DNA of 56,673 bases from a virus (lineage: Duplodnaviria > Caudoviricetes), in the IMG/VR virus record IMGVR_UViG_3300036794_000060, positions 1 to 56,673 of that record; one strand, written 5' to 3'. The translations under genes were made by a program, and so were the position numbers. How positions within the stretch are numbered: the first letter of the stretch is position 1; every line of letters starts with the position of its first letter. The notes under the pieces were generated by a model. It had not been told where the DNA came from. It saw only the letters and a list, made by a program, of their open reading frames with translations, and ran no database searches. This document shows, piece by piece, positions 1 through 56,673 of this stretch.

Positions 1-327
1 GGACGTTTGTGGTGTCCACGGATTCACCGCGTCATACACCGCGCTCAACGTCTCAACGTTTTTGATACGCACCCCCCTGAACAGCCGCACCCGCGTACCG
101 AAAGGAGCCAGTAGTGAAGTCATCCCGGTGGGGGTGAGGGTGCCGTCCGTGTCCACCAGCTCGAATTGGAATGTTCGTAATTGCGCGGCTGTGCGGTCGG
201 CGGTCACCGACCCGGCATGCACCGGGAGGGTGGCGACGACTTTCCCGTTTTGGACGGCTTGGACGACAACAACGGCTGTGTGGTTGTTTTGGACTGTCGC
301 GGCGAATGCGTTGGAGAATCCCTGCAC
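1..327 (-). CDS. Minor tail protein (DUF5047-like), runs off the window edge
   Basis: Hand-translated from GTG at 327 (AAGGAC upstream): MQGFSNAFAATVQ...SLLAPFGTRVRLFRGVR; open to position 1; follows the tape measure and another tail gene. Confidence 0.6.
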   Translation of the reverse strand, partial: MQGFSNAFAATVQNNHTAVVVVQAVQNGKVVATLPVHAGSVTADRTAAQLRTFQFELVDTDGTLTPTGMTSLLAPFGTRVRLFRGVRIKNVETLSAVYDAVNPWTPQTS

Positions 328-336
328 CGGGTGTCC

Positions 337-1995
337 TTAATAGAAGTCGGGTGGTCCGACTTGGGTCATGGTTAGTTTGCGGCGACGCCAGAATGTGACT
401 GTTGGGTCACCAGGAACGGAGTTGTACATTTCCTGGGTGTCCTGGCTGGTGGCGCCGGGACCGGTCACGACCCACAGTTGGGTCCCATCCGGTAGCTGCA
501 ACAACAATGTGTTTCCCGACCGGTCGAGTTCGTCGACTGGCGCCCACAGCGTCATTGGTGTATTCGGATCGTTTTCGATGAAGATCAGCTCGAATGTGTA
601 TTCGTCGCCGTAGTTTGGTCCCGAGACGATGAACGGTAATACTTGGGTGCCGGCGCCGCCGAGTAGTTGGAAGGTTCCCATCATGCGACGTTTGGTGATT
701 TTGATTCCGTCTTCGCTTTGTTTCGGCGCCGCGATCGGTAGCACCGTGTTCAAAATCGGGTTCGACGGGTCTTTCAACCACGGCTGATCACCGACCGGTG
801 TTACCGACAAAGTCGTCGATGGAGCCGCCGCCGCGGCTAGCGGGGAACCGCCGTAAGCCAACACGTAATACTGTGACGTGGTGTTCAACGGCGCCACGTA
901 ATCGTATTTGGTGATCGAGCTCATGCCTTGCGCCGGCACATACGTCAAACTCGGGATAGGAGTCCAACTCAAACCGCCGTCACGACTGGCATAAACAGTG
1001 AACGCGACAGTAGCCGGTGAGGTCCCACCCGGCGCGAACGTCAACGCGACACGATTATTTACCGCGTCGAATACACAGGACGAGAGCACCGCGTTCGCTG
1101 GCGGTGACGACACCGAACGAGTCCAAGTAGTTGATCCAATAGCTGAGAGGAAACTACCCGGACCGGCCCACTGGGACTCTGCCTGGACGTACGCAACGTA
1201 TTGACCGTTGGTGAGGTCGATATTCATTGTCCATTGCAGGGTTTCACCCAGGACGAATCCGTTGGTGCCGTCGATGGGTGTGGTGGTGAACGGGACAAAA
1301 CCTAGCGCTGTGGTTTGCGCATAGGTGTACACCGCAACCTGATAGCCTTGTTGGGGTTGGCTGTCCGCCGAAAAGTATGTCCACGTAATCGTCGGCTGAG
1401 TAGTTGTCACGGTCCCTGTTGGTCCAGTGACGGTGACGGATGATTCTTGTTGGTAGGTGATGTCCAAATACACTTCGGACACCAAAATGGGTACGCTGGA
1501 GCTGTCGCCGCGTCCCATCTCGTAGGCGAAGTTCCCCGTTAGTAGGTTCGTCGCCACATTCCAGGCTGAACCGTCCGGCGCGGTCGTTGAGGTGTACACA
1601 GTTTCCGTCACCCACACACCGGTCACAGTGTTTGTGGGTAGCGGGGAGGAGAAGAACGTTGTTGCTGGCGCGGGGGATTGCCCGGCGACAACAACTGTTC
1701 CGCTTAAACATTCGAACCAGTGGAAACACAACGGGATCGGTGGTGGTACACAGCATTGGACGGTGCGGCGAATCCCCACCGAATACACTTGCGCGCCGGT
1801 GGGGATTGAAGGGGTGGGGAATCCGAATTGGATGACTTGCGACGCCAGACGGCAAATCCCCGAAGTCAACTCAACATATTCGGTGTTGGTGCCGCTGGAC
1901 ACAGCCTGCCACCCTGAGGATGCGCCGGTCACAGTCCAGTTACCCAATTGGGGGGAAGATGTTGGCTGGTAAGTGACAGTAGTGAGAGACGTCAC
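337..1995 (-). CDS. Minor tail protein
   Basis: 552 aa, Thr/Ser/Val-rich beta-type composition, directly downstream of the tape measure gene. Confidence 0.7.
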   Translation of the reverse strand: MTSLTTVTYQPTSSPQLGNWTVTGASSGWQAVSSGTNTEYVELTSGICRLASQVIQFGFPTPSIPTGAQVYSVGIRRTVQCCVPPPIPLCFHWFECLSGTVVVAGQSPAPATTFFSSPLPTNTVTGVWVTETVYTSTTAPDGSAWNVATNLLTGNFAYEMGRGDSSSVPILVSEVYLDITYQQESSVTVTGPTGTVTTTQPTITWTYFSADSQPQQGYQVAVYTYAQTTALGFVPFTTTPIDGTNGFVLGETLQWTMNIDLTNGQYVAYVQAESQWAGPGSFLSAIGSTTWTRSVSSPPANAVLSSCVFDAVNNRVALTFAPGGTSPATVAFTVYASRDGGLSWTPIPSLTYVPAQGMSSITKYDYVAPLNTTSQYYVLAYGGSPLAAAAAPSTTLSVTPVGDQPWLKDPSNPILNTVLPIAAPKQSEDGIKITKRRMMGTFQLLGGAGTQVLPFIVSGPNYGDEYTFELIFIENDPNTPMTLWAPVDELDRSGNTLLLQLPDGTQLWVVTGPGATSQDTQEMYNSVPGDPTVTFWRRRKLTMTQVGPPDFY

Positions 1996-2030
1996 AGATC
2001 CCCCTATTTAGGTATAAGTAAAATGGGACC

Positions 2031-2061
2031 GGCCGACCCCAAAATAAAAGTGGGGTCGGCC
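2031..2061. terminator. Stem-loop between tape measure and minor tail genes
   Basis: GGCCGACCCC-N11-GGGGTCGGCC inverted repeat. Confidence 0.45.
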
Positions 2062-2067
2062 GACTAT

Positions 2068-5000
2068 CTATCCGCGTTGTTGACCGATCGAATTAGCGAG
2101 AGTGACCATTTTCGCGTCGATCTGGCCGTCGATCTGACCCTGCAACTGTTGACCACCAACGGACACAGTGATTTGACCGATCGTCACGGTGGGGGTCATC
2201 GACACCATCCCCGCACTACCGGAGGTGGTTTGATAGTATTCCGCGCCGGACCCAGCCGGCGGTAACAAACCTTCCCCACCCAGGGTGGACTGCGCTAACG
2301 CCGAACCAAACTTCGGCACCGTCAACGCCGTAAACTGACTTGATTGCAACACTGTTTGCGCGCCAGTCACAACGTTCTGCGCCCACGCGTAGCCGATCAT
2401 CAAACCGTAATCCTGCGCGATCGGAGTCACACCATTGCTGGCGGCGATAATCCCCGCACCGAACCCACCCGAAAGTGTTTGGTTATAGACACCCTGGATA
2501 GCGCTGTTGGTGGCGGACACGGCGGATTGGATTAACTGACCCGCCGCCGAAGCGACCTGCGACGAAGAATCCCTCAAACCAATCTCAAGACCTTCACCCA
2601 TCCACTCACCGATCTGCATCATCACCGTCGAAGGTGAATGCGAACCCGACGCACCCGCCGCACCCGCAGCACCCGCACTCGCAGCCGCGGCACCAGCCGC
2701 GTGAGCTTGACCCGTCGTATGGCCAATCCCCGAAGCCAACGCGGTACCACCCGCCGTACCAGCCTTACCCATCCCAGAAGTAGCCGCCGCGTTCGCCGCC
2801 ACCGACGCACCCGCAACAGCACCAGACACAGACGCCATACCCGGCATAGCGGCATGCATCGCCACCATACTTTGGGTTGTTTTGGAAAGGTTTTTACCCA
2901 ACCCATTCATGCTGTCCGACGACTTATTCGCCGCCTGACCAACATTCGAAAACGACTGCGCCAACGCATTATTTTGCGTCTGATGCTGCGCCGGCGTTCG
3001 CGGTGTTTGTTGTTGCTGTTTCGGTGTGGTCGTTTGGATCGACTTCGCCAACGAATTATTCGCCGTTGTTGTTGTCCTCGCCGTATTCGTGACAGTGTTC
3101 AACGCTTGGGTGTATCTACCCAAATCCTGCGCCGACGCCATCGCACGACCCGGACCCATCGGAGCCGCCGCTGTCGCTGGTGTTGGTGCCGCTGGTAACG
3201 CACGTCCAAATACGGAATACGGCGACGTCGGTGTAGACGTCTTCGCAATACTTGTGACATCCCCAACAACCTTCCCGAACGCCGCACCGGTTGTTGGTGT
3301 CCCCGGCGCTGTAGGTGCCTGCGCTTTCGGACCGAGCGGATCATTCAACGCGTGATAGGAAAGCGGTTGATGGGTTGTGTCGTCTAACACCGCACCGGTA
3401 GTGGTGTCCATCGTGTAGAAGCCTTTTTCGGCAGCCACCTTACCGTGATACGCAATAGTAGGATCAAACGCGTGGGTGACAACGTTCGGTGTTGCATGAA
3501 GACCGGCATAATCGGCGGCGCCGAACGCCGGAGACGGAGAGCTTTTCGCGGCGGCGATCGCCGCTTCATGGCGAGCCGCGTTCAATCCCTGGGTGGTTTG
3601 CAACATAGTTGGGGGAGGAGGAATAACATAACCATCAGAAGCTTTCCCCCCACCACCTGGTGGTTGAGGTGGCGCCGGACGAGCTCCCCCACCACCGGGT
3701 GTTTGACCCGTCGACGGACCTTGCGCACCTCCGGACAACTCCGCCGAGGTTTGCGCCGCCGGAGTAGCAGTATCCAAACCGAGTCCCTGCTGGATATACT
3801 GCGGAATCGGCTGGAACGGCGCCGAAAACCCAGGACCCGGTCCGGCAGCGCGTTTCGCCGCCGCACCAGCCGCCTGCAAACCACCGCCTTGGTTCCCGGC
3901 GAATCTTCCACTATCCCCACCGACGAGCGCGCCGTGAGTTACCGGAACCGGCGGAGGAGCAGCCTTCGGCGGAGGTGGCGGAGCAGGAGGAGCAGCGGGT
4001 GGTGGAGCACCGCCCGGCGGTGTGAACACGTAACCCGGGTCGATCGCGTGTCCGAAAGCGTCCTCACCGAACGTTGTCGTACCCACACCACCACCAGGAC
4101 TATCCTGAACAGAGGTGGTATCCAACCAGCCACCATCCGCACTTGGCATCCGCGAATGCGTCTGAGTGGGACCACCCGGCGTCGAAGTGTAATCACTGAC
4201 CCCCACGCCATACGGGGTATTGATGACATTCTGGAATCTAGTTGTTCCGCTGGAATCCCGGGAACCCGCGAACGTTCCACCCGGACCAACAACCGTCTTA
4301 GAAGCTGCGCCCGTACCCGGTGGGAGCACACCCTGATCCACATCCGGGATCGGCAACCCCGCGCCTCCCGGTGTTTCCCCGCCGCCGAACAGTTTTTCGA
4401 GACCAGTTCCGGCGGCGGCCAAACCACCAAGGATCGGCATTCCGGTGACCGCGGACAACGCCTGGCCAACCGGACTGCTCAACGCATGCATGACCCCGCC
4501 GGCTGTGTCCTTAACTTTCTGCGCCGCCGCCGGATGCGCCTCAGCGAGAGCATTCATCGCGCCATAAGCGGCACCTAGACCACCACCGACAGCAGCGCCG
4601 ACCGGGTCACCACCGGAAAGCAACAATCCCATCGAAGCGCCATACCCGGTGTCCTGCAACATGCCGCCAGCAGTGGGGTAACCCGCCTGTTCAAGCTTTT
4701 CCCCGGCGAAAGAAATACCCTCCCCGAGGATGGCACCCCCGAGACCGGCGCCCTTGATCGGCACCCGCTCACCTTCACCGATCTCACCGGTCTTCTCATC
4801 CAACACACCCGGTTTGGTGTACTTCAACGTAGACGCAGCCAACGCACCCAACCCCCCGCCGAAAAACCCAGCAGTAGGGTCCATACCTTGACTCTGCTCA
4901 TACGCACCGGCACCCATCAAGACAGCGCCGATACCGGCACCGACCATCTTGTTGACGAGTCCTTTACCGCTCATCATCGCGCCAGCAATAGCGCCATCAA

Positions 5001-6786
5001 TAGCGGACTGCCCAGCTGGACCCCCACCGGGACCGATCGCACCCGCAACATTCCCCAACACAGTACCCAGGACACCACCGGAAGTAATAGCGCCGGAGAC
5101 CAAACCCGCGATACCCTGCTCAACCTTCGGATCGGACAGCGTGTTACCCAACGCGGTGATACCTTGTACAGCGCCGGGACTAGACAAACCTTGTACGACC
5201 GCGTCACCCAACGATCCCAAACCCTTAATGGCGGGAGCGATCGCCGGTTGCAACCTATCCAATGCTGGTGCGAGTTGATTCACAAAATCCGTGGCGGTGC
5301 TAATGGCGGTGTTCATATTGTCTAGACCGACGTGACCGACCTCGGCACCGAGACTGTCCATCGCCGCACCCAAAGCTCTAAAGGCGTCCGGTTTAACGAG
5401 ACTTTCCGCGTTGCCGTAAATATCACCCAGCGCGATGGTGCGGTTCAAACCGTGATTGAACTGGTCGACAGCTTGGGTTGCTTCCGACCACGGCACCGGC
5501 ATTTGCTTCATCGTCTCGTAGACGGAGCCTAGTCCGACAGCGGCGGTTGCGGCCACGCCGAGGCCGCCGACGAAAGCACCCATCATCCCGAGTGAGCCGA
5601 CTTGACCAGCCGCGTCGAATGCCTCACCACCGGCCTTGTCGAACTCTTTGAAAGGACCACCACCCTTTGGTGGTTTTTTATCCACTGGGGGAACAACTGG
5701 GGGTGTCCCCGGTGGGGGTGGACCGCCAGCGGCTGGGGTCGTGGACCCGGCCAAAGTGATCGGGGGAATATTCTTCGGTAACCCGGCGGAAGGACCGACG
5801 CCGTAACCCTTACCTGGCTTCGTGCCGAGGTCGGTGATGACGGGAATTCCGCTGCCGCCAGCGGTGATGCCGTCGAACGCTCCTCGCGCCTCGGAAACTT
5901 CCGCAAGCTTGTTCCCATAGTTACCGGTCTCACGGGACAAATCGGACATAGCGTCAATAGACTGCCGTGCGTTAGCCGTAAGCGCACGTTGAGCATCAGC
6001 AGCATCATTAACTGCTTTCCCGTGGAAACCGAAATCGCTCCCCGACTTACTCGCCGCGGCGCCGATACTCTGAAGAGACTGTGTTCCGCTCTCCCCGAGA
6101 TCAGCAACAGATTTCCCCAACGAACCGACGCTGTTGTCGACATCTCCAACAGTTTTAGCTACAGAACTCGCGCCGTTATCTACACCACTCAGAGAATCGC
6201 CGAGACGGTCCGCCGCGGATGCGGATGAGGTGATCGCGCCTTCCACCCGGCCGAACGATGCGCGAGCGGACGCACCCACCGAAACCGATGACCGAGCGTT
6301 CGCCTCATTCGCCTCCGTCATCGCATTCACCTGCTGCGCCGTACTAGACACATCAGACCGGATGCTTTGCATCGACTCCGACGAAGTGGACGCTAGAGAC
6401 CGCATACTTGTGCTGGTTTTGGAGAGGTCCGACACCATAGTTCGAAGCGCGCCACCCCCACCGACAGAAACGTCCACATCGGAAACACTGTTGACGGACG
6501 CCGCGAGGGAATCGACGTCTTTCTGCATGTTGCGGACGTCTTCGCGCGCCTCATTCATCCCCGGCGCGGCAACAGCGAATTTGATGTCGCTGCCGCCGAG
6601 GTCGTCCTTCGCGGCCTGCAAACCACGCATCTGCGACATCACAGATGACGCGCCAGGCATCGTGACCGACACCCTGGCCTCAGTGTTCCCGAGGTCGATG
6701 GCCGCGTTTTTCGCGGACTGGGTTGCGGCCACCAAACTGGTACAATCCCCAGTCATAACTAGGTTCATGATGCTTTCGGCGGCCAC
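2068..6786 (-). CDS. Tape measure protein
   Basis: 1572 aa, Ala/Gly-rich, directly after the frameshifted tail chaperone; hydrophobic Gly-zipper segments; C-terminal HSPSTVMMQIGEWMGEGL motif typical of tape measures. Confidence 0.8.
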   Translation of the reverse strand: MAAESIMNLVMTGDCTSLVAATQSAKNAAIDLGNTEARVSVTMPGASSVMSQMRGLQAAKDDLGGSDIKFAVAAPGMNEAREDVRNMQKDVDSLAASVNSVSDVDVSVGGGGALRTMVSDLSKTSTSMRSLASTSSESMQSIRSDVSSTAQQVNAMTEANEANARSSVSVGASARASFGRVEGAITSSASAADRLGDSLSGVDNGASSVAKTVGDVDNSVGSLGKSVADLGESGTQSLQSIGAAASKSGSDFGFHGKAVNDAADAQRALTANARQSIDAMSDLSRETGNYGNKLAEVSEARGAFDGITAGGSGIPVITDLGTKPGKGYGVGPSAGLPKNIPPITLAGSTTPAAGGPPPPGTPPVVPPVDKKPPKGGGPFKEFDKAGGEAFDAAGQVGSLGMMGAFVGGLGVAATAAVGLGSVYETMKQMPVPWSEATQAVDQFNHGLNRTIALGDIYGNAESLVKPDAFRALGAAMDSLGAEVGHVGLDNMNTAISTATDFVNQLAPALDRLQPAIAPAIKGLGSLGDAVVQGLSSPGAVQGITALGNTLSDPKVEQGIAGLVSGAITSGGVLGTVLGNVAGAIGPGGGPAGQSAIDGAIAGAMMSGKGLVNKMVGAGIGAVLMGAGAYEQSQGMDPTAGFFGGGLGALAASTLKYTKPGVLDEKTGEIGEGERVPIKGAGLGGAILGEGISFAGEKLEQAGYPTAGGMLQDTGYGASMGLLLSGGDPVGAAVGGGLGAAYGAMNALAEAHPAAAQKVKDTAGGVMHALSSPVGQALSAVTGMPILGGLAAAGTGLEKLFGGGETPGGAGLPIPDVDQGVLPPGTGAASKTVVGPGGTFAGSRDSSGTTRFQNVINTPYGVGVSDYTSTPGGPTQTHSRMPSADGGWLDTTSVQDSPGGGVGTTTFGEDAFGHAIDPGYVFTPPGGAPPPAAPPAPPPPPKAAPPPVPVTHGALVGGDSGRFAGNQGGGLQAAGAAAKRAAGPGPGFSAPFQPIPQYIQQGLGLDTATPAAQTSAELSGGAQGPSTGQTPGGGGARPAPPQPPGGGGKASDGYVIPPPPTMLQTTQGLNAARHEAAIAAAKSSPSPAFGAADYAGLHATPNVVTHAFDPTIAYHGKVAAEKGFYTMDTTTGAVLDDTTHQPLSYHALNDPLGPKAQAPTAPGTPTTGAAFGKVVGDVTSIAKTSTPTSPYSVFGRALPAAPTPATAAAPMGPGRAMASAQDLGRYTQALNTVTNTARTTTTANNSLAKSIQTTTPKQQQQTPRTPAQHQTQNNALAQSFSNVGQAANKSSDSMNGLGKNLSKTTQSMVAMHAAMPGMASVSGAVAGASVAANAAATSGMGKAGTAGGTALASGIGHTTGQAHAAGAAAASAGAAGAAGASGSHSPSTVMMQIGEWMGEGLEIGLRDSSSQVASAAGQLIQSAVSATNSAIQGVYNQTLSGGFGAGIIAASNGVTPIAQDYGLMIGYAWAQNVVTGAQTVLQSSQFTALTVPKFGSALAQSTLGGEGLLPPAGSGAEYYQTTSGSAGMVSMTPTVTIGQITVSVGGQQLQGQIDGQIDAKMVTLANSIGQQRG

Positions 6787-6789
6787 AAC

Positions 6790-7116
6790 TCACTCCTCGT
6801 TAGTTCCCCGCGTGTCAATCCAATTCCGGATAAATTGGGACACATCGATTTCGTCTGGACGTAGCCACGGCATGATGAAGTTTTCGAACTTCCCGTGGTC
6901 AGGTTTCTGGAACGGTCCAGCTGCTTGCTGCGCGATAAACGCGGTGTAATAGTCCTGGCGGGGACCGCCAATGGGACCGCGGATGTTGTACCACTCCATC
7001 CACTCCAACCAGTCCGGGACAGTGATTGCTCCCAAGAAACTTTCGGCGGAGGGGAAACCCAAAGCGAACGCGAAGTCTAATGCTAGGAGTCGCTCTGGGT
7101 TTCTTCGGAGTTTCCC
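6790..7116 (-). CDS. Tail assembly chaperone, -1 frameshift extension (gpGT-like)
   Basis: -1 frame from the slippery site reads KLRRNPERLLALDFAFALGFPSAESFLGAITVPDWLEWMEWY..., continuous with ORF 6790..7062. Confidence 0.85.
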   Translation of the reverse strand, partial: GKLRRNPERLLALDFAFALGFPSAESFLGAITVPDWLEWMEWYNIRGPIGGPRQDYYTAFIAQQAAGPFQKPDHGKFENFIMPWLRPDEIDVSQFIRNWIDTRGTNEE

Positions 7117-7514
7117 GCTTTTGCCACTTCCCTCGCGGAATTCATGCGGTTACCCGCCGCCACCAAAGTTTGGATGGTGGCGCGACCAAGCAGTCCCAAC
7201 TGAGCTTTAGCGTCCTCAATTTTCGGCCACAACCTATGTCCGTGTTGGTCGCGGATCACATACGCCAGGAAGCGGATGTCGGCGGCTTCTTCATCATATT
7301 TTTTCCGCGCACCATCTTTGTAGGTCCACCCCGATTCGATGCAGGCGGAGAACTCGGCGGCGGTCAACTCCCACACTAAAAACCTTGCGGCTTTACCGCT
7401 GACGGTTTTCCATTCCTCCAAAGTTACAGGTTCTTTCCGCAACGGAGGAGGGGGAGCCAACATCCGCGCGGAGGTGACAAGTTCGAACTCAACTTCTTCT
7501 TCGGCGTTAGACAT
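7083..7514 (-). CDS. Tail assembly chaperone (gpG-like)
   Basis: MSNAEEEVEF... between major tail and tape measure; in-frame G GGA AAC near the 3' end. Confidence 0.85.
   Translation of the reverse strand: MSNAEEEVEFELVTSARMLAPPPPLRKEPVTLEEWKTVSGKAARFLVWELTAAEFSACIESGWTYKDGARKKYDEEAADIRFLAYVIRDQHGHRLWPKIEDAKAQLGLLGRATIQTLVAAGNRMNSAREVAKAGNSEETQSDS
7110..7116 (-). promoter_or_regulatory. Programmed -1 ribosomal frameshift site GGGAAAC
   Basis: X XXY YYZ heptamer in correct phase (GCG GGA AAC = Ala-Gly-Asn); -1 frame is open to 6790. Confidence 0.85.
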
Positions 7515-7554
7515 GTGTACTTTCTGACTAGTGAGAATAGGCGCGGGTGTACGC

Positions 7555-7800
7555 CTATTCTGGGAGGATTTCTTTTTCAAAATAAAACTCCCTTTTACAG
7601 CGGCAATGAACGTGCATAGGTAGTTTTCTGCAATCGTCATTTGCCACGCAGAGGATGCACGCATCCGGGTGTTTAATCACCCGACACCCGGTATGCGTGA
7701 TCTCCTCAGGGTCAAGTCGTCTCGCAACCGTCTGGGTTTGTTCCTTCGGGATAACCCCGACGAAGAAACACTCTGGATCATTCCACGAAGGATGAGTCAT
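7555..7800 (-). CDS. Small Cys/His-rich protein (CxxC...HxHCRC)
   Basis: 81 aa with AGGAG upstream; fills the gap between major tail and chaperone genes. Confidence 0.5.
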   Translation of the reverse strand: MTHPSWNDPECFFVGVIPKEQTQTVARRLDPEEITHTGCRVIKHPDACILCVANDDCRKLPMHVHCRCKREFYFEKEILPE

Positions 7801-7817
7801 GACGGTCAAAAACTCCT

Positions 7818-8597
7818 TTATGCAAGCAAGTTCAAACCACGCGCATACGCACACAACACCTGAACATCAGTTGGTGAACCCGATGTCGTCCATGTGGCTT
7901 GGACGTATTGGTTAATCGTTGTGGTCGATGGCAGCGTGATCCTTTGAGAACCCAAAGTGGATTGCGTTTGGAACGCTTGCAGAGTGGTCCACGTGGCGTT
8001 ATCCGGTGAATGCTGAACCGTCACCGTGACACTGGGGTTTGTTCCCCCGTCGAAAGCCCACACGTGAAGTTCAACCACACCACCAGTTGTGGTTGAACCG
8101 CCGAACCCGACGTTTGAGTCCGCCGCACCGGTTCCTGAAGCCCCCGTTAGTAGATTCTCCGGGGACAACAAAATGAAACCATCGTTATATGCACCGCGGG
8201 CGTCCAACTCCAAGTTGAAGTCGACTGCGTCTTTCAGCTTCGCGGAGATAGAAGCATCAATGATGGACGACGGCTGCATTGTGATCGGCGCACCCGCATT
8301 CAACCCTTCAAGCGCATACCACGCATTGATGGGGGAGGTGATCCCGAACCATTGGTTGAGCTGCCAGTTCAACTTCCCCTTGTCCATGACAGCGAGACCC
8401 TTAATTTTTAAGGTCCCTTCCTGCATGCCGGGGAGGTTGTTCTTTACCCTGGTGCCGAAACCGGACCCGTCGATCTTGTCGGCTTTCCTAGAGTGTTCAA
8501 TATCGTTACCCTGAGCGCTGAATAGGTATTGTTCGATACCCCATTGCGCCTGATATCCAGGATAAAAAGTTGTGACCTGCGCCAGGTCAATAGCCAT
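7818..8597 (-). CDS. Major tail (tube) protein
   Basis: 259 aa; position upstream of the chaperone; tube-like N-terminal part plus beta-rich C-terminal domain. Confidence 0.7.
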   Translation of the reverse strand: MAIDLAQVTTFYPGYQAQWGIEQYLFSAQGNDIEHSRKADKIDGSGFGTRVKNNLPGMQEGTLKIKGLAVMDKGKLNWQLNQWFGITSPINAWYALEGLNAGAPITMQPSSIIDASISAKLKDAVDFNLELDARGAYNDGFILLSPENLLTGASGTGAADSNVGFGGSTTTGGVVELHVWAFDGGTNPSVTVTVQHSPDNATWTTLQAFQTQSTLGSQRITLPSTTTINQYVQATWTTSGSPTDVQVLCAYARGLNLLA

Positions 8598-8600
8598 GAC

Positions 8601-8840
8601 TTACTTCTCCTTGCTTGGATCGCTAAGCGAAACAATTGGTTGAGTAGGAGCTGGCGCAGGAGACTCGATGAGTGGACCCCCACCGTCCGGACCATTCGGG
8701 TCCAGCAGCCACGGGTTATCCATGCGACCCGTGTAAGAGTCCCCGGCCTTCCAATTGGTGCTCTCACCTGATTGCGGGTCGGTGTAGCGGAAATCCCTCA
8801 AAACTTTCCGGGAGCCGTCACCCATTTGTTTTACTGCCAT
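8601..8840 (-). CDS. Small virion-module hypothetical protein
   Basis: MAVKQMGDGSRK... with AAGGAAG RBS. Confidence 0.55.
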   Translation of the reverse strand: MAVKQMGDGSRKVLRDFRYTDPQSGESTNWKAGDSYTGRMDNPWLLDPNGPDGGGPLIESPAPAPTQPIVSLSDPSKEK

Positions 8841-8899
8841 GCCACTTCCTTTTTGGGGACAACAAAGAACCCCACCAGGAGTGGGGAAACAAAAAAGAG

Positions 8900-9307
8900 T
8901 TACGCGAGTACAATCAAAGAAAGCCGCGCACACGTATGCAGAGCCGTTTTAGGGGGTTTCCCCAACATCAACTCGTGAACCGAACCCGACGTCACCTGCG
9001 AATACCCGGTGCCGATCTTCCCATTCAACACAGTCAACAACTCAGACCCCGGAGAAATAAGCTCCCCGACCCGGAGCTGCGCCGCCTCACTGTCCACATA
9101 GCCGACAGTGACCATGACGATGAAGTTCCATTTAGCTGAGCGGGATGTTTGCGCTTCCATGTAGTTGATGGTTTGGTTCGGTGACGGCATGATGATCGCC
9201 ACCGGAGGGGAAGCGGACCGCGGCATGTAGTAGTACACATTCAAATCCGGTTGGAAAGACTTTAACGCTTTACCCAACGCGAACCTGATGTCGTTATAGT
9301 TACCCAC
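8900..9307 (-). CDS. Tail terminator / completion-like protein
   Basis: 135 aa; size and position between head-tail adaptor and major tail. Confidence 0.55.
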   Translation of the reverse strand: MGNYNDIRFALGKALKSFQPDLNVYYYMPRSASPPVAIIMPSPNQTINYMEAQTSRSAKWNFIVMVTVGYVDSEAAQLRVGELISPGSELLTVLNGKIGTGYSQVTSGSVHELMLGKPPKTALHTCARLSLIVLA

Positions 9308-10206
9308 TACACTTTCCTAATGTACGGATTCAGAATCCACGCCGGGTCACACATAAACCGAGGTTTACCCTCAGACATTTGCGCACCCGACCCGTCCATC
9401 GAAATCGCGCCCATAGCCAAAGCCCACGTGTCATGAATACGGGACATCAAAATCAACGCGGCTTGTTTGATGTCTCCTGGCATGCTGTGAATCCCCACAC
9501 CAGACTCATGTGCATACGACAAAGGAGGAACAGTTAGGACATTCCCGTTCACCGCGGTGGGGACGACTTGTTCTAGATAGATACCGTCCTCGATCGTCAA
9601 CAATGTCGGGATCAGACCCGGCGAGGAAGATGTGGGGATAATTCCCGTTGCGTCCTTCACTGTGATGGTGGTGTCCCCAGCGTTCACATCCTCCGCGATG
9701 GTGGAGATGGGGAAACCGTTCACATACGTCCACTCGGCCCACAGTTTTGAGCGTGGCCGCCACGAACTCCCGAGGGGGAGGTTCCCGCTGGAAAACCATG
9801 ATCCGGCCAAAGCTTGTGGGATGGTGATCGACCAGGGTTCTACAATGACGTGGGACAAATCTGTGATTTGGGTGAGGTTGTACACGTTCGGTCCCACGCT
9901 GACGGACACAACTTCGATGATGGGGTCGCCGCGGGTGTGGATGACTAGATTTCCCTCGTCGGAGACAACGACTTGTCCGATTTCTCGGTCGGTGGTGGCC
10001 GCCAAGTTTTGGTTACACAAACCGTTGATCATCGCCGAAATTCTGGCGAGAATCCTCTCCAGCTCGGCGTCTCGATCGGCGGGGGACTCGTTGGGGACGA
10101 GGTGTTTAAGTTCCTGGTAGATGGGGTTACGTTCCAACTCCGCCAACGTCAGATAACTGACCGGGGTCCCCATCGTGGATACAGGGGGAAGAGTAGGAGC
10201 AGTCAT
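9307..10206 (-). CDS. Head-to-tail adaptor
   Basis: N-terminal YLTLAEL, C-terminal MPGDIKQAALILM...ILNPYIR typical of gp6/gp15-like adaptors. Confidence 0.7.
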   Translation of the reverse strand: MTAPTLPPVSTMGTPVSYLTLAELERNPIYQELKHLVPNESPADRDAELERILARISAMINGLCNQNLAATTDREIGQVVVSDEGNLVIHTRGDPIIEVVSVSVGPNVYNLTQITDLSHVIVEPWSITIPQALAGSWFSSGNLPLGSSWRPRSKLWAEWTYVNGFPISTIAEDVNAGDTTITVKDATGIIPTSSSPGLIPTLLTIEDGIYLEQVVPTAVNGNVLTVPPLSYAHESGVGIHSMPGDIKQAALILMSRIHDTWALAMGAISMDGSGAQMSEGKPRFMCDPAWILNPYIRKV

Positions 10207-10215
10207 GTCTGCCTC

Positions 10216-10449
10216 CTAATTACATTCCGATCCGCATCGTGAACACAGTCGGAAATAAGACTGAAAACCACACTCGCACGCAAACCCGCCACGTGTGATA
10301 ACACCGGCGGTGTCGGCCATCGTATAGCCGGCCTCGCGGAGTTGTTTGACCGCTACCGGGTCGGTGACGTTGATTGTCTTCCCGCGGTAGCGGAGACCCC
10401 TCACGTCGACCTCAAGACATTTATCGTCAGGGGACAACAAACGAGGCAC
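10216..10449 (-). CDS. Small Zn-ribbon protein
   Basis: CECGF...CSRCGS at the C-terminus. Confidence 0.65.
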   Translation of the reverse strand: MPRLLSPDDKCLEVDVRGLRYRGKTINVTDPVAVKQLREAGYTMADTAGVITRGGFACECGFQSYFRLCSRCGSECN

Positions 10450-10673
10450 TATGCCACCCTCTCGACGATCATCCCGTTCTTCACGCGATACGATTTACCG
10501 TCCTCGAACGTGATCCCAGTACATCCAGGATCAGGGACGGAAAGGCCGACGCGTTCATCGTTGGGAATACGAGGAACTGTTTCTTGAACAATCTCCGGAG
10601 TGGCCGTCACGGCCTCTGAGCTGCGGGAACGTGGTGGACGGCGCTTAGGTTGCGCCTCGACAGGTGTGGACAT
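10449..10673 (-). CDS. Hypothetical protein
   Basis: MSTPVEAQ... with GGAAGG RBS; 1-nt overlap with the next gene. Confidence 0.55.
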   Translation of the reverse strand: MSTPVEAQPKRRPPRSRSSEAVTATPEIVQETVPRIPNDERVGLSVPDPGCTGITFEDGKSYRVKNGMIVERVA

Positions 10674-10694
10674 AGATAAAACCTTCCGATGGTG

Positions 10695-10729
10695 GACAAT
10701 GCCGCCGGCATGTGGCCGGCGGCATTGTC
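10695..10729 (-). terminator. Stem-loop downstream of the capsid gene
   Basis: GACAATGCCGCCGGC-N5-GCCGGCGGCATTGTC, 15-bp stem. Confidence 0.6.
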
Positions 10730-10758
10730 TCAACGATTTCAGAGAAACCCGGTATATG

Positions 10759-12453
10759 TTATACCTGGGTAATTCCCATCACCGCACCATTCCACCCAGG
10801 CGCGTAACAAATGAACGTCCCATACCAATAGCTGGATGACTCGTACAAGAATTGCTGCACAGGCCACTGAATACCCATGTAATCCTGAACATTGTAAACC
10901 GCCCACACGTCAGAAACGTTAGAATCAGGCAGCGGCAAAGTCCACGACACAATAGGCATGACACCCTGAGGCATCCACGGGTGAACGGTCACGTCCACCA
11001 TCTTTCCAGTAACTTCGTTCTGTACCCCTGTGACGAGGCTGCCGAGCTGTGCGTTGTGCGCGTCGCCGTCGTTCATCAGGTTGATACGGTAAGAGTTACC
11101 GTTCGCGGCCTTCAGGGTGTCGGAGAGCTGCTTACGGTCGTGACCATTGGCGAAAATCTCGTCAGGGTCACCCTTGACTGAGTCGTAAATAGCCGCGAAA
11201 GCAACGTTGAACTCGTTACCCGGGTTAGTGGTGGACAAAGGTCCATTCACGTGGTTCACGTAGCCAGAGTTTGAACCGCAGCAGTATGAAAGGATACCGT
11301 CGTATCCAGTCGCATATGCTGAGGTGTCCGAAGACGGCGCTGTCGAAGCGTTAGTACCGCTCGATGGCAGCGCTCCCTGGATGGTGAACTTGCTTGCAGT
11401 CACGCCAGATGCAGCCAAGTACATTGCTGATGCGGCTGGTGCTGAAGAACCGGTACCCACGTAGATGTCGTATGACAACGCGGCTGTGGTGTTAGCGTTC
11501 GTGATATTCACGTCGATGACACCAGAACCGGTGGCCACCGATACAGCGCCTGTTAGAGCACCGGTACCCCACATGCCGTGGCCGACAACTTCAACGTAGA
11601 CGTTGGTGCCGCCACCAGTGATAGCGGCTTCACCCGACCCTGCGGCACGCGCAGTCAAAGTGACTGTGGGAACGATCGCCCCGGAGAACCCGGAGTCGGT
11701 TCCACGACCACCAAGAAGCATGCGCTCCTCTAGCAACATTGACGACCACAAAAGTGTGGACTGGGATAGCTGCCTTACGTCCTCGTAGCCTTGGCCGGAG
11801 AACTGCGCGGCCCAGCTGACAACGTCGGACACGCCGAATTGCTTGTAGGCCACACTCTGGTCGTAACCAGCGTAGCTGATCGCCGCACCACGCAAATATG
11901 TTGGATACGGTGAACCGCCAGGCTGGAAACCAGTACCCTGGGAGTTCACACCACCTTCAGTGATACCTGGGTGGAAAATACCCACACCACCAGTACCGGT
12001 ACCGGTGAATCCGGAGATTACCTTGAAGCGGTGCGCCAAACCGATTCCGCGGCGACGCGCGATACGGTTACGCAAAGGCGTCGGACGAGGTGCCAAAAGC
12101 TTCGCGGGTGCTTCCAAATCGAAAGCAACCAAACCTTGTGGAACCGGGTTAGCGTTAGAACCTGTTCCCGCAGTCCACTCTTTACCAAGAGCTGATTCGG
12201 TCAGCGCGTTACGCACTGAAGAAATCAATTCCGGAGACAACGCCTTAGAGATTTCCGGTGAGCTCAAAGCTGACTGGAAAGCCGAAGCGGTGTTTGTTTC
12301 ATCGAAGCCGGGACCGCCGGGGAGCGGGACCGGTGAGGAGAGAGCTTTGTTCAGCTCATACTTATACGACTCGAAACGTTCGACGAGCTCCATTGGGGAG
12401 GTACAATCGCCGAACATTTGAGTCGGGGATGGCGGTTTCTTATCCGTAGCCAT
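10759..12453 (-). CDS. Major capsid protein with an internal Ser/Thr/Ala-rich inserted domain
   Basis: 564 aa after protease/scaffold; FDLEAPAKLL...TPLRNRIARRRG and EERMLLGGRG segments; followed by a strong hairpin. Confidence 0.8.
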   Translation of the reverse strand: MATDKKPPSPTQMFGDCTSPMELVERFESYKYELNKALSSPVPLPGGPGFDETNTASAFQSALSSPEISKALSPELISSVRNALTESALGKEWTAGTGSNANPVPQGLVAFDLEAPAKLLAPRPTPLRNRIARRRGIGLAHRFKVISGFTGTGTGGVGIFHPGITEGGVNSQGTGFQPGGSPYPTYLRGAAISYAGYDQSVAYKQFGVSDVVSWAAQFSGQGYEDVRQLSQSTLLWSSMLLEERMLLGGRGTDSGFSGAIVPTVTLTARAAGSGEAAITGGGTNVYVEVVGHGMWGTGALTGAVSVATGSGVIDVNITNANTTAALSYDIYVGTGSSAPAASAMYLAASGVTASKFTIQGALPSSGTNASTAPSSDTSAYATGYDGILSYCCGSNSGYVNHVNGPLSTTNPGNEFNVAFAAIYDSVKGDPDEIFANGHDRKQLSDTLKAANGNSYRINLMNDGDAHNAQLGSLVTGVQNEVTGKMVDVTVHPWMPQGVMPIVSWTLPLPDSNVSDVWAVYNVQDYMGIQWPVQQFLYESSSYWYGTFICYAPGWNGAVMGITQV

Positions 12454-12487
12454 CTACCCTAAACCTTCCGTAAAATAAAACAATGAT

Positions 12488-14245
12488 TTAGCTGAGGCGC
12501 TTAACTTCAGCGTCCAACATGGCGGCCTTCGCCAAATAACCCTGACGCAAAAGCTGATCATCAGTGTTGATCGCTAGCGCCTTATACTTAGCTGATTCGC
12601 CAGCTAGATCCTGTTGACGCGCAACAGCACGCTCTTGCTCTGTTCGACGCAGTGACGGCCCCCCCGGGGTTGCCATCTGCTCTACCCGACCAAGACGTTC
12701 TCCCAGCTCCCCGAGCTGCGCGGATGTCTGAGCGGTGGACTTCTCAATGATCGCCTGGAAGGACTTCAACAGTGGACTGTCGTCGGCCTCCAACGCGGCT
12801 GAGAAAGCTTTAAACAACACATCCGAAGGCTCACCCTCGGCTTCCACAGACTTGTCAACAGTGTCAACACTGTCTGTGGGGTCTTCCTTCGGAGCCTCCT
12901 TCGTTACGGAGTCCTCCTCGGAGGTAGTTTTGAGAACCTCGCCGGCAGACTTCTGAACATCGTCAACCTTGGCGTTGTCCGGTTCAGTGGTTTTGTTGCT
13001 GCCGTCGCTGCTCCAGTTATCTGGAATCATGTCAGAAGCTCCTAATGCTTTCGCGCGGCGCTTAATGTAAGCGCGAATGGAGTTGTGGTCGCCGGAACCG
13101 CGACCAACGGCGCGGATGGCATTGGATAGGTCAGATTTGTCCGCAATCGGGTACGATGGGTCTCCATTAGGGTTCCTCATCGCTTTCCCTTGTTTCAGCA
13201 TTTGACGTAGCTGCTCGGCCGAGTACTTACCTTTCACAAGGTCGGGGTCAGCGGCCATCAAAATAGGGATCGGCTGCTTGTCGGCACCCATCGCCTGCTG
13301 CTGTTCGCGGCAAATGAAATGCCTCAAACACGAGACAGCGTCAAGGAGGATGTTGATGTCGCAATCCTCAGCCGGGTTATCAGCCATTTCCGAAGCTTCG
13401 GAAATGATCAGCTGCGACAGAATAGAGATCGCTTCTTGAGCGTTCTCAATATCCACCTGTTCGGAGTCGTACTCCGGTGGCATATCGGATGCTTTGGTGA
13501 GTTTAACAAACTCGATCGCATCGTCACGAGTGAAGATCGAGTCGATGGCCTCAACGGTTTTGCTCGCGGCATCCACCAGCGCAGAAGAGTCAGATGACTC
13601 ATCCACGGTGAACAGCTGATCGAACTTCGCCTTCTGCTCCTCCGACATTGACTCGCCGATCTTCACCGTCATCTCCGGAATCCCATCCGAAGACTTCTCG
13701 ATGAAGTCGCCGCACTTCACCAACATCCTTTGGGAGTCGAAATCTCCCGCCGAAATTTCCATCCCCGGCATCGCGCGCTTACACATACGGAACGTCGCCG
13801 TAGGCAGCGCGGGACGGTCAACGAGGGAAACCTCGAAAATCTTTCCGTCCTTCACAATCCCGTTAGGCGCCGAAGTGGACTTCTCCACCCGCGGCTGACC
13901 GATACCAATGGAAAAACCGGTGTAAACCCCGTGCTTGGTTTTTAGTACCGCAACGGGGTCGACGATGTGAGCTTTAATATAGTGGCCGTCGGGTTGAACG
14001 TCATGTTCGACGGCGCGGCCGGCGGCTTTCTTCGAGTCGTGCTGTTCCCGAATATTCCCCCCGGTGGAGAAAGGTCCCCCACCCACGCCGAACCACTCCG
14101 GCATGGCAGACGCCAACCACTCCGGGTCGCAACGCTGGTAGTCCAAATCCAAATCCGGACCGGTCGCTTTACCGTACACATACATGGTTCCGTCGTCATT
14201 CTCGACAGATTTTGTGATCGGCGCGAACACCGAAGTCATTTTCAC
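12488..14245 (-). CDS. Capsid maturation protease / scaffold fusion
   Basis: HK97-type protease motifs (VYGKAT, IREQH, YTGFSIG, EVSLVDRPA) plus acidic and coiled-coil C-terminus. Confidence 0.8.
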   Translation of the reverse strand: MKMTSVFAPITKSVENDDGTMYVYGKATGPDLDLDYQRCDPEWLASAMPEWFGVGGGPFSTGGNIREQHDSKKAAGRAVEHDVQPDGHYIKAHIVDPVAVLKTKHGVYTGFSIGIGQPRVEKSTSAPNGIVKDGKIFEVSLVDRPALPTATFRMCKRAMPGMEISAGDFDSQRMLVKCGDFIEKSSDGIPEMTVKIGESMSEEQKAKFDQLFTVDESSDSSALVDAASKTVEAIDSIFTRDDAIEFVKLTKASDMPPEYDSEQVDIENAQEAISILSQLIISEASEMADNPAEDCDINILLDAVSCLRHFICREQQQAMGADKQPIPILMAADPDLVKGKYSAEQLRQMLKQGKAMRNPNGDPSYPIADKSDLSNAIRAVGRGSGDHNSIRAYIKRRAKALGASDMIPDNWSSDGSNKTTEPDNAKVDDVQKSAGEVLKTTSEEDSVTKEAPKEDPTDSVDTVDKSVEAEGEPSDVLFKAFSAALEADDSPLLKSFQAIIEKSTAQTSAQLGELGERLGRVEQMATPGGPSLRRTEQERAVARQQDLAGESAKYKALAINTDDQLLRQGYLAKAAMLDAEVKRLS

Positions 14246-14258
14246 AATAAAACTTCCT

Positions 14259-14927
14259 TTAAATTACCCCGAAGTTCAACAGAGGTCCCTTACCGAACAC
14301 CACGGCGTGACATCTACAGTGCGGATGGACCGCGCCGGGGATTTCCCCATCCGGCGGGTTATCCGCCGTGAACAAACGACCTTCCAACACCGCGCAACGC
14401 GCCTCCACCTTGCTGTCCCCGGCGGTACGCCACACCAACACGTTGTCACCGAGGTCGTCGACCTTTTTCGCGGCGCGACGCCGGTTTTGACCCGCCTGGA
14501 CATGCATCTTCAAATAGAGGGTTTCCCGGTCCATCGCCGAATCGAAATCTTCCGCCGCGGTCAAACGTCGCGCCGCCGCCAGGACGTACATGGCGCGCAT
14601 CCGGGGTTCCTCAGCCGCCACCCGCCGAACCACAGTGGACGCCAGAACGGGTGAACCGCCTTTAGTTCTCCCCGACAAAGATTTAACCGTGGCCATCGAC
14701 CCAACGCGTTCCGCCGCGTTACGGGTGATGCCTAGCTGCATCAACATGGAAATCAGACGCGGCGGGAGCTGGTCGGCTTCGATAGCGTCTCTAGACCCGA
14801 ACCATGCCGTCAACGCTGCCAACACCGCGGCTTGTGAAGCTTGCTGGTCGACAGCCTTCAACAATTGTCGCATCGTGACGGATTTAGCTTTCGCCAACGC
14901 CACCAACGCGCGCGTGCTAGAATTCAT
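14259..14927 (-). CDS. MuF-like minor head protein
   Basis: WRTAGDSKV..RC..LEG and C-terminal HPHCRC motif; follows the portal. Confidence 0.75.
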   Translation of the reverse strand: MNSSTRALVALAKAKSVTMRQLLKAVDQQASQAAVLAALTAWFGSRDAIEADQLPPRLISMLMQLGITRNAAERVGSMATVKSLSGRTKGGSPVLASTVVRRVAAEEPRMRAMYVLAAARRLTAAEDFDSAMDRETLYLKMHVQAGQNRRRAAKKVDDLGDNVLVWRTAGDSKVEARCAVLEGRLFTADNPPDGEIPGAVHPHCRCHAVVFGKGPLLNFGVI

Positions 14928-17900
14928 CGTCCAATGTGAACAACACTTTGCAGGCGTCCACATCCCCATCCGCCGCTAACCTGTTAGCTGCCTCGGCCAC
15001 AACAGGCGAGTAGGCTTTGAAGGTGAACCCGGACCATTCTTTACCGGTTTTCACCGACGCCTGGACACACGAGAGGAAAGCTTTCCTCTCCGCGACTTTA
15101 GAAATCTTTTGAACAGACTGGTCACGTGACTCGCCGCTGACCGAAGCGTCAACGGCGGGACGGTAACCTTGCGCCGGTTCACCAGGCCGATTACCCGATT
15201 CAGGCTTATTCTGTTGCGCAGATGGAAGGTTACCCGGCATCCCAACCGGTTGAACGTTCGGGTTAAAGAACGCCGGACCCGTTGGAGTTGCGATGAAAGG
15301 CTCGTTAGCTTGTTCAATGCTGTACCGTGGAAGGTTGAGTCTGTCACGCATCTCGTTCAACACCATCCCACCGTTGTTCACATACCCCTCAAGAAGAGTG
15401 GCTTCCTTCTGTTCGTCTTCGTCGTCGATGCCGTGGAATTGGAAAGTGACCTCAGGTGGCATACCGAGATAGTTTCGGCAAATCTCGTTGATCACATCGA
15501 TCAGCCACTTAGTTCGAGGCTTAGTACCCCTCGCCAACTGGGAATCCTGCTCACCCTGCTGGTGACCGGCACCACCCATACCACCCATACCGTGATTAGG
15601 AGTGAACCCCAACGATGTTGGCAACACATCGAAAGATGCGCAAATCAACCTGACAATGTGAAGGTCAAGGTCGGATTGGAATTTAGCCTCAAAACCCGCC
15701 GGATAGGATGGTTCGAAACCCGCCGGTAGGAACCGCGCGCGGTGCCTTTCCGCGGTTCTCCCGGAAAGGTCGTCGTTGAAAATCGCCTCATACTGTCTGA
15801 GTTGTTCCGGAGTCATCGCCATATCAACTTTCACGATCATCTCCGGCGTCACACCAGCCGAATACTCACTACGCAACCAGTCGAACCGTTTCAACCACAA
15901 ATCGACATCTGCCAACGACCGCTCAACATTCGAAAACCCGTACGGAGAACTCGTCCGACAATTCCTGACCTTATAGATCAACTGGTCCGTCGGAGACGTA
16001 TCCGGTGGGGGTTTCCCGTAGATCACACTCACAAATTCGTGATCCACCAACTCCGGAGGAGTCGGCTGTTGATACTCCCCCCGAGGGAACCCGTAACGGA
16101 TCTGCTGATAAGCAGGAAATGGTGGCTGCGGAGTCGCACCACGAATATCCAACAAAGGTTTGATAGTGTTCCCACACCAAGCCGCTTTCCCGTGACGTCG
16201 CACGTACAGCACCTCGTTAGGGACACTGACGCAGAACACCTCACCGTCGTAAGCGACAGGATCGACCGACCATGTGCGGTACTCGGTGTGAGACAACGCA
16301 ACCGTGTATTTGCGTCGCTTGTTTTCCGCCTTGATAACTCGACCATTCAGGGTAGTGTCCGAGTCGGAATCGTCGTATCGGACGCTCGCTGAGAAACCCA
16401 CCTTCTGCGCGACTTCTTGCAGATCGTCAGCCATCCGCAAGCTGGAAGTACTGATGGTTTCCGTCGGACCGTAATGTCCATCCCCAAGCATGTAGAACCG
16501 CCAAAAGATAGCCAACTGGCGAGCCGACATATTCTTAACCAGCTCCGGCACATACTTCTCGTGCGCCTTGCCGAACGGCTTCAAATAGTCGTGTAAGACC
16601 TTCCGGCCGATCACAAAGTTAGTCCCGGTGTGACACACGCTGCGATCGAAGATGTGTTCCAATAGATCGCGGAACGGCTCGAAACCCTTCGACTTCGGAG
16701 CTTGCGTAATGAACACTTGGTCGCCGTTGCTGACGCAACCCTCAGATAGATACATTCCCATGAACGCGGCGAAATCATCACCGGAACACTCGAACGACTT
16801 CGAATTTGTACGACCGTTCCCGACCAACTCGAATCGTTCGAGGTCGGACGCATCCCAGTGAGATGTCATCGGGATGCGTCGACCTTGACCACCTCGTCCC
16901 AATGCGGCCAGCTCGGCTGCCGTGACGATGGACTCACCTTGTCGATGACGTGAGCCACCGAGAGCACGCGGCAACCCTTCAATGACCATTCGATGGTTAG
17001 GGGTTACCAACAAGTCCAGAGATCGAGAATGGAAATGGCATAGATCACCCGTGAATGGAGCGCGGTGATAGTAGGTTGCCGGTTGCCACTCAAATGACTT
17101 GGTTTTCTGGTTCCGAGTAGCGAACTCGTCGATGGCAACATCTACCTGCGAGAACGAAAGCCATCCGCGCCGTGTCAAAACTTCCGTATCACCCGAATAA
17201 CATGTAGAGTCGATAATTTCGATAGAGTGGAGGTCGCCACTCAACGCGAAATGCGGATACAAAGAAACCGCATCCAACACCAACTCATCCTCCAATAGCA
17301 TGGTGAGCCATTGGACGAATGTGAGTTGGTTGATGCGGTCTGGTTTCATCCACCACTGATGGAGATGATCAATGTCATCCGCATATTTATCCTGCAAATC
17401 AGAAATCACTTCGTGGCTGGAGGTGTCGGCTCGTTTCGCCAAAGCACGCGCCTTAGCTGTATCGATCCCGAACGACCAATCCAACCCGGTGATAGCAGAA
17501 ATACACGTATCAATACAGGCGCGCATAATGGAAACTTCGTTCGCCGCATCCCGCAACACAGTCCACGGCACCGCGCGAGTGGTGGTCGTTTGGAGGTTCC
17601 ACGACGTTAGATAGTTCCGCAACTGCGGAGGCTGACGACCCGTCGAAGGAATAACCGGCGCGATCGGCGCCGGATACAAACTTTCCCCCGGACCGAACGG
17701 ATACATATTGTTCGGGTCCCGCGGCAAAGACGCAGAACCACTAATCCGTGGCGACCCATTCATCTGCAAACTCGCCAAATACCCAGAAGTGATCTCCTGG
17801 GTAGTCGCACCCCTCGGCAAAGCCAACGCTTTAGCGAGTTCTTTCTGCACTTCTTCCTGAACGACCCGGCGATAACCCGCAAGCCGAGCCGGCCTTGGTG

Positions 17901-17928
17901 TCACCCGGGTAGGACGCCTAATAGGCAT
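14917..17928 (-). CDS. Portal protein containing an intein
   Basis: Directly after TerL; portal-like segments (SPYGFSNVE, ICASFDVLPTSLG, LNEMRDRLNLP) interrupted by a Hint/LAGLIDADG insert. Confidence 0.9.
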   Translation of the reverse strand: MPIRRPTRVTPRPARLAGYRRVVQEEVQKELAKALALPRGATTQEITSGYLASLQMNGSPRISGSASLPRDPNNMYPFGPGESLYPAPIAPVIPSTGRQPPQLRNYLTSWNLQTTTTRAVPWTVLRDAANEVSIMRACIDTCISAITGLDWSFGIDTAKARALAKRADTSSHEVISDLQDKYADDIDHLHQWWMKPDRINQLTFVQWLTMLLEDELVLDAVSLYPHFALSGDLHSIEIIDSTCYSGDTEVLTRRGWLSFSQVDVAIDEFATRNQKTKSFEWQPATYYHRAPFTGDLCHFHSRSLDLLVTPNHRMVIEGLPRALGGSRHRQGESIVTAAELAALGRGGQGRRIPMTSHWDASDLERFELVGNGRTNSKSFECSGDDFAAFMGMYLSEGCVSNGDQVFITQAPKSKGFEPFRDLLEHIFDRSVCHTGTNFVIGRKVLHDYLKPFGKAHEKYVPELVKNMSARQLAIFWRFYMLGDGHYGPTETISTSSLRMADDLQEVAQKVGFSASVRYDDSDSDTTLNGRVIKAENKRRKYTVALSHTEYRTWSVDPVAYDGEVFCVSVPNEVLYVRRHGKAAWCGNTIKPLLDIRGATPQPPFPAYQQIRYGFPRGEYQQPTPPELVDHEFVSVIYGKPPPDTSPTDQLIYKVRNCRTSSPYGFSNVERSLADVDLWLKRFDWLRSEYSAGVTPEMIVKVDMAMTPEQLRQYEAIFNDDLSGRTAERHRARFLPAGFEPSYPAGFEAKFQSDLDLHIVRLICASFDVLPTSLGFTPNHGMGGMGGAGHQQGEQDSQLARGTKPRTKWLIDVINEICRNYLGMPPEVTFQFHGIDDEDEQKEATLLEGYVNNGGMVLNEMRDRLNLPRYSIEQANEPFIATPTGPAFFNPNVQPVGMPGNLPSAQQNKPESGNRPGEPAQGYRPAVDASVSGESRDQSVQKISKVAERKAFLSCVQASVKTGKEWSGFTFKAYSPVVAEAANRLAADGDVDACKVLFTLDDEF
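16168..17202 (-). mobile_element. Intein (345 aa) with LAGLIDADG homing endonuclease
   Basis: Block A CYSGDTEVLTRRGW; block B LLVTPNHRM; FMGMYLSEG and FYMLGDG motifs; ends VFCVSVPNEVLYVRRHGKAAWCGN followed by Thr+1. Confidence 0.92.
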
Positions 17929-17942
17929 ACAACCACCCTCTA

Positions 17943-19367
17943 TTATGCCGCCACCAACAAAGGCGCATGGCAAACAACGCACGACGTGGAACTTTTAGGA
18001 TTCGGCGTCTCACAATAATTACACAAATTAGACATCGCCGACAACCAAATCGCCGCCGTCGCACCCATATTCAACTCAGTAGCAGCCCACACCATCGCAT
18101 CCAAATTGTCCGGAGACTCCTTAGAATCAGGTGTGAACAAACACATCTGATCCTCCAACTTAGGTAGAGTCTTGTAGATGTGGCCGCGTTCCTGCTCCCA
18201 CAACGCAGAAATAGGTTCCGCACGAACCAACTTCCCCCTAGTAGCGCGAACAGTCTTATACGCAACATTAGAATCAATCGACCGGATCACAGTCTCGATG
18301 TAATCTCCACCGTTGTTGACCTCGCCGACAATTCGGTCGGCATGCCACCTGTGGTAGGCGTTCACCGCGGTCGCCATACACGCCTGCGGGGTGCCTTTCA
18401 TCGTACAATCCTCAAGAATGTACAAATGGCCATCATGGCTTCTACCGGCAACCACAATCCCCGTGAAGTCGGCTTTTTCGCCGGAAGTCACGGCCGGGTC
18501 GACACCGACAACGATCCGGGACATTGGTGGCAACACATGTACACGAGTGTTAGCGATCAGATCGTGATTCCACAGAGCGCCTTGAATGTCCTCAAGCAGC
18601 TCACCTTCGAGTTCTTGGAGACCGATCCTCGTCCCGGCATAGATCGCTTTGAGTTCGTCGAGAGCTGTTTTGGAGAGGTTGGCGGCGTTGTCCCACGTTT
18701 TCCCGCGGGTGATAGCGACAGAATCATTATCCCTACCGATGAGATCACGCAAAAAGCCGATCGGACGCGGCGTAGTGGTAATCAGGACTCTAGGGTTTTG
18801 GCCGATACGCAACGCCGGCATCAGCGCCTCGGAAAACATGTCATCGACGCGGTCCATCACCGCGGCCTCGTCAACCCACGCTCCGGCTAGGTTCGATCCT
18901 CTGAGTCTTTCGTATCCGTCGGAAGAGTAGCCGTAAACCCTGCTGCCATTATTTAAACGCACCGTCAAATCGGATGCGTTCATACTTTCAAGCTCCCCGG
19001 GAAGGAACGCTTTCAACAAACCTGAGGGTCCTTCGATGCAAACTTTCCGGCAGTCACGCCAGGTGGGAGCGACGATAGCCCACTCAGTTCCGGGGTTCCG
19101 TACGGCTTGTTCGGCGATCCACTCGGCGCCGGTCCGCGTCTTCCCGAACCCTCTCCCGGCCAAGATCAACCAAATATTCCAGATACCCTCCGGAGGTAGC
19201 TGTTCCGGACGAGCTAAATCGTGCCAGGGTCGTGGTCTGTCGGATACTTTTGTGGCGATTAGACGTTCGAGCGCTTCATTCCTGGCTTGTAGTCGTTTCA
19301 GCATTTCCAGCTGGTCAAGGCCGGCTTCGACTAGCTCAGGGTTCTCGTCGCGCAATGGAACCCCCAT
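17943..19367 (-). CDS. terL: Terminase large subunit
   Basis: Walker A AGRGFGKT, Walker B AWVDEAA, ITTTP motif, nuclease VGVDPA and DNLDA; C-terminal CxxC...CxxC. Confidence 0.95.
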   Translation of the reverse strand: MGVPLRDENPELVEAGLDQLEMLKRLQARNEALERLIATKVSDRPRPWHDLARPEQLPPEGIWNIWLILAGRGFGKTRTGAEWIAEQAVRNPGTEWAIVAPTWRDCRKVCIEGPSGLLKAFLPGELESMNASDLTVRLNNGSRVYGYSSDGYERLRGSNLAGAWVDEAAVMDRVDDMFSEALMPALRIGQNPRVLITTTPRPIGFLRDLIGRDNDSVAITRGKTWDNAANLSKTALDELKAIYAGTRIGLQELEGELLEDIQGALWNHDLIANTRVHVLPPMSRIVVGVDPAVTSGEKADFTGIVVAGRSHDGHLYILEDCTMKGTPQACMATAVNAYHRWHADRIVGEVNNGGDYIETVIRSIDSNVAYKTVRATRGKLVRAEPISALWEQERGHIYKTLPKLEDQMCLFTPDSKESPDNLDAMVWAATELNMGATAAIWLSAMSNLCNYCETPNPKSSTSCVVCHAPLLVAA

Positions 19368-19455
19368 ATATTCATATAGATAGATAGCGAAAAGTTATAA
19401 CATTGGACTCCACCCTGCGGTGGATGCGAAAATGTTTCCCACCGAGGAAGGGAAG

Positions 19456-19749
19456 ATGATGATCAGTCGGCGTGAACCAGTCACGGTCCTCTGCGCGTTC
19501 AGCTGCTTCGTCGCCAGCATCGCGCTGTTCAGCACGTGTGTGTTGGTGCCAAGCGTCGCGGTCTGGTGCGATTTTTGGGGTACGTTCGCCGGGTTGGTGG
19601 CTCTCGGGATTTTCTTGAGAGGCAACCTCGCAACCCCCACAGCTCCGACAACCGCACGGCGTCGACCGGTGAACCGCCAGCTGCCGTACCACAACCCGCA
19701 TCAGCACCGGCCGTACCAGGGAGAGCTAGACCTGGACGACTACCGATGA
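19456..19749 (+). CDS. Small membrane protein with C-terminal HRPYQxxLDLDDY motif
   Basis: Two hydrophobic segments; GGAAGGGAAG RBS. Confidence 0.65.
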   Translation: MMISRREPVTVLCAFSCFVASIALFSTCVLVPSVAVWCDFWGTFAGLVALGIFLRGNLATPTAPTTARRRPVNRQLPYHNPHQHRPYQGELDLDDYR

Positions 19750-20018
19750 AACGCCTCATACCCCTGTTGCTGGTGTTACTAGTTGCGGGATGTGGCCGCT
19801 ACCTATACGGGTACGACTTCGAAAACGCGTTCCTCGTCAGCTGCGAACAGAAAGGTGGGATGGGGTACTGTGCCTGCGCTCTGGACTGGATCGAACGCAC
19901 CACCCAACCCCAGGAGTTCATAACGGAGGTAGCCACCTACCAGCAGACGGGGACGTTCACCGGGAGCATCGAGTTCGTCAAAACGGTGTGCAGCCTCGTA
20001 GGACCCATCCTGTACTGA
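19746..20018 (+). CDS. Putative lipoprotein
   Basis: MKRLIPLLLVLLVAG-C signal with lipobox; ATGA overlap with the previous gene. Confidence 0.7.
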   Translation: MKRLIPLLLVLLVAGCGRYLYGYDFENAFLVSCEQKGGMGYCACALDWIERTTQPQEFITEVATYQQTGTFTGSIEFVKTVCSLVGPILY

Positions 20019-20540
20019 GAGGAATTATGGAACCGAAGTTCGAGCTCGACCCGAAACTGAACGTGCGCGCGTTGGCGTTGATGGCCGACTTCGAGATTGC
20101 GTTAGCGTCGGCGCGGCGAAAGTTCGACCGGCAACCCCGCGCCTGGAAAGAAAACGCCGACGACCCCATCGGGTGGATGGAAGACATGGAACACGCCATC
20201 GACGGGTTAGACCGCGTCACCTACGCCTACGAAGATGCGTAACCACTGCGGGGTGTGTGGAGACGACATCCCCCTCGGCCAGCTGTATCACACGTTGGTG
20301 TTCCACCGAGAGCGGGAATACCGCGGCGGCTGGATCGACATCGAACACACCCAGATACTCCTGGTGTGGTGTGGGACGTGTGTTCCGTCAAAGACCGCTG
20401 TGACAGATGCGCTCACAGATGTGGGTTTGGCGGAGTGGAAATGACGAACGTCCCGGACCATGGCAGCCCGCGTGGGTCCGGGACGTTCGACCAACCGGAG
20501 AAGCTCTCGACGGTTGGCGGCGAAAGGCTACCACAATGGT

Positions 20541-20577
20541 GAAGGCCGAACCGTCATCGGCATACGGTTCGGCCTTC
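20541..20577 (+). terminator. Stem-loop
   Basis: GAAGGCCGAACCGT-N9-ACGGTTCGGCCTTC. Confidence 0.55.
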
Positions 20578-21950
20578 GTCGGATTCTTTAACAGTCCCCG
20601 CTACAGGGAGGGACCGTCGTGACCAGGTGGTCGGAATCCGGGGGAGACCGGGGGATTTGCGATCCGGTCTCCGTTTTGCACTGTACACCGAGAGGATGCA
20701 TCATGGCTAATCCGGAAGACCCGGAACCGACGGATGAGGAGATCGACGCATTGATGGACGACACCTACGATACGGCTGCTTCGGATGTTACGGATGTAAA
20801 CACCATTGGGGAGTGTTCTTCCGGGTCGGAGCGTCAACGATTCCTTGACAACCTGGATATGGCTGAGAAACTTCTCATCAAATTCTGGGAAGCGCGCCGC
20901 GGACCAGCAAAGTTCAGCGACCAAGGAGGCTTCCGGCAGAACATGAGCGCCGTCTACCTCACCGCAGAGGAGAAAAGTTTCCTGCTGAGGTGGCGGCGTG
21001 GATGAGGATGTTCTCGCGGCGGAACTATGGAACAGGCTCCCCGTCGACCACCGGCTCCTCGCCGACGACGAGCTGGCCATGGCGGCTCTGTTCATCACCA
21101 ACGGCATCGCAAAACTGGAAGGTGACATACTGCGACCCGCCACCTTTGACGAACAACACCAACACCAGGTCGAGATGAAGGAACGAGGATGAGTGGACTC
21201 AAACTCGACTATCCAACTTCGTCGGTCAGCATCCCGGTCGAGTCGACCAGACCGAGCGACGAATCCGCAACCATCGGAGTGACCGCCGTCATCAACGACG
21301 ACATAGCGCTCGCGGTGGTGAATCTTGAATTCCTCGGCGGCCGCGGCGGAGTCCGCAACGAAGGGTTCTACCTCACCCGTGAGAAGGCGCGCCGGCTTGC
21401 TGCGGCGCTCCTGGATATCGTCGGAGAAGCACATGATGACCAACCCTGAGACTCCGAGCTTGAGTCTTTCCCCGGGGAATCTAGCGAAAGCGGAGAAAAT
21501 CATCGCTCACGACGACCCGGAAATCATCACCGCCATCAACAACGGACACATGACCCTAGACCAAGGAGTCGAGCTGGTCGACATGGCCAACGAACCCACC
21601 GTCGAGTCCATCCTGGCGAAATTTGTGGACGCCATGCAGGGACCCACCTGTGTCACCACCCGGGGGATGGTGCGGCTGGCGATGGGGGATGCTTTTTTGA
21701 CCCCGGAGGAGCATGAGTTCCTCATGGCAGGGGAGTGGAGGATGAGCTGGCTCGAAGAGGTACTCCGAGAGCTCGCCATGCAGGAAATCCGGGAGAAACT
21801 CGTCCCCATGTCCGACGACGAACTGTCTGAAGCCGCCAGCGTGTGTCTACAGTCCCTCGCTGAGTGCAAAGACGCTGATGATCGACATGGGTACGCGAGA
21901 ACCTTGGCGATCTTCGACGAGATCAGAGCCGAACACCACCGGAGGAACTC

Positions 21951-22319
21951 ATGAGCAACAAACCCAAACTCTCCCCGGCGGAAAAAATGTTCGGCCGATG
22001 GATGCGCCACCACCGGGAAAGCCTCGGCCTCACCCAGACCGAGCTCGCCGCGCGACTAGGCGTCCACTACACAGCAATCAGCAATATGGAGACAGGTTTA
22101 CGTTCGATCCGGCTCGGCGACGCCGCGAAAATCGTCAGCGTCCTCGGCGAGTCGATCGACAGCATGGTCGTCGGATACCTGCCGAACCTCGAAGATGAGC
22201 TCGCGGAAGCTCAGGAGAAGCTCGAAGGCGTTGATCTACGTCTTGATCATCTACAGAAGGAGAAAGTTGACTTGAAGGACACGATCGCGCGGCTACGTGA
22301 ACGACTGGCCGATGAGTGA
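21951..22319 (+). CDS. XRE-family HTH regulator with coiled-coil C-terminus
   Basis: RESLGLTQTELAARLGVHYTAISNMETG. Confidence 0.9.
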   Translation: MSNKPKLSPAEKMFGRWMRHHRESLGLTQTELAARLGVHYTAISNMETGLRSIRLGDAAKIVSVLGESIDSMVVGYLPNLEDELAEAQEKLEGVDLRLDHLQKEKVDLKDTIARLRERLADE

Positions 22320-25150
22320 GCTCAACGACGCCGCCGAAGGTGTCGCCAACTCGTTCGACATATGGCTCGAAGACAACCGCATCACCGTCAAAAACGCCAT
22401 GGAACACGCCATCCACAAAGCGTTCGCCGAATGGCTCGAAGCCAACACAGAAACGTTGATCGACCGGATCGGGTTGAAACGGCGGACACAAACCATAGTC
22501 GTCAAGGACGACCTGATATGAATGTGGCGATCGATATCATCTTAGCGTTGGTCCTGGTGGTCCTCGCCGGTTGCTTCTACGCGATGGCCGGACTTCCCAT
22601 GCCATTCTCCGCCGGTAAAAGAGAGAAAGGTGAACCGATCTGCGGCCACCCGTTCGAGCTGACGTGGAGACTCAACCCGAAGCCGGACACGTGGAGGTGT
22701 CCGAAGTGTTTCACTCTGTTCGAAGTGAGGGATGGACGTTGGCGGATGGTGAAATGACCCTGTCGTTCTACTCGATCAAGGAAGACGGAGTCGTGTACAT
22801 GCTGGAATGCCAGGAACAGAACTGTGATCTTCACATCGAAGCGAAAAACCCGCATCAGTTGTTCACTACCATCAGCATGCATCTGGCCAACGCCGACTCT
22901 GATTTTCACATCATCGAGGTGAGCGTGAAGTGACTCTCCGTAACCGCGTTCCGCGGCGGGGAAGAAGGAAACCCCCCATCGACCTCATCCGCGGCGACAT
23001 AATTGAAACCTGGATTTGCTTTCAGGTCCACATCAGCGGACGCATCGAGACCCGGGACTACGTCACCCAAATCAACGGACGGACAGTAGCCAGATGTGAG
23101 CTCACCCGCCAGGACGATGACCGGCGCGCCTGGGAACAACACTGGCGCACCCGCCGCCAACTACGACACAAGAGGAGAACAAGTGACTGACGGACCTAAA
23201 CCTTCCCCGGCGGGAAAGCGCTGGTTGTGGCTGTGGCTAGGACCAGATTTCGAGGTGTACGCGCAAGATTCGAGAGGTGAGCGGTTCTGGCGATTGGATC
23301 ATTCGACGCGAGTTTCAGAACTGCCGGACGGTTCTGAGCCGCTGGTGGTGCTGAACAAGACCGTGAAGTGGAGCGCTTGGTGGGAGAACGGGGAGAACGA
23401 TGGTTCTCCCAGCGATAAAACTTCTGAAAAAACTTGCTTACCCGCCGGTGGAGACATGCCACCCCCGGAGACACCACCACAGGTCGACGACGTGAAACAC
23501 GACGAGAAAGGTTAGGTTTCAGTGAACGGTCCGGAACACTACAAACTGGCGGAAGACATACTCTCCGACGTGCGAAACGCCGCACCAGGACAGTCTTTCG
23601 CGGCGCTCACTCACGCACTGGTCCATGCTGTTCTCGCGGTGGCGGCGGCGGTTGCTCCCAACGGCGGCTACTTCAACTGGGACGAAGTCACTCTCTCCCC
23701 GGAGCCACCCCCTTACTCGGCGCCGGGGGAGAAATGACTCAACGTCACTACATCGCGTTGGTCGGCAGCGCACACGCCTGCATCAGCGTCGAAGAGGACG
23801 CGGTAGGCGTACCAGAATGGAAACCGGTCACCGGAGACGGACCCACCTACTATCAGGTGTCGCAGGAGATCGCTGAGGAATGGGTTGCGGAAGAATGGGA
23901 AGAATGACTTGGCGGTGGCGCAGATGGTACTGGCGTCACCGATCAGAGAAAGCGGTACGCCGACGCATCACACGACAGGAACTGAGGTGGTCCGGGAAAC
24001 ATTTGAGCGACGAAGAACTCGACGAACTCGTCCGTGGCATACGCAGGGAACCTTGGATGACCGAAGAAAAGTGTCCCCAGGGATGGTGTTGCCGGTGCGC
24101 CGACTACGACAATCAGTGTTGCAAGTGCGGCGCGATCTTCCCGGAGGAAGAATGATTCGTGTACAGATCGTCCTCATCAAAGTCAACCAAGACCCTATCT
24201 CTCAGGTCCGCCGCATGCAACAGGTTCCGGCCGTGGGGGAGTATGTCACTCTTCCCGGGGAAAGTACGTATCGGGTGATGAGCGTGGAGTGGGTGATCTC
24301 GGAAGACCGCGACCCTGATGTGACGGTCGAGATCGGCTAACCGGAGACTGGGATGGTGGCCAACTACCATTTTTGGGACAGGAGTAAACAGAAGTGACAG
24401 ATCACGAGGAAAACTGCGGATGCGACGACTGCGAGGACAAACAAGACACTTTAGATCAGGATCGCTGGTGGGAAGACTTTCCCGAGGGAAGTGTTGTCTT
24501 TATCAATCCTCAGATGTGGCGGGGGTGACAGGAGTGATTTCCCGGGAAAATCCCCCGAAAAAACATCAACCCGGACAACCCTACGAACGTCGCATCAACG
24601 GGAAACGCAACGGGGAACCCACAGAACTCGTCATGTGGCAAGTCGACTGTTCCTGCGGATACACCACAGCTCCGCACCCGTGGAAAAAGACGGCTTTACG
24701 AGCCGCTGAACGCCACATAGACGAACAAACCCTCCCCCCAAGAGTGTATGAGGCGGAACGCCGCCGTGAGGACCGCTACACGGGGAGTCTGGCGTGTCCC
24801 GCTCACATCCCGTGCGGACATTCTTTGGTGGATCACAGCGACGGCAGATGGCGAGACGACGGAACCCCCGTCAACCCCAGATGTACCAGATGCGACTGTC
24901 CGGGACGGTGACGCGACCGAACGGACCCTAAAATCGGCGACATTTGTCCCATAGACACAGCTCACGGGGTGTGGCAGGCTTCCCCACGAACCGCCTAGAG
25001 GGGGTTCCGGACCGGGAGATGCGGTCCCGAGGAGCGGCGGGGTGCCGTGACGATCCAGGATGGTCTCCAGGTACGCGGAAGGCGTGTCCTGTCCCCGTCT
25101 TCTAGACCGGCAGGGACCATCACCTCTCTCGGGGTGGTCCCTGCCGGGAC

Positions 25151-25174
25151 GTCCGACGACAAGCATGGTACACT
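25151..25174 (+). promoter_or_regulatory. Promoter for a leaderless transcript
   Basis: GTCCGACG-N8-GG-TACACT followed by 6 nt and the ATG at 25181. Confidence 0.6.
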
Positions 25175-25180
25175 CTCGGG

Positions 25181-25618
25181 ATGGCCAACTGGACCCTCAA
25201 CACCCGCTACGGACGACTCACCGTCCTCGACCCCAACCAACAAGGCGACAAAGTAGAAGTCTACTGCGACTGCGGAACCATAAAAACCGTGTGGCGCAAC
25301 CACCTCACATCCGGACAAACCCAATCCTGCGGCTGCCTACGAGACGACATCCTCAAATCCGCCAGCTGGACAAAACAACGACCCAAAGCCACCACCCAAC
25401 GCGACGGCGACCCCGAAATCGGCGACATCTTCGGACGACTCACCGTCACCGGAACACCCCAACCCGGCCACGACCGAACCATCCAATGCCTCTGCACCTG
25501 CGGAAACCAAGTCAACGTCACCATCAAAAACCTCAAAAACCACAAAACATTCTCCTGCGGCTGCTACCGCAAAGAAGGCGCCGGCAAACTCCACACCAAG
25601 AAAAAACCACCCCACTAA
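25181..25618 (+). CDS. Protein with two GRLTV...CxCG...SCGC repeats (domain found in phage HNH/AP2 endonucleases)
   Basis: YGRLTV..CDCG..HLTSGQTQSCGC and FGRLTV..CTCG..NLKNHKTFSCGC; no nuclease domain visible. Confidence 0.8.
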   Translation: MANWTLNTRYGRLTVLDPNQQGDKVEVYCDCGTIKTVWRNHLTSGQTQSCGCLRDDILKSASWTKQRPKATTQRDGDPEIGDIFGRLTVTGTPQPGHDRTIQCLCTCGNQVNVTIKNLKNHKTFSCGCYRKEGAGKLHTKKKPPH

Positions 25619-25654
25619 AAGAATTTGACAGCACACACATTAGCTTGACGATGT

Positions 25655-26002
25655 GTGCGATACACCTGCAAAACATGTAAACGGCCTGACGCGACCGCTA
25701 AGCCTCAACGACCCTGTCCCCAATGTGAGAGAGCGGCCAAGGCTCGCCAGAAGCTCTACGACCAAATGGCGGCCAAACAGAGGCATCTCTGCGCCATCTG
25801 CGGCAAGACCAACCCTGGCAGTCGTCGACTCCACATCGACCACTGCCACACAACCAACAAGACCCGAGACCTCCTATGCGGCAACTGCAACCGCGGACTC
25901 GGATACGCCAAAGACAACCCCAACACCCTCCGAGCAGCAGCCTGCTACCTCAGAAAACACAGGACTGCCGCTACGCTCACGACAAATCCTCAAGTGGCGT
26001 GA
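25655..26002 (+). CDS. Endonuclease VII-family protein
   Basis: CAICG...LHIDHCHTT...LLCGNCNRGLG. Confidence 0.85.
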   Translation: MRYTCKTCKRPDATAKPQRPCPQCERAAKARQKLYDQMAAKQRHLCAICGKTNPGSRRLHIDHCHTTNKTRDLLCGNCNRGLGYAKDNPNTLRAAACYLRKHRTAATLTTNPQVA

Positions 26003-26540
26003 ACAAGGAGACTCTTACGGCACCATCGCCAAACGCCTCGACATCAGCCGCCAACGCGCCACCCAACTCTGGGAACAAGCGCAAACCGCTGAACCAGCCA
26101 GGTGCCGATGCGGCGCCACCATCCCCCTCAACACCAAGGGAGGACGACCAAAAACCTACTGCCGACCCGAACACCGACCCAGCCAAAAAACAACACCACC
26201 CAAGCGATGTTCATGCGGAACAGCACTCACCGACCGACGCAAAAACTACTGCGGACCCGAACACGCACCACTACGACAGCACGCCAAACGCACAGGACTA
26301 TCCAAACAACAGTACAATCAGATGGCCGAACACCAAAACAACCTCTGCGCCATCTGCCAGCAACCCGAAACCGCGACTCTCAACGGGAAAATTAAACGCC
26401 TAGCCGTCGACCACAACCACACCACAAACCAAACCAGAGAACTACTCTGCAACAACTGCAACAGCATGCTAGGCTACTACAACGACAACCCAGAACTACT
26501 CGAAAAAGCCGCCAACTACCTCGAAAAACACGCCGTCTAG
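25965..26540 (+). CDS. HTH + Zn-knuckle + endonuclease VII domain (start uncertain)
   Basis: SYGTIAKRLDISRQRATQL HTH; CAICQQ...LAVDHNHTT...LLCNNCNSMLG. Confidence 0.75.
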   Translation: MPLRSRQILKWREQGDSYGTIAKRLDISRQRATQLWEQAQTAEPARCRCGATIPLNTKGGRPKTYCRPEHRPSQKTTPPKRCSCGTALTDRRKNYCGPEHAPLRQHAKRTGLSKQQYNQMAEHQNNLCAICQQPETATLNGKIKRLAVDHNHTTNQTRELLCNNCNSMLGYYNDNPELLEKAANYLEKHAV

Positions 26541-26629
26541 ACAAATTTTGAAACGTACGCCTACACCAAAAAATACGGACAATCCGTAACCCTTGCCCTG
26601 TTATATCGTATATCTGATCATGAGGGGGG

Positions 26630-26668
26630 ATCGTTTCGTTAGCTAACGACATCGTTTCGTTAGCTAAC
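26630..26668. repeat. 18-bp direct repeat x2 containing palindrome GTTAGCTAAC
   Basis: ATCGTTTCGTTAGCTAAC at 26630 and 26651. Confidence 0.9.
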
Positions 26669-26776
26669 CGAATGGGTAGGGTAGCCTAACCCATCACCCG
26701 TTCAGAGCAGTTCACCCACATGGGGTAACCCGTTCGGCCTAACCCGAAGTTCACCCGATCGGACTAGCATTCGATC

Positions 26777-26804
26777 TTGCTTCCGACGTCTGGCGTGGTA
26801 GACT
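26777..26804 (+). promoter_or_regulatory. Conserved phage promoter copy
   Basis: TCCGACGTCTGGCGTGG-TAGACT; near-identical to copies at 32266 and 36422. Confidence 0.75.
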
Positions 26805-26810
26805 TGACCT

Positions 26811-27222
26811 AGATCGGAAAGAGGGCAAGGGCCGCGGGGGCCGCGCGGGACGCGCGCGGTGAGCGGCATGATCCACAGTCGACGGATGATCAAGGAGGTC
26901 ATCCACAAGATCAACCTCACGGTCCTTTTGGACCGGCGACTCCAGAAAGGCCGCGAGGCACTGACGGAGTTGATCTACGCCCAAGTAATGGGTCCTTGAT
27001 CATCGGGAGATGATCTTGGATCGTCGGAACCCGCGACCCCGCGTGGTAACGGCAGCCGGAGAGGTCGGACCGGTTGCAGGTCCCGTGTAAAGATCATCGG
27101 CGATTGCGCCGCTGAGAGTCCGGTCCAGCCAGAAAGCGTAGATCATCTTCGGGGATCAGTGTTGAGCCGCAAACTCGTTGGAGTCGAGATCAAGATCATC
27201 AAGAATTTGAGGTTTGATGATC
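26811..27222 (+). ncRNA. Candidate large structured ncRNA or 5' leader
   Basis: No credible ORF; follows a promoter; nested long-range helices 26910-19/27208-18, 26937-44/27179-86, 26958-64/27156-62, 26971-80/27136-45, 27067-73/27120-26. Confidence 0.6.
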
Positions 27223-27288
27223 ATGATCATGAACCGACATCATTTCCTCGGCCCTCATGATCATCGGTCATGTACCCCAGAAAGGAAG

Positions 27289-27540
27289 ATGATCATGTTC
27301 GACGCACGAAAGTCATTCCTCACTCAATCCCGCGAGCAAGCAATCACCCGCCTCGCCGAAGCTCTAATCCAGCGCGACACGCTCAATGCGGCGTGCCTAG
27401 ACAATTGGGACGCTGACGACCCTACGCCGTTCTACGCGGCTGTCAGGGGTTCGGAAGCCGTAGTTACGGCATGCGCACGCATCGTAGTCCAGCGCAGCAA
27501 CGAACTCGCCGCACACACGATGTTTCAGCAACTCGTTTGA
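27289..27540 (+). CDS. Hypothetical protein
   Basis: GAAAGGAAG RBS; MIMFDARKSF... Confidence 0.65.
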   Translation: MIMFDARKSFLTQSREQAITRLAEALIQRDTLNAACLDNWDADDPTPFYAAVRGSEAVVTACARIVVQRSNELAAHTMFQQLV

Positions 27541-27799
27541 TCATGTGCGGCAACGATCGTATACGCACAACATCAACAACCGTCGCCAAGTGCGACGTTT
27601 CCGCAGGTGGCACCCAAACGATCATGTGCGCGAACCTATGCGCATCGGCTATCCGTGCGCATCACTAACACACCCAATAGCGCACATGATCACCACATAA
27701 CCGCAGGTCACAGCACTACACGCCTACGCGCGTGCGAGGCACTTGGATGTATGTTTCGTCGTTTCCGGCACGGTCGTTCTGAGAATGGAGATGTTTGTT

Positions 27800-30700
27800 A
27801 TGACTGCACCGTTTGCTGCGCCTGAGCCGTTTGCTGCTGATTTGTTGGCTGAGATGCGTGGTTGGATTAGTGATTGTGTGTGGGGTGATTTGACGCCTTC
27901 GCAGATTAAGCGTATGTCTACGGCGCGGGTGGTTGATGGTGTTAGGCGGCATTATTCGGGTGGGGTGAGTCAGTTTGTGTCGGACTTTTACCAGTTTGGC
28001 CCGGAACCGTATTACCAGTGATTCGGTAGGTAGGTGAGCGCGTGTTCGTTGGTTTGAGCGCGCGTTGACTGGTTTACCGGATGGCAGTCAGAGAAAGGTC
28101 ATACGATGTATGCAGTGAAGATGATCACGGTCAAGCAGGATCGGTTTATTCGTTCGTTGCTCGATGGCAGGGTGGTTTCTCCGGCTGTTCGTTTGTGGAT
28201 TGAGCGGCGGATCACGGACATGTCGTCTAGGGACGCCAGTAAGGCGATAGGGGTCCTGTTGGCTTGTCCGGTGGTTGAGGTACCGACCACCCCCGATACG
28301 GCTGTCAGCGTGGCTGTCAGTCCCGGGAGTGAGGTTATCGAGCCCGGTATCTACGAACGGGATGGTTCGGTGTATCAGGTGGTTCGGTCTAAGACGTCTG
28401 GTTTTTTGTACGGGAAGGTGCTGACGCCTACCGGGTCGACTCGTTTGACTGAGGCGGGTACGGTGATTGACGCGAAATACGAGTATTTTGGTGTCGTTCC
28501 GTTCCTGCGTGCTGCGGATAGGGTGTCTGCTGAGCGTGCGCAGGAATTGTCCACTGTCCACGGTTATTGTGTGGTTTGTGGTCGCCGTTTGGACGCTGGC
28601 GATAGTGTTGCGGCCGGTATTGGTCCGGTATGCGCCGGTAAGGTTTAGCTCGCGGAATGGTCGTCAGGCTGACCCACCCGTTAGGGGTGGGTCGCCGAAT
28701 GGTTTTTCCGAGAGAAAAGAGAAAGACAATGACGGATGAACAGTTCATCGAAAAGTTGTATGCAGAGACACGCGCATTGACCGCGGGTGTCGACACCCGT
28801 AAAGGTGAATCGGTGGACACGTCACAGCTACGAGAGGGTGACTTGATTCTCAACTACCATACGGTGGAATGATCCACGGGGACACCGTGACGGGTGAATG
28901 GGATATCGCGTTCCCGAACATTCGTTCCGCGGCTAGCTTCGCTGATGTCATGCTGGCGGATGACGAATTCGCGTATCCGTTTCTCATCTCGGCGAAACTA
29001 CGCGACCCGGTCACCGATCTGAACCATTGGTGTGTGTTGACGGTTGTGTTGAACCCGCTTGCCGCTAATTTGAAACCTGTTATCTGACGCGCAAACGACG
29101 CTACCGCTAGTCGGTAGCGTCTGGTGAGTGCCAGACACAAGGGAAGGATCACCATGATTACGCAATTCACCTACACCCTACCTCCGGAGAAATTGCGGGT
29201 AGGGGACATGTTCGTCAGTGATCATTCGATCATCACCGAGGTTTGGCATGATCCCGAGGGTGTATGGGTAGATACGGATAACTTCGATTCCGGTTACCTA
29301 ATGGGTAAATCGTATCGGGTTATCCGCGAATTCATCGATTAGTCCGGTTGACTACGGGGGTTGACATCCAATTGGGATGTTTTCCTCCGCGGCTTACCGG
29401 CCGAACCGAGAGAGGATAGGGACAATGGGTTACAGCGACGTTGACGCTGGTGAAGTCGTCGGCACTGACATTGTTGACGTTACCGCGCGTGGTGGGAGTC
29501 GTCGGCAGCGTGGTTCGGCGATTGCCGCGTACGTTCGGACGCATCCGCAGCTCGAACGGGTACATATCAGCTACAGCGAGACTTACGGATTCCAGACTGC
29601 CACCTACGCGCGTTATCGCAAGGTGTGACTGTTTGTGTGGTGAATGTCCTAGCTTCCCCCGAAAAATTGGAGGCTAGGTACTTGACGACACAAGGAGGAG
29701 AAAGTGAACGTATCGAGTATCGCCGCTCAGATCATCGTCAAGGCTAAAGAACGTCAGGCTGAGCGGGTGGAACAGGAGGAGACGAACGGACCGTACGACT
29801 GGTCTAATATGGACTCTCTCCGCGAATACATCGCCGTACTCAAATCTGCCGTGTTCACCGAATCAGTGAACACTGTATACGTGACCGTCGCCGATACGTG
29901 GCACGGTCGTTTGTGGAGCTGGTCTGGCGCGGAAATGTTGGATGTTGCGTCCCAAGGTTTCAACCTACCGGAGACGGTACGTATTGAGGAGTGCTCACCG
30001 ACTACTCACGCGCTTGTGTGGTGACTGTTTGTGTGTGGTGAACCTCTGATATCCCCCGCGAAAAATTGTGGGGGATATCAGGGATTGAACACACAGAAAT
30101 CGAGGAAGGAATGAGTGGTTTACGCGTTCAACGTAAATGCCGTGAGACCGGTCATCTAGTTGGCCTCTATGACGGTATCACCGAGGGTATGGATATCGAC
30201 GCTGGTCGCTGGCAGACGGTCTGCGAGGAACACGGCTGGATAATCTCGCATGAGAAATATTCGACCGCGTTATCGTGGCTGTCACATCCGCTAGAATGGT
30301 GTGACGAGTGTCAACGGGAGAAAGGTTTACTTGAATGGACGTAGTTATAGGTTACAGTCCATTTGCTGACGTATCTGTTGTATTGGGTCCGTTTCGTTCG
30401 CCGGAGACAACTTTAGCGGCAACGGAACATTTACAACACTGCGGATACGCGACGGAAGTATGTCCCCTGCTGAGAATAGAGGATGTAGTACCAATCACCG
30501 GCGCCGAGGATGACGACTGACCGTTAGGTGTACTGCGGCCACTCAACTAGTGTGAGTGGTTAGCGGTAACCGAACGACCAACACAGAAAGAGAGAGTCAT
30601 GATGACAATCGTAAAACTCACCGCGGACGACGCTGGATGCTACGTTGACGGACACTTGGGACAGTACGGGGTGGCGCACATGGTTCAGCGCGCGGAATGG

Positions 30701-32207
30701 TGGGGATATTCCGACGCGGAGGTTATCGCGCTCGCCGATAAGCATCTGGCCAGCATGGGAGCATCCGACAGTGAGGAGTTGACCACCGACGAATACTGGA
30801 CGTTGAACGATGCGTCCGATGATGTTGAGCAGTGGTTGAATGACAACGTCGCACCCGAAGGGTACTCATTCGGATGGTTCGAGGGTGAGTTCTTTCTGTG
30901 GTCCGATGAGCAGTGGCAGGAAGACTAAGTTTTTGTGTGGTGAATCTGAATTCCCCCGCGAAATTTTCGGGGGAATTCGGGTTGAAAACACAAAACAGGA
31001 GAGGACAAAAACAATGGAGCTCCACGGACGCATCGCGCAAGAATCCACCGATGGAACACTCACGTTCAAACTGTCCAGGTTTGAACGTATGTTGATTTGT
31101 GACCGGCTGACAAGGGAGCCTAGCTACACGCTCGGTTTGGTTGATCGTTGGTTGTACGATGTTGCCAACGACCACACTGTTACCGTGTCTATTGTGGTGG
31201 ATACTACGGCACCGCATGAATGCATTTATTGTCCGGCGGGTGCGCATCCAATCAATGAGAAATGTCCACGTTGAGTGTCGCTTGTATGGTCGCTGACTTA
31301 CCTCAGCGGCTGTACTGGATACACCCACAATTGGAGGAGCTGTGAAGCAGGTAGAGGGTATTACCGTCCGCACAAACCATGTCCCCCGCGATTTAATCGA
31401 CGGGTGGGAGCTGACCGAGAAAGAACGCAAGGAATACGATCACTACGACTGGTCGGCGATCGATGAGGGTTCCGCATCGGCGACGTTTTTCCGTTACCGC
31501 GGGTGGACGTACGATTTGGGTAATTTCGAGCGGTTCGAGAAAACCGGCGAGGGACTGTCACAGTATTGGGACGGTCACGCGGCCGATTCGGTGTGGTCCG
31601 CGACGCTTATCAAGCTAGTAGAAGCTGACTACAACGAAAAGCGCGTGATCGTTGGTCGCGCGTGGTGGTAGTCCGGTTTGAACCATGGCGACACTCACAA
31701 TGTGAGTGTCTGCCACGGCTAACCGGCCGAATAACCGAGGGAAGCTGAGGAGAAAATGAGCAAGCGACGCTGTAACCGAGTGAGTAAGCGTAAGCCACCA
31801 CTACACAAACCAATTCCGGCGCCGATTCCACGTAAGCCGTTTATCGCGCTCACGTGGCCAACCGTCGGTGGCCGGAAACCGTCACCGTTGGTCGCAATGA
31901 TGGCCGTGATCAATCACGGTTCGGAATGTGAGGAGTGTGGAGCGGAAACCGGGGGAACACATGTTAATTTGTGTGTGGCCGCCGATCCCGGTTACGCCGA
32001 GTGGATTGCGGGTGAGTCGTGACGGATGCGGCTAGGTGGCTGATGGATATCGGTAGGCCACGATATGAAGCTAAAGCTTTCTCCGAGTATTGTGGGGATA
32101 ATTTTCCCGGCGAAAACTATGTGTACTGTCTCGACCAGTGGACGTGGGACCCCCGTAAGCCTGCCTACATGGCTCGCTACGCACCTGAAACGGTGGATGT
32201 GTACTAG
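27800..32207 (+). other. Array of small hypothetical genes with strong RBSs, mostly separated by long hairpins
   Basis: ORFs 27800-28021, 28729-28872, 28869-29087, 29154-29342, 29425-29628, 29704-30024, 30111-30344, 30335-30520, 30599-30928, 31014-31274, 31342-31671, 31756-32022, 32019-32207. Confidence 0.7.
28106..28648 (+). CDS. DUF6011-like Zn-finger protein
   Basis: C-terminal CVVCGRRLDAGDSVAAGIGPVC. Confidence 0.8.
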   Translation: MYAVKMITVKQDRFIRSLLDGRVVSPAVRLWIERRITDMSSRDASKAIGVLLACPVVEVPTTPDTAVSVAVSPGSEVIEPGIYERDGSVYQVVRSKTSGFLYGKVLTPTGSTRLTEAGTVIDAKYEYFGVVPFLRAADRVSAERAQELSTVHGYCVVCGRRLDAGDSVAAGIGPVCAGKV

Positions 32208-32258
32208 GGAGAGGGTGTGGTGTGTTCTGCCGCTCAGATTTGCTGTGAGACGTCGCAC

Positions 32259-32288
32259 TTGACTATCCGACGTCTGGCACGGTAGAGT
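32259..32288 (+). promoter_or_regulatory. Conserved phage promoter copy (SigA/HrdB type)
   Basis: TTGACT-N18-TAGAGT with TCCGACGTCTGGCACGG in the spacer; flanked by a 10-bp inverted repeat (32229-38/32288-97). Confidence 0.8.
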
Positions 32289-32335
32289 CTGAGCGGCTCA
32301 CAGACCACAAGGTCTCACCAGAAAGGAAAGATCAA

Positions 32336-33391
32336 ATGTCACGCGAAACCCTACAATGGCTCAACAACAACATCCTCGTTGGCAACACCGACAACCGCGG
32401 CAACGCCTGGTGGTACCGCGCATCAGAGAACAACGGCCGTAAAAACCACTTCCCCGGATTCGTCCCCGTGGAAGCCGTCCATGATCTATTCGACTTCAAC
32501 GTGTGCGAACGTCGCGTCGCGGTCGAAATTCCCGCCACCATGGACGACTTCACCCACATCGACGACGACGGCAACTTGTGGAAGTGGAGTCTCCAATTCG
32601 ACCGCAAAGCAATGGTCACCGACGACGACCACACCGTGTTGGGAATGTTCCGACCCGGCTATCAGGGACACGGCTACATCCCCTGGCTGGTGGATAACGT
32701 CGAATCGATCCTTGACCAAGATCTAGGTGTCTCCTCCGCGGGACTGCTCCGCAACCGCGCGGTTGCTTGGGTGGAAGTGTCCGTAGACGAGTCACTGTTC
32801 GGTATCGCGGACGTTCAGTTCCGGCCGAACCTGCTCGCCACCACGTCATTCGACGGAACCATCGCCACCACCTACAAGCGCACAATCCAGCTCACGGTGT
32901 GTGATAACACCCGTGAGATTGCGCTGGCCGAGGATGGCGCGACCCTGAAAGTTAAGCACTCCGCGAAGTCGCTGGGTCGCATGAGTGAGGCTCGCTCCGC
33001 GCTACAACTGGTGGAGCAGACCGCCGATGTGTTCCAAGCTGAACTAGAACGGGAAGTTACCACTAAGGTGACGCCAGTTCAGTTTAAGGAAGTGTTGAAC
33101 AGGATTGTTCCCATCGCCGAGGCTGGCCGTGGACGTACCACCGCGCTCAACAAGCAGGCCGAGATTATTCGTCTGTGGACGTCTGACCCACGTGTCGAAC
33201 CGTGGAAGGGTACCGCGTTCGGTGTCGCGCAAGCGTTCAACACGTGGCACCACCACATTCAGGGTGGGTTGTCCGTCAAGGGTGACAAGAACGCTCTGAG
33301 AGCTGAGCGGAACGCGTTCCGCGTCGTCCGCGGTGAGACCGCGAAGCTGGACGCCGAGGTACAGAAAGTGCTGGCTGACGTTCTCAAGTGA
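32336..33391 (+). CDS. DUF932-family phage/plasmid protein
   Basis: SAGLLRNRAVAWV, NLLATTSFDGT, TVCDNT, KVKHS, GTAFGVAQAFNTW motifs. Confidence 0.85.
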   Translation: MSRETLQWLNNNILVGNTDNRGNAWWYRASENNGRKNHFPGFVPVEAVHDLFDFNVCERRVAVEIPATMDDFTHIDDDGNLWKWSLQFDRKAMVTDDDHTVLGMFRPGYQGHGYIPWLVDNVESILDQDLGVSSAGLLRNRAVAWVEVSVDESLFGIADVQFRPNLLATTSFDGTIATTYKRTIQLTVCDNTREIALAEDGATLKVKHSAKSLGRMSEARSALQLVEQTADVFQAELEREVTTKVTPVQFKEVLNRIVPIAEAGRGRTTALNKQAEIIRLWTSDPRVEPWKGTAFGVAQAFNTWHHHIQGGLSVKGDKNALRAERNAFRVVRGETAKLDAEVQKVLADVLK

Positions 33392-33571
33392 TCTGGTTGA
33401 CCAGTGGTGGCGCATCCGCGGAGGGAAAGGCCGCGGATGTGTTGCCATGGCTTACCAGCCACGTAAGGAAACCAGGATGCAACCAGCGATACAGCACGAA
33501 TATGCGTCTCCGTCGCGTTTATCGTGTCGGCATTTTCGGCTGGCCAGTCATAGTGGGGTGACCATGCGCAT

Positions 33572-36377
33572 ATGACCACTGGAATCCCCGCCGAAGATAT
33601 GGTTAAAGCACTCACCATAGACGTAGAAGAATACGCACGTTGGGGAGCAGGAGAATGCTACGGCTACATTCTCGAACGTCAACCAGCCGATCCTCACCCG
33701 GATTGTCCCGCGCCACACTGCTCCGATGAATGGGAAGTGGTGGAGTCAGTGTGGGGACACATTGGTCTGGAGTACGCCGAGGAGACTGCGCGGGAAGCTC
33801 TCGCCGCGTGTGAGTAGTCCGGACGTCGAACGCAATGCCTACTCAAAGAAAGAAAAGGAAATGAATCATCTACAGCTCGCGTATTGGCGTGTCGTCTACC
33901 GACTCACCAGACGGAAGAGACAGATACAACGGAAAACACGTCGCACAACCCCTCCTGGCGCGTTGCCGTATCAGCGTCCCTGTCCGCATCGGCCGTATCA
34001 GTCGCTGCTTGATTTGGACGACTACGGCGGAGGGTGTGGGAAGTCCGGGTGATATGACCGAGGATCAGGGTTCTACCCTGGTCACTCGGCGGCCACCCGG
34101 CCGAAATTCGAGGAAGGGATTGATCATGAACACATGGCGAGGCTACGTCGGCCGTACTTCTGACGGTGACCGGCTCTGGCTAGAGATCGAACTGAGGGTT
34201 AAGTCTTCCCGCGGCTTCAAATCGATCACACACGACGAGATCGGCGACTACACCGAGCTATCGATCCAGGGGGGTGGCCTCTACAAGGGTCACCGCACCG
34301 GGAGAGACACCGACTTCGGTGGCCAATGTGTTGACTTTCTCCGCAACGTCACCCGACCGGAGAAAGGATTCACAGTCGCCGAACTACAGCGCATCGCGGA
34401 CGTGTGGGTACGGTGGCATCTGAACGGCATGCGCGCCGGGTGCGCTCACCAGTCGCCAGTGTTGGCGCCGGATAAGTATGGAAATGTCGTCCCGTCGTTG
34501 GAGCTGACCCCGGCATGTCCGGAGACCGGCTACAAGTATGGACACGCGTGGCTGGTCGAGTCGCTGCCGGCCGACATTGAGACCGAGGTTCGCGCGTTCG
34601 CTGACCGTCTGGACGGAACCTACGCTTGCTGATCATCCGGTTACTCGTCACGTCTCGCACGTGGCGAGCTCTGGACCATCAGATACCGGAGGAAAGGATC
34701 ATGAGGAAAAACTGGGAAGACGAGTCGTCGGAGCGTGAGCTCTGCGGCGCGCTCAAAGACGCGCTGCGACCAGCCGAAGGTGAGACGACCGTCGACTTTT
34801 GCCGACGTCTCATCGTCGCCGGTCGGTTCGGCGCGTGGGACGACGGCCAGGGAGAGATGCTGCTCGACACGTTCTCCGCGTCGGCCGTGGTCGCGGTACA
34901 CGACGGACTGTCGGAAGCGGCGCGGCCTAAGCTGTTGGCGATGCCAATGGTCAAGGCGGTCGACGTGTGTTTCAACGTGATCAACAAAGCGAGAGGGAAG
35001 TGATGGGAGCCACCACCGTCATGTGCCAAGACTGTACAGGGTCCGGGAAGGACTACGTCAAACGTCAACTAGTCATTGACGGCGTGTCCACCACCAAAAC
35101 CGTGATCGAAGACTGTAAACGCTGCGGAGGGTCCGGCCGTGTGGTTGAGAACGAGAACCCCCCGAAGGATGGACGCTACAGGTAGGATGCCGGGATGGAC
35201 ACCACACGCGCGATACCCACCGGGATGCGGACCGAGTGTCACCGATGCAACGGTACCGGCGACATCGGCCGCCTCACCGCGGGAGCCGACCGCGACTACC
35301 TCATCACCATGATCACAATCCGAGAGTGTCCGACCTGCAAGGGAGTCGGCTGGATCAAAGGGTTTGTTCCGCCAGTGTAGTACCGGTTCGCAAGGTGAGG
35401 CCGTCTCGCTCGATGTGAGACGGCCTTCTCTATGGGAAAGGAAAGGCATGACAGCGTTCAAAGTCACCGTCACGATCAGCAACCAGGACTTTATCCATCT
35501 ATCAACTAGCAGAATGGGATGGTCCGCGCACAACTGGCGCGACCACCCATTCGAGACGTACGATCATGCGGGTGAGATCAACTGGGGATTCAAGTACGCC
35601 TACTTTTTCGACACAGCAGCGAACCTGATCCTAGCGCGGTCCTACCTTGAAGCGCTCGAACCTGAACATCAGGTGTTGTCAAACGAGAGTGTCAACGGTG
35701 GTTGGGTGATCATCACCGACTACGACTACAACGAGGAAAAGTAGATGACCCCCATGACACGCGCGCAAGCAGACTATCTGCTTGTTCTATGCAATAAGGT
35801 GAGCGGGGAAAGTTACGGCTACCTCGGTCCACATCGTGAGCTACTCGGCATCTCGTCGACTGGGATGCAGCGCATCACCAAGGGTCAAGCGTCTGCATTG
35901 ATCGACAAAATGAAGGCGCAAGCGGATGAAGTGTCATGAATGCGGCCGAGTGGAGTAACCGCTTAGACGATGAGCTGGCCACGTTCGTCGATGCGGGGGA
36001 GCAGGTGAGTCACGCCTACGCGAACGGCTCAGCGGCCGGCGTCTTAATTGACCTCTCAGCCGACGACGACTACGGCCGACGACTGTCCTCCTGGGACGGC
36101 AAAATGGGTGTCCGATTCAACGAACAGAAAGGTTGGTGCAAGCATGCTGGAGTGTATGAACGGTCCAGAAGGGTGTGAGGGTCCGACCGAGTATCGGATG
36201 GCTCTCTCGGCGACCGGGATTTCTTACCCGCGTTGTGAGGGTCACTGGGAGGAGCGGCTGCGGACTGAGGAGCGGCTCCGCCAGGACTACCCGGACTCGC
36301 CGACCCCTCCGAACTGGTTTGGTCCCACATATCCGGGTGGGATGAACGAGTGGGGAGAGCATTGGGACGAATATTGA
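33572..36377 (+). other. Further small hypothetical genes, including two DnaJ-like CxxCxGxG proteins
   Basis: ORFs 33572-33817, 33861-34052, 34126-34632, 34701-35003, 35003-35185 (CQDCTGSG..CKRCGGSG), 35195-35380 (CHRCNGTG..CPTCKGVG), 35448-35744, 35745-35939, 36144-36377. Confidence 0.7.
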
Positions 36378-36414
36378 TTTCGGGAGATAATCCGGAATCG
36401 TTACCTGTGTCCCC

Positions 36415-36444
36415 TAGACTGTCCGACGTCTGACACGGTAGCCT
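36415..36444 (+). promoter_or_regulatory. Conserved phage promoter copy
   Basis: TAGACT-N18-TAGCCT with TCCGACGTCTGACACGG. Confidence 0.75.
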
Positions 36445-36523
36445 GATCGTTGCGTCATCACCCCCACCTTCGAGTGGGGATGGTGACAGAGTGATCAGCT
36501 CTACACAAAGAAAGGAGTGAACA

Positions 36524-37612
36524 GTGAAGCAACTCACCGAAGATCAACTACTGGCCAACGAAGTCGAACAAGTCTTTCGGCAATTCATGCACATGCCGAA
36601 CGACCACAGTCACACCGTGTCCGTACTCTGGGTAATGCACACCCACCTACGAGACTCCGCCGGGAAATTCCTCCCCTACATCACCCCACGACTGTACTTC
36701 GGGTCACGGGAACCAGGCTGCGGAAAATCCCTAGCCACCGAACTCACCACAAAAATGTCCCACAACGGCGAAATCGTGTTGGAACCCACCCCGCCATCCA
36801 TGGTCACCATGATGAACCAAGACATGGCCACCCTAGGATTCGACGAAATCGACACCTACTTCGGTAGAGGTCGCGGTCGGGACGCCATGCGCGCCATTCT
36901 GAACGGCGGCTACAAATACGGTGCGAAAGTCACCCGGCAACGGTCCGACGAAACCGACCGGTTGAACTGTCACGGACCTATCTGTCTAAACGGGAAGAAC
37001 GCGAACCTGTTCTTGACCCACGACAACTTCGACACCCTCCGATCGCGGTCTATCTGCATCATCCTCGACCAGAAACCCGTGGACTCATGGGTGGACAGAT
37101 TCAACCCAGAGTTACATGACGGTCGACTGTTCGGGTTGATGAAGCGACTGAAGAAGTGGGGGTTAGTGAACAGCCGAGTCATCACTTCCATCCCGGTGGA
37201 TGGGTTGATGCCGAAGCGGATCGCTAACCGCGCCGAGGAAATTTGGACCGTTTTGTTCAGGATCGCCGATCACCTCGGCGACACGTGGCCGGCGAGGTGT
37301 GAGTCCGCGGCGAAAGCGTTCGTGTTGGGGGAGTGGGAAGACGACACCCCATGTGTGTCTCCCGCGGAGGAACTCCTCAACTGTGTCCGCAACTGCTTCA
37401 ACGGCGAAACGTTCCTCTCCACCGGGGAGATTCTCAACCGTCTAGAGAAGCTCGAAGACGAAGACAAACCTTCCATCATGCGCGAGTGGGGGAACGAGAA
37501 AGCGGCCTCGATGGGACTCTCAAACACGCTCAGTGTGTTCGGAGTGGAAAAGGTCCGGATGCGCCAGGGGTCCACCGCCGACCGCGGCTACACCCTCGAC
37601 TCGATCTCCTAA
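36524..37612 (+). CDS. DUF3631-type P-loop ATPase (helicase-like domain usually linked to primases)
   Basis: LWVMHTH, TPRL..S.EPGCGKS (Walker A), FDEIDTYF (Walker B), ILNGGYK, TLRSRSI, NRAEEIW. Confidence 0.8.
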   Translation: MKQLTEDQLLANEVEQVFRQFMHMPNDHSHTVSVLWVMHTHLRDSAGKFLPYITPRLYFGSREPGCGKSLATELTTKMSHNGEIVLEPTPPSMVTMMNQDMATLGFDEIDTYFGRGRGRDAMRAILNGGYKYGAKVTRQRSDETDRLNCHGPICLNGKNANLFLTHDNFDTLRSRSICIILDQKPVDSWVDRFNPELHDGRLFGLMKRLKKWGLVNSRVITSIPVDGLMPKRIANRAEEIWTVLFRIADHLGDTWPARCESAAKAFVLGEWEDDTPCVSPAEELLNCVRNCFNGETFLSTGEILNRLEKLEDEDKPSIMREWGNEKAASMGLSNTLSVFGVEKVRMRQGSTADRGYTLDSIS

Positions 37613-37667
37613 ACCAACCGTACCAACCTCCTGCACGTGTACCAACCTGATGCGCGTGTACCAACCT
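37613..37667 (+). repeat. Iteron-like direct repeats GTACCAACCT x3, 19-bp period
   Basis: Copies at 37620, 37639, 37658, right after the DUF3631 stop codon. Confidence 0.85.
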
Positions 37668-37678
37668 AAGGAGCATCG

Positions 37679-37921
37679 ATGAAAGAACGCACACGATGGG
37701 GAAGGGTCGACCAGACAGGGAAAATCACGCTCTGCCAGGTCGACCCACCCCGCAGCGAGATCGCGGCGCACCCGGAACTGTACGTGTGTCAAATGGTGCG
37801 CATCTATCCGTGGGTGGTCCCGCTCACTAACCGTGAGCAGGCGGGGAGACCGCGCTGTCACCACGGCGTCAAACTCGGCCAGTCATGTCCACTCTGCCGC
37901 AAGGAGGAATCATGTCCCTAG
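37679..37921 (+). CDS. Hypothetical protein
   Basis: AAGGAG RBS; 80 aa; C-terminal CHHG...CPLC. Confidence 0.6.
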   Translation: MKERTRWGRVDQTGKITLCQVDPPRSEIAAHPELYVCQMVRIYPWVVPLTNREQAGRPRCHHGVKLGQSCPLCRKEESCP

Positions 37922-38502
37922 AAACTGGACGTCTCCCGGCCATCTTCGGATACGCCAGATGCTCCACCAAGGAGCAGAACCTCGGGGACCAGATACGTCG
38001 GCTACACGCCGCCGGGTGTGTGTATGTTTTCAAAGACGAAGGTGTCTCCGGGATGAAGGCGTCCCGACCGGACTGGGATAGGTGTTTGGCGCATTTGGTC
38101 CCCGGCGATGTTTTGAAGGTCACCAAACTGGACCGTGCCGGTAGGTCGTTGCGTCACCTGTTGGAGCTGGTGGATGATCTGAACGAGAAAGGGGTGGGGT
38201 TTGCCACGCTCGATCAGCAGTTCGACACCACATCGGCGTCCGGGAAGATGATCTTCACGGTGATTGCGGCGTTCGCCGAATTCGAGAAAGCACTCAACCT
38301 CGAACGAACAATGGAAGGACTCCACACCGCATGGTCCAACGGTAAAAAGTCCGGTCAACCACCCAAGCTGACCCCGGAGAAAGAACAGTCCGTCCCGATC
38401 CTGTTCCGGGGTGGCCAGACGATCACCGCGATCGCACGATCGTTGGATGTTCACCAGGCCACCATCTACCGGACCCTACGGAAATTGGGAATCGAATACT
38501 AG
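37912..38502 (+). CDS. Small serine recombinase (resolvase/invertase) with C-terminal HTH
   Basis: GYARCST catalytic Ser, SRPDW, GDVLKVTKLDRAGRS, AFAEFEK..ERT.EGL, HTH ATIYR. Confidence 0.95.
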   Translation: MSLETGRLPAIFGYARCSTKEQNLGDQIRRLHAAGCVYVFKDEGVSGMKASRPDWDRCLAHLVPGDVLKVTKLDRAGRSLRHLLELVDDLNEKGVGFATLDQQFDTTSASGKMIFTVIAAFAEFEKALNLERTMEGLHTAWSNGKKSGQPPKLTPEKEQSVPILFRGGQTITAIARSLDVHQATIYRTLRKLGIEY

Positions 38503-38990
38503 ACGTGGGAGTCGAGCTCCGAGAGGTCGACTCCCGCATTCTTAGCCTTCGCCGCCATCTCAGCGTTTAGACGTTCGATGGCCGCGGCCACAGTGTCCTT
38601 TGTGAGAACTGTGATTTCTTTCTTCTCCGGCCGATCTAGACCCATCAGTTTCGCGCGGCGCTCGGAAAGTTTATTCCACACCTCCGCGGCGCGCACCACA
38701 CGATCCCCACCTGAAGCAATGTGATCCTCAAGTGCTCTCGCGGTTTTTTCGATGCGGTCTAGTTCGAGGTTTCGCATATCTTCGACGTCGTCACGTGGAT
38801 ACGCTCGGAGGACAGCGAGGAAGCGGTCGTGAGCGTGACCCGGTGATGCGTATCCGAGTGTTTCGGCGATGGTGTTCCAGTCGATTTCGGCTTTGCGCAT
38901 TTCTACGCATTTAATGTCGCGTTCCCACCGCATGATGTTGCCGGGGGATGAGTTTTTTCGTGGACGGCGGGTGCCTTTGGGTACTGGCAT
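38499..38990 (-). CDS. Terminase small subunit-like HTH protein
   Basis: N-terminal HTH (WNTIAETLGYAS), ELDRIE, and RRAKLMGLD.P motif commonly seen just upstream of terL. Confidence 0.65.
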   Translation of the reverse strand: MPVPKGTRRPRKNSSPGNIMRWERDIKCVEMRKAEIDWNTIAETLGYASPGHAHDRFLAVLRAYPRDDVEDMRNLELDRIEKTARALEDHIASGGDRVVRAAEVWNKLSERRAKLMGLDRPEKKEITVLTKDTVAAAIERLNAEMAAKAKNAGVDLSELDSHV

Positions 38991-39084
38991 TGTGAATCAC
39001 CTTGAACAAACATGAACAAATAAGTTACAGAATGGTTACAAAAAATGAAACGTCCGGTAACGCACCGGCGTGTGTGGAAGGGAG

Positions 39085-39366
39085 ATGGAAATGGAAGGAA
39101 CGTCGCGGTACCGTCTCAGGCTCGTCGCAGAGGAGGCCGCCAAGGTGAAGAGTGGTCAGACCAAACCCCAAACGAGCATCGACGACCTCGATTACGCGTT
39201 GGAGGTCATAAGTTGGGGGAAAGACGGGAACGTACCCGTTGGGATGATTAACGGGACACCCGTTCGCCTCTGCTACGCGGAAGACAGCGGAGAGGAAAAC
39301 GGCAGGTCAGAGGGGTGGTGCTACAAGGCCAGAGGCCACAGTGGACAGTGCTATTTCCACCTCTGA
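39085..39366 (+). CDS. Hypothetical protein
   Basis: ORF with GGAAGGGAG RBS; followed by a hairpin at 39375-39408. Confidence 0.55.
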   Translation: MEMEGTSRYRLRLVAEEAAKVKSGQTKPQTSIDDLDYALEVISWGKDGNVPVGMINGTPVRLCYAEDSGEENGRSEGWCYKARGHSGQCYFHL

Positions 39367-39871
39367 GACGGGGGGCCAGCCGGATCGGCGCGTGACTGAC
39401 CCGGCTGGCATCCGTTACTTTACTCCGAACAGACCGTGAACTCAGGTTTTAAACCTATCGGTGCTAGGCCGATTGGGTGGTTTTTGCTGACCTCGGAGCG
39501 CTAAAGAGGAGCCTCTTTTGAGATTGTCAGACGAAATCAATGGTCCAGGGACTCGAATGAGTATGTGTGAACCCTGTGACCTACCTGTGAAAAAAGACGT
39601 GTTTCGACAGCCGCAACACGCCGGTTAGCGTTACCTGAACGCCGACTGAGATTTTTGTATGGTTCACTAATCGTCTAGTGTGACTGGCGAGACCTCTGGG
39701 GGGTTCGTCGCGTGCTCATGCGCACGTTATCTGAGATCCGCTCTCAGCATAGCACCCTCCTTGCGGTCCTGTCACCACATCCTCCGTAACAGCCGTAACA
39801 CCGGCCGCAGCGGGGAACTACCGCCGCAGCCACCACCATACATCACTGAGGACAGTAGGAGAGCTACCGTC

Positions 39872-40174
39872 ATGCCAACGAACGGCGAAGACGACCCCAA
39901 CGGTGAAAACCTCGACACCCCACCCGAATCCGATGACCCGCCGCGACAGTCCACTGGTGATCTTACTCCCGACGCGGAGCTGTTGACCGTCGACGAAGTC
40001 GCCGCATCACTCCGCGTGTCCAAGATGACGATCTACCGCATGATCAACAACGGCGTCCTCGACCACCTCCGCATCGGACGATCCGTCCGCATCCTGAAAG
40101 GAGCACTCACCCGCCAACTAGAACTCACCCGGCAGCTAGAACTCACCCGCAACCACGAACACACCTGCGACTGA
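39872..40174 (+). CDS. Excisionase-family (MerR-like HTH) DNA-binding protein
   Basis: LLTVDEVAASLRVSKMTIYRMINNG.L...RIGRSVRI; C-terminal LTRQLE tandem duplication. Confidence 0.9.
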   Translation: MPTNGEDDPNGENLDTPPESDDPPRQSTGDLTPDAELLTVDEVAASLRVSKMTIYRMINNGVLDHLRIGRSVRILKGALTRQLELTRQLELTRNHEHTCD

Positions 40175-40266
40175 CAGGCGGAGCCGGACCCGCGCGTGAG
40201 GTCCGGCTCCCCTCGCGGGAGCCACACCAAACTTACACGACCGTAAAAAATGGGGAGAAAGCAAGC

Positions 40267-40491
40267 ATGACGTTCGCGCTAGACCCATCCGTAAAAAGGG
40301 ACATCGACGCGCTGGCCAGGAAACTCGAACCCGTCGTCACCACCATGCGGGAACGGTACGTTCACCAGTCGAAACGATGGCGAGACACCGACGAAGGCAC
40401 CGAAGTCTGGTTTTGGATCGAAGAGCTAGACGCACTACAGCAAGACCTACACCGGAAACGCAGCGGGATACCCTTGGGGTTGCCGCAATGA
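40267..40491 (+). CDS. Hypothetical protein
   Basis: 74-aa ORF coupled by ATGA to the next gene. Confidence 0.6.
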   Translation: MTFALDPSVKRDIDALARKLEPVVTTMRERYVHQSKRWRDTDEGTEVWFWIEELDALQQDLHRKRSGIPLGLPQ

Positions 40492-40871
40492 TCTGGACAG
40501 CACAGTTGATCAAAGCCGCCAGAGAAGAACGCGGCCTCACCCGAGCGCAGCTGGCGGAACTCCTCGGCACCAACACCCGCCGCATCATCGCCATCGAAAG
40601 CGGCGACGACACCGCGGACGTGTTCACCGCACGACTCACCCAAGTGTTCACCGAACACTGTCGAGACTGCGGAGCCGTCGGCTGCGAATACTGCGAACCC
40701 GCGCACTACCTCACCCAAGACATGCGATACATCGCCGAAGACGCAGAGTCGCTCTCCGACGTCGCCGAACGAGTGTTCGGATGGGTCGAAGAACACCTAT
40801 CCGAGGGGTGGGAACTACTCCAGCCACTCAACGACGGCTACCTACATCTCGTCCGGGGGTTACACGCATGA
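40488..40871 (+). CDS. XRE-family HTH protein with Cys cluster
   Basis: IKAAREERGLTRAQLAELLGTNTRRIIAIESG; CRDCG..GCEYC. Confidence 0.8.
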   Translation: MIWTAQLIKAAREERGLTRAQLAELLGTNTRRIIAIESGDDTADVFTARLTQVFTEHCRDCGAVGCEYCEPAHYLTQDMRYIAEDAESLSDVAERVFGWVEEHLSEGWELLQPLNDGYLHLVRGLHA

Positions 40872-41452
40872 AAAATCCGATGAAGTGGGACCGGCGGCAC
40901 CTTCAAGTCTGGACTGAAAACGTCACGGAACGCCTCGAAACCGGCGGGGTGATGACCGCGGAACTCCATCACTGCGGACCCCAACGCCAGGAGTGGCGAT
41001 TCGAGATCGATCAGGTGGAAACGATGACAACCGAGGAACGAATCTACTACGTCAAGTGTCACGACTGCTCGCAGAATGCGGAGTTCCGCGACGAAGTCAC
41101 CGCCGCGATCTGGTCCGGCGATCACCTGGTGCGGTATCGGGGACACTCGATCCAGATGGACTCGTTGGCGCTGGTCCACACCATCGAAAACGTCGTCGAC
41201 CGGGAACATGACACCGTGGTTGCCGATCTGACGGTCCGCGGGGTCGGGGAGGCATCTGTGGTGGGGTGCGGCTCGGAGTGGCGTCTCGTGGACGATGACG
41301 GGCACTTGTACGCGTATTTCTTTCAGCACCCGGAGGACCCGGAGTTGTGGATGGCGACACCGTTGAGGTTGGGGAAGATTCTACCGGTGGTGAAGGGTTC
41401 CCGGGAGAAGATCATGAACGATCTTGCGGATTGGTCGAAAGAACGATGCTAG
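40868..41452 (+). CDS. Hypothetical protein
   Basis: ATGA-coupled 194-aa ORF. Confidence 0.6.
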   Translation: MKNPMKWDRRHLQVWTENVTERLETGGVMTAELHHCGPQRQEWRFEIDQVETMTTEERIYYVKCHDCSQNAEFRDEVTAAIWSGDHLVRYRGHSIQMDSLALVHTIENVVDREHDTVVADLTVRGVGEASVVGCGSEWRLVDDDGHLYAYFFQHPEDPELWMATPLRLGKILPVVKGSREKIMNDLADWSKERC

Positions 41453-42165
41453 ATGACAGGAAGGTTTTACAGTTCGAACCCGAGCTCGCCGCCGCGCTCT
41501 CCACTTGGAACATTCACGCTTCCCTCACGCAATCCGAACGTATGCGGAAAGCGCTCAAAGCCGCGAAAGATGTCGAGCTGTCCAGGTTGCCGAGCTCGAT
41601 GCTCCGCGCTCAACTCTCAGTTGCCTATCAGGAAAACAATCGGCTCCGCCAGGAGATCGAGAAACTTCGCCGCATCGACATCGCTGTCGAAACCGGCGAA
41701 TGGCCACACGTCCCGCCGCAACGCTGAAGCTCCGGTCGATAGGGGTCTGCTTCGGGGGAGACCCCTATCGACCGGCCACAAAAAGGGAGACACATGCCTG
41801 CGCCGCACCACTGGGAAGATTGCCGACCCCGCCGTCGCCAGCATCGACGGGAAACCCGACCCGGCCGAGATGGTTCAAATGCGCGCCGCGGTGGAACTCA
41901 CGTGGTCGGAGCTCACCGACGGCCGAGAAACAAGCATTCCACCGAGTGTGCTGCCACAACTCCCGCACCCGCGAAGACCTAGAAACGCTCGCCGGCATCC
42001 AAGCCGCCATCATGGCGCGGGTGGGAAACCATGGACGGCCTAGATAGAGTCCGCCACCGCCTACAAGAACTCCTCGAATACCACCAAAAACACCCAGAAA
42101 TCCCGAGAGAAGAAACCATCCGGGATCAACTGTTCAAGGATTGGGAACCCCCCGCCGACTGGGAG

Positions 42166-42687
42166 TTAAACTTCAACTGAATTCTGCATCGAATCCAAAT
42201 ACTCCCACCGAACCTTGTTGAACCGTGCATCCGCCAACGCGTTGTGGTGGCCGTCAGTCTGGTCCGGCATCGATTTCACACCCAACTGATGCTGCCACTG
42301 CCGAAGGTCGTTCGTCCACATCGGCAACGGACCCGGCCACTGCATCATCGTCCCAAACAGCTGAGCCAACACAATATGGTCGTATGCTCCGTACCACGCC
42401 CACAGCTCCGGAGAATAACCGGACAATAGAGCAGCTCGGACTTCCCGCGCGATCTGGGAGCGAGGTTTCACCACCTCATCGTTGAGGTCGACACTCCCAT
42501 ACGGTGTGAGTGGCAGCCAGGGGACCACGTTGGCGTTTAGCCACTCGTGAGCGTAGATTTTCTCCCACGGCGCGTTTTTGTTCACGGCATAATATTCCCT
42601 GCCGTCCTCTGCGACCACTCCGATGCTAATCAGATCGATTGTAGTCCCCGTGTCGAGGAATTCCGTATCGTAGAAGAAGCGGGTCAT
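42166..42687 (-). CDS. DEDDh 3'-5' exoribonuclease (Rv2179c / RNase AS-like)
   Basis: FFYDTEF, LISIGVVAEDGREYYAV, WAWYGAYDHI, HNALADA. Confidence 0.92.
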   Translation of the reverse strand: MTRFFYDTEFLDTGTTIDLISIGVVAEDGREYYAVNKNAPWEKIYAHEWLNANVVPWLPLTPYGSVDLNDEVVKPRSQIAREVRAALLSGYSPELWAWYGAYDHIVLAQLFGTMMQWPGPLPMWTNDLRQWQHQLGVKSMPDQTDGHHNALADARFNKVRWEYLDSMQNSVEV

Positions 42688-42939
42688 GCGGCAAGACTGC
42701 TTTCTGAATACTTTGCGAGGTAATTGGTCGTCAATGTGTCACGAAGTGGGTGATCAACAAATACGGTATCCCGAACAGCCAACCCAAACACCACACCACA
42801 CTCAACCCGAGAGACACCCAATCATTCAAAGATGGGAGTATCCATTGGTGGGGGTGGTACATGAGCCATTCGAGGACCCGGTAGAACGCCGACAACCACA
42901 AACCGAAAGCGATAACCCCAAGGATGCAGTAGACGTAGA

Positions 42940-43356
42940 TCATGCGTGGCGTTTCATCCATGCTCGCCACTCGTCCCATTGGACGGTGGTCATCGACGAC
43001 ATCAACATGTCAACATCCCAAAACCCCATCTGCCACGCAAACTTCAACATCAAATCACGATCCAACGGATCGTTCTCGATCAAACGATACACGCCGTGAC
43101 GGTATCTTTCATGGGGGATGCGGACGAGACGTTTCCCAATCGCCAACGCCAAATCATGCGCGTCTTTCAGAAAATCGGAATCCTTGCGGTAGTGCAGTTC
43201 GGGGGTGCGGAGTCCTGTTTCGGGGAAATCCACAGCATAATCCGCATCGGAGGTCATCGCGTTGAACAACATTTGCGCGATCGCCGCGGAATAGTCAGTG
43301 CCAGCTGGGATGACCACCAGCGAGGAATGGTCATCACCCGCTAGCGAAGTGTTCAT
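42940..43356 (-). CDS. Hypothetical protein whose C-terminus resembles the tail-chaperone extension
   Basis: LMLKFAWQMGFWDVDMLMSSMTTVQWDEWRAWM vs LALDFAFALGFPSAESFLGAITVPDWLEWMEWY. Confidence 0.6.
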   Translation of the reverse strand: MNTSLAGDDHSSLVVIPAGTDYSAAIAQMLFNAMTSDADYAVDFPETGLRTPELHYRKDSDFLKDAHDLALAIGKRLVRIPHERYRHGVYRLIENDPLDRDLMLKFAWQMGFWDVDMLMSSMTTVQWDEWRAWMKRHA

Positions 43357-43700
43357 TTTCTTTGCTTCCCGAACTCTGCGAGGAACTTATCCAACATCTT
43401 TTTTGTGTGGTTGAGTTGTTCCTCGATCAACGCTCCGAATTCGCGGAACTCCACCGTGATCGGACCGTCAAATTTTTCTTCCGCGGGTTCGCAGTGGCAG
43501 TCTGGCTTTTGGATGCGTTCCGCGGACGACCAGTGACCCGGACCCACAAGCACAATCGACTGGGTGCCGTTGTAGATTTCAAGACCCATCCCGGGGTTCA
43601 CGACGAAACCAGTCGCTGGTCTATATTCTCGCGGGGATTTATCTTTGTCCGTCATGGTGACACGCACCGCGACGGTTTTAGGTTTACACTGACAAGACAT
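43353..43700 (-). CDS. Hypothetical protein
   Basis: ORF coupled by ATGA to 42940..43356. Confidence 0.6.
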   Translation of the reverse strand: MSCQCKPKTVAVRVTMTDKDKSPREYRPATGFVVNPGMGLEIYNGTQSIVLVGPGHWSSAERIQKPDCHCEPAEEKFDGPITVEFREFGALIEEQLNHTKKMLDKFLAEFGKQRK

Positions 43701-44284
43701 CAAATTTTTCTTTCGGCGTCAAAAATTTTTTAATATAGGCTGACGGGTCCGAACTTTTTCTCCAGCTGCCGCCACGTATACGCGTCAGCCTCATCCCCAT
43801 CGAGCTGGGACCAGAACTGACCCTCGTCGTCCATCCACGAATGCCAAATACGGCCTTCACAATCAGCGACAAGGTCTTCTTCCCGGGGTTCTTGCAATTA
43901 TTTCACCCCCCGACAGAAACCGAACGACCGATGCGACTCCAGATGGCGGCGAGCATCAGCAAGAGCGTCCTTATGGTGAGAACGCCACTGGGACTGTAAA
44001 CAACACCGACACACCCAATGCCACACTTCGTCGTCTCTCGACACGGTGATACGAGGTTCAGGACGCATCATTCGCTCCCAAAAAATTTAAACCTACGCGC
44101 GCGAGGCCGCTAAAAAAACGGGACTTACACCACTATTCATCCGACTTCGAGAAAGTCCGGACCGGTAGGAGTAATCACGAACAGCTCGTCGGCCCGCGGG
44201 AAGGAGTACAGCGGCAAGCCGAGTATCGTCCGAGCTTCGTTGATGGTCATCTTCCCGGTTTCAACCCGACCCGCGATTTCGTCC

Positions 44285-44710
44285 TCATCCATCGAGCTTC
44301 TCCGCGATTTCACTCACACCCTCGGCGATCGAGGTTTGACCGATCCGCAACGCTACCTCGCCGCTGCAAATATTCCGCAACAGAGTCAAAGACTCCTCAT
44401 TCACCACATAATCATGCTCAGCGCGAACACGATCATGTTCTTCCTGGCGGTTCTGCGCCAACAAAATAAGCGGCGCCGCGTACGCCGCCTGGGTGGAAAA
44501 CACCAGATTCAACAGGATAAACGGGTACGGGTCCCAATGGTTGATCCACGCCATGAGGTTGAGCGTAATCCACGCCGCCACGATGAGCGTCTGCCAGATA
44601 ATGAACCGCCACGACCCGAACCCTTTGGTCACGTAGTCGGCGACACGTTGACCTAACGTTAAATCGTCGTGGCGAGCTTTATTCGCCGGGTGCAGATGCG
44701 TCCTACTCAT
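44285..44710 (-). CDS. DUF1003 membrane protein
   Basis: GQRVAD...GSWRFII, WDPYPFILLNLVFSTQAAYAAPLILLAQNRQ. Confidence 0.92.
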   Translation of the reverse strand: MSRTHLHPANKARHDDLTLGQRVADYVTKGFGSWRFIIWQTLIVAAWITLNLMAWINHWDPYPFILLNLVFSTQAAYAAPLILLAQNRQEEHDRVRAEHDYVVNEESLTLLRNICSGEVALRIGQTSIAEGVSEIAEKLDG

Positions 44711-45098
44711 CGCCGGCTCGGTCGACCACCTTGAACGGGTTATCGACCTCCTCGGTCCCGAACAACACGCTCACCAGTTCATCTTTTTCACATTTGGACA
44801 ACTGGCTCGTTCGCACCGCTAAAAGTTTCAATGACTGCTGCAACGCCTCCGTGAAACTGGTCTCATCAATATCCTGATGGTGGTAGAACGGTGTGAGGAT
44901 AGCGATCTTCGCCATCAACTCCTCCAGTTCCTTCACAAGGATCAGACGGACCAAATTCAACACGTCGGTATCGGTCGACAAATCTTCCATCGCCGTCGGG
45001 ATCGTATCCACATCCGGCGTTGGGAGCATCACCGACCTCTGCAACGCCTTGAAATACTCTGCGCGTTTCTCCGCGTCTGAAAGACATCCTAGAAGCAT
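44703..45098 (-). CDS. Hypothetical protein
   Basis: 131-aa helical ORF coupled to the DUF1003 gene. Confidence 0.55.
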   Translation of the reverse strand: MLLGCLSDAEKRAEYFKALQRSVMLPTPDVDTIPTAMEDLSTDTDVLNLVRLILVKELEELMAKIAILTPFYHHQDIDETSFTEALQQSLKLLAVRTSQLSKCEKDELVSVLFGTEEVDNPFKVVDRAGDE

Positions 45099-45675
45099 GT
45101 TTACCCTTAACTCCCCCGAACCTACACCCTGCTGGACCCGACAAAGGACCGGGGGTTACAGGTTCGTTAGGTGGGGGACTCACGATGATAGAAGTTTTCC
45201 CCGTCAAATCCTCTTCACACCGTGACGTGACCGATCTAGGTCCATCACCGGTGTAAATATCGATGTGGGGGACGGATTCCTTCGTTGCGCCGGAATCCTC
45301 CGAGATGCCATAGCATTTAAGTTTCGGGAAATAAACTCTTTGGCCTCGCGGGAACTCCGTCGAACCAGCCTTACCTGGACTGGCGAATGTCACTGGATCA
45401 CGATAGGTACAGCTACCACCAGCCTCGTCGTGGACCGTCGGCATCGAAATGATTTTCGACCCGGCCGGGGTGTTATCCGCCGCACCGTACCCAGTTAATT
45501 GGATCACTTCTGAGGATGGTACCGCTGTCGGAGTAGTAGCAGCGGTACCATCCACATTCAGCGAGACGTATCGGGATGTCTCGCGGTGTTTCCTATGATG
45601 CGAATGCGCCATCGCCGGCCAAGAAAACCCGACCAGCATAGTGAGCACCGCTACAACAACGCATAGCTTGCGCAT
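44866..45675 (-). CDS. Secreted protein with 3D/DPBB-like domain
   Basis: Signal peptide ending AMA; TGYG..DNTP, DPVTFA, RVYFP...ISEDSG...HIDIYTG; the tail overlapping the next gene is doubtful. Confidence 0.6.
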   Translation of the reverse strand: MRKLCVVVAVLTMLVGFSWPAMAHSHHRKHRETSRYVSLNVDGTAATTPTAVPSSEVIQLTGYGAADNTPAGSKIISMPTVHDEAGGSCTYRDPVTFASPGKAGSTEFPRGQRVYFPKLKCYGISEDSGATKESVPHIDIYTGDGPRSVTSRCEEDLTGKTSIIVSPPPNEPVTPGPLSGPAGCRFGGVKGKHASRMSFRRGETRRVFQGVAEVGDAPNAGCGYDPDGDGRFVDRYRRVEFGPSDPCEGTGGVDGEDRYPHTVLPPSGY

Positions 45676-45685
45676 AGTCGTCTTT

Positions 45686-46312
45686 CTAAAGGTTAATCAC
45701 AGCTCCAACGTTGATCAAATCAGGATTCGACAACACATTACGGTTCTCTTGAAAGACTTCACGCCACGTATGGCCATGATTCTCGGCGATCGACGACAAC
45801 GTGTCCCCGAGCTGGATCACATACTCGAATCTCCTCGGCTCAACAACCCGGTGATGACGACCACGATATGTGCGCGTCTCTTCAAACCCATACGAGGAAC
45901 TGCCGTAAGTTCGGCGGCGCCAACACGACTTCGACGCCTCCCACGGTGTCAACCCGTCCCGAGCGTAGGCGCGGTTAGCGATCTCCATCTGCTCTTCGGG
46001 AGACGCGTCAGCAGCGGTACGGCCGAACCTTAAACCACCCAACGAACGCCACGTACCACTAAGGAACTGAAACAACCCCGATGCGGAGCTGTGAGAATTG
46101 TGAGCACGGGGATTCCAACCGGACTCGCAAGAAATGACGCCACCCCATCCCTGAGGTGGACCGCCGTCTCCGAGGTCATCGGCGATCGGACCCCAATTGA
46201 CCGTCGGCGCAGCAGCCTCCGCCGTACCAGCCGTCAACGGAACAGCCAACACCCCCGACCCCACCACCACGGCGAGCCTCGGAAATCTCGTTGGCTTACT
46301 GTGTCGACCCAC
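45686..46312 (-). CDS. Rpf-like transglycosylase with LysM domain
   Basis: MGRHSKP leader and signal peptide; CESG, GLFQF..GTW, ASPEEQ..IA, G..PW; LysM YVIQLGDTLSSIA...NPDLI. Confidence 0.9.
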   Translation of the reverse strand: MGRHSKPTRFPRLAVVVGSGVLAVPLTAGTAEAAAPTVNWGPIADDLGDGGPPQGWGGVISCESGWNPRAHNSHSSASGLFQFLSGTWRSLGGLRFGRTAADASPEEQMEIANRAYARDGLTPWEASKSCWRRRTYGSSSYGFEETRTYRGRHHRVVEPRRFEYVIQLGDTLSSIAENHGHTWREVFQENRNVLSNPDLINVGAVINL

Positions 46313-46482
46313 AACGCACCCTCTCTAAGCGCGAAATCAGGACCGACCTTCCCTCCGAGTCCTACGCCATGTCAAATACCAAATGTAGACACAAACAGAT
46401 GAACACACAAACACCGCAACATTCAGCGGCGAAAACAACAAACCCACACATACCGCAATAATCAACAGATAGATGATCTGAT

Positions 46483-47088
46483 TCACCAGTGGATGGTCAA
46501 CGTTTCGGTCCGCTGACCCTGCTCCTCATACACCCGATGATTATAAGCCTGGAAATCAGTATCGACCAGACGTTGACCGATCATCGACAACAAATCCAAC
46601 AGTCTCGCCGCCGGCGCCTTCTCCAAACGTTTCTTCTCTTCTTCCTTCTTCAACGCGCCAGCGAGATGTTCCAACACCGACTTGCGGACGTCGTTCAGTC
46701 CCAAACCGAGCGCCACCAACACCTGCGCACCGACACCCTCACCTTCCCGGATAATGCCAAGGAGGATGTGTTCCGTGCCGATATAGCTGTGACCCAACTG
46801 GAGCGCTTCCCGCAGCGACAGCTCAAGAATCTTTTTCGCCCGCGGCGTGAACGGGATATGACCCGACGGCGACTGCTGACCCATCCCGATGATCTCCTCG
46901 ATGTCCTTACGGACCTTGTCGAGATCAACCGAGAAACTGGACAACACAGCGGCGGCGACACCCTCACCCTCATGGATCAAACCCAAAAGGAGATGTTCGG
47001 TGCCGATATAGTTGTGGTTGAGTTTACGTGCTTCTTCCTGCGCGAGAATGACAACTCTTCGAGCGCGGTCAGTGAGCCGTTCGAACAT
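46483..47088 (-). CDS. Stand-alone ClpC N-terminal (Clp_N repeat) domain protein
   Basis: MFERLTDRARRVVILAQEEAR.LNHNYIGTEHLLLGL...HIPFTPRAKKILELSLREALQLGHSYIGTEH; no AAA+ domain. Confidence 0.95.
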   Translation of the reverse strand: MFERLTDRARRVVILAQEEARKLNHNYIGTEHLLLGLIHEGEGVAAAVLSSFSVDLDKVRKDIEEIIGMGQQSPSGHIPFTPRAKKILELSLREALQLGHSYIGTEHILLGIIREGEGVGAQVLVALGLGLNDVRKSVLEHLAGALKKEEEKKRLEKAPAARLLDLLSMIGQRLVDTDFQAYNHRVYEEQGQRTETLTIHW

Positions 47089-47117
47089 GTTTCTTTCTTT
47101 CGGCGTATACAAAGGAA

Positions 47118-47154
47118 GACAGCCGGAGTGTGAAAGAGACACACTCCGGCTGTC
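47118..47154 (-). terminator. Intrinsic terminator
   Basis: 15-bp stem followed by TTCCTTT on the minus strand. Confidence 0.65.
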
Positions 47155-47160
47155 CCGGGA

Positions 47161-47595
47161 TTAGTTACCCGCTGGTGGGGTAGGTTGCGGCGCGATAGCG
47201 TCAACCGCTGTCACGTCGGCACCCAGCTGGCTATCCGCGGAAGCTGAAGACGCCTGATCGCTCTGGAGCTGGGTCACAGCCGCCTGGAGCGCAGACACAT
47301 CAACAGCCGGGTTAGCCTGCTGCAACGCGGCGATTTCCGAATTAATATTCGCAATCGCGTTCTGAACACTTGCATCCTGAGCTTGGAGCTGCGCAGTCAG
47401 AGTGTTGACCTGAGAGTCAAGAGTCTGGACCTGCGTAGTCAAAGCATCAACATCGGCTTGGGTAGACACGAGCTGTCCTCCTAATTGATTAATTTGGTCC
47501 GTTTGTTGATTCATGTAGGACCAGACTTGGTTCAAGACGTGGTTAAGTTCGCCTTGGGTTACATAGTTACGATCGTGGAATTGTGGATCGGTCAT
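47161..47595 (-). CDS. Gln/Ala-rich coiled-coil protein
   Basis: Heptad pattern VDALTTQVQTLDSQVNTLTAQLQ. Confidence 0.75.
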   Translation of the reverse strand: MTDPQFHDRNYVTQGELNHVLNQVWSYMNQQTDQINQLGGQLVSTQADVDALTTQVQTLDSQVNTLTAQLQAQDASVQNAIANINSEIAALQQANPAVDVSALQAAVTQLQSDQASSASADSQLGADVTAVDAIAPQPTPPAGN

Positions 47596-47784
47596 TGTTT
47601 CCCCCCAAAAATTGGGGTTTCCTGGGATTGATCGACCATCACCTGATACATGACAGCGGTCCGTTCATACAGTTCCGCCAGATCATGTTCGCCTAGCGCG
47701 TCCCATCGGTGGCCGAGGACTCGACAGCCTGTGGCCATGCGTTGCCAGAAACCCGCGTCGGATTCAGCTAGACGCATCGTGGGT

Positions 47785-48777
47785 TCAGTGGCCGTGGATG
47801 TGGGATGAGAAACCCTTCGCTGTGAGCCACGTTTGCATGGCGCCAGCCAAAGCAACATCCGCGGCATTCGTATCCGGCGAAGGAGTCGGAGTGGGTGTTG
47901 GCGTCGGTGTTGGGGTCGGGGTAGGAGTCGGTGTTGGGGTTGGGATTACTGAAGGGAACGGGGACGAAGTAGTACCTGTAAGGGACTGCCAATCACTATT
48001 CGCCTGAGCTGTGTCCAATCCTTCGAAAGTAGACCCGGAAGCCTCAACCTCCTCCGGAACAACAACAACCCATCCCTCGCCGGTCCCCTGCGAACCAGAC
48101 CCCCAATACTGGGTGAAAGCGGCGTAGGTAATAGGCTGAACCTGACCCCAAGTCACGCAATACACATACTTGGAATCAAACCCGACAAGCGGTACCGCGT
48201 GACCACCGACGATCTGCGCGCCACGACGATTAGTCGGAACGTCCCACGGCTGACCACTATCAAACTGGGTTTCGAAAACCGCCGGGACATCAAAACCCGT
48301 GTACACCGCGCCGAGATAGTCAATACACGTCTGGACAAGTGGAAGATTCGTGATGTCGATCTGCGCGAACCCGGTCGGGGTATACCCGGCGAAACCATTA
48401 GAAGTCCACCATTGCAACACCTGCTGCAACTCGGCGCCACTGTCATTAGCGCCAGTATTCGGGTTATACCCGGTGATGGCCTCGTACGCTGTCAACGCTT
48501 CAACACTGGTCACCGGCGGCGCCTCGGCCTGCGCATACACAGCGACCATGTCAACAATGTGACCGATCCCCGCGACCGTACAATCCCCACAACCCTGAAA
48601 ATTAGGCAAAGACGGGATCGAGTTGTCCGGACCGTTCGCCAACATCCCCCACGTTGGGACGTTGGAATACCAGTTCACCGACGGTGGAGGGGTTAACGTC
48701 CCTGTTGGTCTCAAATGCACCCGGGGACGCGTCGGGTCATTCGGCTTACGACCATACAATCCGCGAGCGCGGGTCAT
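47785..48777 (-). CDS. Papain-like cysteine peptidase with Pro-Thr linker
   Basis: GCGDCTVAG (Cys), GGHAVPLVGFD (His), VTWG; PT repeat near the C-terminus. Confidence 0.8.
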   Translation of the reverse strand: MTRARGLYGRKPNDPTRPRVHLRPTGTLTPPPSVNWYSNVPTWGMLANGPDNSIPSLPNFQGCGDCTVAGIGHIVDMVAVYAQAEAPPVTSVEALTAYEAITGYNPNTGANDSGAELQQVLQWWTSNGFAGYTPTGFAQIDITNLPLVQTCIDYLGAVYTGFDVPAVFETQFDSGQPWDVPTNRRGAQIVGGHAVPLVGFDSKYVYCVTWGQVQPITYAAFTQYWGSGSQGTGEGWVVVVPEEVEASGSTFEGLDTAQANSDWQSLTGTTSSPFPSVIPTPTPTPTPTPTPTPTPTPTPSPDTNAADVALAGAMQTWLTAKGFSSHIHGH

Positions 48778-48986
48778 CGAAAAAAACTCCTACTCGAATT
48801 TGCGTCTGGTAGACTCGGTTGGGTTCCGTCGGAAGTGGAGACCACTGCCTGGCACTGTGCAGATCAGTTGCATACCGAGCAGGCGAGCCGTAGCTGTCGG
48901 GTTTGTGTTCGGCGGCTAGGTCGTGGTTTAAGAACGAGGCGACTCTGCGCGCCTACTCCACTTCCGGCGGAACCTTCAAAGGTTTG

Positions 48987-49505
48987 TTACGACGTGAAGT
49001 ATTGGACGAAGTTCGCGGTCAGCTGAGCCGGCGTGTACTGCGACCACTGGCCACCGTTCCACCCCACCCAATTCGTTGGTGCGACACTCAGAACGGTGAC
49101 GTCATTCGCCACCACAAGAGCGTTACCTGTCACCTGCGAGTCGGGGAAACATTGAATTGTTCCGGCGGATGCGGCGTAAGCGGACGTCAACGCCGTGTTC
49201 AACACCGGCGCCGCCAATGCGGCTGTCCGCACAATCGTCAACGTCACACCAGTAGCGGAACCTGTCGCCGCCGCGGAAATAATAACCGTGGTGCCGTTAG
49301 TGACAGACGCGATCGTCGCACCGTTGGGGATCGATCCGCCGGAAATGGCGGCGCCAACATCGCTCGACGTGAACGCCGCGGTAGCCGATGTGACAGTGGT
49401 AGTGGTGTTCAACACACCGTCAGACACAGAACGCGACGGAGTGAATTGAACAAAACTTTGCAGGAAAGACAGCGATTTAATAGGTAGATAGTTAACGGCG
49501 GTCAT
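48987..49505 (-). CDS. Beta-rich Thr/Ala protein, possible virion decoration
   Basis: FTSSDVGAAISGGSIPNGATIASVTNGTTVIISAAAT repeat-like segment. Confidence 0.6.
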   Translation of the reverse strand: MTAVNYLPIKSLSFLQSFVQFTPSRSVSDGVLNTTTTVTSATAAFTSSDVGAAISGGSIPNGATIASVTNGTTVIISAAATGSATGVTLTIVRTAALAAPVLNTALTSAYAASAGTIQCFPDSQVTGNALVVANDVTVLSVAPTNWVGWNGGQWSQYTPAQLTANFVQYFTS

Positions 49506-49563
49506 GCGATCCTCTTGTTTAAATGGGGATGAAAAGATGCGGTCGCAACCGCGCGTTTCGGGA

Positions 49564-49602
49564 GGATGGTGTCGACGCGACGCCGAACGGTCGACACCAT
49601 CC
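49564..49602. repeat. 13-bp inverted repeat upstream of the 49.5-42 kb gene block
   Basis: GGATGGTGTCGAC-N13-GTCGACACCATCC. Confidence 0.8.
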
Positions 49603-50381
49603 CGCCAATTTTTCGGGACATTCGTTCCCGCAGGTCTTCTAAATGAAAACCGCTGTATACAGAAGAGTCGGTGCGGGATTTAAGACCGCGGGGAACGAAA
49701 AACTAAATATCCGAAGGAGCGGTCATCAGAAACCGCAAATCGAGGAGCATGTCACGATCAAACTCATACCCTCGGATAGTTTTCTTCAACACAGGGTTGG
49801 TAGTTTTGATAAGTTCGGTGAGAGCGATGACGTGTTGGTCGATCGCTTCGACGGTGGGACAGTCGTACACGGCGCCGTTTTGGCCGAAAATCGTGTCCTT
49901 GGTGACTTTCGGTTTTTTCGTGGCGCGCATAACCCACCTCATGGCGTATAATGAAGGTATGTAGTGTCTAGAACAGACAACACGACACCCCCTCGGCTAT
50001 GGTCCGACCTGGGTCTCGTCTACCACGACCGGCTTTACGTCCGGCACACCCATAAAAGCTCTACAAAGTGGAGTGTCACCCATTGGCATCGGTGTACCCG
50101 GCGGAAAGCACGGGAGATGCTGCGGAAGGGTTTGGAACCTATCCCTTATCGCACGCGTCACAGCGTCCTGTGGGACCTCTGGTGAAACAGAGGTAACAGT
50201 GGTTACGGAGTGTGGAGGCCGGCCGCGCGCCACAGGCGTCCAAACGAGGGACGCGACACCGCCGGCAATCTACCCGGACGCGCCGAGCAGCAGCTTTACG
50301 TGACCACACCAACCCCATGTGGGTAGACCTGTGGCATCATGTCGACCATCACACAGCTATACCCGGAAAGGGGTGTACACA

Positions 50382-50864
50382 GTGGCAGCAAGTCTCCACT
50401 CAATCCAAGGCGAGCAACAACACACCAATCAAACATATGACGCCGACACCGCCGACATAGAAGACTACGTCGCATCCGTCCCCGACGAAGTCTTAGAGTG
50501 CCGCGAAGGTGTCCACCGCTTCCCGTCGATCCGTCAAGGGATCGAGTTCATCGGGAAAGACCAAAACGGCTTCTACATCCGGGAAGTCCGCTGCCTCAGC
50601 TGTGAACGCGCGATCCGCCGCGAAGAGTGGATATCCCGCGGCACAGGCCAGCACAGACGGTGGGAGATGCTCGACCGGACCCTCCGCTACATCACCGTCA
50701 ACGGCGTGTCCTACCTGGCGAAACCCCACACCGGGAGGATGCCTAAGCGGAAGATCAGGAACACCATAGTCACCCAGCAGCTGTCCGGGTTCAAGTCGAT
50801 CCGGGAGCTTGAGAAGAAGATCATCAAAGCTCAACCGAAGACTCTCAAAGAGGTGGACGACTGA
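50382..50864 (+). CDS. Hypothetical protein with C...H...CxxC
   Basis: LECREGVH...VRCLSC; GAAAGGGG RBS. Confidence 0.7.
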   Translation: MAASLHSIQGEQQHTNQTYDADTADIEDYVASVPDEVLECREGVHRFPSIRQGIEFIGKDQNGFYIREVRCLSCERAIRREEWISRGTGQHRRWEMLDRTLRYITVNGVSYLAKPHTGRMPKRKIRNTIVTQQLSGFKSIRELEKKIIKAQPKTLKEVDD

Positions 50865-51334
50865 TGGGGGAGATGGCTGTAAGGTTCGACGACCTCGACA
50901 AGTACCAACATGGGACGGTGAACGTCATCCCGTGGAACACCCCGTCGTTGGTCTTCAGCGTCGATGGGGGAGCGTTCAAGCTTGAGCTGTCCGAGGAGAA
51001 CAGGAAGCAGTTCTTCGCCGACCTCGAACCCTACATCCGAGCAGCGGAGTGTCTGTCAGAACGCCGTGAGCTCACCGAGGAAGTCCGGGAACGCATGGAC
51101 CCCGCACGGATACCCCCGTACTCCAAACGTAAGGAGCAGGCAGAGCTCCCGCGGAGCCGCACCCGACACTCAGCTGAGGAGCTGAGGGAGTGTCGAGCGT
51201 GGATGACTCGGAACGGGATCAACTACCGCACGACAGGTCAAATCGCGTCGGACATCTGGAAGGCGTGGGAGGACAACGACGTTCGACTGCTCAACCCGGG
51301 ACGCATCCCAGCGCTCCCAGCGCTCACCGCGTAA
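50864..51334 (+). CDS. lsr2: Lsr2-like nucleoid-associated protein
   Basis: DDLD, FSVDG..FKLELSEEN...LEPYI (dimerisation domain); RAWM..NG.....GQI (DNA-binding domain). Confidence 0.85.
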   Translation: MGEMAVRFDDLDKYQHGTVNVIPWNTPSLVFSVDGGAFKLELSEENRKQFFADLEPYIRAAECLSERRELTEEVRERMDPARIPPYSKRKEQAELPRSRTRHSAEELRECRAWMTRNGINYRTTGQIASDIWKAWEDNDVRLLNPGRIPALPALTA

Positions 51335-51355
51335 CGTCCCCTCCACAGGAAGCGA

Positions 51356-51778
51356 GTGACCAGCGTGACCCAAACCATCTCCGTTCCTCGCCAGCGCGGC
51401 CTCTCAGCCGGCGAGACCCGCATCGATCTTCTGCCGCTACAAGCATCTTTGCTGAGAATGACTCTCATCCGAAGCAGGGAACAAATCGATCTGTTCGACG
51501 ACAGGTTCGGCATCCTCGGCTGGTCGAACATGCAACTCGGCATCAACCGGTCCGCCGTCAGACTCTTGAACAAGCTTCACGACTCAGACGACGGTGCGGT
51601 CTTGACGATGACGAAGGAGGAACGGGAACATCTCCACACGATCCTCGCAATCGCGTTGGAGCAACCGGCGGCGTTCGGCGCGACAGATCGTGTGAAAACT
51701 GGGGTGGTGAAAACGTTCCTTCACCAGATGGAGATGATCCGCCGGAAACTACCGCCGAGAGGCGCCGGCTGCTACTAG
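51356..51778 (+). CDS. Hypothetical protein
   Basis: 140-aa ORF with AGGAAG RBS. Confidence 0.6.
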   Translation: MTSVTQTISVPRQRGLSAGETRIDLLPLQASLLRMTLIRSREQIDLFDDRFGILGWSNMQLGINRSAVRLLNKLHDSDDGAVLTMTKEEREHLHTILAIALEQPAAFGATDRVKTGVVKTFLHQMEMIRRKLPPRGAGCY

Positions 51779-51782
51779 ACGA

Positions 51783-51816
51783 AAGAGGAGCCACCTACGG
51801 GTGGCTCCTCTTCTTT
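51783..51816. terminator. Terminator between convergent gene blocks
   Basis: AAGAGGAGCCACC-N4-GGTGGCTCCTCTT followed by CTTT. Confidence 0.75.
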
Positions 51817-52434
51817 GCGCCATTGCTGGCGCTCACGGCGACGCTGACGACGTTTAAACACTACCTGGACACTCTTAGGCCACCGGCCGAAAACCCACTC
51901 GGGTGTTGGTCTCCAACCGCAATACCACGAATTCCAAAAATGACTAGCACCCAGCATCCTCGCCATCTTCAGCTCTCCTGATCCGCCGAGACACCCAACG
52001 GTAATGCCACCTGGCCAACAAATGTGGATCACGCCAGCTGTTACACATCGGCCGGTCAACACACTGACAACACCACAACGACCGATGACAACGCCACCGG
52101 CGCCTCAACACCCCGTCGAAAACCTGCGCCCGCGCGAGGCCGCCAAAAAACCGGTGGAACACACCCCACATGGCGGCCACGCTTACACGCGCAGCCAGCC
52201 GACGTTTACGACCCGGACCAGTCGGAACAAGATTCTCCGGGTCCTCATAGAACGCGCAAGCAGCCTCATCACGGTCATCGGGACCCTTCGACGGACCATG
52301 CTCACACATCACGACACGGAAAATTCCGACACTGATGAACATACAAAGTCTTATCGTCCGATTGGCACACACTCGGAAACCCACACACGGGACACGGAGT
52401 CTCGATCAACAACTCCCGAGCGAACAAACCCGTC

Positions 52435-55308
52435 TCACCGGTTAAGTTGGACTCGGAACGTGCCGCTTGCATCATTGCTCTCCTCCGACCAACTCACACC
52501 AGTACGAGAAAGGTTATACAAGCGCCACCGTTGACGACACTCGTCACATTCCCACAGACTGTCTCTGCCGGCGTGACGATCAGCAACATCTTCTTTAGAC
52601 GGCAGCGTACAGTCATGCAGCGGCGGGGAATCCGTAACCTCAACCCAACCCACAATACTCCTTACGGCATCGAGATACGGTAGGAGCCATCAGATAGTCG
52701 ACTACCCTCAACAACATCCTCCGAGTCACCATCGACCAGCCAACATGGGTGATCGATCGGCACACCCAACACAAACAATGCCATCATCCGAGCGAGACTT
52801 TCCTCCACATTCAATTCGTTCAAGATGTCTCCGCCGGGGGAGTAGAGGAACATGCGGAAACCGTCATCGAGCTTATCGAGTCTGATGAGGTGGCCGTCTG
52901 CTTCAATGCCGGTGCTGACCGGCTTCGATGAACTCATATCCTCTTTTTCTTCGGCGAGTTCTTGTTCGATCTCGCGGCGCCACAATTTTTCCTCGGCGAA
53001 ACGCATCTGCCGACGAGACCTCGACGTATCAGAACAATCAGGACCAGGTCCGCAACGACAGATAGGACACTGACCCACACCGGTTCGACCCAACAATCTC
53101 ACCGTTGATCCGCGGGGATATCATGTCGACCAGCGCGACGCCTCTTACCCAACTTCCGCCGAACAGCAAAAGGGTCACGAACCGCACGGCCGTGATCTTT
53201 AAATTTGTGTGGTTTACACAGTTGGCATCCACGCCACCTGCGATGCGAGGAGTGAGCCATCAATCATTCCGAGCGACAAGAAAATGCTCCCCGACCGGCA
53301 ACACCGCGAACAAACCATCATCATCCCAATAGAAACGAGCGCCGAACCCCACCCACGCATTGTGAGACTGACCGTGACCCGCTTCATACGTACATTGAAT
53401 CTGATGTGTCTCGCCGTCTCGGGTGAGGATCGGACCAGCCGACTGACACCTCGGGGTACCGGCTTTTATGTCACGCCGGGTGATACGTATCTCGGGTTTC
53501 TCAGAGTCCATATCTTAATCATCCCAGAAACTCGGCATCCGACCACCATTGTAGCCGGGGACACCATCCACGCCGTGGTGGAATCAGAAGACATGCCACT
53601 CCATGTCCTCGTCCTCCCGACGAGCAAGCTCCTCGTCCACCAGGACCCGAAGCTCTTCACGTTCACGGGTACGCTGGTTGCGGCGATACTCTGAATCGTC
53701 ATTCCTGCGGTCGCTACCACGACACTGCCGACAGCGACACACCCACCACCTACCGCCAGGAGTGTTACGAAGCATCTTCGCCATAATCCTCGAACCGCCG
53801 AACACCCTCAAAGAACGAACGCCTAGCAGCCTCAACCAAATCTTCGTCCGTGGACTCTTCGAACCGTTCAGGATCAGCAGCGATAGCCGCCAACGCCTTC
53901 TCACGGAACTGCTCAGCGAGACTCATCTCAGTCGTCCTCAGACACTGTGGTAGATTTCTCGACCCCACCGGCGCTGGTACTTAGACCACTTCGGAATCTT
54001 CGGCTCCTCGGCGAACTTCACATCACTACGCCGCCTATGCAGCTGCGACTTCGCATCCGACAAAGTTTTCGGCCGCGGACCGGGACCGTTACAGCCACAC
54101 GAATCAAACGTGATCCCCGCCGCCACCAGCATGTCAACCTTCCGCCACTGGGATTCATTCCCCCGCCGCGGAGCCTTAAAATCGTGACCCAAATCAACCA
54201 TCAACCCACCGCAATGAGGACAGTGAACATTCGGCTCACGCCAGTAGGCTCCCCAATGCTTAGCGGTGAACCGACACGGCAGACACGCAAAATGTGTTTT
54301 CGACGGGTGCATTGAGTAGCGACACATCAGGATTTTCCCCTCAGCCACTCGCGGAGGATGCAAAAAAACCAGAAGTCAGGCATACTTGGCGCATGTGTAA
54401 CATCTACACTTCGGATCAGCCGCCAACGGTTTGAACTCCGGACACTCAGAACCGTGAGCGTCGCGGAGAATTTTCCCACACGCCGAACACACATACTCGT
54501 GGCGGCAATCATAATGCCACTCGTTCCGCGGCACCCAACGACGCTCACCAGCAACAACGTCCCACCGGTGCTGGGTCTCCCAGCCGCAAATCCCCCGAAG
54601 ATTCTCCCGACCATACCTGGCCAGCATGTACTGACCCCACTTGCTCAACCTGATCTCAGGCTGATGAACCACCCCGGGTTTCCCCCGACACCACTTCCGA
54701 GTGTTCTTCCGCGAACGATGCGGCGCAGACTCCGGAGCCAACACCCGAGCCTCATCAAGTTTCGGCTTAGTGTCCCACCCATCGTATGCGTGACCCATAC
54801 ATCACCTCAACATCGGTCGACCCGTGACCTTCTCCCATATCGCATCATCATCAAACGTCACACGCTCAACAACCTTGCGATAACGCTTATCATGCTGGAA
54901 GTCGTAACACATCCACAGCTCAAGCCGCAGCCGCCACAGAAACGTACACGTCCCATCGCCATGAGACTTCACCGAAGGACGACCGTTCCCCGGCTCAAAC
55001 CAACGCGGCTTATGCAAATCCAGCCAATACAAAATTTGGCCGACCACATAATGCCACAGTGGTTCAACAAACAGCTCCGCGCCACACGTATAGGTGATCT
55101 CACCCGTCTCCGAATCCTTACGACCACCGCTGTAGAGCTCGAACCCCTCGATTTTCATACCCCCGGGACAAGCACCCATGCTTCATCGGCGAGACGCTCA
55201 TGCTCCTCACACGACACCTGCTCACACTCCTCAAACGGCAACTCACAGATAGAACAATGAGTGTCATACCATTCGCGGAGCGACCGAATCTCTTCCTGCC
55301 ACTGTGTC
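52435..55308 (-). other. Run of small Cys-rich hypothetical genes downstream of the tRNA cluster
   Basis: ORFs 52435-52653, 52662-53102, 53260-53511, 53584-53784, 54376-54798, 54802-55179. Confidence 0.6.
53938..54327 (-). CDS. Zn-binding hypothetical protein
   Basis: ACLPCR...CPHCGG.M.DLGHDFKAPR...W.KV...G..FDSCGC. Confidence 0.75.
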   Translation of the reverse strand: MCRYSMHPSKTHFACLPCRFTAKHWGAYWREPNVHCPHCGGLMVDLGHDFKAPRRGNESQWRKVDMLVAAGITFDSCGCNGPGPRPKTLSDAKSQLHRRRSDVKFAEEPKIPKWSKYQRRWGREIYHSV

Positions 55309-55422
55309 ATTCAGATACCCGTCACGTGGGTCAGCCGGTGAGTTAAATGCCGGGACGGTCGGCCTGGGGAAAGGAGGAAAGCGCAGGCGGTCCGTCCCGG
55401 CAAGCTTCAGTATAGCAGAACG

Positions 55423-55494
55423 ATCTCCCACCAGGATTCGAACCTAGATCCTCGGGACCAAAACCCGATCTGCTGCCAGTTGCACCATGGGAGA
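55423..55494 (-). tRNA. tRNA-Gln(UUG)
   Basis: Acceptor TCTCCCA/TGGGAGA; anticodon arm TCGGG-TTTTGGT-CCCGA; GGTTCGAATCC. Confidence 0.9.
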
Positions 55495-55495
55495 G

Positions 55496-55574
55496 TGGGG
55501 TGAGTGACGGGACTTGAACCCGCTAGTGACCAGGTTCACAACCTGGCGCCGCGGCCACTTTGGCTTCGCTCACC
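55496..55574 (-). tRNA. tRNA-His(GUG) with encoded G-1 and CCA
   Basis: CCAGG-TTGTGAA-CCTGG; GGTTCAAGTCC; ends CCCA. Confidence 0.9.
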
Positions 55575-55590
55575 ATGTAGTTGTCGAACG

Positions 55591-55663
55591 CTTCCCCACA
55601 AGGACTCGAACCTCGATTAACTGGACCAGAACCAGTCGTCTTGCCAAATTAAACGACAGGGAA
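55591..55663 (-). tRNA. tRNA-Gln(CUG)
   Basis: ACTGG-TTCTGGT-CCAGT; GGTTCGAGTCC. Confidence 0.9.
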
Positions 55664-55666
55664 ACA

Positions 55667-55926
55667 GCAGAACGGCGAGACAACACCGGTTCATTACGCC
55701 GGACTCGCCGCTCCGCATCGAACGGAGACATGCGGAGAGCAAGCTCTCCCGCCATCCTCCACCACCCACCCCGCCAGGATGGGAGACCGTCGACACCGAT
55801 AATCCGGACTCGACGATCCTTCGAACAGGCCAGCTTGCGCCGGGCGCCACCACCCACCCCGCCAGAGTGGGAGGAAAGGCGAGACAACACCGGTATGCCA
55901 GCCGGACTCGCCTTCCCCTTCAAACA
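55667..55926 (-). ncRNA. Three tandem imperfect copies of a structured RNA motif
   Basis: GTTYGAW-stem(CGAGTCCGG...CGGTG)-[CCCAYYC-TGGCG-GGGTGGG-TGGTGG]; stems vary in sequence yet keep pairing. Confidence 0.65.
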
Positions 55927-55980
55927 AACCACTCAACCTCAACAACATTGCGCCGTCACCCTTCGGAGGGTGACACGTCT

Positions 55981-55990
55981 AGTGTACCAC
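55981..55990 (-). promoter_or_regulatory. Extended -10 promoter upstream of the RNA repeats and tRNAs
   Basis: GTGG-TACACT on the minus strand followed by hairpin GTCACCCT-CCGA-AGGGTGAC. Confidence 0.55.
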
Positions 55991-55996
55991 GAAAGC

Positions 55997-56455
55997 TCAG
56001 GCCACTTCCGACCAGTGGTCGTTGCAGGCATGGCGTAGCGTGGTCGGGTTCACTCCGAGCTGCTCAGCCAGTTGACGCCACGTATACGCGCCAGTGGCGT
56101 AGCTCGCACGCGCCTGTTGAACCAGTTGAGAGGTCAAGACCGAGCCGGGGTTCTTTTCACCGGCGAATCGGACAGCAAACTCGGCGTTCGTCTTCACGCG
56201 ATGGCATGAGTGGCAACGGACCACACATTTCGCCAGCTCGACATCCCGTCGGGACTGTGACCAACTCCAGACCTTATGGTCGACCTTTTCCGTGTAGTCA
56301 CGGTGATCAACTTCAAGTCTCTCCGTAGAACCACAGTCAACACATGGACCATTCGCAGACAACCAAGCCTGACGACGCTTTCTCATCCAATTACGCTGGT
56401 ACTCACGCTGCGCTTCACGTGTACGCATCGGCATACGATCAGTCTGCTCCTTCAC
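55997..56455 (-). CDS. HNH endonuclease with C-terminal HTH, inside the tRNA cluster
   Basis: CVDCGS..RLEVDH...KCVVRCHSCHRVKT; GEKNPGSVLT; WRQLAEQLGVNPTTL. Confidence 0.9.
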   Translation of the reverse strand: MKEQTDRMPMRTREAQREYQRNWMRKRRQAWLSANGPCVDCGSTERLEVDHRDYTEKVDHKVWSWSQSRRDVELAKCVVRCHSCHRVKTNAEFAVRFAGEKNPGSVLTSQLVQQARASYATGAYTWRQLAEQLGVNPTTLRHACNDHWSEVA

Positions 56456-56461
56456 AATGTG

Positions 56462-56533
56462 AGCCCCCGGGAGGAATCGGACCCCCGACCAGCTTATTAC
56501 AAGTAAGCTGCTCTACCACTGAGCTACAGAGGC
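56462..56533 (-). tRNA. tRNA-Thr(UGU)
   Basis: TAGCTCAGTGGTAGAGC D arm; GCTTA-CTTGTAA-TAAGC; T-loop TCCGATT. Confidence 0.88.
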
Positions 56534-56551
56534 AAATCTCGGCTGATCACG

Positions 56552-56621
56552 AGACGATGACGGGAGTCGAACCCGTAATGCGACAGCTTTGCAGGCCACG
56601 CCAGCACCATGCCACATCGCC
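56552..56621 (-). tRNA. tRNA-Cys(GCA), atypical D arm
   Basis: GGCGATG/CATCGTC acceptor, U73, loop CTGCAAA, GGTTCGACTCC. Confidence 0.7.
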
Positions 56622-56625
56622 ACTG

Positions 56626-56673
56626 TACCGAGAGAAGGACTCGAACCCTCGCGCCGCTGCGTGTAAAGCAGCT
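56626..56673 (-). tRNA. tRNA-Val(UAC), 5' part outside the window
   Basis: GCTGC-TTTACAC-GCAGC; GGTTCGAGTCC. Confidence 0.85.

What the first reader, a model, noticed from the sequence alone, without database searches (positions are those of the whole stretch)
26777..27222. Promoter-driven ~400-nt noncoding region with nested long-range pairing: candidate new large phage ncRNA or switch
Seen: just downstream of a conserved promoter (-10 TAGACT, 26799-26804) is an ORF-free stretch whose helices nest in order. They are ATCAACCTCA 26910-19 / TGAGGTTTGAT 27208-18; CGACTCCA 26937-44 / TGGAGTCG 27179-86; GCACTGA 26958-64 / TCAGTGT 27156-62; TGATCTACGC 26971-80 / GCGTAGATCA 27136-45 (10-bp perfect); and GGACCGG 27067-73 / CCGGTCC 27120-26. 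Local hairpins include CGGTCC-TTTT-GGACCG, GATCATC-GGGA-GATGATC and CGGCG-ATTG-CGCCG. G-U pairs work on the + strand. A competing hairpin, GATCATCAA 27194-202 / TTGATGATC 27214-22, excludes the outermost helix. I see no RNase P, tmRNA or group I/II intron signature. Inference: a multidomain RNA (anti-termination leader, decoy, ribozyme or GOLLD/ROOL-like RNA) heading the early gene array.
Basis: partly seen in the sequence, partly recalled or inferred. Interest (0 to 1): 0.85.

Follow-up and report, generated by a model that had tools for sequence, protein, structure and literature searches.

The report
Highly folded early leader RNA candidate
An uncultured soil phage of actinobacteria has a roughly 400-480-base stretch with no convincing gene, sitting behind a promoter-like site, whose sequence folds far better than chance; it is probably a structured leader RNA for the next genes, but nothing yet shows that it is transcribed or that selection maintains the fold.

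Summary
All six helices and three hairpins are at the stated coordinates. The fold is far beyond chance. For 26811-27222 on the + strand z is -7.3. It is the most over-folded of 563 windows after composition control. With every GATC/GATCATC copy held in place z is still -4.7, 0 of 200 shuffles. The fold is also unusually well defined.

No Rfam family, tRNA or tmRNA matches. The small ORFs have no relatives.

The RNA reading is not proven. The element occurs only in four near-identical IMG/VR contigs plus soil-run contigs. 83 of 85 core pairs never vary and none covaries. The - strand and DNA energy parameters also give z of about -5 to -5.8. No RNA run was available.

A 7-nt motif, GATCATC/GATGATC, occurs 9 times, and iteron-like repeats lie upstream. 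A DNA-level role therefore stays open.

Best reading (about 0.5): a structured early leader or ncRNA with a modular core at 26885-27246. Its 3' pairings bury the ribosome-binding sites. It is analogous, not homologous, to the P-left noncoding RNA of mycobacteriophages L5 and D29.

The parts
26630..26671 (.). Two tandem 21-nt repeats. The first holds the 14-bp palindrome TCGTTAGCTAACGA; the second holds its 12-bp core CGTTAGCTAACC/G. They look like operators and lie upstream of the promoter-like block.
   Evidence: the repeat finder D4 and I11. The first copy is kept in relative L003 and the second is partly replaced.
26672..26776 (.). Variable upstream module with repeated TAACCC / GTTCACCC words. 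In relative L003/L008 it is replaced by a longer stretch carrying about five GATCAACTGA repeats.
   Evidence: Alignment A1. Identity per 100 nt falls to 51-72% only here.
26777..26804 (+). Promoter-like block: -35 TTGCTT, a 16-nt spacer, and an extended -10 TGgTAGACT. Relative L003 has TTGACA ... TAGTCT.
   Evidence: Sequence. It is an island of conservation inside the swapped segment. It is one of only 2 matches to TTGNNN-N12-15-TGnTAnnnT in the window. The generic sigma-70 scan does not call it.
26810..26825 (+). Conserved start-proximal block TAGATCGGAAAGAGGG, including the polypurine run GGAAAGAGGG. The inferred RNA 5' end is near 26811.
   Evidence: Identical in the window and in L003 despite divergent flanks. 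The transcription start is inferred, not measured.
26826..26884 (+). Variable G+C-rich 5' hairpin region (26831-35/26863-67 and 26840-47/26853-60). L003 has a different sequence here.
26885..27246 (+). Conserved core module of 362 nt, kept in all five known variants. It comprises H1 26884-26904 (loop AAGGA), H2 26920-35, a long closing stem, and a junction carrying H3, H4 and H5.
   Evidence: Left mosaic boundary at 26884/5 in L003. Right boundary at 27246/7 in the X8 contig. RNAfold gives -159.7 kcal/mol, z -6.7. MFE frequency is 0.94% against a shuffle median of about 1e-5. Ensemble diversity is 30 against 90.
26937..26980 (+). 5' arm of the long closing stem. It pairs with 27136-27186 as 9 + 2 + 2 + 2 + 8 + 5 + 10 bp, including the perfect 10-bp TGATCTACGC/GCGTAGATCA.
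26991..27130 (+). Three junction branches: H3 26991-27022 (GAUCAUC-GGGA-GAUGAUC tip), H4 27023-27053, and the forked H5 27063-27130 (27074-90 and 27094-27115).
   Evidence: RNAalifold structure of model R1.
27136..27186 (+). 3' arm of the long closing stem.
   Evidence: The X8 variant changes 27149 U>C (G.U to G-C) and 27156 U>C (breaks an end pair), and has indels in the internal loop 27150-53.
27188..27228 (+). 3' hairpin H6 (27188-92/27224-28 and 27194-203/27213-22). GAGG (27209-12) lies in its loop and AUG 27217 in its stem. H6 excludes the alternative outer helix 26910-19/27208-18, which would pair GAGG with CCUC.
   Evidence: H6 conformer -159.7 kcal/mol, forced outer helix -149.0.
27257..27296 (+). 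Hairpin AUGAUCAUC / GAUGAUCAU. It encloses the AGGAAG ribosome-binding site (27283-88) and pairs the AUGs at 27289 and 27295.
   Evidence: It lies outside the core and is absent from the X8 variant, which diverges after 27246.
27295..27540 (+). First downstream ORF: 81 aa from AUG 27295, 83 aa from 27289, or 107 aa from AUG 27217. No family is known.
   Evidence: Only one cluster of near-identical relatives was found.

Best explanation
The stretch is the transcribed, non-coding 5' leader of the rightward gene array that starts at about 27217-27295, in an uncultured soil phage of actinobacteria. The leader may also accumulate as a stable RNA.

Inferred sequence of events:
- Transcription starts near 26811 from the TTGCTT-N16-TGgTAGACT block.
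- The first ~75 nt vary between relatives.
- Positions 26885-27246 form a compact module: a 5' hairpin with an AAGGAGG loop, a small UUUU hairpin, a ~38-bp interrupted closing stem (26937-80 / 27136-86), and a junction with three branches.
- At the 3' end, local hairpins H6 and 27257-96 hold the two candidate translation start regions in stems. H6 competes with a weaker long-range helix, 26910-19 / 27208-18, that would pair GAGG with CCUC.

The likeliest action is in cis: control of translation and/or stability of the first early genes. The seven-base GAUCAUC/GAUGAUC stems and the polypurine tracts would serve as protein- or ribosome-binding points.

Shown: the complementarity, its statistical excess, its modular conservation, and the absence of a known family or coding signal.

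Inferred: transcription, strand, function in RNA form, and any switching.
For: Fold statistics:
- z is -7.29 on the + strand and -6.7 for the core.
- The region ranks first of 563 composition-corrected windows on the + strand.
- Controls that neutralise the GATC motifs are still significant: z -3.5 and z -4.7, 0 of 200.
- The half-against-half duplex gives z -4.2, 0 of 300.
- The fold is well defined. MFE frequency is 0.94%, higher than in any of 60 shuffles, and ensemble diversity is 30 against a shuffle minimum of 37.
- With RNA parameters the + strand beats the - strand: -189.2 against -166.7, and -159.7 against -145.0 kcal/mol.

Context:
- The promoter-like block and the first 16 transcribed bases survive as a conserved island inside a swapped 235-bp segment in relative L003.
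- Genes on both sides are on the + strand.
- Mosaic breakpoints in two independent variants fall at 26884/5 and 27246/7. They delimit the core the way gene borders are delimited in phages.

No coding signal:
- Pfam finds nothing for the 37-aa ORF.
- The 125-residue read-through product finds only its own clade's 43-aa ORF, plus one weak hit to a repeat protein, among 1.84 billion representatives.

Precedent: in mycobacteriophages L5, D29 and StarStuff the early lytic promoter P-left drives a ~500-nt region without conserved ORFs. That region yields abundant, stable, processed non-coding RNAs (PMC5712189; passages and section 11 read). The L5 region also folds better than shuffles, z -3.66.
Against: - No covariation. 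Of 85 core pairs, 83 never vary, 2 are broken by single substitutions (26976 U>C in L009; 27064 G>A in L010), and 0 are compensated. The X8 variant adds one G.U to G-C change and one broken end pair.
- The near-identity of the element is not special. The HNH / endonuclease VII genes just upstream are equally 98-100% identical in the same relatives. Conservation here may therefore reflect recent spread rather than constraint.
- The - strand (z -5.3 and -5.0) and DNA energy parameters (z -5.8 and -5.45) also fold far better than shuffles. G.U counts do not separate the strands.
- The promoter is only a consensus-like match. The window's -35 matches 3 of 6 positions, and the scan finds no promoter.
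- The 7-mer GATCATC/GATGATC occurs 9 times in 412 nt, and GATC occurs 13 times in the 362-nt core. That is more than pairing needs and is equally compatible with protein sites on DNA.
- In the X8 variant the core is followed by different sequence. The core therefore cannot be tied solely to the 83-aa ORF.
Confidence: 0.5

Rival explanations
1. The region acts at the DNA level as a regulatory or replication-origin region. The repeated GATCATC(GG) words, the GATC cluster and the upstream iteron- or operator-like repeats would be protein-binding sites on double-stranded DNA. The 'helices' would then be by-products of sites in both orientations, or would act as extruded or single-stranded DNA hairpins during initiation.
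For: - GATC occurs 25 times in 26541-27760, against 5.5 per kb in the whole window.
- GATCATC/GATGATC occurs 9 times in 26885-27296, out of 31 in 56.7 kb.
- (T/A)GATCATCGG occurs as a direct repeat three times (D5).
- Tandem palindromic 21-mers lie at 26630-71.
- The swapped upstream segment of L003 is itself packed with GATCAACTGA repeats, and it lies ahead of the promoter, so it is probably not transcribed.
- No other of the 80 DUF6011 loci reaches this GATC density.
- DNA-parameter folding is significant and equal on both strands.
Against: - Holding all GATC and 7-mer copies fixed still leaves z -4.7, and forcing them unpaired leaves z -3.5.
- The strongest helices (CGACUCCAG/UUGGAGUCG, GGCACUGA/UCAGUGUU, GGACCGG/CCGGUCC, CGGCG/CGCCG) owe nothing to the motif.
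- Nested pairing across 155-300 nt is not what double-stranded DNA sites need.
- No Dam-type methyltransferase (PF05869, PF02086) was found in this record or in the 97.9-kb relative. Both records are incomplete.
- No replication initiator gene is recognisable next to the region.
Confidence: 0.2
2. The region has no function of its own. It would be a recently spread, co-converted flank of the homing-endonuclease cassette, or a decaying small mobile element. Its inverted repeats would be historical (duplications, palindromic words) rather than selected.
For: - The block 25650-27290, comprising three HNH / endonuclease VII genes plus the element, is about 99-100% identical among relatives whose flanks are 85-97% identical.
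- A 12-nt perfect inverted repeat, TGATCATGAGGG / CCCTCATGATCA, brackets 26615-27263 (I8).
- 3 of the 4 single substitutions seen in helices break pairs.
- The element has no relatives outside one small clade.
Against: - There is a single copy in this record and in the 97.9-kb relative, and no copy in the 50,697 phage records or the 401 genomes sampled. This is unlike a mobile repeat.
- The interior is not a decayed simple palindrome. It is a closing stem plus three different branch hairpins.
- The well-defined ensemble and the first rank in the genome are not expected from neutral sequence.
- Recombination breakpoints respect the core.
Confidence: 0.15
3. The functional RNA is made from the - strand, as an antisense or leftward non-coding RNA. 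It would end at the terminator-like hairpin plus T-run at 26588-26574.
For: - The - strand also folds with z -5.3 and -5.0, and ranks second of 563 windows.
- The only canonical hairpin-plus-T6 site near the region is on the - strand, at 26588-26574.
Against: - The - strand is 14-22 kcal/mol less stable than the + strand.
- No leftward promoter-like site was recognised.
- All neighbouring genes and the conserved promoter block point rightward.
- The terminator-like count (4) is not clearly above the shuffle expectation of 1.5 +/- 1.3.
Confidence: 0.07
4. The region encodes small proteins, either a 37-46-aa peptide from 26859/26886-26999 or a read-through product. The frame 26808-27260 has a single in-frame TGA at 26997.
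For: - One frame runs for 151 codons with a single stop.
- Gene callers have predicted the 43-aa ORF in public data (P0015).
- One weak similarity to a FAS1-repeat protein crosses the stop.
Against: - There is no Shine-Dalgarno sequence before AUG 26886 and no Pfam match.
- Among 1.84 billion representatives the only hits are the clade's own ORF and one hit whose E-value (2.5e-5) sums six repeats at 27-35% identity.
- TGA is used as a normal stop in this phage, for example at 27538-40.
- My rough estimate is that one such open frame among six arises by chance about 1 time in 10.
Confidence: 0.05

Closest known systems
P-left early non-coding RNA of Cluster A mycobacteriophages (L5, D29, StarStuff)
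   Same: Both are in actinobacterial phages. Both are ~500-nt stretches directly behind an early promoter, at the head of an early gene array, without conserved ORFs. The L5 region also folds better than shuffles (z -3.66). In L5 the RNA is abundant, stable and processed to 100-400-nt species, and its function is unknown (PMC5712189; passages and section 11 read).
   Different: There is no sequence or structure homology. blastn against 50,697 phage records gave no match, and the best hit of model R1 on the L5 right end scored 7.5 bits. The present element folds much more strongly (z -7.3). It carries the GATCATC repeats and sits inside the genome rather than at a genome end. About 90% of L5 transcripts end at a defined 3' site, whereas no terminator is seen here. 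Expression here is untested.
Large ornate phage- or bacteria-associated RNAs (GOLLD, ROOL, OLE, raiA, HEARO) in Rfam
   Same: All are large multi-helix non-coding RNAs, often phage- or prophage-borne. PMC12286853 was seen only in the search listing and the start of its abstract.
   Different: No covariance-model match at gathering score or at E <= 10. At about 360-nt core, this element is smaller than ROOL or GOLLD (sizes recalled, not from a call). It has no wide phylogenetic spread and no covariation support.
Translational riboswitch or leader expression platforms, in which a closing helix competes with a hairpin that holds the Shine-Dalgarno sequence
   Same: The outer helix 26910-19/27208-18 would pair CCUC with GAGG four bases before AUG 27217. 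It is mutually exclusive with hairpin H6. A second hairpin covers AGGAAG and AUG 27289/27295.
   Different: No known aptamer matches. The alternative helix is 10.7 kcal/mol weaker. No ligand or conserved pocket can be inferred from four near-identical sequences.
Iteron/GATC-rich replication origins (E. coli oriC, P1 oriR) and RNA-primed origins (ColE1 RNA II)
   Same: This region has a GATC cluster, direct and inverted short repeats, and a promoter reading into a structured region. The features of the named origins are recalled, not taken from a call.
   Different: No Dam methylase and no adjacent initiator gene were found. Actinobacterial hosts are not known for Dam control (recalled). The long-range nested helices exceed what the repeats explain.

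Membership tests
Any Rfam 15 family (GOLLD, ROOL, HEARO, 6S, T-box, riboswitches, group I/II introns, RNase P, tmRNA) | Covariance-model score at or above the family's gathering threshold | tested here: not met
   Whole window at gathering score: only 4 tRNAs, at 55.4-56.5 kb. Region 26500-27400 at E <= 10: 3 matches, all far below gathering (snoZ247 18.2/38, Mu-gpT-DE 16.1/49, DUF3085 14.9/40.6). ARAGORN finds 0 genes in 26000-28000.
Group I / group II self-splicing intron | Interrupts a host gene whose exons join into one reading frame, with a conserved catalytic core | tested here: not met
   The upstream gene ends with a stop at 26540, followed by 345 nt without an ORF. No split frame is seen. 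No intron model matches at E <= 10.
L5-type P-left early non-coding RNA | Lies directly downstream of the early lytic promoter and lacks conserved ORFs over about 30 codons | tested here: inconclusive
   A promoter-like block at 26777-26804 is conserved within the clade but is not experimentally defined. The longest ORF, 46 aa, has no relatives outside the clade.
L5-type P-left early non-coding RNA | Sequence or structure homology to the Cluster A right-end region | tested here: not met
   blastn (distant mode) against the phage collection: no match. Model R1 on L5 50500-52297 with filters off: best 7.5 bits.
L5-type P-left early non-coding RNA | Abundant, stable, processed transcript early in infection | not testable with these tools
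   No RNA run holds the stretch. The host is unknown.
Riboswitch-like translational leader | Conserved ligand-binding fold with covariation, plus alternative pairing over the ribosome-binding site | tested here: inconclusive
   Alternative pairing over GAGG/AUG 27217 is present. Covariation is 0 of 85 pairs because the four sequences are 99-100% identical.
Small mobile element (MITE, or ultra-small elements like the mycobacteriophage MPME; description recalled) | Terminal inverted repeats and several copies or empty sites | tested here: not met
   A 12-nt perfect inverted repeat lies at 26615/27252. But there is one copy in G000 and one in G001. None was found in the phage records, in 401 Actinomycetota genomes or elsewhere in IMG/VR.
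Replication origin | Iterons, an A+T-rich unwinding element and a cognate initiator gene nearby | tested here: inconclusive
   Repeats are present. There is a short A+T-rich run at 26600-26615. No initiator is recognisable in the flanking genes. Origin activity cannot be tested here.

The most novel reading that the evidence does not exclude
The 362-nt core (26885-27246) is a self-contained RNA gene of a new, lineage-restricted class. It would be an ornate phage RNA released from the early transcript and acting in trans, for example as a scaffold or decoy. Its repeated GAUCAUC/GAUGAUC stems and SD-like loops would recruit a phage or host protein, ribosomes or a nuclease. The modular recombination boundaries and the different downstream context in one variant fit a unit that does not depend on the next ORF.
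Probability: 0.15. Interest if true: 0.75.

Novelty: new variant of a known kind. Interest (0 to 1): 0.45.

Why it matters
Long, promoter-proximal non-coding RNAs at the head of early operons are known in actinobacterial phages (L5, D29), but their function is still unexplained. A second, unrelated and much more strongly folded example would suggest that such leaders are a recurrent strategy rather than a quirk of one cluster. This one also has clear module boundaries, repeated 7-nt stems and pairings that bury ribosome-binding sites, so it would give a compact object for structure probing and reporter tests. For now it rests on thermodynamics and context alone, in an uncultured phage known from a few soil metagenomes.

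Tried and rejected
Known RNA families. Rfam at gathering score and at E <= 10 gave nothing. ARAGORN found no genes.

Wider homologue hunts. All were negative beyond three IMG/VR contigs:
- blastn (distant mode) of 26541-27300 and of the capsid region against 50,697 phage records: no match.
- Exact or degenerate patterns in IMG/VR: only the same contigs.
- A 22-mer in JGI metagenome contigs: 0 stretches.
- The 86-codon open frame used as a wobble-tolerant probe: 0 of 598 candidates in metagenome contigs. As a positive control in IMG/VR it found 3 of 151, the three known contigs.
- nhmmer on the roughly 80 loci beside DUF6011 homologues: nothing.
- Covariance model R1 on 78 such loci plus the window: best foreign hit 17.7 bits, a 79-nt hairpin.
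- R1 on 16 loci from genome contigs, on three actinobacterial genomes and on the L5 right end: nothing credible.
- BLAST of the core in 401 sampled Actinomycetota genomes: 17 genomes with matches of 22-41 nt only, at per-genome E of 1e-3 to 1e-2. Several fall on the codon-like run ATCAAGGAGGTCATC. I judged these to be chance. Two of those genomes (G178, G395) are flagged unpublished. Nothing rests on them except their inclusion in that negative count.

Neighbour proteins as anchors.
- The 83-aa ORF has one cluster of near-identical relatives and one spurious distant locus, L007.
- DUF6011 relatives are at most 46% identical and not syntenic.

Expression. No RNA holder was listed for the stretch. 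The 12 listed runs are soil DNA runs kept as contigs. Parts of the stretch had no cover in X10-X12.

Dam methylation. PF05869 and PF02086 were not found in G000 or G001, both of which are incomplete.

G.U strand asymmetry. Tried and found uninformative: 11 against 10.

Special hyper-conservation of the element. Rejected, because the upstream HNH genes are equally identical.

Coding. Pfam finds nothing for the 37-aa ORF. The read-through search is described under the rivals.

Closest cultured phages. The capsid-like protein gives only 25-30% identity to Thermoanaerobacterium, Alicyclobacillus and Brevundimonas phages. The host guess (Actinomycetota) rests instead on the Lsr2, Rpf-like transglycosylase, Clp_N and DUF6011 domains.

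Literature.
- (actinobacteriophage / noncoding RNA / intergenic / secondary structure) returned nothing relevant among the 15 papers listed.
- One search gave the GOLLD/ROOL cryo-EM paper (listing only).
- led to PMC5712189.
- I did not find a description of this element in these three searches.

Full report
WHAT THE WINDOW IS. The window is a whole IMG/VR virus record of 56,673 bp, linear, with CheckV completeness 67%.
- Structural genes lie on the - strand from about 0.3 to 19.4 kb: a terminase-like gene at 17943-19367, a protease-like gene at 12488-14245 and a capsid-family gene at 10759-12453.
- From about 22 kb onward the genes run on the + strand.
- Several domains point to an actinobacterial host: Lsr2 (50864-51334), an Rpf-like transglycosylase plus LysM (45686-46312), Clp_N (46483-47142), DUF6011 (28106-28648) and DUF3631.
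- No cultured phage is close. blastn gives no match, and the capsid-like protein is only 25-30% identical to distant phages.
- The sequencing runs that hold the stretch are labelled soil metagenomes.

THE LOCUS. The finding lies in a 748-bp gap.
- On the left are three homing-endonuclease-like genes: an HNH gene at 25181-25618, and endonuclease VII genes at 25655-26002 and ending at 26540.
- On the right is a small ORF of no known family, readable from 27217, 27289 or 27295 to 27540.

The gap contains, in order:
- Two tandem 21-mers, the first holding the 14-bp palindrome TCGTTAGCTAACGA, at 26630-71.
- A stretch of TAACCC/GTTCACCC words.
- The promoter-like block TTGCTT-N16-TGgTAGACT at 26777-26804.
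- The block TAGATCGGAAAGAGGG.
- A G+C-rich hairpin.
- The folded core.

CHECK OF THE OBSERVATION. RNAfold of 26811-27222 gives -189.2 kcal/mol against -151.6 +/- 5.2 for 100 dinucleotide shuffles (z -7.29). Four further controls were run.
1. Genomic background. 563 windows of 400 nt on both strands were regressed on base composition. Window 26901-27300 on the + strand is the most over-folded in the record (residual -34 kcal/mol, z -3.84). The next is 20201-20600.
2. Long-range pairing alone. The best duplex between the two halves of 26885-27228 scores -119.9 against -90.0 +/- 7.1, with 0 of 300 shuffles as good.
3. With the nine GATCATC/GATGATC copies forced unpaired, z is -3.5. With all GATC and 7-mer copies (73 of 362 positions) held in place and only the rest shuffled, z is -4.7, 0 of 200.
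4. Definition of the fold. For the core, the MFE structure holds 0.94% of the ensemble, against a shuffle median of about 1e-5 and a maximum of 1e-3. Ensemble diversity is 30 against a mean of 90 and a minimum of 37.

ANATOMY.
- H1, 26884-26904, has the loop AAGGA. Together with the adjacent GG this reads AAGGAGG, with no start codon at a usable distance.
- H2 is 26920-35.
- The closing stem pairs 26937-80 with 27136-86 in blocks of 9, 2, 2, 2, 8, 5 and 10 bp.
- The junction carries H3 (26991-27022, tip GAUCAUC-GGGA-GAUGAUC), H4 (27023-53) and the forked H5 (27063-27130).
- H6 is 27188-27228.
- The outer helix 26910-19/27208-18 would pair CCUC with the GAGG that precedes AUG 27217. It excludes H6 and is 10.7 kcal/mol worse (-149.0 against -159.7 kcal/mol).
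- Beyond the core, hairpin 27257-65/27288-96 encloses AGGAAG and pairs AUG 27289 and AUG 27295.
- No hairpin-plus-U-run terminator lies on the + strand in the region.

RELATIVES AND WHAT THEY SAY. Only three other IMG/VR contigs carry the element. Contigs in soil runs carry it too.
- The core is 99-100% identical in all of them. The endonuclease genes upstream are equally identical, while the flanks are 85-97%. I therefore do not read the identity as special constraint. Recent spread with the endonuclease cassette would also explain it.
- In L003/L008 the segment 26650-26884 is replaced by unrelated sequence rich in GATCAACTGA repeats. The -35, the -10 and the first 16 transcribed bases still remain as an island, about 39 of 50 positions by my count on alignment A1.
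- A 1,083-nt contig of run X8 (depth 7.2) matches from 26541 to 27246 and then continues with unlike sequence.
- Two independent mosaic joints therefore bracket 26885-27246. That is the behaviour of a discrete module.
- The substitutions are few. 26976 U>C (L009) and 27064 G>A (L010) each break a pair. In X8, 27149 U>C turns a G.U into G-C, 27156 U>C breaks an end pair, and the rest fall in loops.
- On the four-sequence alignment, 83 of 85 pairs never vary and none covaries.
- All wider searches were negative.

RNA OR DNA, AND WHICH STRAND. With RNA parameters the + strand is better than the - strand: -189.2 against -166.7, and -159.7 against -145.0 kcal/mol, with z of -7.3 and -6.7 against -5.3 and -5.0. 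DNA parameters give about the same z on both strands, -5.8 and -5.45. G.U counts do not discriminate. The + strand RNA reading therefore rests mainly on the rightward promoter-like block, the orientation of all neighbouring genes and a moderate energy advantage. It does not rest on proof.

THE REPEATED WORDS.
- GATC occurs 25 times in 26541-27760, of which 13 are in the 362-nt core. The window average is 5.5 per kb.
- GATCATC/GATGATC occurs 9 times in 26885-27296, out of 31 in the whole window.
- Three pairs of these form identical 7-bp stems: H3, H6 and the hairpin at 27257-96.
- (T/A)GATCATCGG recurs three times as a direct repeat.
- This is more than folding requires. It points to sequence-specific recognition, whether on RNA or on DNA, and I cannot tell which.
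- No Dam-type methylase was found in this record or in the 97.9-kb relative.

CODING.
- The longest ORFs are 46 aa and 33 aa on the + strand and 40 and 48 aa on the - strand.
- One frame, 26808-27260, has a single TGA.
- Its read-through product was searched against 1.84 billion representatives. It found only the clade's own 43-aa ORF and one FAS1-repeat protein. That hit's E-value (2.5e-5) comes from six repeats at 27-35% identity. I treat it as chance.
- Pfam finds nothing.

COMPARISON WITH WHAT IS KNOWN. The closest functional analogue I found is the P-left RNA of Cluster A mycobacteriophages.
- It is a ~500-nt region without conserved ORFs directly behind the early lytic promoter.
- It gives the most abundant, stable and partly processed transcripts of infection, and its function is unknown (PMC5712189; passages and section 11 read).
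- The L5 region folds with z -3.66.
- It shares no homology with the present element.
- Membership in any Rfam family was tested and not met.

VERDICT.
- The pairing pattern is real and strongly non-random, and it belongs to no known family.
- The most likely reading (about 0.5) is a structured + strand early leader or ncRNA with a modular core. Its 3' pairings hold the first ribosome-binding sites.
- A DNA-level regulatory or origin role for the GATC-rich words (about 0.2) and a non-functional, recently spread flank (about 0.15) remain live.
- Transcription, strand and function are all inferred.
- Interest is moderate. This is a clean, testable candidate and a second, unrelated example of an unexplained kind of actinophage RNA. 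It is known so far only from a handful of near-identical metagenomic sequences.

Noticed in passing
window 25181-26540: Three consecutive homing-endonuclease-like genes: an HNH gene at 25181-25618, an endonuclease VII gene at 25655-26002, and an HTH plus endonuclease VII gene ending at 26540. Their coding strand is very A+C-rich (GC skew about -0.2, AT skew about +0.35). They are 98-100% identical in relatives whose flanks differ, which looks like a recently spread cassette.
   Followed up: partly
window 26630-26671; L003 5900-6040 (reverse strand): Tandem 21-mers built on GTTAGCTAAC palindromes look like operators. In relative L003/L008 the adjoining segment is swapped for one carrying about five GATCAACTGA repeats, ahead of a better -35 (TTGACA).
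   Followed up: partly
window 26615-26626 and 27252-27263: A 12-nt perfect inverted repeat, TGATCATGAGGG / CCCTCATGATCA, lies 625 nt apart and brackets the promoter and the whole folded core. Its meaning is unknown, and half of it is the common TGATCA word.
   Followed up: no
window 20243-20600: The second most over-folded region of the record (RNA z -5.35). It has two 14-bp perfect hairpins (GAACGUCCCGGACC... and GAAGGCCGAACCGU...), lies beside the leftward gene 20601-21503, and probably holds terminators.
   Followed up: partly
window 27535-27745: The next intergenic gap is also structured (z -3.78). It has 12-nt perfect inverted repeats, GATCATGTGCGC / GCGCACATGATC, that again carry GATCAT words.
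   Followed up: partly
window 26808-27260: One reading frame crosses the whole element with a single in-frame TGA at 26997-26999. That TGA sits at the foot of the GATCATC-GGGA-GATGATC hairpin. One weak FAS1-repeat similarity crosses the stop, and I judged it to be chance.
   Followed up: yes
window 26574-26588 (- strand): A hairpin, TACGGA-TTG-TCCGTA, followed by T6 on the - strand is the only canonical terminator-like site near the element. No leftward gene is known that it would end.
   Followed up: no
window 55423-56533 (- strand): A cluster of four tRNA genes.
   Followed up: no
window 37885-38502, 39680-40871, 50864-51334: A small serine recombinase (resolvase plus HTH_7), two HTH proteins and an Lsr2-like protein lie in the right arm. 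They could be regulators acting on the repeats described here.
   Followed up: no

Follow-up and report, generated by a model that had tools for sequence, protein, structure and literature searches.

In bacteriophage T7, an early precursor of about 7,000 nt is cut at five sites into mono- and dicistronic units, and the RNase III substrate R1.1 comprises 60 nt in the account given in PMC4858673. In the T4-type phages RB49 and phi1, hyperplastic regions of ORFan genes contain PeSL elements, in which a stem-loop and a Shine-Dalgarno sequence fill the space from stop to start codon. As described in PMC2839356, every PeSL carries a strong sigma-70-type promoter, some 100 bp of sequence are conserved from one element to the next, near-identical phages differ at these elements by insertions, deletions and replacements, and recombination between flanking elements gives rise to mini-circles. 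Among actinophages, the Cluster K mycobacteriophages have imperfect inverted repeats upstream of some non-structural gene starts, the ESAS, whose 17-bp repeat follows a genome-wide consensus, has a 4–13-bp spacer and is tied to the 13-bp SAS GGGATAGGAGCCC; PMC3203893 presents the role of SAS/ESAS as not established. REP sequences, of 20–40 bp, high in copy number, with GTAG or CGTC tags and linked to RAYT, are imperfect palindromes 3' of stop codons in operons, for which the description in PMC3733652 includes a proposed role as 3' decay barriers.

The window analysed here, by which we mean the whole stretch of 56,673 nt, comes from an uncultured phage of actinobacterial type (CheckV completeness of the record, 67%), in which nearly every gap between small early genes consists of one long RNA-type hairpin. 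Genes and their starts were assigned by hand from open reading frames and ribosome-binding sites (RBSs), without a trained gene caller; a Pfam scan of 28 proteins from the array and its flanks gave matches above the cut-offs only for DUF6011, DUF932, DUF3631 and a resolvase. The relatives used for comparison are three metagenomic contigs that are near-identical to the window outside the array, R1 (...36783_000197), R2 (...36784_000119) and R3 (...36771_000052), giving a comparison of four genomes.

We folded 18 gaps between 28.0 and 37.7 kb, each against 200 dinucleotide shuffles. In 17 of them the hairpin was more stable than the shuffles (z from -2.47 to -8.66), the exception being the gap at 33818–33860 (z +1.19). 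An earlier note on this DNA had counted about 14 gaps filled by a hairpin reaching from stop codon to RBS, which agrees with our finding of one dominant hairpin in 15 of the 16 gaps of at least 43 nt between 28.0 and 35.45 kb. These hairpins span 32–113 nt (median about 62), mostly have 16–31 pairs with internal mismatches, begin 0–6 nt past the stop codon and stop 8–28 nt short of the next start codon, the remainder being the purine-rich RBS. When the window and the three relatives were pooled, 51 gaps were reduced to 33 non-redundant ones, 27 of which fold at -19.6 kcal/mol or better. Across the four genomes, the first stem base lies -3 to +6 nt from the stop codon and the last 8–28 nt ahead of the start codon; most hairpins have 16–32 pairs, with up to 48 in promoter-bearing or composite gaps, and the six gaps lacking a hairpin are all short (42–67 nt, codons included). 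An ungapped scan of the 56.7-kb window for plus-strand hairpins of at least 19 pairs placed six out of eight within 28.0–36.5 kb, and the same scan of 42 other viral loci (520 kb) as a control returned 46 hairpins with both strands summed, with a maximum of three per strand per locus. The hairpins belong to at least five unrelated sequence classes. None matched Rfam, and a comparison of 17 gaps found no k-mers common to the hairpins beyond background except GAAAG-type RBS words, and no SAS-like motif beyond the generic RBS; compared with SAS/ESAS, the stems in the window are longer and their sequences are unconserved.

All features lie on the plus strand. The promoter-like repeat P0, TCCGACGTCTGGCGTGGTAGACT (26782..26804), is the reference copy of the direct-repeat family D2 and is likely to be the start of a transcript covering 27.2–32.2 kb. 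H1 (28021..28082, z -4.13) lies 3' of a 73-aa gene (27800–28021), and H2 (28649..28714, z -5.75), which is kept in all three relatives, lies 3' of the DUF6011 gene (28106–28648). H3 (29089..29131) has a different upstream gene in R1, where its stem is lengthened by a self-complementary insertion, and a different downstream gene in R3. Folding and the relatives define H4 (29343..29411), with the left end TCCGGTTGA and the right end CTTACCGGCCGAA; it is present in three genomes, each time with another gene downstream. Three hairpins, H5 (29632..29694, z -5.55), H6 (30027..30100, 31 pairs, z -8.66) and H8 (30931..30995, z -6.40), are copies 1 to 3 of a covarying family, termed family A, and between the last two lies H7 (30522..30576, z -3.01), which is missing from R1 along with the genes at 30111–30520. 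H9 (31272..31327, z -2.53) has a related element in R2 (L012, 12988–13067), and H10 (31673..31726) persists in R2 as a conserved island, 98% identical over 63 nt, with unrelated genes on either side. The long H11 (32207..32319, 42 pairs), identified by folding and a promoter-like match, encloses the promoter-like site P1 (32259–32288; TTGACT, 18 nt, TAGAGT). H12 (33393..33458, z -5.36), 3' of the DUF932 gene (32336–33391), is present in three genomes with a different downstream gene in each. H13 (34058..34103), accompanied by a small second helix, recurs as a conserved island in both R1 and R2, and in R1 only a 15-codon ORF separates it from H14 (34636..34690, z -2.83). Beyond H15 (35387..35438, z -4.53), a composite gap (36378..36523, z -4.10) combines three helices with P2 (36417–36444), a promoter-like paralogue of P1.

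The sequence TCCGACGTCTGGCRYGGTAGNNT occurs in three copies, at about 26.78, 32.27 and 36.42 kb, spaced by 5.5 and 4.2 kb, and only two of the 17 gaps (32208–32335 and 36378–36523) hold a promoter-like site. By a rule that asks for a T-run behind the stem, no gap hairpin qualifies as a terminator: the sequence 3' of the stems is the purine-rich RBS, and the 17 terminator-like sites of 26–39 kb all lie elsewhere. We rejected intrinsic terminators because of the missing U-rich tract and the purine-rich tails. The hairpins might still be leaky attenuators or terminators that do without a T-tract, each reducing read-through slightly, with a falling expression gradient and insulation of new genes as the result, much as the stem-loop of a T4-type PeSL might. 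They are GC-rich and lie immediately 3' of stop codons; PeSL stem-loops were strong terminators in a reporter as described in PMC2839356, and canonical terminators are rarer than expected in some actinobacteria according to PMC3993855, a source that also describes the U-tract as required by mycobacterial RNA polymerase, which argues against this reading. At least ten serial terminators behind one promoter would moreover silence distal genes, including the conserved DUF932 and DUF3631 genes. Usual terminator stems are also shorter than the 20–31 mismatched pairs seen here, and we consider attenuation unlikely.

The hairpins fold preferentially as the sense RNA. The sense fold is the more stable one in 15 of the 18 gaps, with a mean advantage of about 6 kcal/mol (-36.1 vs -15.0 kcal/mol for H1, which has nine G-U pairs, and -34.1 vs -22.6 kcal/mol for H15); 95 coding windows from this region gave a difference of 1.3 kcal/mol with sense better in 61%, a control that covers only partly the G>C and T>A skew of the region, which alone favours plus-strand folding. 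Over the 18 gaps, G-U pairs number 57 in the sense folds vs 26 in the antisense folds. The antisense fold is more stable at three gaps, 29088, 31672 (the gap of H10) and 33818. The claim of the earlier note that the hairpins covary was upheld in family A: among its nine copies, 93.5% of cells pair vs 85.6% in shuffles, a level reached by none of the 500 shuffles, and five pairs have both-sided changes, on the basis of eight distinct sequences in three paralogue groups. Between orthologues, only two both-sided pair changes were found, and stem substitutions comprise 17 pair-keeping vs 18 pair-breaking ones, many of the latter in weak outer helices; the pair-keeping single changes mostly exchange a Watson-Crick pair for a G-U pair or the reverse. 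The structure of the hairpins is conserved and their sequence is not.

Each genome has three copies of family A, whose outer arms are invariant while their inner stems vary, and several hairpins share ends of the CCGGTT...ACCGGCCGAA type, features that would suit selfish palindromic repeats, REP- or MITE-like, which multiplied into the gaps between genes and are simply tolerated. However, the record lacks a Y1 (RAYT-type) transposase (PF01797), a covariance-model search for family A over 110 kb returned the nine known copies and no others, and the multiplicity of unrelated sequence classes, the exact stop-to-RBS placement in 27 of the 33 gaps and the strand bias all disfavour such an origin, which seems to us very improbable. 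A REP/RAYT system was rejected on the absent PF01797 and the three copies per genome; unlike REPs, the window elements are low in copy number and reside in a phage genome.

Placement could point to translational control, in which stable structure beside stop codon and RBS uncouples or tunes the translation of neighbouring cistrons, or blocks Rho loading in the gaps. The stems begin at most 6 nt from the stop codon, so that a terminating ribosome must open them, and in gaps such as 29629–29703 and 34633–34700 the 3' arm reaches into the beginning of the RBS. The small genes upstream join their cistrons differently, by the ATGA overlaps that had been noticed before: in 19.4–24.4 kb, nine of the 18 called junctions overlap by 4–8 nt and three more have gaps of 0–8 nt. 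Nevertheless, the RBS is free in most gaps, an RBS-sequestering design is not conserved, and such a role would not need long stems. We regard translational control as quite improbable.

The array shows dense mosaicism across the three relatives. Of 30 unique breakpoints, 17 fall at hairpin edges (P about 2e-11), and of the 18 breakpoints within gaps only one interrupts a hairpin body, vs 54% expected by length (P 1.7e-5). Four hairpins persist despite differing genes on either side, and hairpin-only islands of 85–98% identity stand between unrelated flanks at H6 (R1 and R2), H10 (R2) and H13 (R1 and R2); H6, found in all four genomes, is flanked by three upstream and four downstream gene families. 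Neither reordering of shared gene families nor shuffling between paralogous hairpins was found in the four genomes. The earlier note had proposed to look for gain, loss or reordering of genes exactly at hairpin borders and had counted plain termination together with a fixed gene order and no processing ends in the stems against its proposal. Gain, loss and replacement do occur at the borders, the order of shared families is fixed, and none of the gap hairpins has the T-tract of a plain terminator. The islands and the edge breakpoints might suggest that the hairpins are DNA linkers, patches of 60–90 bp of homology through which general or phage-encoded homologous recombination between co-infecting relatives swaps the genes enclosed by two shared hairpins, for which the modular shuffling of PeSLs described in PMC2839356 is a precedent, here without a promoter in each element. 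Yet the hairpin-free block at 19.4–24.2 kb has 3.1 breakpoints per kb vs 3.6 in the array, with seven of its 15 breakpoints in gene-junction zones; because this block is about equally mosaic, hairpins are unnecessary for gene exchange. A role in duplex DNA also leaves the G-U strand bias unexplained, and the comparison covers four genomes that are near-identical outside the array. A function as linkers alone is, in our estimation, decidedly unlikely.

A serine recombinase of 196 aa (37912..38502; Resolvase and HTH_7, Pfam 1.3e-40; PHROG 'DNA invertase') had been placed at the end of the block by the earlier note; it is present, but about 1.4 kb past the last hairpin gap rather than directly adjacent, and its DNA is about 98% identical in R1. 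Small resolvase/invertase-type recombinases act on double-stranded sites, and we judged this one to stand outside the hairpin system. In an integron-like arrangement, the hairpins would play the part of folded attC-type sites at which the nearby recombinase excises each gene as a circle. The likeness to integron cassettes is apparent in the unit of RBS, gene and 3' imperfect palindrome, in a one-directional array of genes mostly without a promoter of their own, in the borders as places of gene gain and loss, and in the adjoining recombinase gene. Nonetheless, that enzyme is not a tyrosine recombinase of the IntI type, for which PF00589 had no match in the 56.7-kb record (67% complete) and matched in 14 of 14 control genomes. 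The attC consensus is RYYYAAC...GTTRRRY; no core or inverse-core motif is common to the hairpins across the 17 gaps, and their ends, CCGGTT...AACCGG or GTGGTGAA...TTGAACAC, are unlike that consensus. With neither a tyrosine integrase nor a shared core site, with no reordering, and with a strand bias that fits RNA, we rejected the integron/attC mechanism, and the integron-like reading as a whole appears extremely improbable.

The explanation that we favour, although we hold its chances to be about even, is that the gap hairpins are sense-strand intercistronic RNA elements of long polycistronic transcripts. Judged from the sequence, they probably serve for RNase III-type processing or as barriers to decay, and they are conserved as intact joints. 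Between the two branches offered by the earlier note, RNA processing in what might be a host-takeover or anti-defence module and recombination sites, the former seems to fit best in strand bias, hairpin length, absence of a T-tract and promoter spacing, whereas the latter does not hold as an integron/attC mechanism. From the computed structures, placement, strand bias, covariation, missing T-tract and breakpoint pattern, we infer that three promoters drive transcription, that the RNA is cleaved or stabilised, and which enzyme would act on it. Two or three polycistronic transcripts would start at the promoter-like sites near 26.78, 32.27 and 36.42 kb, and the hairpins would act post-transcriptionally on the sense strand as double-stranded substrates of an assumed host RNase III, as barriers to 3'-to-5' decay, or as both; the window record (67% complete) contains no RNase III gene. 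REP and similar intergenic palindromes have been proposed to stabilise upstream mRNA. An exonuclease barrier would not need 20–30 pairs. As in the early region of T7, the transcript might be split into stable pieces that each hold one to four genes. Since the hairpin spans the distance from the stop codon to the following RBS, both flanking cistrons would be spared wherever in the stem the RNA was cut or an exonuclease halted. Gain, loss and replacement of genes at the stop/hairpin and hairpin/RBS borders could follow from selection on hairpins as whole units, and such selection, with exchange at the borders, would give them the appearance of fixed joints between cassettes in an array.

What the window shares with T7 is the intercistronic hairpin, some 60 nt in size and roughly two helical turns long (mostly 16–31 pairs here), interrupted by mismatches and set within an early polycistronic transcript of several kb, which is putative in the window phage. 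With about 15 in 8.5 kb, the hairpins here stand closer together than the five T7 sites in about 7 kb reported in PMC4858673. The host is of actinobacterial type, cleavage is predicted, the hairpins lack sequence similarity to the T7 sites, and the gene content between them turns over among close relatives. Like PeSLs as described in PMC2839356, the elements fill the stop-to-start space in a hyperplastic region and coincide with gene exchange between near-identical phages, but promoters are few and the hairpins fall into several unrelated classes instead of sharing one conserved sequence. We think a dual role rather unlikely: at the RNA level, the hairpins would cut and stabilise the units of a long transcript so that an inserted piece of RBS and gene is expressed, and at the DNA level, the same joints of 60–90 bp would serve as homology patches for gene exchange between co-infecting relatives. 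If true, this dual role would represent a structural counterpart, needing no recombinase, of integrons and the T4 PeSLs, by which promoter-less cassettes in the early region of an actinophage might take up a new RBS-gene insert that is expressed while its neighbours remain undisturbed.

Between 27.8 and 38.5 kb we called 29 plus-strand genes by hand from ORFs and ribosome-binding sites (RBS), with the gene starts likewise assigned by hand, and these calls leave 18 gaps longer than 40 nt. Each gap was folded from stop to start codon and compared with 200 dinucleotide shuffles. One dominant hairpin was present in 17 of the 18 gaps, with z-scores from −2.47 to −8.66, the sole exception being the gap at 33818–33860 (z +1.19). 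An earlier note had described hairpin-filled gaps from the sequence, and 15 of the 16 gaps in its range indeed contain a hairpin, with spans of 32–113 nt; the contrast it drew with overlapping genes further upstream also holds, as 9 of 18 called junctions at 19.4–24.4 kb overlap, by 4–8 nt. When the window was combined with three related IMG/VR metagenomic contigs (R1, ...36783_000197; R2, ...36784_000119; and R3, ...36771_000052), 27 of 33 non-redundant gaps folded at −19.6 kcal/mol or better. Across these four genomes most hairpins have 16–32 pairs, with up to 48 in promoter-bearing or composite gaps. Relative to the stop codon the stem begins at −3 to +6 nt, and its end lies 8–28 nt upstream of the start codon, thereby leaving the RBS alone free; a function in translational tuning for stems placed in this way seems quite improbable. 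Six of the eight longest plus-strand hairpins of the whole window lie within 28.0–36.5 kb, and a comparison scan of 42 unrelated viral loci (520 kb) returned 46 hairpins on both strands, with a maximum of three per strand per locus. Sliding MFE windows of 70 nt gave too much noise to place the hairpins, as did hairpin scans with G-U pairs allowed and a low threshold.

The window spans an entire IMG/VR virus record, linear, of 56,673 bp and with a CheckV completeness of 67%. Its minus strand at 0.3–19.4 kb carries terminase, portal, and an ORF of tape-measure size, and the small plus-strand genes start at 19.4 kb. The DUF932 protein (32336–33391) shares 38–44% identity with proteins from phages of Rhodococcus, Gordonia, and Microbacterium, and the window also encodes an Rpf-type transglycosylase and LysM protein; on these features it was treated as an actinophage. 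A scan of genome contigs returned DUF932 genes at only 44–45% identity, in Actinomadura and Streptosporangium, so the host was not identified by that scan. The array DNA had no match among 50,697 phage records by megablast or blastn, and metagenome contigs scanned with a protein pattern from the DUF932 alignment yielded no relative. A TerL scan gave 45 loci, with one new closer relative (L149, 73% identity), whose contig reaches only 1.9 kb from TerL and does not include the array side. In Rhodococcus phage REQ1, the phage with the best DUF932 match, 2 of 20 junctions around the DUF932 gene exceed 25 nt, as counted from the annotation. Separately, the portal-like ORF at 14917–17982 on the minus strand (1021 aa) has a weak Phage_portal match at residues 639–883 and a LAGLIDADG_3 match at residues 490–557; the portal gene may be interrupted by an intein or a homing-endonuclease insertion.

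None of the gap hairpins passes a terminator rule that requires a T-run after the stem, their tails being the purine-rich RBS. They might act as attenuators lacking a T-tract, a reading that we consider unlikely; the mycobacterial polymerase is described as needing a U-tract (PMC3993855). Rfam searches with E-values up to 1 left the hairpins unmatched, with two chance hits below threshold. The k-mers common to the gaps were RBS words and otherwise did not exceed random windows, so the gaps have no common protein-binding or crossover core. That the hairpins are integron-like sites is scarcely credible. Genes for a tyrosine recombinase, a Y1 transposase, and RNase III are all absent from the record at its 67% completeness. 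The recombinase at 37912–38502 is a 196-aa protein of the resolvase/invertase type, and hairpins as sites of this serine recombinase were rejected for want of a common site. A promoter in every gap was rejected too, as the gaps share no −10/−35 pattern.

The sense strand gives the more stable fold in 15 of the 18 gaps, with a mean advantage of about 6 kcal/mol over the antisense strand, and the antisense fold is the more stable in three; for 95 control coding windows from the same region, the advantage was 1.3 kcal/mol and the sense strand was better in 61%. G-U pairs number 57 in the sense folds versus 26 in the antisense folds, and a local skew of G over C and T over A accounts for part of the sense bias. 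One hairpin repeat family, family A, occurs at 29632, 30027, and 30931 in the window and six more times in the relatives, with invariant outer arms and an inner stem that is complementary but particular to each copy. In the alignment of these few sequences, 93.5% of cells pair versus 85.6% in shuffles (0/500), and both sides have changed in five pairs. Selfish repeats are a very improbable explanation; a family A covariance model searched against 110 kb found the nine known copies only. A loose family A pattern matched at least 120 stretches of metagenome contigs and was too unspecific: among the matches listed, none of 122 loci (L013–L134) was related to the window, the one exception being the DUF932 gene on L013, a locus contributed by the scan of genome contigs, and a match in the 176-kb viral contig L007 was dismissed as due to chance. 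Between orthologues, changes were found at 35 of 788 paired sites and 51 of 424 unpaired sites, the latter count being inflated by non-homologous ends. Among the 35 stem changes, 17 keep the pair, mostly as switches between Watson-Crick and G-U pairs, and 18 break it, clustering in weak outer helices. Taken together, the strand bias, the covariation, and the orthologue changes provide moderate evidence for selection on the sense-strand RNA fold.

The chance that the hairpins act post-transcriptionally, as processing signals, decay barriers, or both, is in our judgement about even. The stem, a mismatched helix of about two turns, has the stop codon directly beyond its 5′ base and the RBS directly beyond its 3′ base, so that a cut or stall anywhere within it would leave both cistrons intact. 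Within such a post-transcriptional role, RNase III specifically would be a tentative candidate. In T7, an early precursor of about 7,000 nt is described as cut at five sites, with an R1.1 substrate of 60 nt (PMC4858673); the hairpin layout agrees with the T7 arrangement. The same genome as this array of 3′ hairpins also contains an ORF with an Rv2179c-like 3′–5′ exoribonuclease domain (42166–42687, minus strand; E 1.2e-11).

The three relatives are 92–99% identical to the window in the flanks, R3 ending inside the array, and all the evidence is drawn from these four very close genomes. Inside the array, unrelated and conserved blocks alternate, and protein clustering reveals a colinear backbone with shared genes separated by differing inserted genes. 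Merging 44 alignment ends gave 30 unique breakpoints: six at the edge between stop codon and hairpin, 11 at the edge between hairpin and RBS, seven at gene junctions without a hairpin, five inside genes, and one within a hairpin body, where it lies 3 nt into a weak outer helix. The edge zones account for 8.4% of the region and show a breakpoint excess (P ~2e-11); hairpin bodies occupy 54% of gap length, yet hold 1 of the 18 gap breakpoints (P 1.7e-5). The earlier idea of shuffleable cassettes survives in part, as genes are gained and lost at hairpin borders (17 of 30 breakpoints), but the shared families are not reordered. Neighbours vary on both sides at four hairpins; the hairpin at 30027 has three upstream and four downstream gene families as alternative neighbours, and in R3 an additional 66-codon gene lies between it and the following RBS. 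Where the window has a 168-aa gene between two hairpins, R1 has only a 15-codon ORF, and the hairpin-less gap (33818–33860) arose through insertion of a gene that separates the outer left arm of the 34058 hairpin from its remainder. Hairpin-only islands at 30027, 31673, and 34058 keep a role as DNA linkers possible, improbable as we consider it.

Other features were observed in the same stretch. Relative to R3, a deletion specific to the window has removed about 380 nt (28850–28872) without respecting a hairpin border; a 113-aa gene lost its end and the following gene its start, one hairpin gap went too, and two short overlapping ORFs remain. A 62-nt stretch (33515–33576) is inverted in R2 (L012 15659–15720) at 90% identity. 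Adjacent 60-aa proteins (35003–35185 and 35195–35380), kept in R1 and R2, have two CxxCxGxG motifs each, with DnaJ_CXXCXGXG and Anti-TRAP matches below the Pfam cut-offs.

The hairpin-free block at 19.4–24.2 kb contains 15 unique breakpoints, or 3.1 per kb versus 3.6 per kb in the array; on rough gene calls, seven of them fall in junction zones (P 0.012), plus three near misses. Junction preference is higher in the array (24 of 30), with about equal event density. Because breakpoint density is similar in the hairpin-free block, exchange does not need hairpins. The simplest account is frequent recombination across the small-gene region, with selection retaining products in which genes and hairpins are whole.

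A 23-nt promoter-like repeat, TCCGACGTCTGGCRYGGTAGNNT, occurs at 26782–26804, 32266–32288, and 36422–36444, with a weaker copy at 25152–25174. The copy at 32266 has TTGACT, 18 nt, and TAGAGT, and every copy is embedded in an inverted repeat; the copies probably serve as phage promoters that are co-regulated through an operator. If they are promoters, the array would be read as two transcripts, some 5.4 and 4.2 kb long, whose roughly ten and five internal hairpins would mark off units of one to four genes. Ahead of the copy at 26782, 464 nt of non-coding sequence (26404–26867) with a doubled palindromic CGTTTCGTTAGCTAAC unit at 26629–26677 may be a regulatory region or origin. The plus-strand ORF at 25653–26540 has an Endonuclease VII domain and HTH, with an internal 45-nt direct repeat (family D10) at 25757 and 26313. 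In the gap at 37613–37678, upstream of an 80-aa gene and the serine recombinase, three to four direct GTACCAACCT copies about 19–20 nt apart may be binding sites.

We would place the array among already known kinds of element, as a variant whose function we infer from sequence. The nearest cassette analogue is the promoter-early stem-loop (PeSL) of T4-type phages, reported as a promoter, stem-loop, and SD between ORFans, with RB49 versus phi1 indels mapping to PeSLs and mini-circles forming (PMC2839356); here, however, a promoter-like site occurs in just 2 of the 17 gaps, and the elements do not form a single sequence family. Among actinophages the closest analogue is the extended start-associated sequence (ESAS) of Cluster K, described as an inverted repeat with a 17-bp consensus and no assigned function that is linked to a 13-bp SAS (PMC3203893), but neither consensus is present in the window. 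A limited search of the literature on actinophage intergenic hairpins found no description of such an array, and one on phiC31 conserved inverted repeats returned nothing relevant.

Should the hairpins serve as processing or stability signals, they would offer a portable rule for expressing large numbers of unrelated genes from a single promoter in actinobacteria, of use to those who engineer operons in Mycobacterium, Corynebacterium, Rhodococcus, and Streptomyces. Should they guide exchange as well, the PeSL idea would reach from T4-type phages of Proteobacteria to siphovirus-like actinophages. Phage early regions rich in small ORFans, where host-takeover and anti-defence genes are found, turn over fast. 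In four near-identical genomes, about 3.6 exchange breakpoints per kb spare a structured element at nearly every junction, and even if the structure is merely tolerated, this would be a clean case of RNA-element selection shaping where mosaic joints survive.

Follow-up and report, generated by a model that had tools for sequence, protein, structure and literature searches.

In Escherichia coli, the 3' external transcribed spacer of glyW-cysT-leuZ acts as an sRNA sponge. ToxI repeats, for which Rfam has families, are short, near-identical, and located beside an endoribonuclease toxin gene. In phage T4, RNAC and RNAD lie in the tRNA gene region. These two are described as stable small RNAs "of yet unknown functions" (PMC9697503). 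Theta ribozymes, which are minimal HDV-like ribozymes with a double-pseudoknot fold found in gut phages of Bacteroidota and Bacillota, have been linked to tRNA 3'-trailer processing (PMC10879173). YrlA RNAs are known from actinobacteria and their phages; their T and D hairpins are nearly invariant, GNCGAAN0-1G is their 5' motif and a putative Rsr contact, and tRNA dimers are a known source of YrlA false positives (Chen et al., 2014; PMC4201824).

The locus compared here with these systems is a 313-nt (~310) stretch of a soil phage, minus strand 55976..55664 of the window (the whole 56,673-nt stretch of DNA analyzed), directly 5' of three tRNA genes. Between a mobile HNH gene and tRNA-Gln(CUG), on the minus strand, stand three paralogous units, U1, U2, and U3. 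The original prediction of a tandem array of structured, non-coding, unrecognized RNA-like units in tRNA orientation and abutting a tRNA is borne out, and the sequences that it gave for the three units are exact on re-reading. The stretch is interpreted here, with a probability of about one half, as the non-coding, highly structured 5' leader of a Gln-CUG, His, Gln-UUG tRNA sub-operon, the modules of which probably descend from tRNA or tRNA-junction sequence.

Organization of the Locus

The features of the region, all on the minus strand, are as follows.

55997..56455, minus: HNH endonuclease gene, located upstream of the promoter-like site and matching PHROG HNH families (best E 8.5e-33)
55981..55989, minus: extended -10-like TGgTACACT, recognized by its sequence, immediately past the HNH stop codon
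55954..55975, minus: 5'-proximal hairpin GUCACCCU-CCGA-AGGGUGAC, -13.7 to -14.0 kcal/mol, z = -3.07
55926..55953, minus: G/U-rich linker with a predicted single-stranded UGUUGU
55925..55847, minus: unit U1, opening with GUUUGAA
55918..55872, minus: H1 of U1, with a 12-bp lower stem, U/UGUUGU internal loop, CCGG/CCGG, and 8-nt loop
55871..55853, minus: H2 of U1, then UGGUGG
55827..55846, minus: spacer U1-U2, with a small CCGGC-GCAA-GCUGG hairpin (-7.8 kcal/mol, z = -0.95, alone not significant)
55826..55759, minus: unit U2, opening with GUUCGAA
55819..55784, minus: H1 of U2, shorter, with a 10-bp lower stem, 2 x 2 internal loop, and 3-bp upper stem; H2 and UGGUGG follow
55724..55758, minus: spacer U2-U3, with a GGAGAG-CUUG-CUCUCC hairpin; the most variable part
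55723..55667, minus: unit U3, with GUUCGAU and an H1 with a 13-bp lower stem, U/UGUUGU internal loop, CCGG/CCGG, and 9-nt loop
55590..55663, minus: tRNA-Gln(CUG) (ARAGORN; Rfam tRNA, 44.6 bits), the first tRNA after the leader
55422..55573, minus: tRNA-His(GUG) and tRNA-Gln(UUG) (ARAGORN and Rfam), the remainder of the sub-operon
50250..50284, minus: possible stray H1-core-like site (18.3 bits, E 0.02, covariance model R1 over the whole window), a weak match

The units share a common plan, wherein GUUYGAW is followed by the 10-13-bp hairpin H1, whose core reads GAG-U-CCGG/loop/CCGG-UGUUGU-CUC; the G-rich hairpin H2 and UGGUGG are found in U1 and U2, and U3 is without H2. U3 ends at 55667, and 3 nt (UGU) separate it from tRNA-Gln(CUG) at 55663..55590. 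The units are 57-79 nt long and 60-86% alike, with a mean column identity of 77% over the three. A repeat search returned three copies of CCGGACTCGNC at spacings of 105 and 98 nt, together with a 36-nt repeat spanning the second hairpin plus UGGUGG (identity 83%, spacing 88) and two inverted repeats, of 13 and 11 nt. CGAGTCCGG occurs five times in the window against 1.24 expected (a count reached by 2 of 100 shuffles), with three of the five copies inside 212 nt, and TGGCGGGGTGGGTGGTGG occurs twice against 0.14 expected (reached by none of 100 shuffles). As originally stated, CGAGTCCGG is invariant within the window; its last G, however, is A in both of the variant contigs that cover U3. As a separate observation, GTGTTGTCT has 27 matches in the window at up to one mismatch (15.4 expected; 1 of 100 shuffles gets to 27), and two of its four exact copies lie outside the array.

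The array is non-coding. In the sole open reading frame that spans the units (55948..55694) the repeats fall in different frames, and none of the four overlapping frames has a significant match in Pfam or PHROG, a 120-aa frame giving a PHROG match at chance level (E 0.041). The HNH gene is mobile and outside the element. The proposed TGG-TACACT promoter is present at 55989..55981 and makes a plausible extended -10 element, but no -35 box accompanies it, and a sigma-70 scan that requires one passed it over; in all three covering runs TACACT reads TACAAT (A at the fifth hexamer base, 55982), a change that makes for a better -10 box. Judged by its sequence, the site may well be an active promoter, in which case the hairpin at 55954..55975 would lie at or near the 5' end of the predicted RNA, the end position being taken from the -10 box. 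No terminator-like site was detected in 54700-56673, and no U run follows H1 or H2. Lying on the tRNA strand and contiguous with tRNAs, non-coding, stably and autonomously folded, and provided with a promoter-like site, the stretch belongs with tRNA-operon structured leaders/spacers, which form a functional class rather than a sequence family.

Folding, Covariation, and Strand

Each H1 folds well below its shuffles (z = -4.60, -3.44, and -3.69 for U1, U2, and U3, respectively), as does the entire 313-nt leader (-156.1 kcal/mol, z = -4.41). Every H1 and H2 gains 4.5-6.4 kcal/mol in stability on the minus (tRNA) strand relative to the complement, and the region as a whole reaches -159.4 kcal/mol on the minus strand vs. 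-120.9 on the plus strand. The plus strand also falls far below its own shuffles (z = -5.00), so that the z-score alone cannot choose the strand. The original claim that the outer stems covary is confirmed within the three paralogues: in a model-fitted alignment, 47 of 48 cells are paired and three pairs are changed on both sides, values matched by 19 of 500 shuffles, whereas slid controls paired in 37-54% only. Read on the tRNA strand, G.U occupies seven of the 48 cells and A.C none. The support that covariation lends to H1 is modest, coming as it does from three sequences, the comparison being limited to paralogues because no homologue was found outside near-identical soil variants. Taken together, H1 covariation, the restriction of G.U pairs to the tRNA strand, and the lack of a shared reading frame point to RNA.

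These data also bear on a DNA-level element, such as origin iterons, single-strand initiation hairpins, or recombination or homing sites tied to the HNH gene. Such an element would account for the three imperfect, spaced palindromes that share a conserved core, an adjoining G-rich tract, a polymorphic HNH neighbor, and a plus strand that folds well against shuffles; nevertheless, it is highly improbable, as the palindrome arms covary rather than hold one binding sequence, what is G.U on one strand would read as C.A mismatches on the other, the orientation and the 3-nt junction with the tRNA suit RNA, and the array is retained in a variant without HNH.

The plan of H1 raises another alternative, that of a processing signal, in which an RNase specific for double strands or for structure, whether RNase III-like or phage-encoded, would cut at H1, part the HNH or upstream transcript from the tRNAs, and leave stabilizing 3' hairpins. 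The stem/asymmetric internal loop/stem plan with its conserved internal loop is the general plan of phage T7 RNase III sites, and the position between an mRNA and tRNAs would be apt. Against this, the upper stem has just 3-4 bp, the units lie downstream of their own promoter-like site and are retained in the HNH-less variant, and the nearby open reading frames include no identified nuclease gene; a processing role is decidedly unlikely.

Covariance model R1 has U1 and U3 as its training units and scores them at 73.0 and 83.6 bits, respectively, and U2 at 16.9 bits; U2 is also found by a model search within 401 nt (E 0.00032). The site at 50250..50284, in a divergent intergenic region, has a 6-bp stem, a U/6-nt internal loop, CCGG/CCGG, and an 8-nt loop and is a weak candidate for a stray copy of the H1 core plan.

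Searches for Relatives

Against the 4227 families of Rfam, at E up to 10, 55655-55995 gave nothing convincing, and neither did ARAGORN at default settings or an HDV-like descriptor, in keeping with the prediction that the units would go unrecognized. Phage, viral, metagenome, and genome collections likewise yielded no homologue beyond near-identical soil variants. When 55400-56100 was compared by blastn (word 11) with 50,697 phage records, 140 records matched, and among the 40 matches listed all fall on tRNA genes; from these tRNA matches, the host is probably an actinobacterium. The sole megablast match of 47000-55400 was 127 nt of Rhodococcus phage REQ2. In viral contigs, the CGAGTCCGG..CGGTGTTGTCTCG pattern had no match, the H2 18-mer was found at 10 loci in uniformly unrelated contexts, and a three-part pattern matched once, within a coding region and with no tRNA. 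Pattern scans of metagenomes gave two loci of one sequence, without tRNA and without the extended stem, and those of genomes gave 15 loci, about the estimated chance number, all with at most five extra stem pairs. Model R1 found nothing in two sets, of five and 36, of related or other viral records (E up to 1).

Protein searches located relatives of the neighboring genes at one distant locus for a 140-aa protein, two for HNH, and none for a 118-aa protein, and the tRNA arrays of protein-found relatives contained nothing resembling the units. The capsid-like protein has relatives at at least 80 loci, three of them at 98% identity, from whose records the leader region is absent. One 97.9-kb relative (G002) ends within another part of a tRNA array, where long spacer hairpins are seen too. 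A search for sequences that could pair with the loops as targets recovered nothing beyond the opposite strand of the element itself, and no family among the neighboring open reading frames hints at an RNA-binding partner.

The same searches leave type III antitoxin-like (toxI-type) repeats or an array of self-cleaving ribozymes (HDV-like/theta, hammerhead, twister, or others) hardly credible. Tandem structured repeats are what both would provide, and an HDV-like descriptor matched the minus strand at three start sites over 12 parameter variants, with any match in one of 20 shuffles; this descriptor is, however, loose and self-written, distinct from the published theta descriptor. Its matches need an AUA/UGU P3 and a U-U P1.1, break CCGG/CCGG, and are not common to the units, and the Rfam ribozyme classes, HDV-type included, gave nothing at E up to 10. 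The units also lie 5' of their tRNA, whereas theta ribozymes are tied to 3' trailers (PMC10879173). The earlier suggestion of toxI-like repeats is likewise set aside: with lengths of 57-79 nt, periods of 98 and 105, and a likeness of 60-86%, the units are long, uneven, and diverged, and the neighboring open reading frames, in a window covering about two thirds of the genome, contain no toxin family (PADLOC, none of six; Pfam above cut-off, none of nine).

Natural Variants

The stretch is contained in 16 runs, all of DNA, and contigs from other soil runs carry natural variants of the array. One contig (X5) is without U2, 55725 being joined to 55843 via 31 other letters, and has its HNH and tRNA-Thr region swapped for 306 letters, too few for the 459-nt HNH open reading frame, which is therefore gone; homology picks up at 55990, the array is retained, and the linker at 55926..55953 has one 4-nt and three 1-nt deletions. 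In U1, the sole variant change listed is the loop base 55901, in both of the covering runs. In another contig (X3), the spacer at 55724..55758 carries seven changes (five substitutions and two indels) in 35 nt, and the 50-nt U3 hairpin carries three, namely a G-C to G.U change in the stem, a loop base, and the loop-closing pair. Changes thus avoid the U3 stem while the adjacent spacer varies freely, a pattern of selection. As U2 is dispensable in one variant, a weak or redundant role would fit. Repeats, hairpins, strand bias, non-coding character, and population variants are direct observations.

tRNA-Like Traces

The units retain traces of tRNA, i.e., a T-loop-like GUUCGA and 7-nt acceptor-like strands followed by U-CC. 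The earlier comparison of GTTCGA with a T-loop holds in part: these traces are real, but the only intact T-stem, that of U3, is broken in variants, and GTTCGA is a common hexamer here, given its 67 copies in the window vs. 52.8 expected. No tRNA was found at the units by Rfam RF00005 (at or above 29 bits, or at E up to 10) or by ARAGORN at default or with -ps, which runs counter to the units being degenerate tRNA pseudogenes. With the ARAGORN threshold lowered to 80% (-ps80), one weak pseudo tRNA-Ala(UGC) appears at 55778..55701, straddling U2 and U3, with a perfect T-arm (CUCCG/UUCGAUG/CGGAG), five of seven acceptor pairs, and a poor anticodon stem.

Two alternative folds were examined and ruled out. 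The tRNA-like fold fails on energy, being worse than the hairpin fold by 25.5 kcal/mol in U1 and 15.6 kcal/mol in U2, and the alternative T-arm fold of U3 is broken by natural variants, in which two T-stem pairs are lost.

Neutral relics, that is, decaying and functionless duplicates of tandem tRNA genes or tRNA-tRNA junctions with a copy number drifting by unequal recombination, would explain the pseudo tRNA-Ala(UGC), the variant without U2, and the failure to find homologues elsewhere. They would also explain how far the 7-nt acceptor-like strand extends past the T-loop U: its end lies 19 nt from that U in U3, 18 in U1, and 17 in U2, the canonical tRNA distance being 19 nt. We nonetheless consider mere decay unlikely: Rfam at E up to 10 and ARAGORN at default or -ps match no tRNA, the pairing retained is that of the hairpin register (7/7 in U1 and U3) rather than the tRNA register (5/7), the lower stems are unlike among units yet every one pairs, G.U pairs are present without any A.C, and variant changes avoid the stem while the neighboring spacer varies freely.

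Y RNA-Like and Decoy Readings

Each module might instead give rise to a trans-acting small RNA, a tRNA-mimic or Y-RNA-like decoy in the YrlA order of T, closed acceptor stem, and D, whose partner would be a protein of the host or the phage, for example Ro60/Rsr, RNase P, the CCA-adding enzyme, or a defense nuclease that targets tRNA. The order T-like, closed stem, D-like is retained in the units. The succession H0, GUUCGA, H1, H2 resembles V, T, AS, D of YrlA in its description (PMC4201824) and in the Rfam consensus, U1 and U2 can form 2 nt, a 4-bp stem, and a 9-10-nt GG-holding loop after the acceptor-like 3' strand, and CCCA follows the U1 and U2 helices. The acceptor stem of YrlA from M. 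smegmatis is closed, spans 7 bp, and is cut by RNase P, and the 5' half of this RNA gains CA (PMC4201824); moreover, a weak YrlA-like spacer element lies within the Bxz1 tRNA array.

The points on the other side make this reading quite unlikely. On 55655-55995, the YrlA model (RF02553, gathering score 69 bits) matches nothing at E up to 10, and its sole match in 55350-56673 is the tRNA-Cys/tRNA-Thr junction (25.5 bits). TROVE (PF05731) and RtcB are absent from all four viral records searched (the window, ~67% complete; G002; G001; and G003), with control genomes positive for TROVE. A T-stem is present in U3 only and loses two pairs in a variant, U1 and U2 having none, and the D-like 4-bp stem possible in U1 and U2 belongs to a fold 25.5 and 15.6 kcal/mol, respectively, above the minimum free energy. 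The units read UUUGAAG, UUCGAAG, and UUCGAUG, with CGAA in U2 only, and GNCGAAN0-1G is unmatched because the leading G is absent. The original suggestions of Y-RNA-like units and of tRNA-mimic decoys are not supported, and neither is the Ro-type bulged helix, which is better accounted for by a 1 x 6 internal loop topped by a CCGG/CCGG upper stem.

A more speculative and very unlikely variant is that the modules form a new phage RNA decoy, midway between tRNA and mimic, which soaks up a factor of the tRNA acceptor end. RNase P would cut on the 5' side of each 10-13-bp H1, about the length of stacked acceptor and T stems, and the 3' sides of U1 and U2 would be trimmed to the following CCCA, leaving ~50-nt minihelices with tRNA-like ends that might target a tRNA-targeting defense toxin, the CCA-adding enzyme, or RNase P. 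If true, the array would show YrlA-type mimics arising from tRNA-tRNA junctions in phage tRNA arrays.

Proposed Role of the Leader

In the preferred interpretation, that of a structured 5' leader of the tRNA sub-operon, transcription would start from the extended -10 promoter just past the HNH gene, with read-through from upstream tRNAs also possible. The transcript would contain two or three paralogous modules, now held as long, G.U-rich hairpins, H1 having a conserved 1 x 6 internal loop. An RNase P cut at the 5' end of tRNA-Gln would free the leader, and the freed RNA should resist exonucleases, since it would begin with a hairpin and have that of U3 only 3 nt short of the 3' end. The leader most likely acts in cis, its self-contained folding modules keeping the untranslated precursor compact, shielding it from 5'-end-dependent RNases and Rho, and preventing mispairing of the tRNAs with flanking RNA; this protective role is suggested on generic grounds, and the conserved internal loop may additionally be a recognition site for a protein or RNase. 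Promoter activity, release by RNase P, stability, and any function of the leader are predictions from the DNA.

Comparison with Known Systems

In annotations, phage tRNA arrays usually appear as tRNAs and "spacers," whereas the spacer described here is an organized, selected, modular ~310-nt RNA-like element with its own promoter-like site and natural copy-number variation. Its general importance is limited so far because it is confined to one soil phage lineage, and if it is only a cis-acting folding or protection device, it amounts to a useful annotation and no surprise.

Like ToxI arrays, the units are tandem structured RNA repeats of a kind possible in phages, but they are neither short nor near-identical and adjoin no toxin gene. 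Like theta ribozymes, they are small structured RNAs within a phage tRNA array, theta being tied to tRNA maturation; they differ in lying 5' of the tRNA and in fitting the double-pseudoknot fold poorly by the loose descriptor. The leader can be likened to the glyW-cysT-leuZ spacer, a by-product of tRNA processing that is released by RNase, survives, and can act in trans; that spacer, however, is short and acts by base pairing, whereas the leader runs to ~310 nt, is modular and nearly all base-paired, and yielded no target in the search.

The likeness to YrlA is that of a structured non-tRNA RNA with tRNA-like pieces ordered as variable hairpin, T, closed acceptor-like hairpin, and D, and the setting is matched by the weak full-length YrlA-like element of the Bxz1 tRNA array. 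Unlike YrlA, the units have T and D hairpins that are missing or exist only as much less stable alternatives, are arranged in tandem as a leader to tRNAs, and come with no model match and no Ro60/TROVE gene. With T4 RNAC and RNAD, the leader (here known from DNA) shares the presence of a structured non-tRNA RNA together with phage tRNAs; the T4 RNAs are single, with no module array, T4 infects enterobacteria, and the Rfam search showed no likeness to them at the level of sequence or of Rfam. If expressed and stable, the leader would join a small set of unexplained RNAs, T4 RNAC/RNAD and phage YrlA among them, that are produced alongside phage tRNAs without being tRNAs, and would offer a tractable case of tRNA-derived sequence recruited to another RNA role.

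Architecture and Genomic Setting

Three paralogous, non-coding units (U1, U2 and U3) upstream of tRNA-Gln(CUG) represent a genuine, previously unannotated and lineage-restricted finding, and their original transcription matches the sequence exactly. They are best read, with a probability of about one half, as the structured, non-coding 5′ leader of a Gln-His-Gln tRNA sub-operon.

Features of the unit region
55925..55847, minus strand: U1, GUUYGAW, hairpins H1 and H2, UGGUGG
55826..55759, minus strand: U2, GUUYGAW, shortened H1, H2, UGGUGG
55723..55667, minus strand: U3, GUUYGAW and H1, with the tRNA in place of H2/UGGUGG
55663..55590, minus strand: tRNA-Gln(CUG), first tRNA after the units
56455..55997, minus strand: HNH endonuclease gene inside the tRNA array, 459-nt ORF

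Every unit opens with GUUYGAW, followed by the long hairpin H1, which in U1 and U3 comprises a lower stem of 12 or 13 bp with GAG/CUC at its end, a 1 × 6 internal loop (U facing UGUUGU), and a 4-bp CCGG/CCGG upper stem bearing an 8-9-nt loop of free sequence. In the shortened H1 of U2, a 2 × 2 internal loop separates 10 bp of lower stem from an upper stem of 3 bp. H2, in U1 and U2, reads CCCAYYCU / GGC / GGGGUGGG, with UGGUGG after it. Small tetraloop hairpins (GCAA, CUUG) lie in the spacers separating the units, a 3-nt gap divides U3 from tRNA-Gln, and a further hairpin (GUCACCCU / AGGGUGAC) stands a few bases downstream of the promoter-like TGgTACACT. Transcription of the 313-nt leader (55976..55664) would be driven by this extended -10 site, and RNase P cleavage at the 5′ end of tRNA-Gln would set it free, its ends probably being protected by the 5′ hairpin and U3. 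The modular hairpins may be kept for folding autonomy and precursor protection, and a protein or RNase may recognise the conserved internal loop.

The window, a viral record of 56,673 bases, derives from a soil metagenome setting and is estimated to be ~67% complete. An actinobacterial host is likely, since the tRNA genes resemble those of phages of Mycobacterium (108/140 matching records), Gordonia (11/140) and Microbacterium (11/140). The minus-strand order at the right end is truncated tRNA, tRNA-Cys, tRNA-Thr, HNH gene, units, tRNA-Gln(CUG), tRNA-His, tRNA-Gln(UUG) and small ORFs. tRNA-His (55496-55573, minus strand) encodes its own CCA and directly abuts tRNA-Gln(UUG); neither tRNA-Gln gene encodes CCA. 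Lying 20 nt past the last tRNA, a GC-rich hairpin with 10 bp of stem (GCCGGGACGG / CCGUCCCGGC) and a loop of 33 nt, then AUUUAA (55349-55401, minus strand), received no call in the terminator scan and may mark the end of the sub-operon. Elsewhere, the 1021-aa portal ORF (14917-17982, minus strand), whose Phage_portal domain covers only aa 639-883, contains a LAGLIDADG_3 domain (aa 490-557) and PHROG thymidylate-synthase and RNR family matches (aa 257-363 and 555-607); judging by these domains, it looks like a portal gene holding an intein with a homing endonuclease.

Folding, Covariation and Strand

H1 is far more stable than its dinucleotide shuffles in all three units (z = -4.60 in U1, -3.44 in U2 and -3.69 in U3), as is the whole 313-nt leader (z = -4.41); H2 alone shows no significant stability by this measure (z about -1.1 to -1.2). 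When the three H1 cores are aligned with R1, a covariance model trained on U1 and U3, 47 of 48 cells are standard pairs, three pairs are changed on both sides and eight further pair types occur. Sliding the partner columns by 1-3 reduces pairing to 37-54%, and the observed pairing/covariation values are reached by 19/500 shuffles. Coming from only three paralogues, in an alignment fitted to the structure, this evidence for the covariation first noted in the stems is supportive rather than conclusive.

G.U pairs fill 7/48 H1 cells and A.C none (0/48), H1 and H2 are each 4.5-6.4 kcal/mol stabler on the minus strand than on the complement, and the whole region folds at -159.4 kcal/mol on the minus strand vs -120.9 on the plus strand. 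Because the repeat period of 98 nt cannot be divided by three, the conserved blocks fall in different frames of an 84-aa ORF spanning the units, and all four ORFs overlapping the units lack significant matches in Pfam and PHROG. The G.U bias and mixed reading frames favour an RNA read from the tRNA strand. An element acting at the DNA level, with which the stability of the plus strand relative to its own shuffles (z = -5.00) would be compatible, is very improbable beside this bias.

Natural Variants

Contigs from four other soil runs (single contigs, depth about 4-8) were aligned to 55300-56673. In one 1073-nt contig (X5), 55725 is joined to 55843 via 31 other letters that, on manual reading of the minus strand, form an altered version of the spacer hairpin with the CUUG loop; the X5 phage therefore has U1 and U3 and no U2. 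There, 55990..56547 (the HNH gene and tRNA-Thr region) gives way to 306 letters, which could not accommodate the 459-nt HNH ORF, and homology restarts exactly at the promoter-like site. The HNH gene (55997-56455), present in the window and replaced in X5, encodes a free-standing, mobile endonuclease and is polymorphic for its presence. The -10 hexamer, TACACT in the window, is TACAAT in 3/3 runs covering the site.

A second contig (X3) differs at three places in U3: a C-to-U substitution turns a G-C pair into G.U, one base of the loop is altered, and a G-to-A substitution opens the loop-closing pair. The latter two recur in X5, and CGAGUCCGG, initially described as invariant, is therefore not so across strains. 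The 35-nt spacer directly upstream of U3 has five substitutions and two indels, and U1 has one loop change in 2/2 covering runs. Drift in these contigs thus falls on loops and spacers and spares the lower stems and the UGUUGU loop, and module number varies. A role as RNase processing signals, which the conserved internal loop would suit, is distinctly unlikely. In X3, tRNA-Gln(UUG) (55426-55492) differs by ~16 substitutions and several indels; X3 may carry another allele of it, or its assembly may have mixed in another tRNA-Gln. No changes are listed there for tRNA-His and tRNA-Gln(CUG).

Relation to tRNA and Known RNA Families

ARAGORN calls no tRNA over the units at default settings. At an 80% threshold it reports a pseudo tRNA-Ala (55778..55701) straddling U2 and U3; the call rests on a T-arm with perfect pairing (CUCCG / UUCGAUG / CGGAG), which shares bases with the 5′ strand of H1 in U3. 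In tRNA register, a unit reads as T-loop, 7-nt acceptor-like strand, U and CC, closing loop and complementary 7-nt strand; in U1 and U2 there follow 2 nt and then a stem of 4 bp that could form, its loop containing GG. The units thereby keep the T, closed acceptor stem, D order of YrlA (Rfam consensus; PMC4201824), which is also that of any junction of two copies of one tRNA. Given this order, an origin from a tRNA or tRNA junction is plausible.

The present structure, nevertheless, is not tRNA-like: tRNA-like folds are worse than the hairpin folds by 25.5 (U1) and 15.6 (U2) kcal/mol, U1 and U2 are missing the T-stem, and acceptor pairing is 5/7 in tRNA register vs 7/7 in hairpin register (manual reading). 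Variants lose two pairs of the U3 T-stem, the long hairpin remaining intact, and the hexamer GTTCGA occurs often in this genome. The tRNA likeness first proposed is partly right, the units carrying tRNA-like traces. Neutral tRNA relics, against which the spared stems speak, are an unlikely though not negligible explanation; trans-acting tRNA-mimic decoys, which would share that order, appear less probable still, the present fold being a hairpin.

Rfam 15 yields only tRNAs at gathering thresholds, no match in the unit region at E up to 10, and three junk matches (12-14 bits) with the laxest filters over 341 nt. The window's YrlA match (25.5 bits; gathering score 69) sits on the tRNA-Cys/tRNA-Thr junction, tRNA dimers being an expected false positive according to the YrlA authors (PMC4201824), and neither TROVE nor RtcB occurs in the window (~67% complete) or in three close relatives, one of them G002 (97.9 kb); the suggested Y-RNA likeness is not supported. 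Antitoxin or ribozyme function, suggested by the repeats, is highly improbable. No toxin or defence family adjoins the array, and HDV-like matches of a loose self-made descriptor need P3 and P1.1 helices of A-U/G.U pairs only, disrupt the conserved CCGG pairing and do not recur from unit to unit. The unit hairpins, having no U tract, were also rejected as terminators.

Distribution and Comparison With Known Systems

No homologue of the units was found in the collections searched, R1 matched 0/41 related or other viral records, and only this phage lineage is so far seen to carry the element. Within the window itself, a hairpin weakly resembling the H1 core (50250..50284, minus strand; 18.3 bits, E 0.02 with R1) lies in a 376-nt divergent intergenic region (49943-50318) and has a 6-bp stem, U facing a 6-nt internal loop, CCGG/CCGG and an 8-nt loop.

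The tRNA array of G002 begins after a promoter-like TTGACA / 17 nt / TAAGGT and contains another HNH gene. It has its own long spacer hairpins (segment L097, 1659-1717 and 2392-2450), e.g., one with 13 bp of stem in the tRNA-Met/tRNA-Pro spacer, whose sequences bear no relation to those of the units. In Mycobacterium phage Bxz1, the 124-nt tRNA-Met/tRNA-Cys spacer (NC_004687: 95733-95858; segment L120, 1218-1343) aligns end to end with Rfam YrlA, displaying T, closed acceptor-like and D hairpins, although the score is only 20.6 bits against a gathering score of 69. It is a weak YrlA-like element, resembling tRNA without being one, within the tRNA array of a mycobacteriophage. Given these two cases, this phage is not alone among actinophages in having structured non-tRNA inserts in its tRNA array; the units join the structured, putatively tRNA-derived RNAs of phage tRNA arrays.
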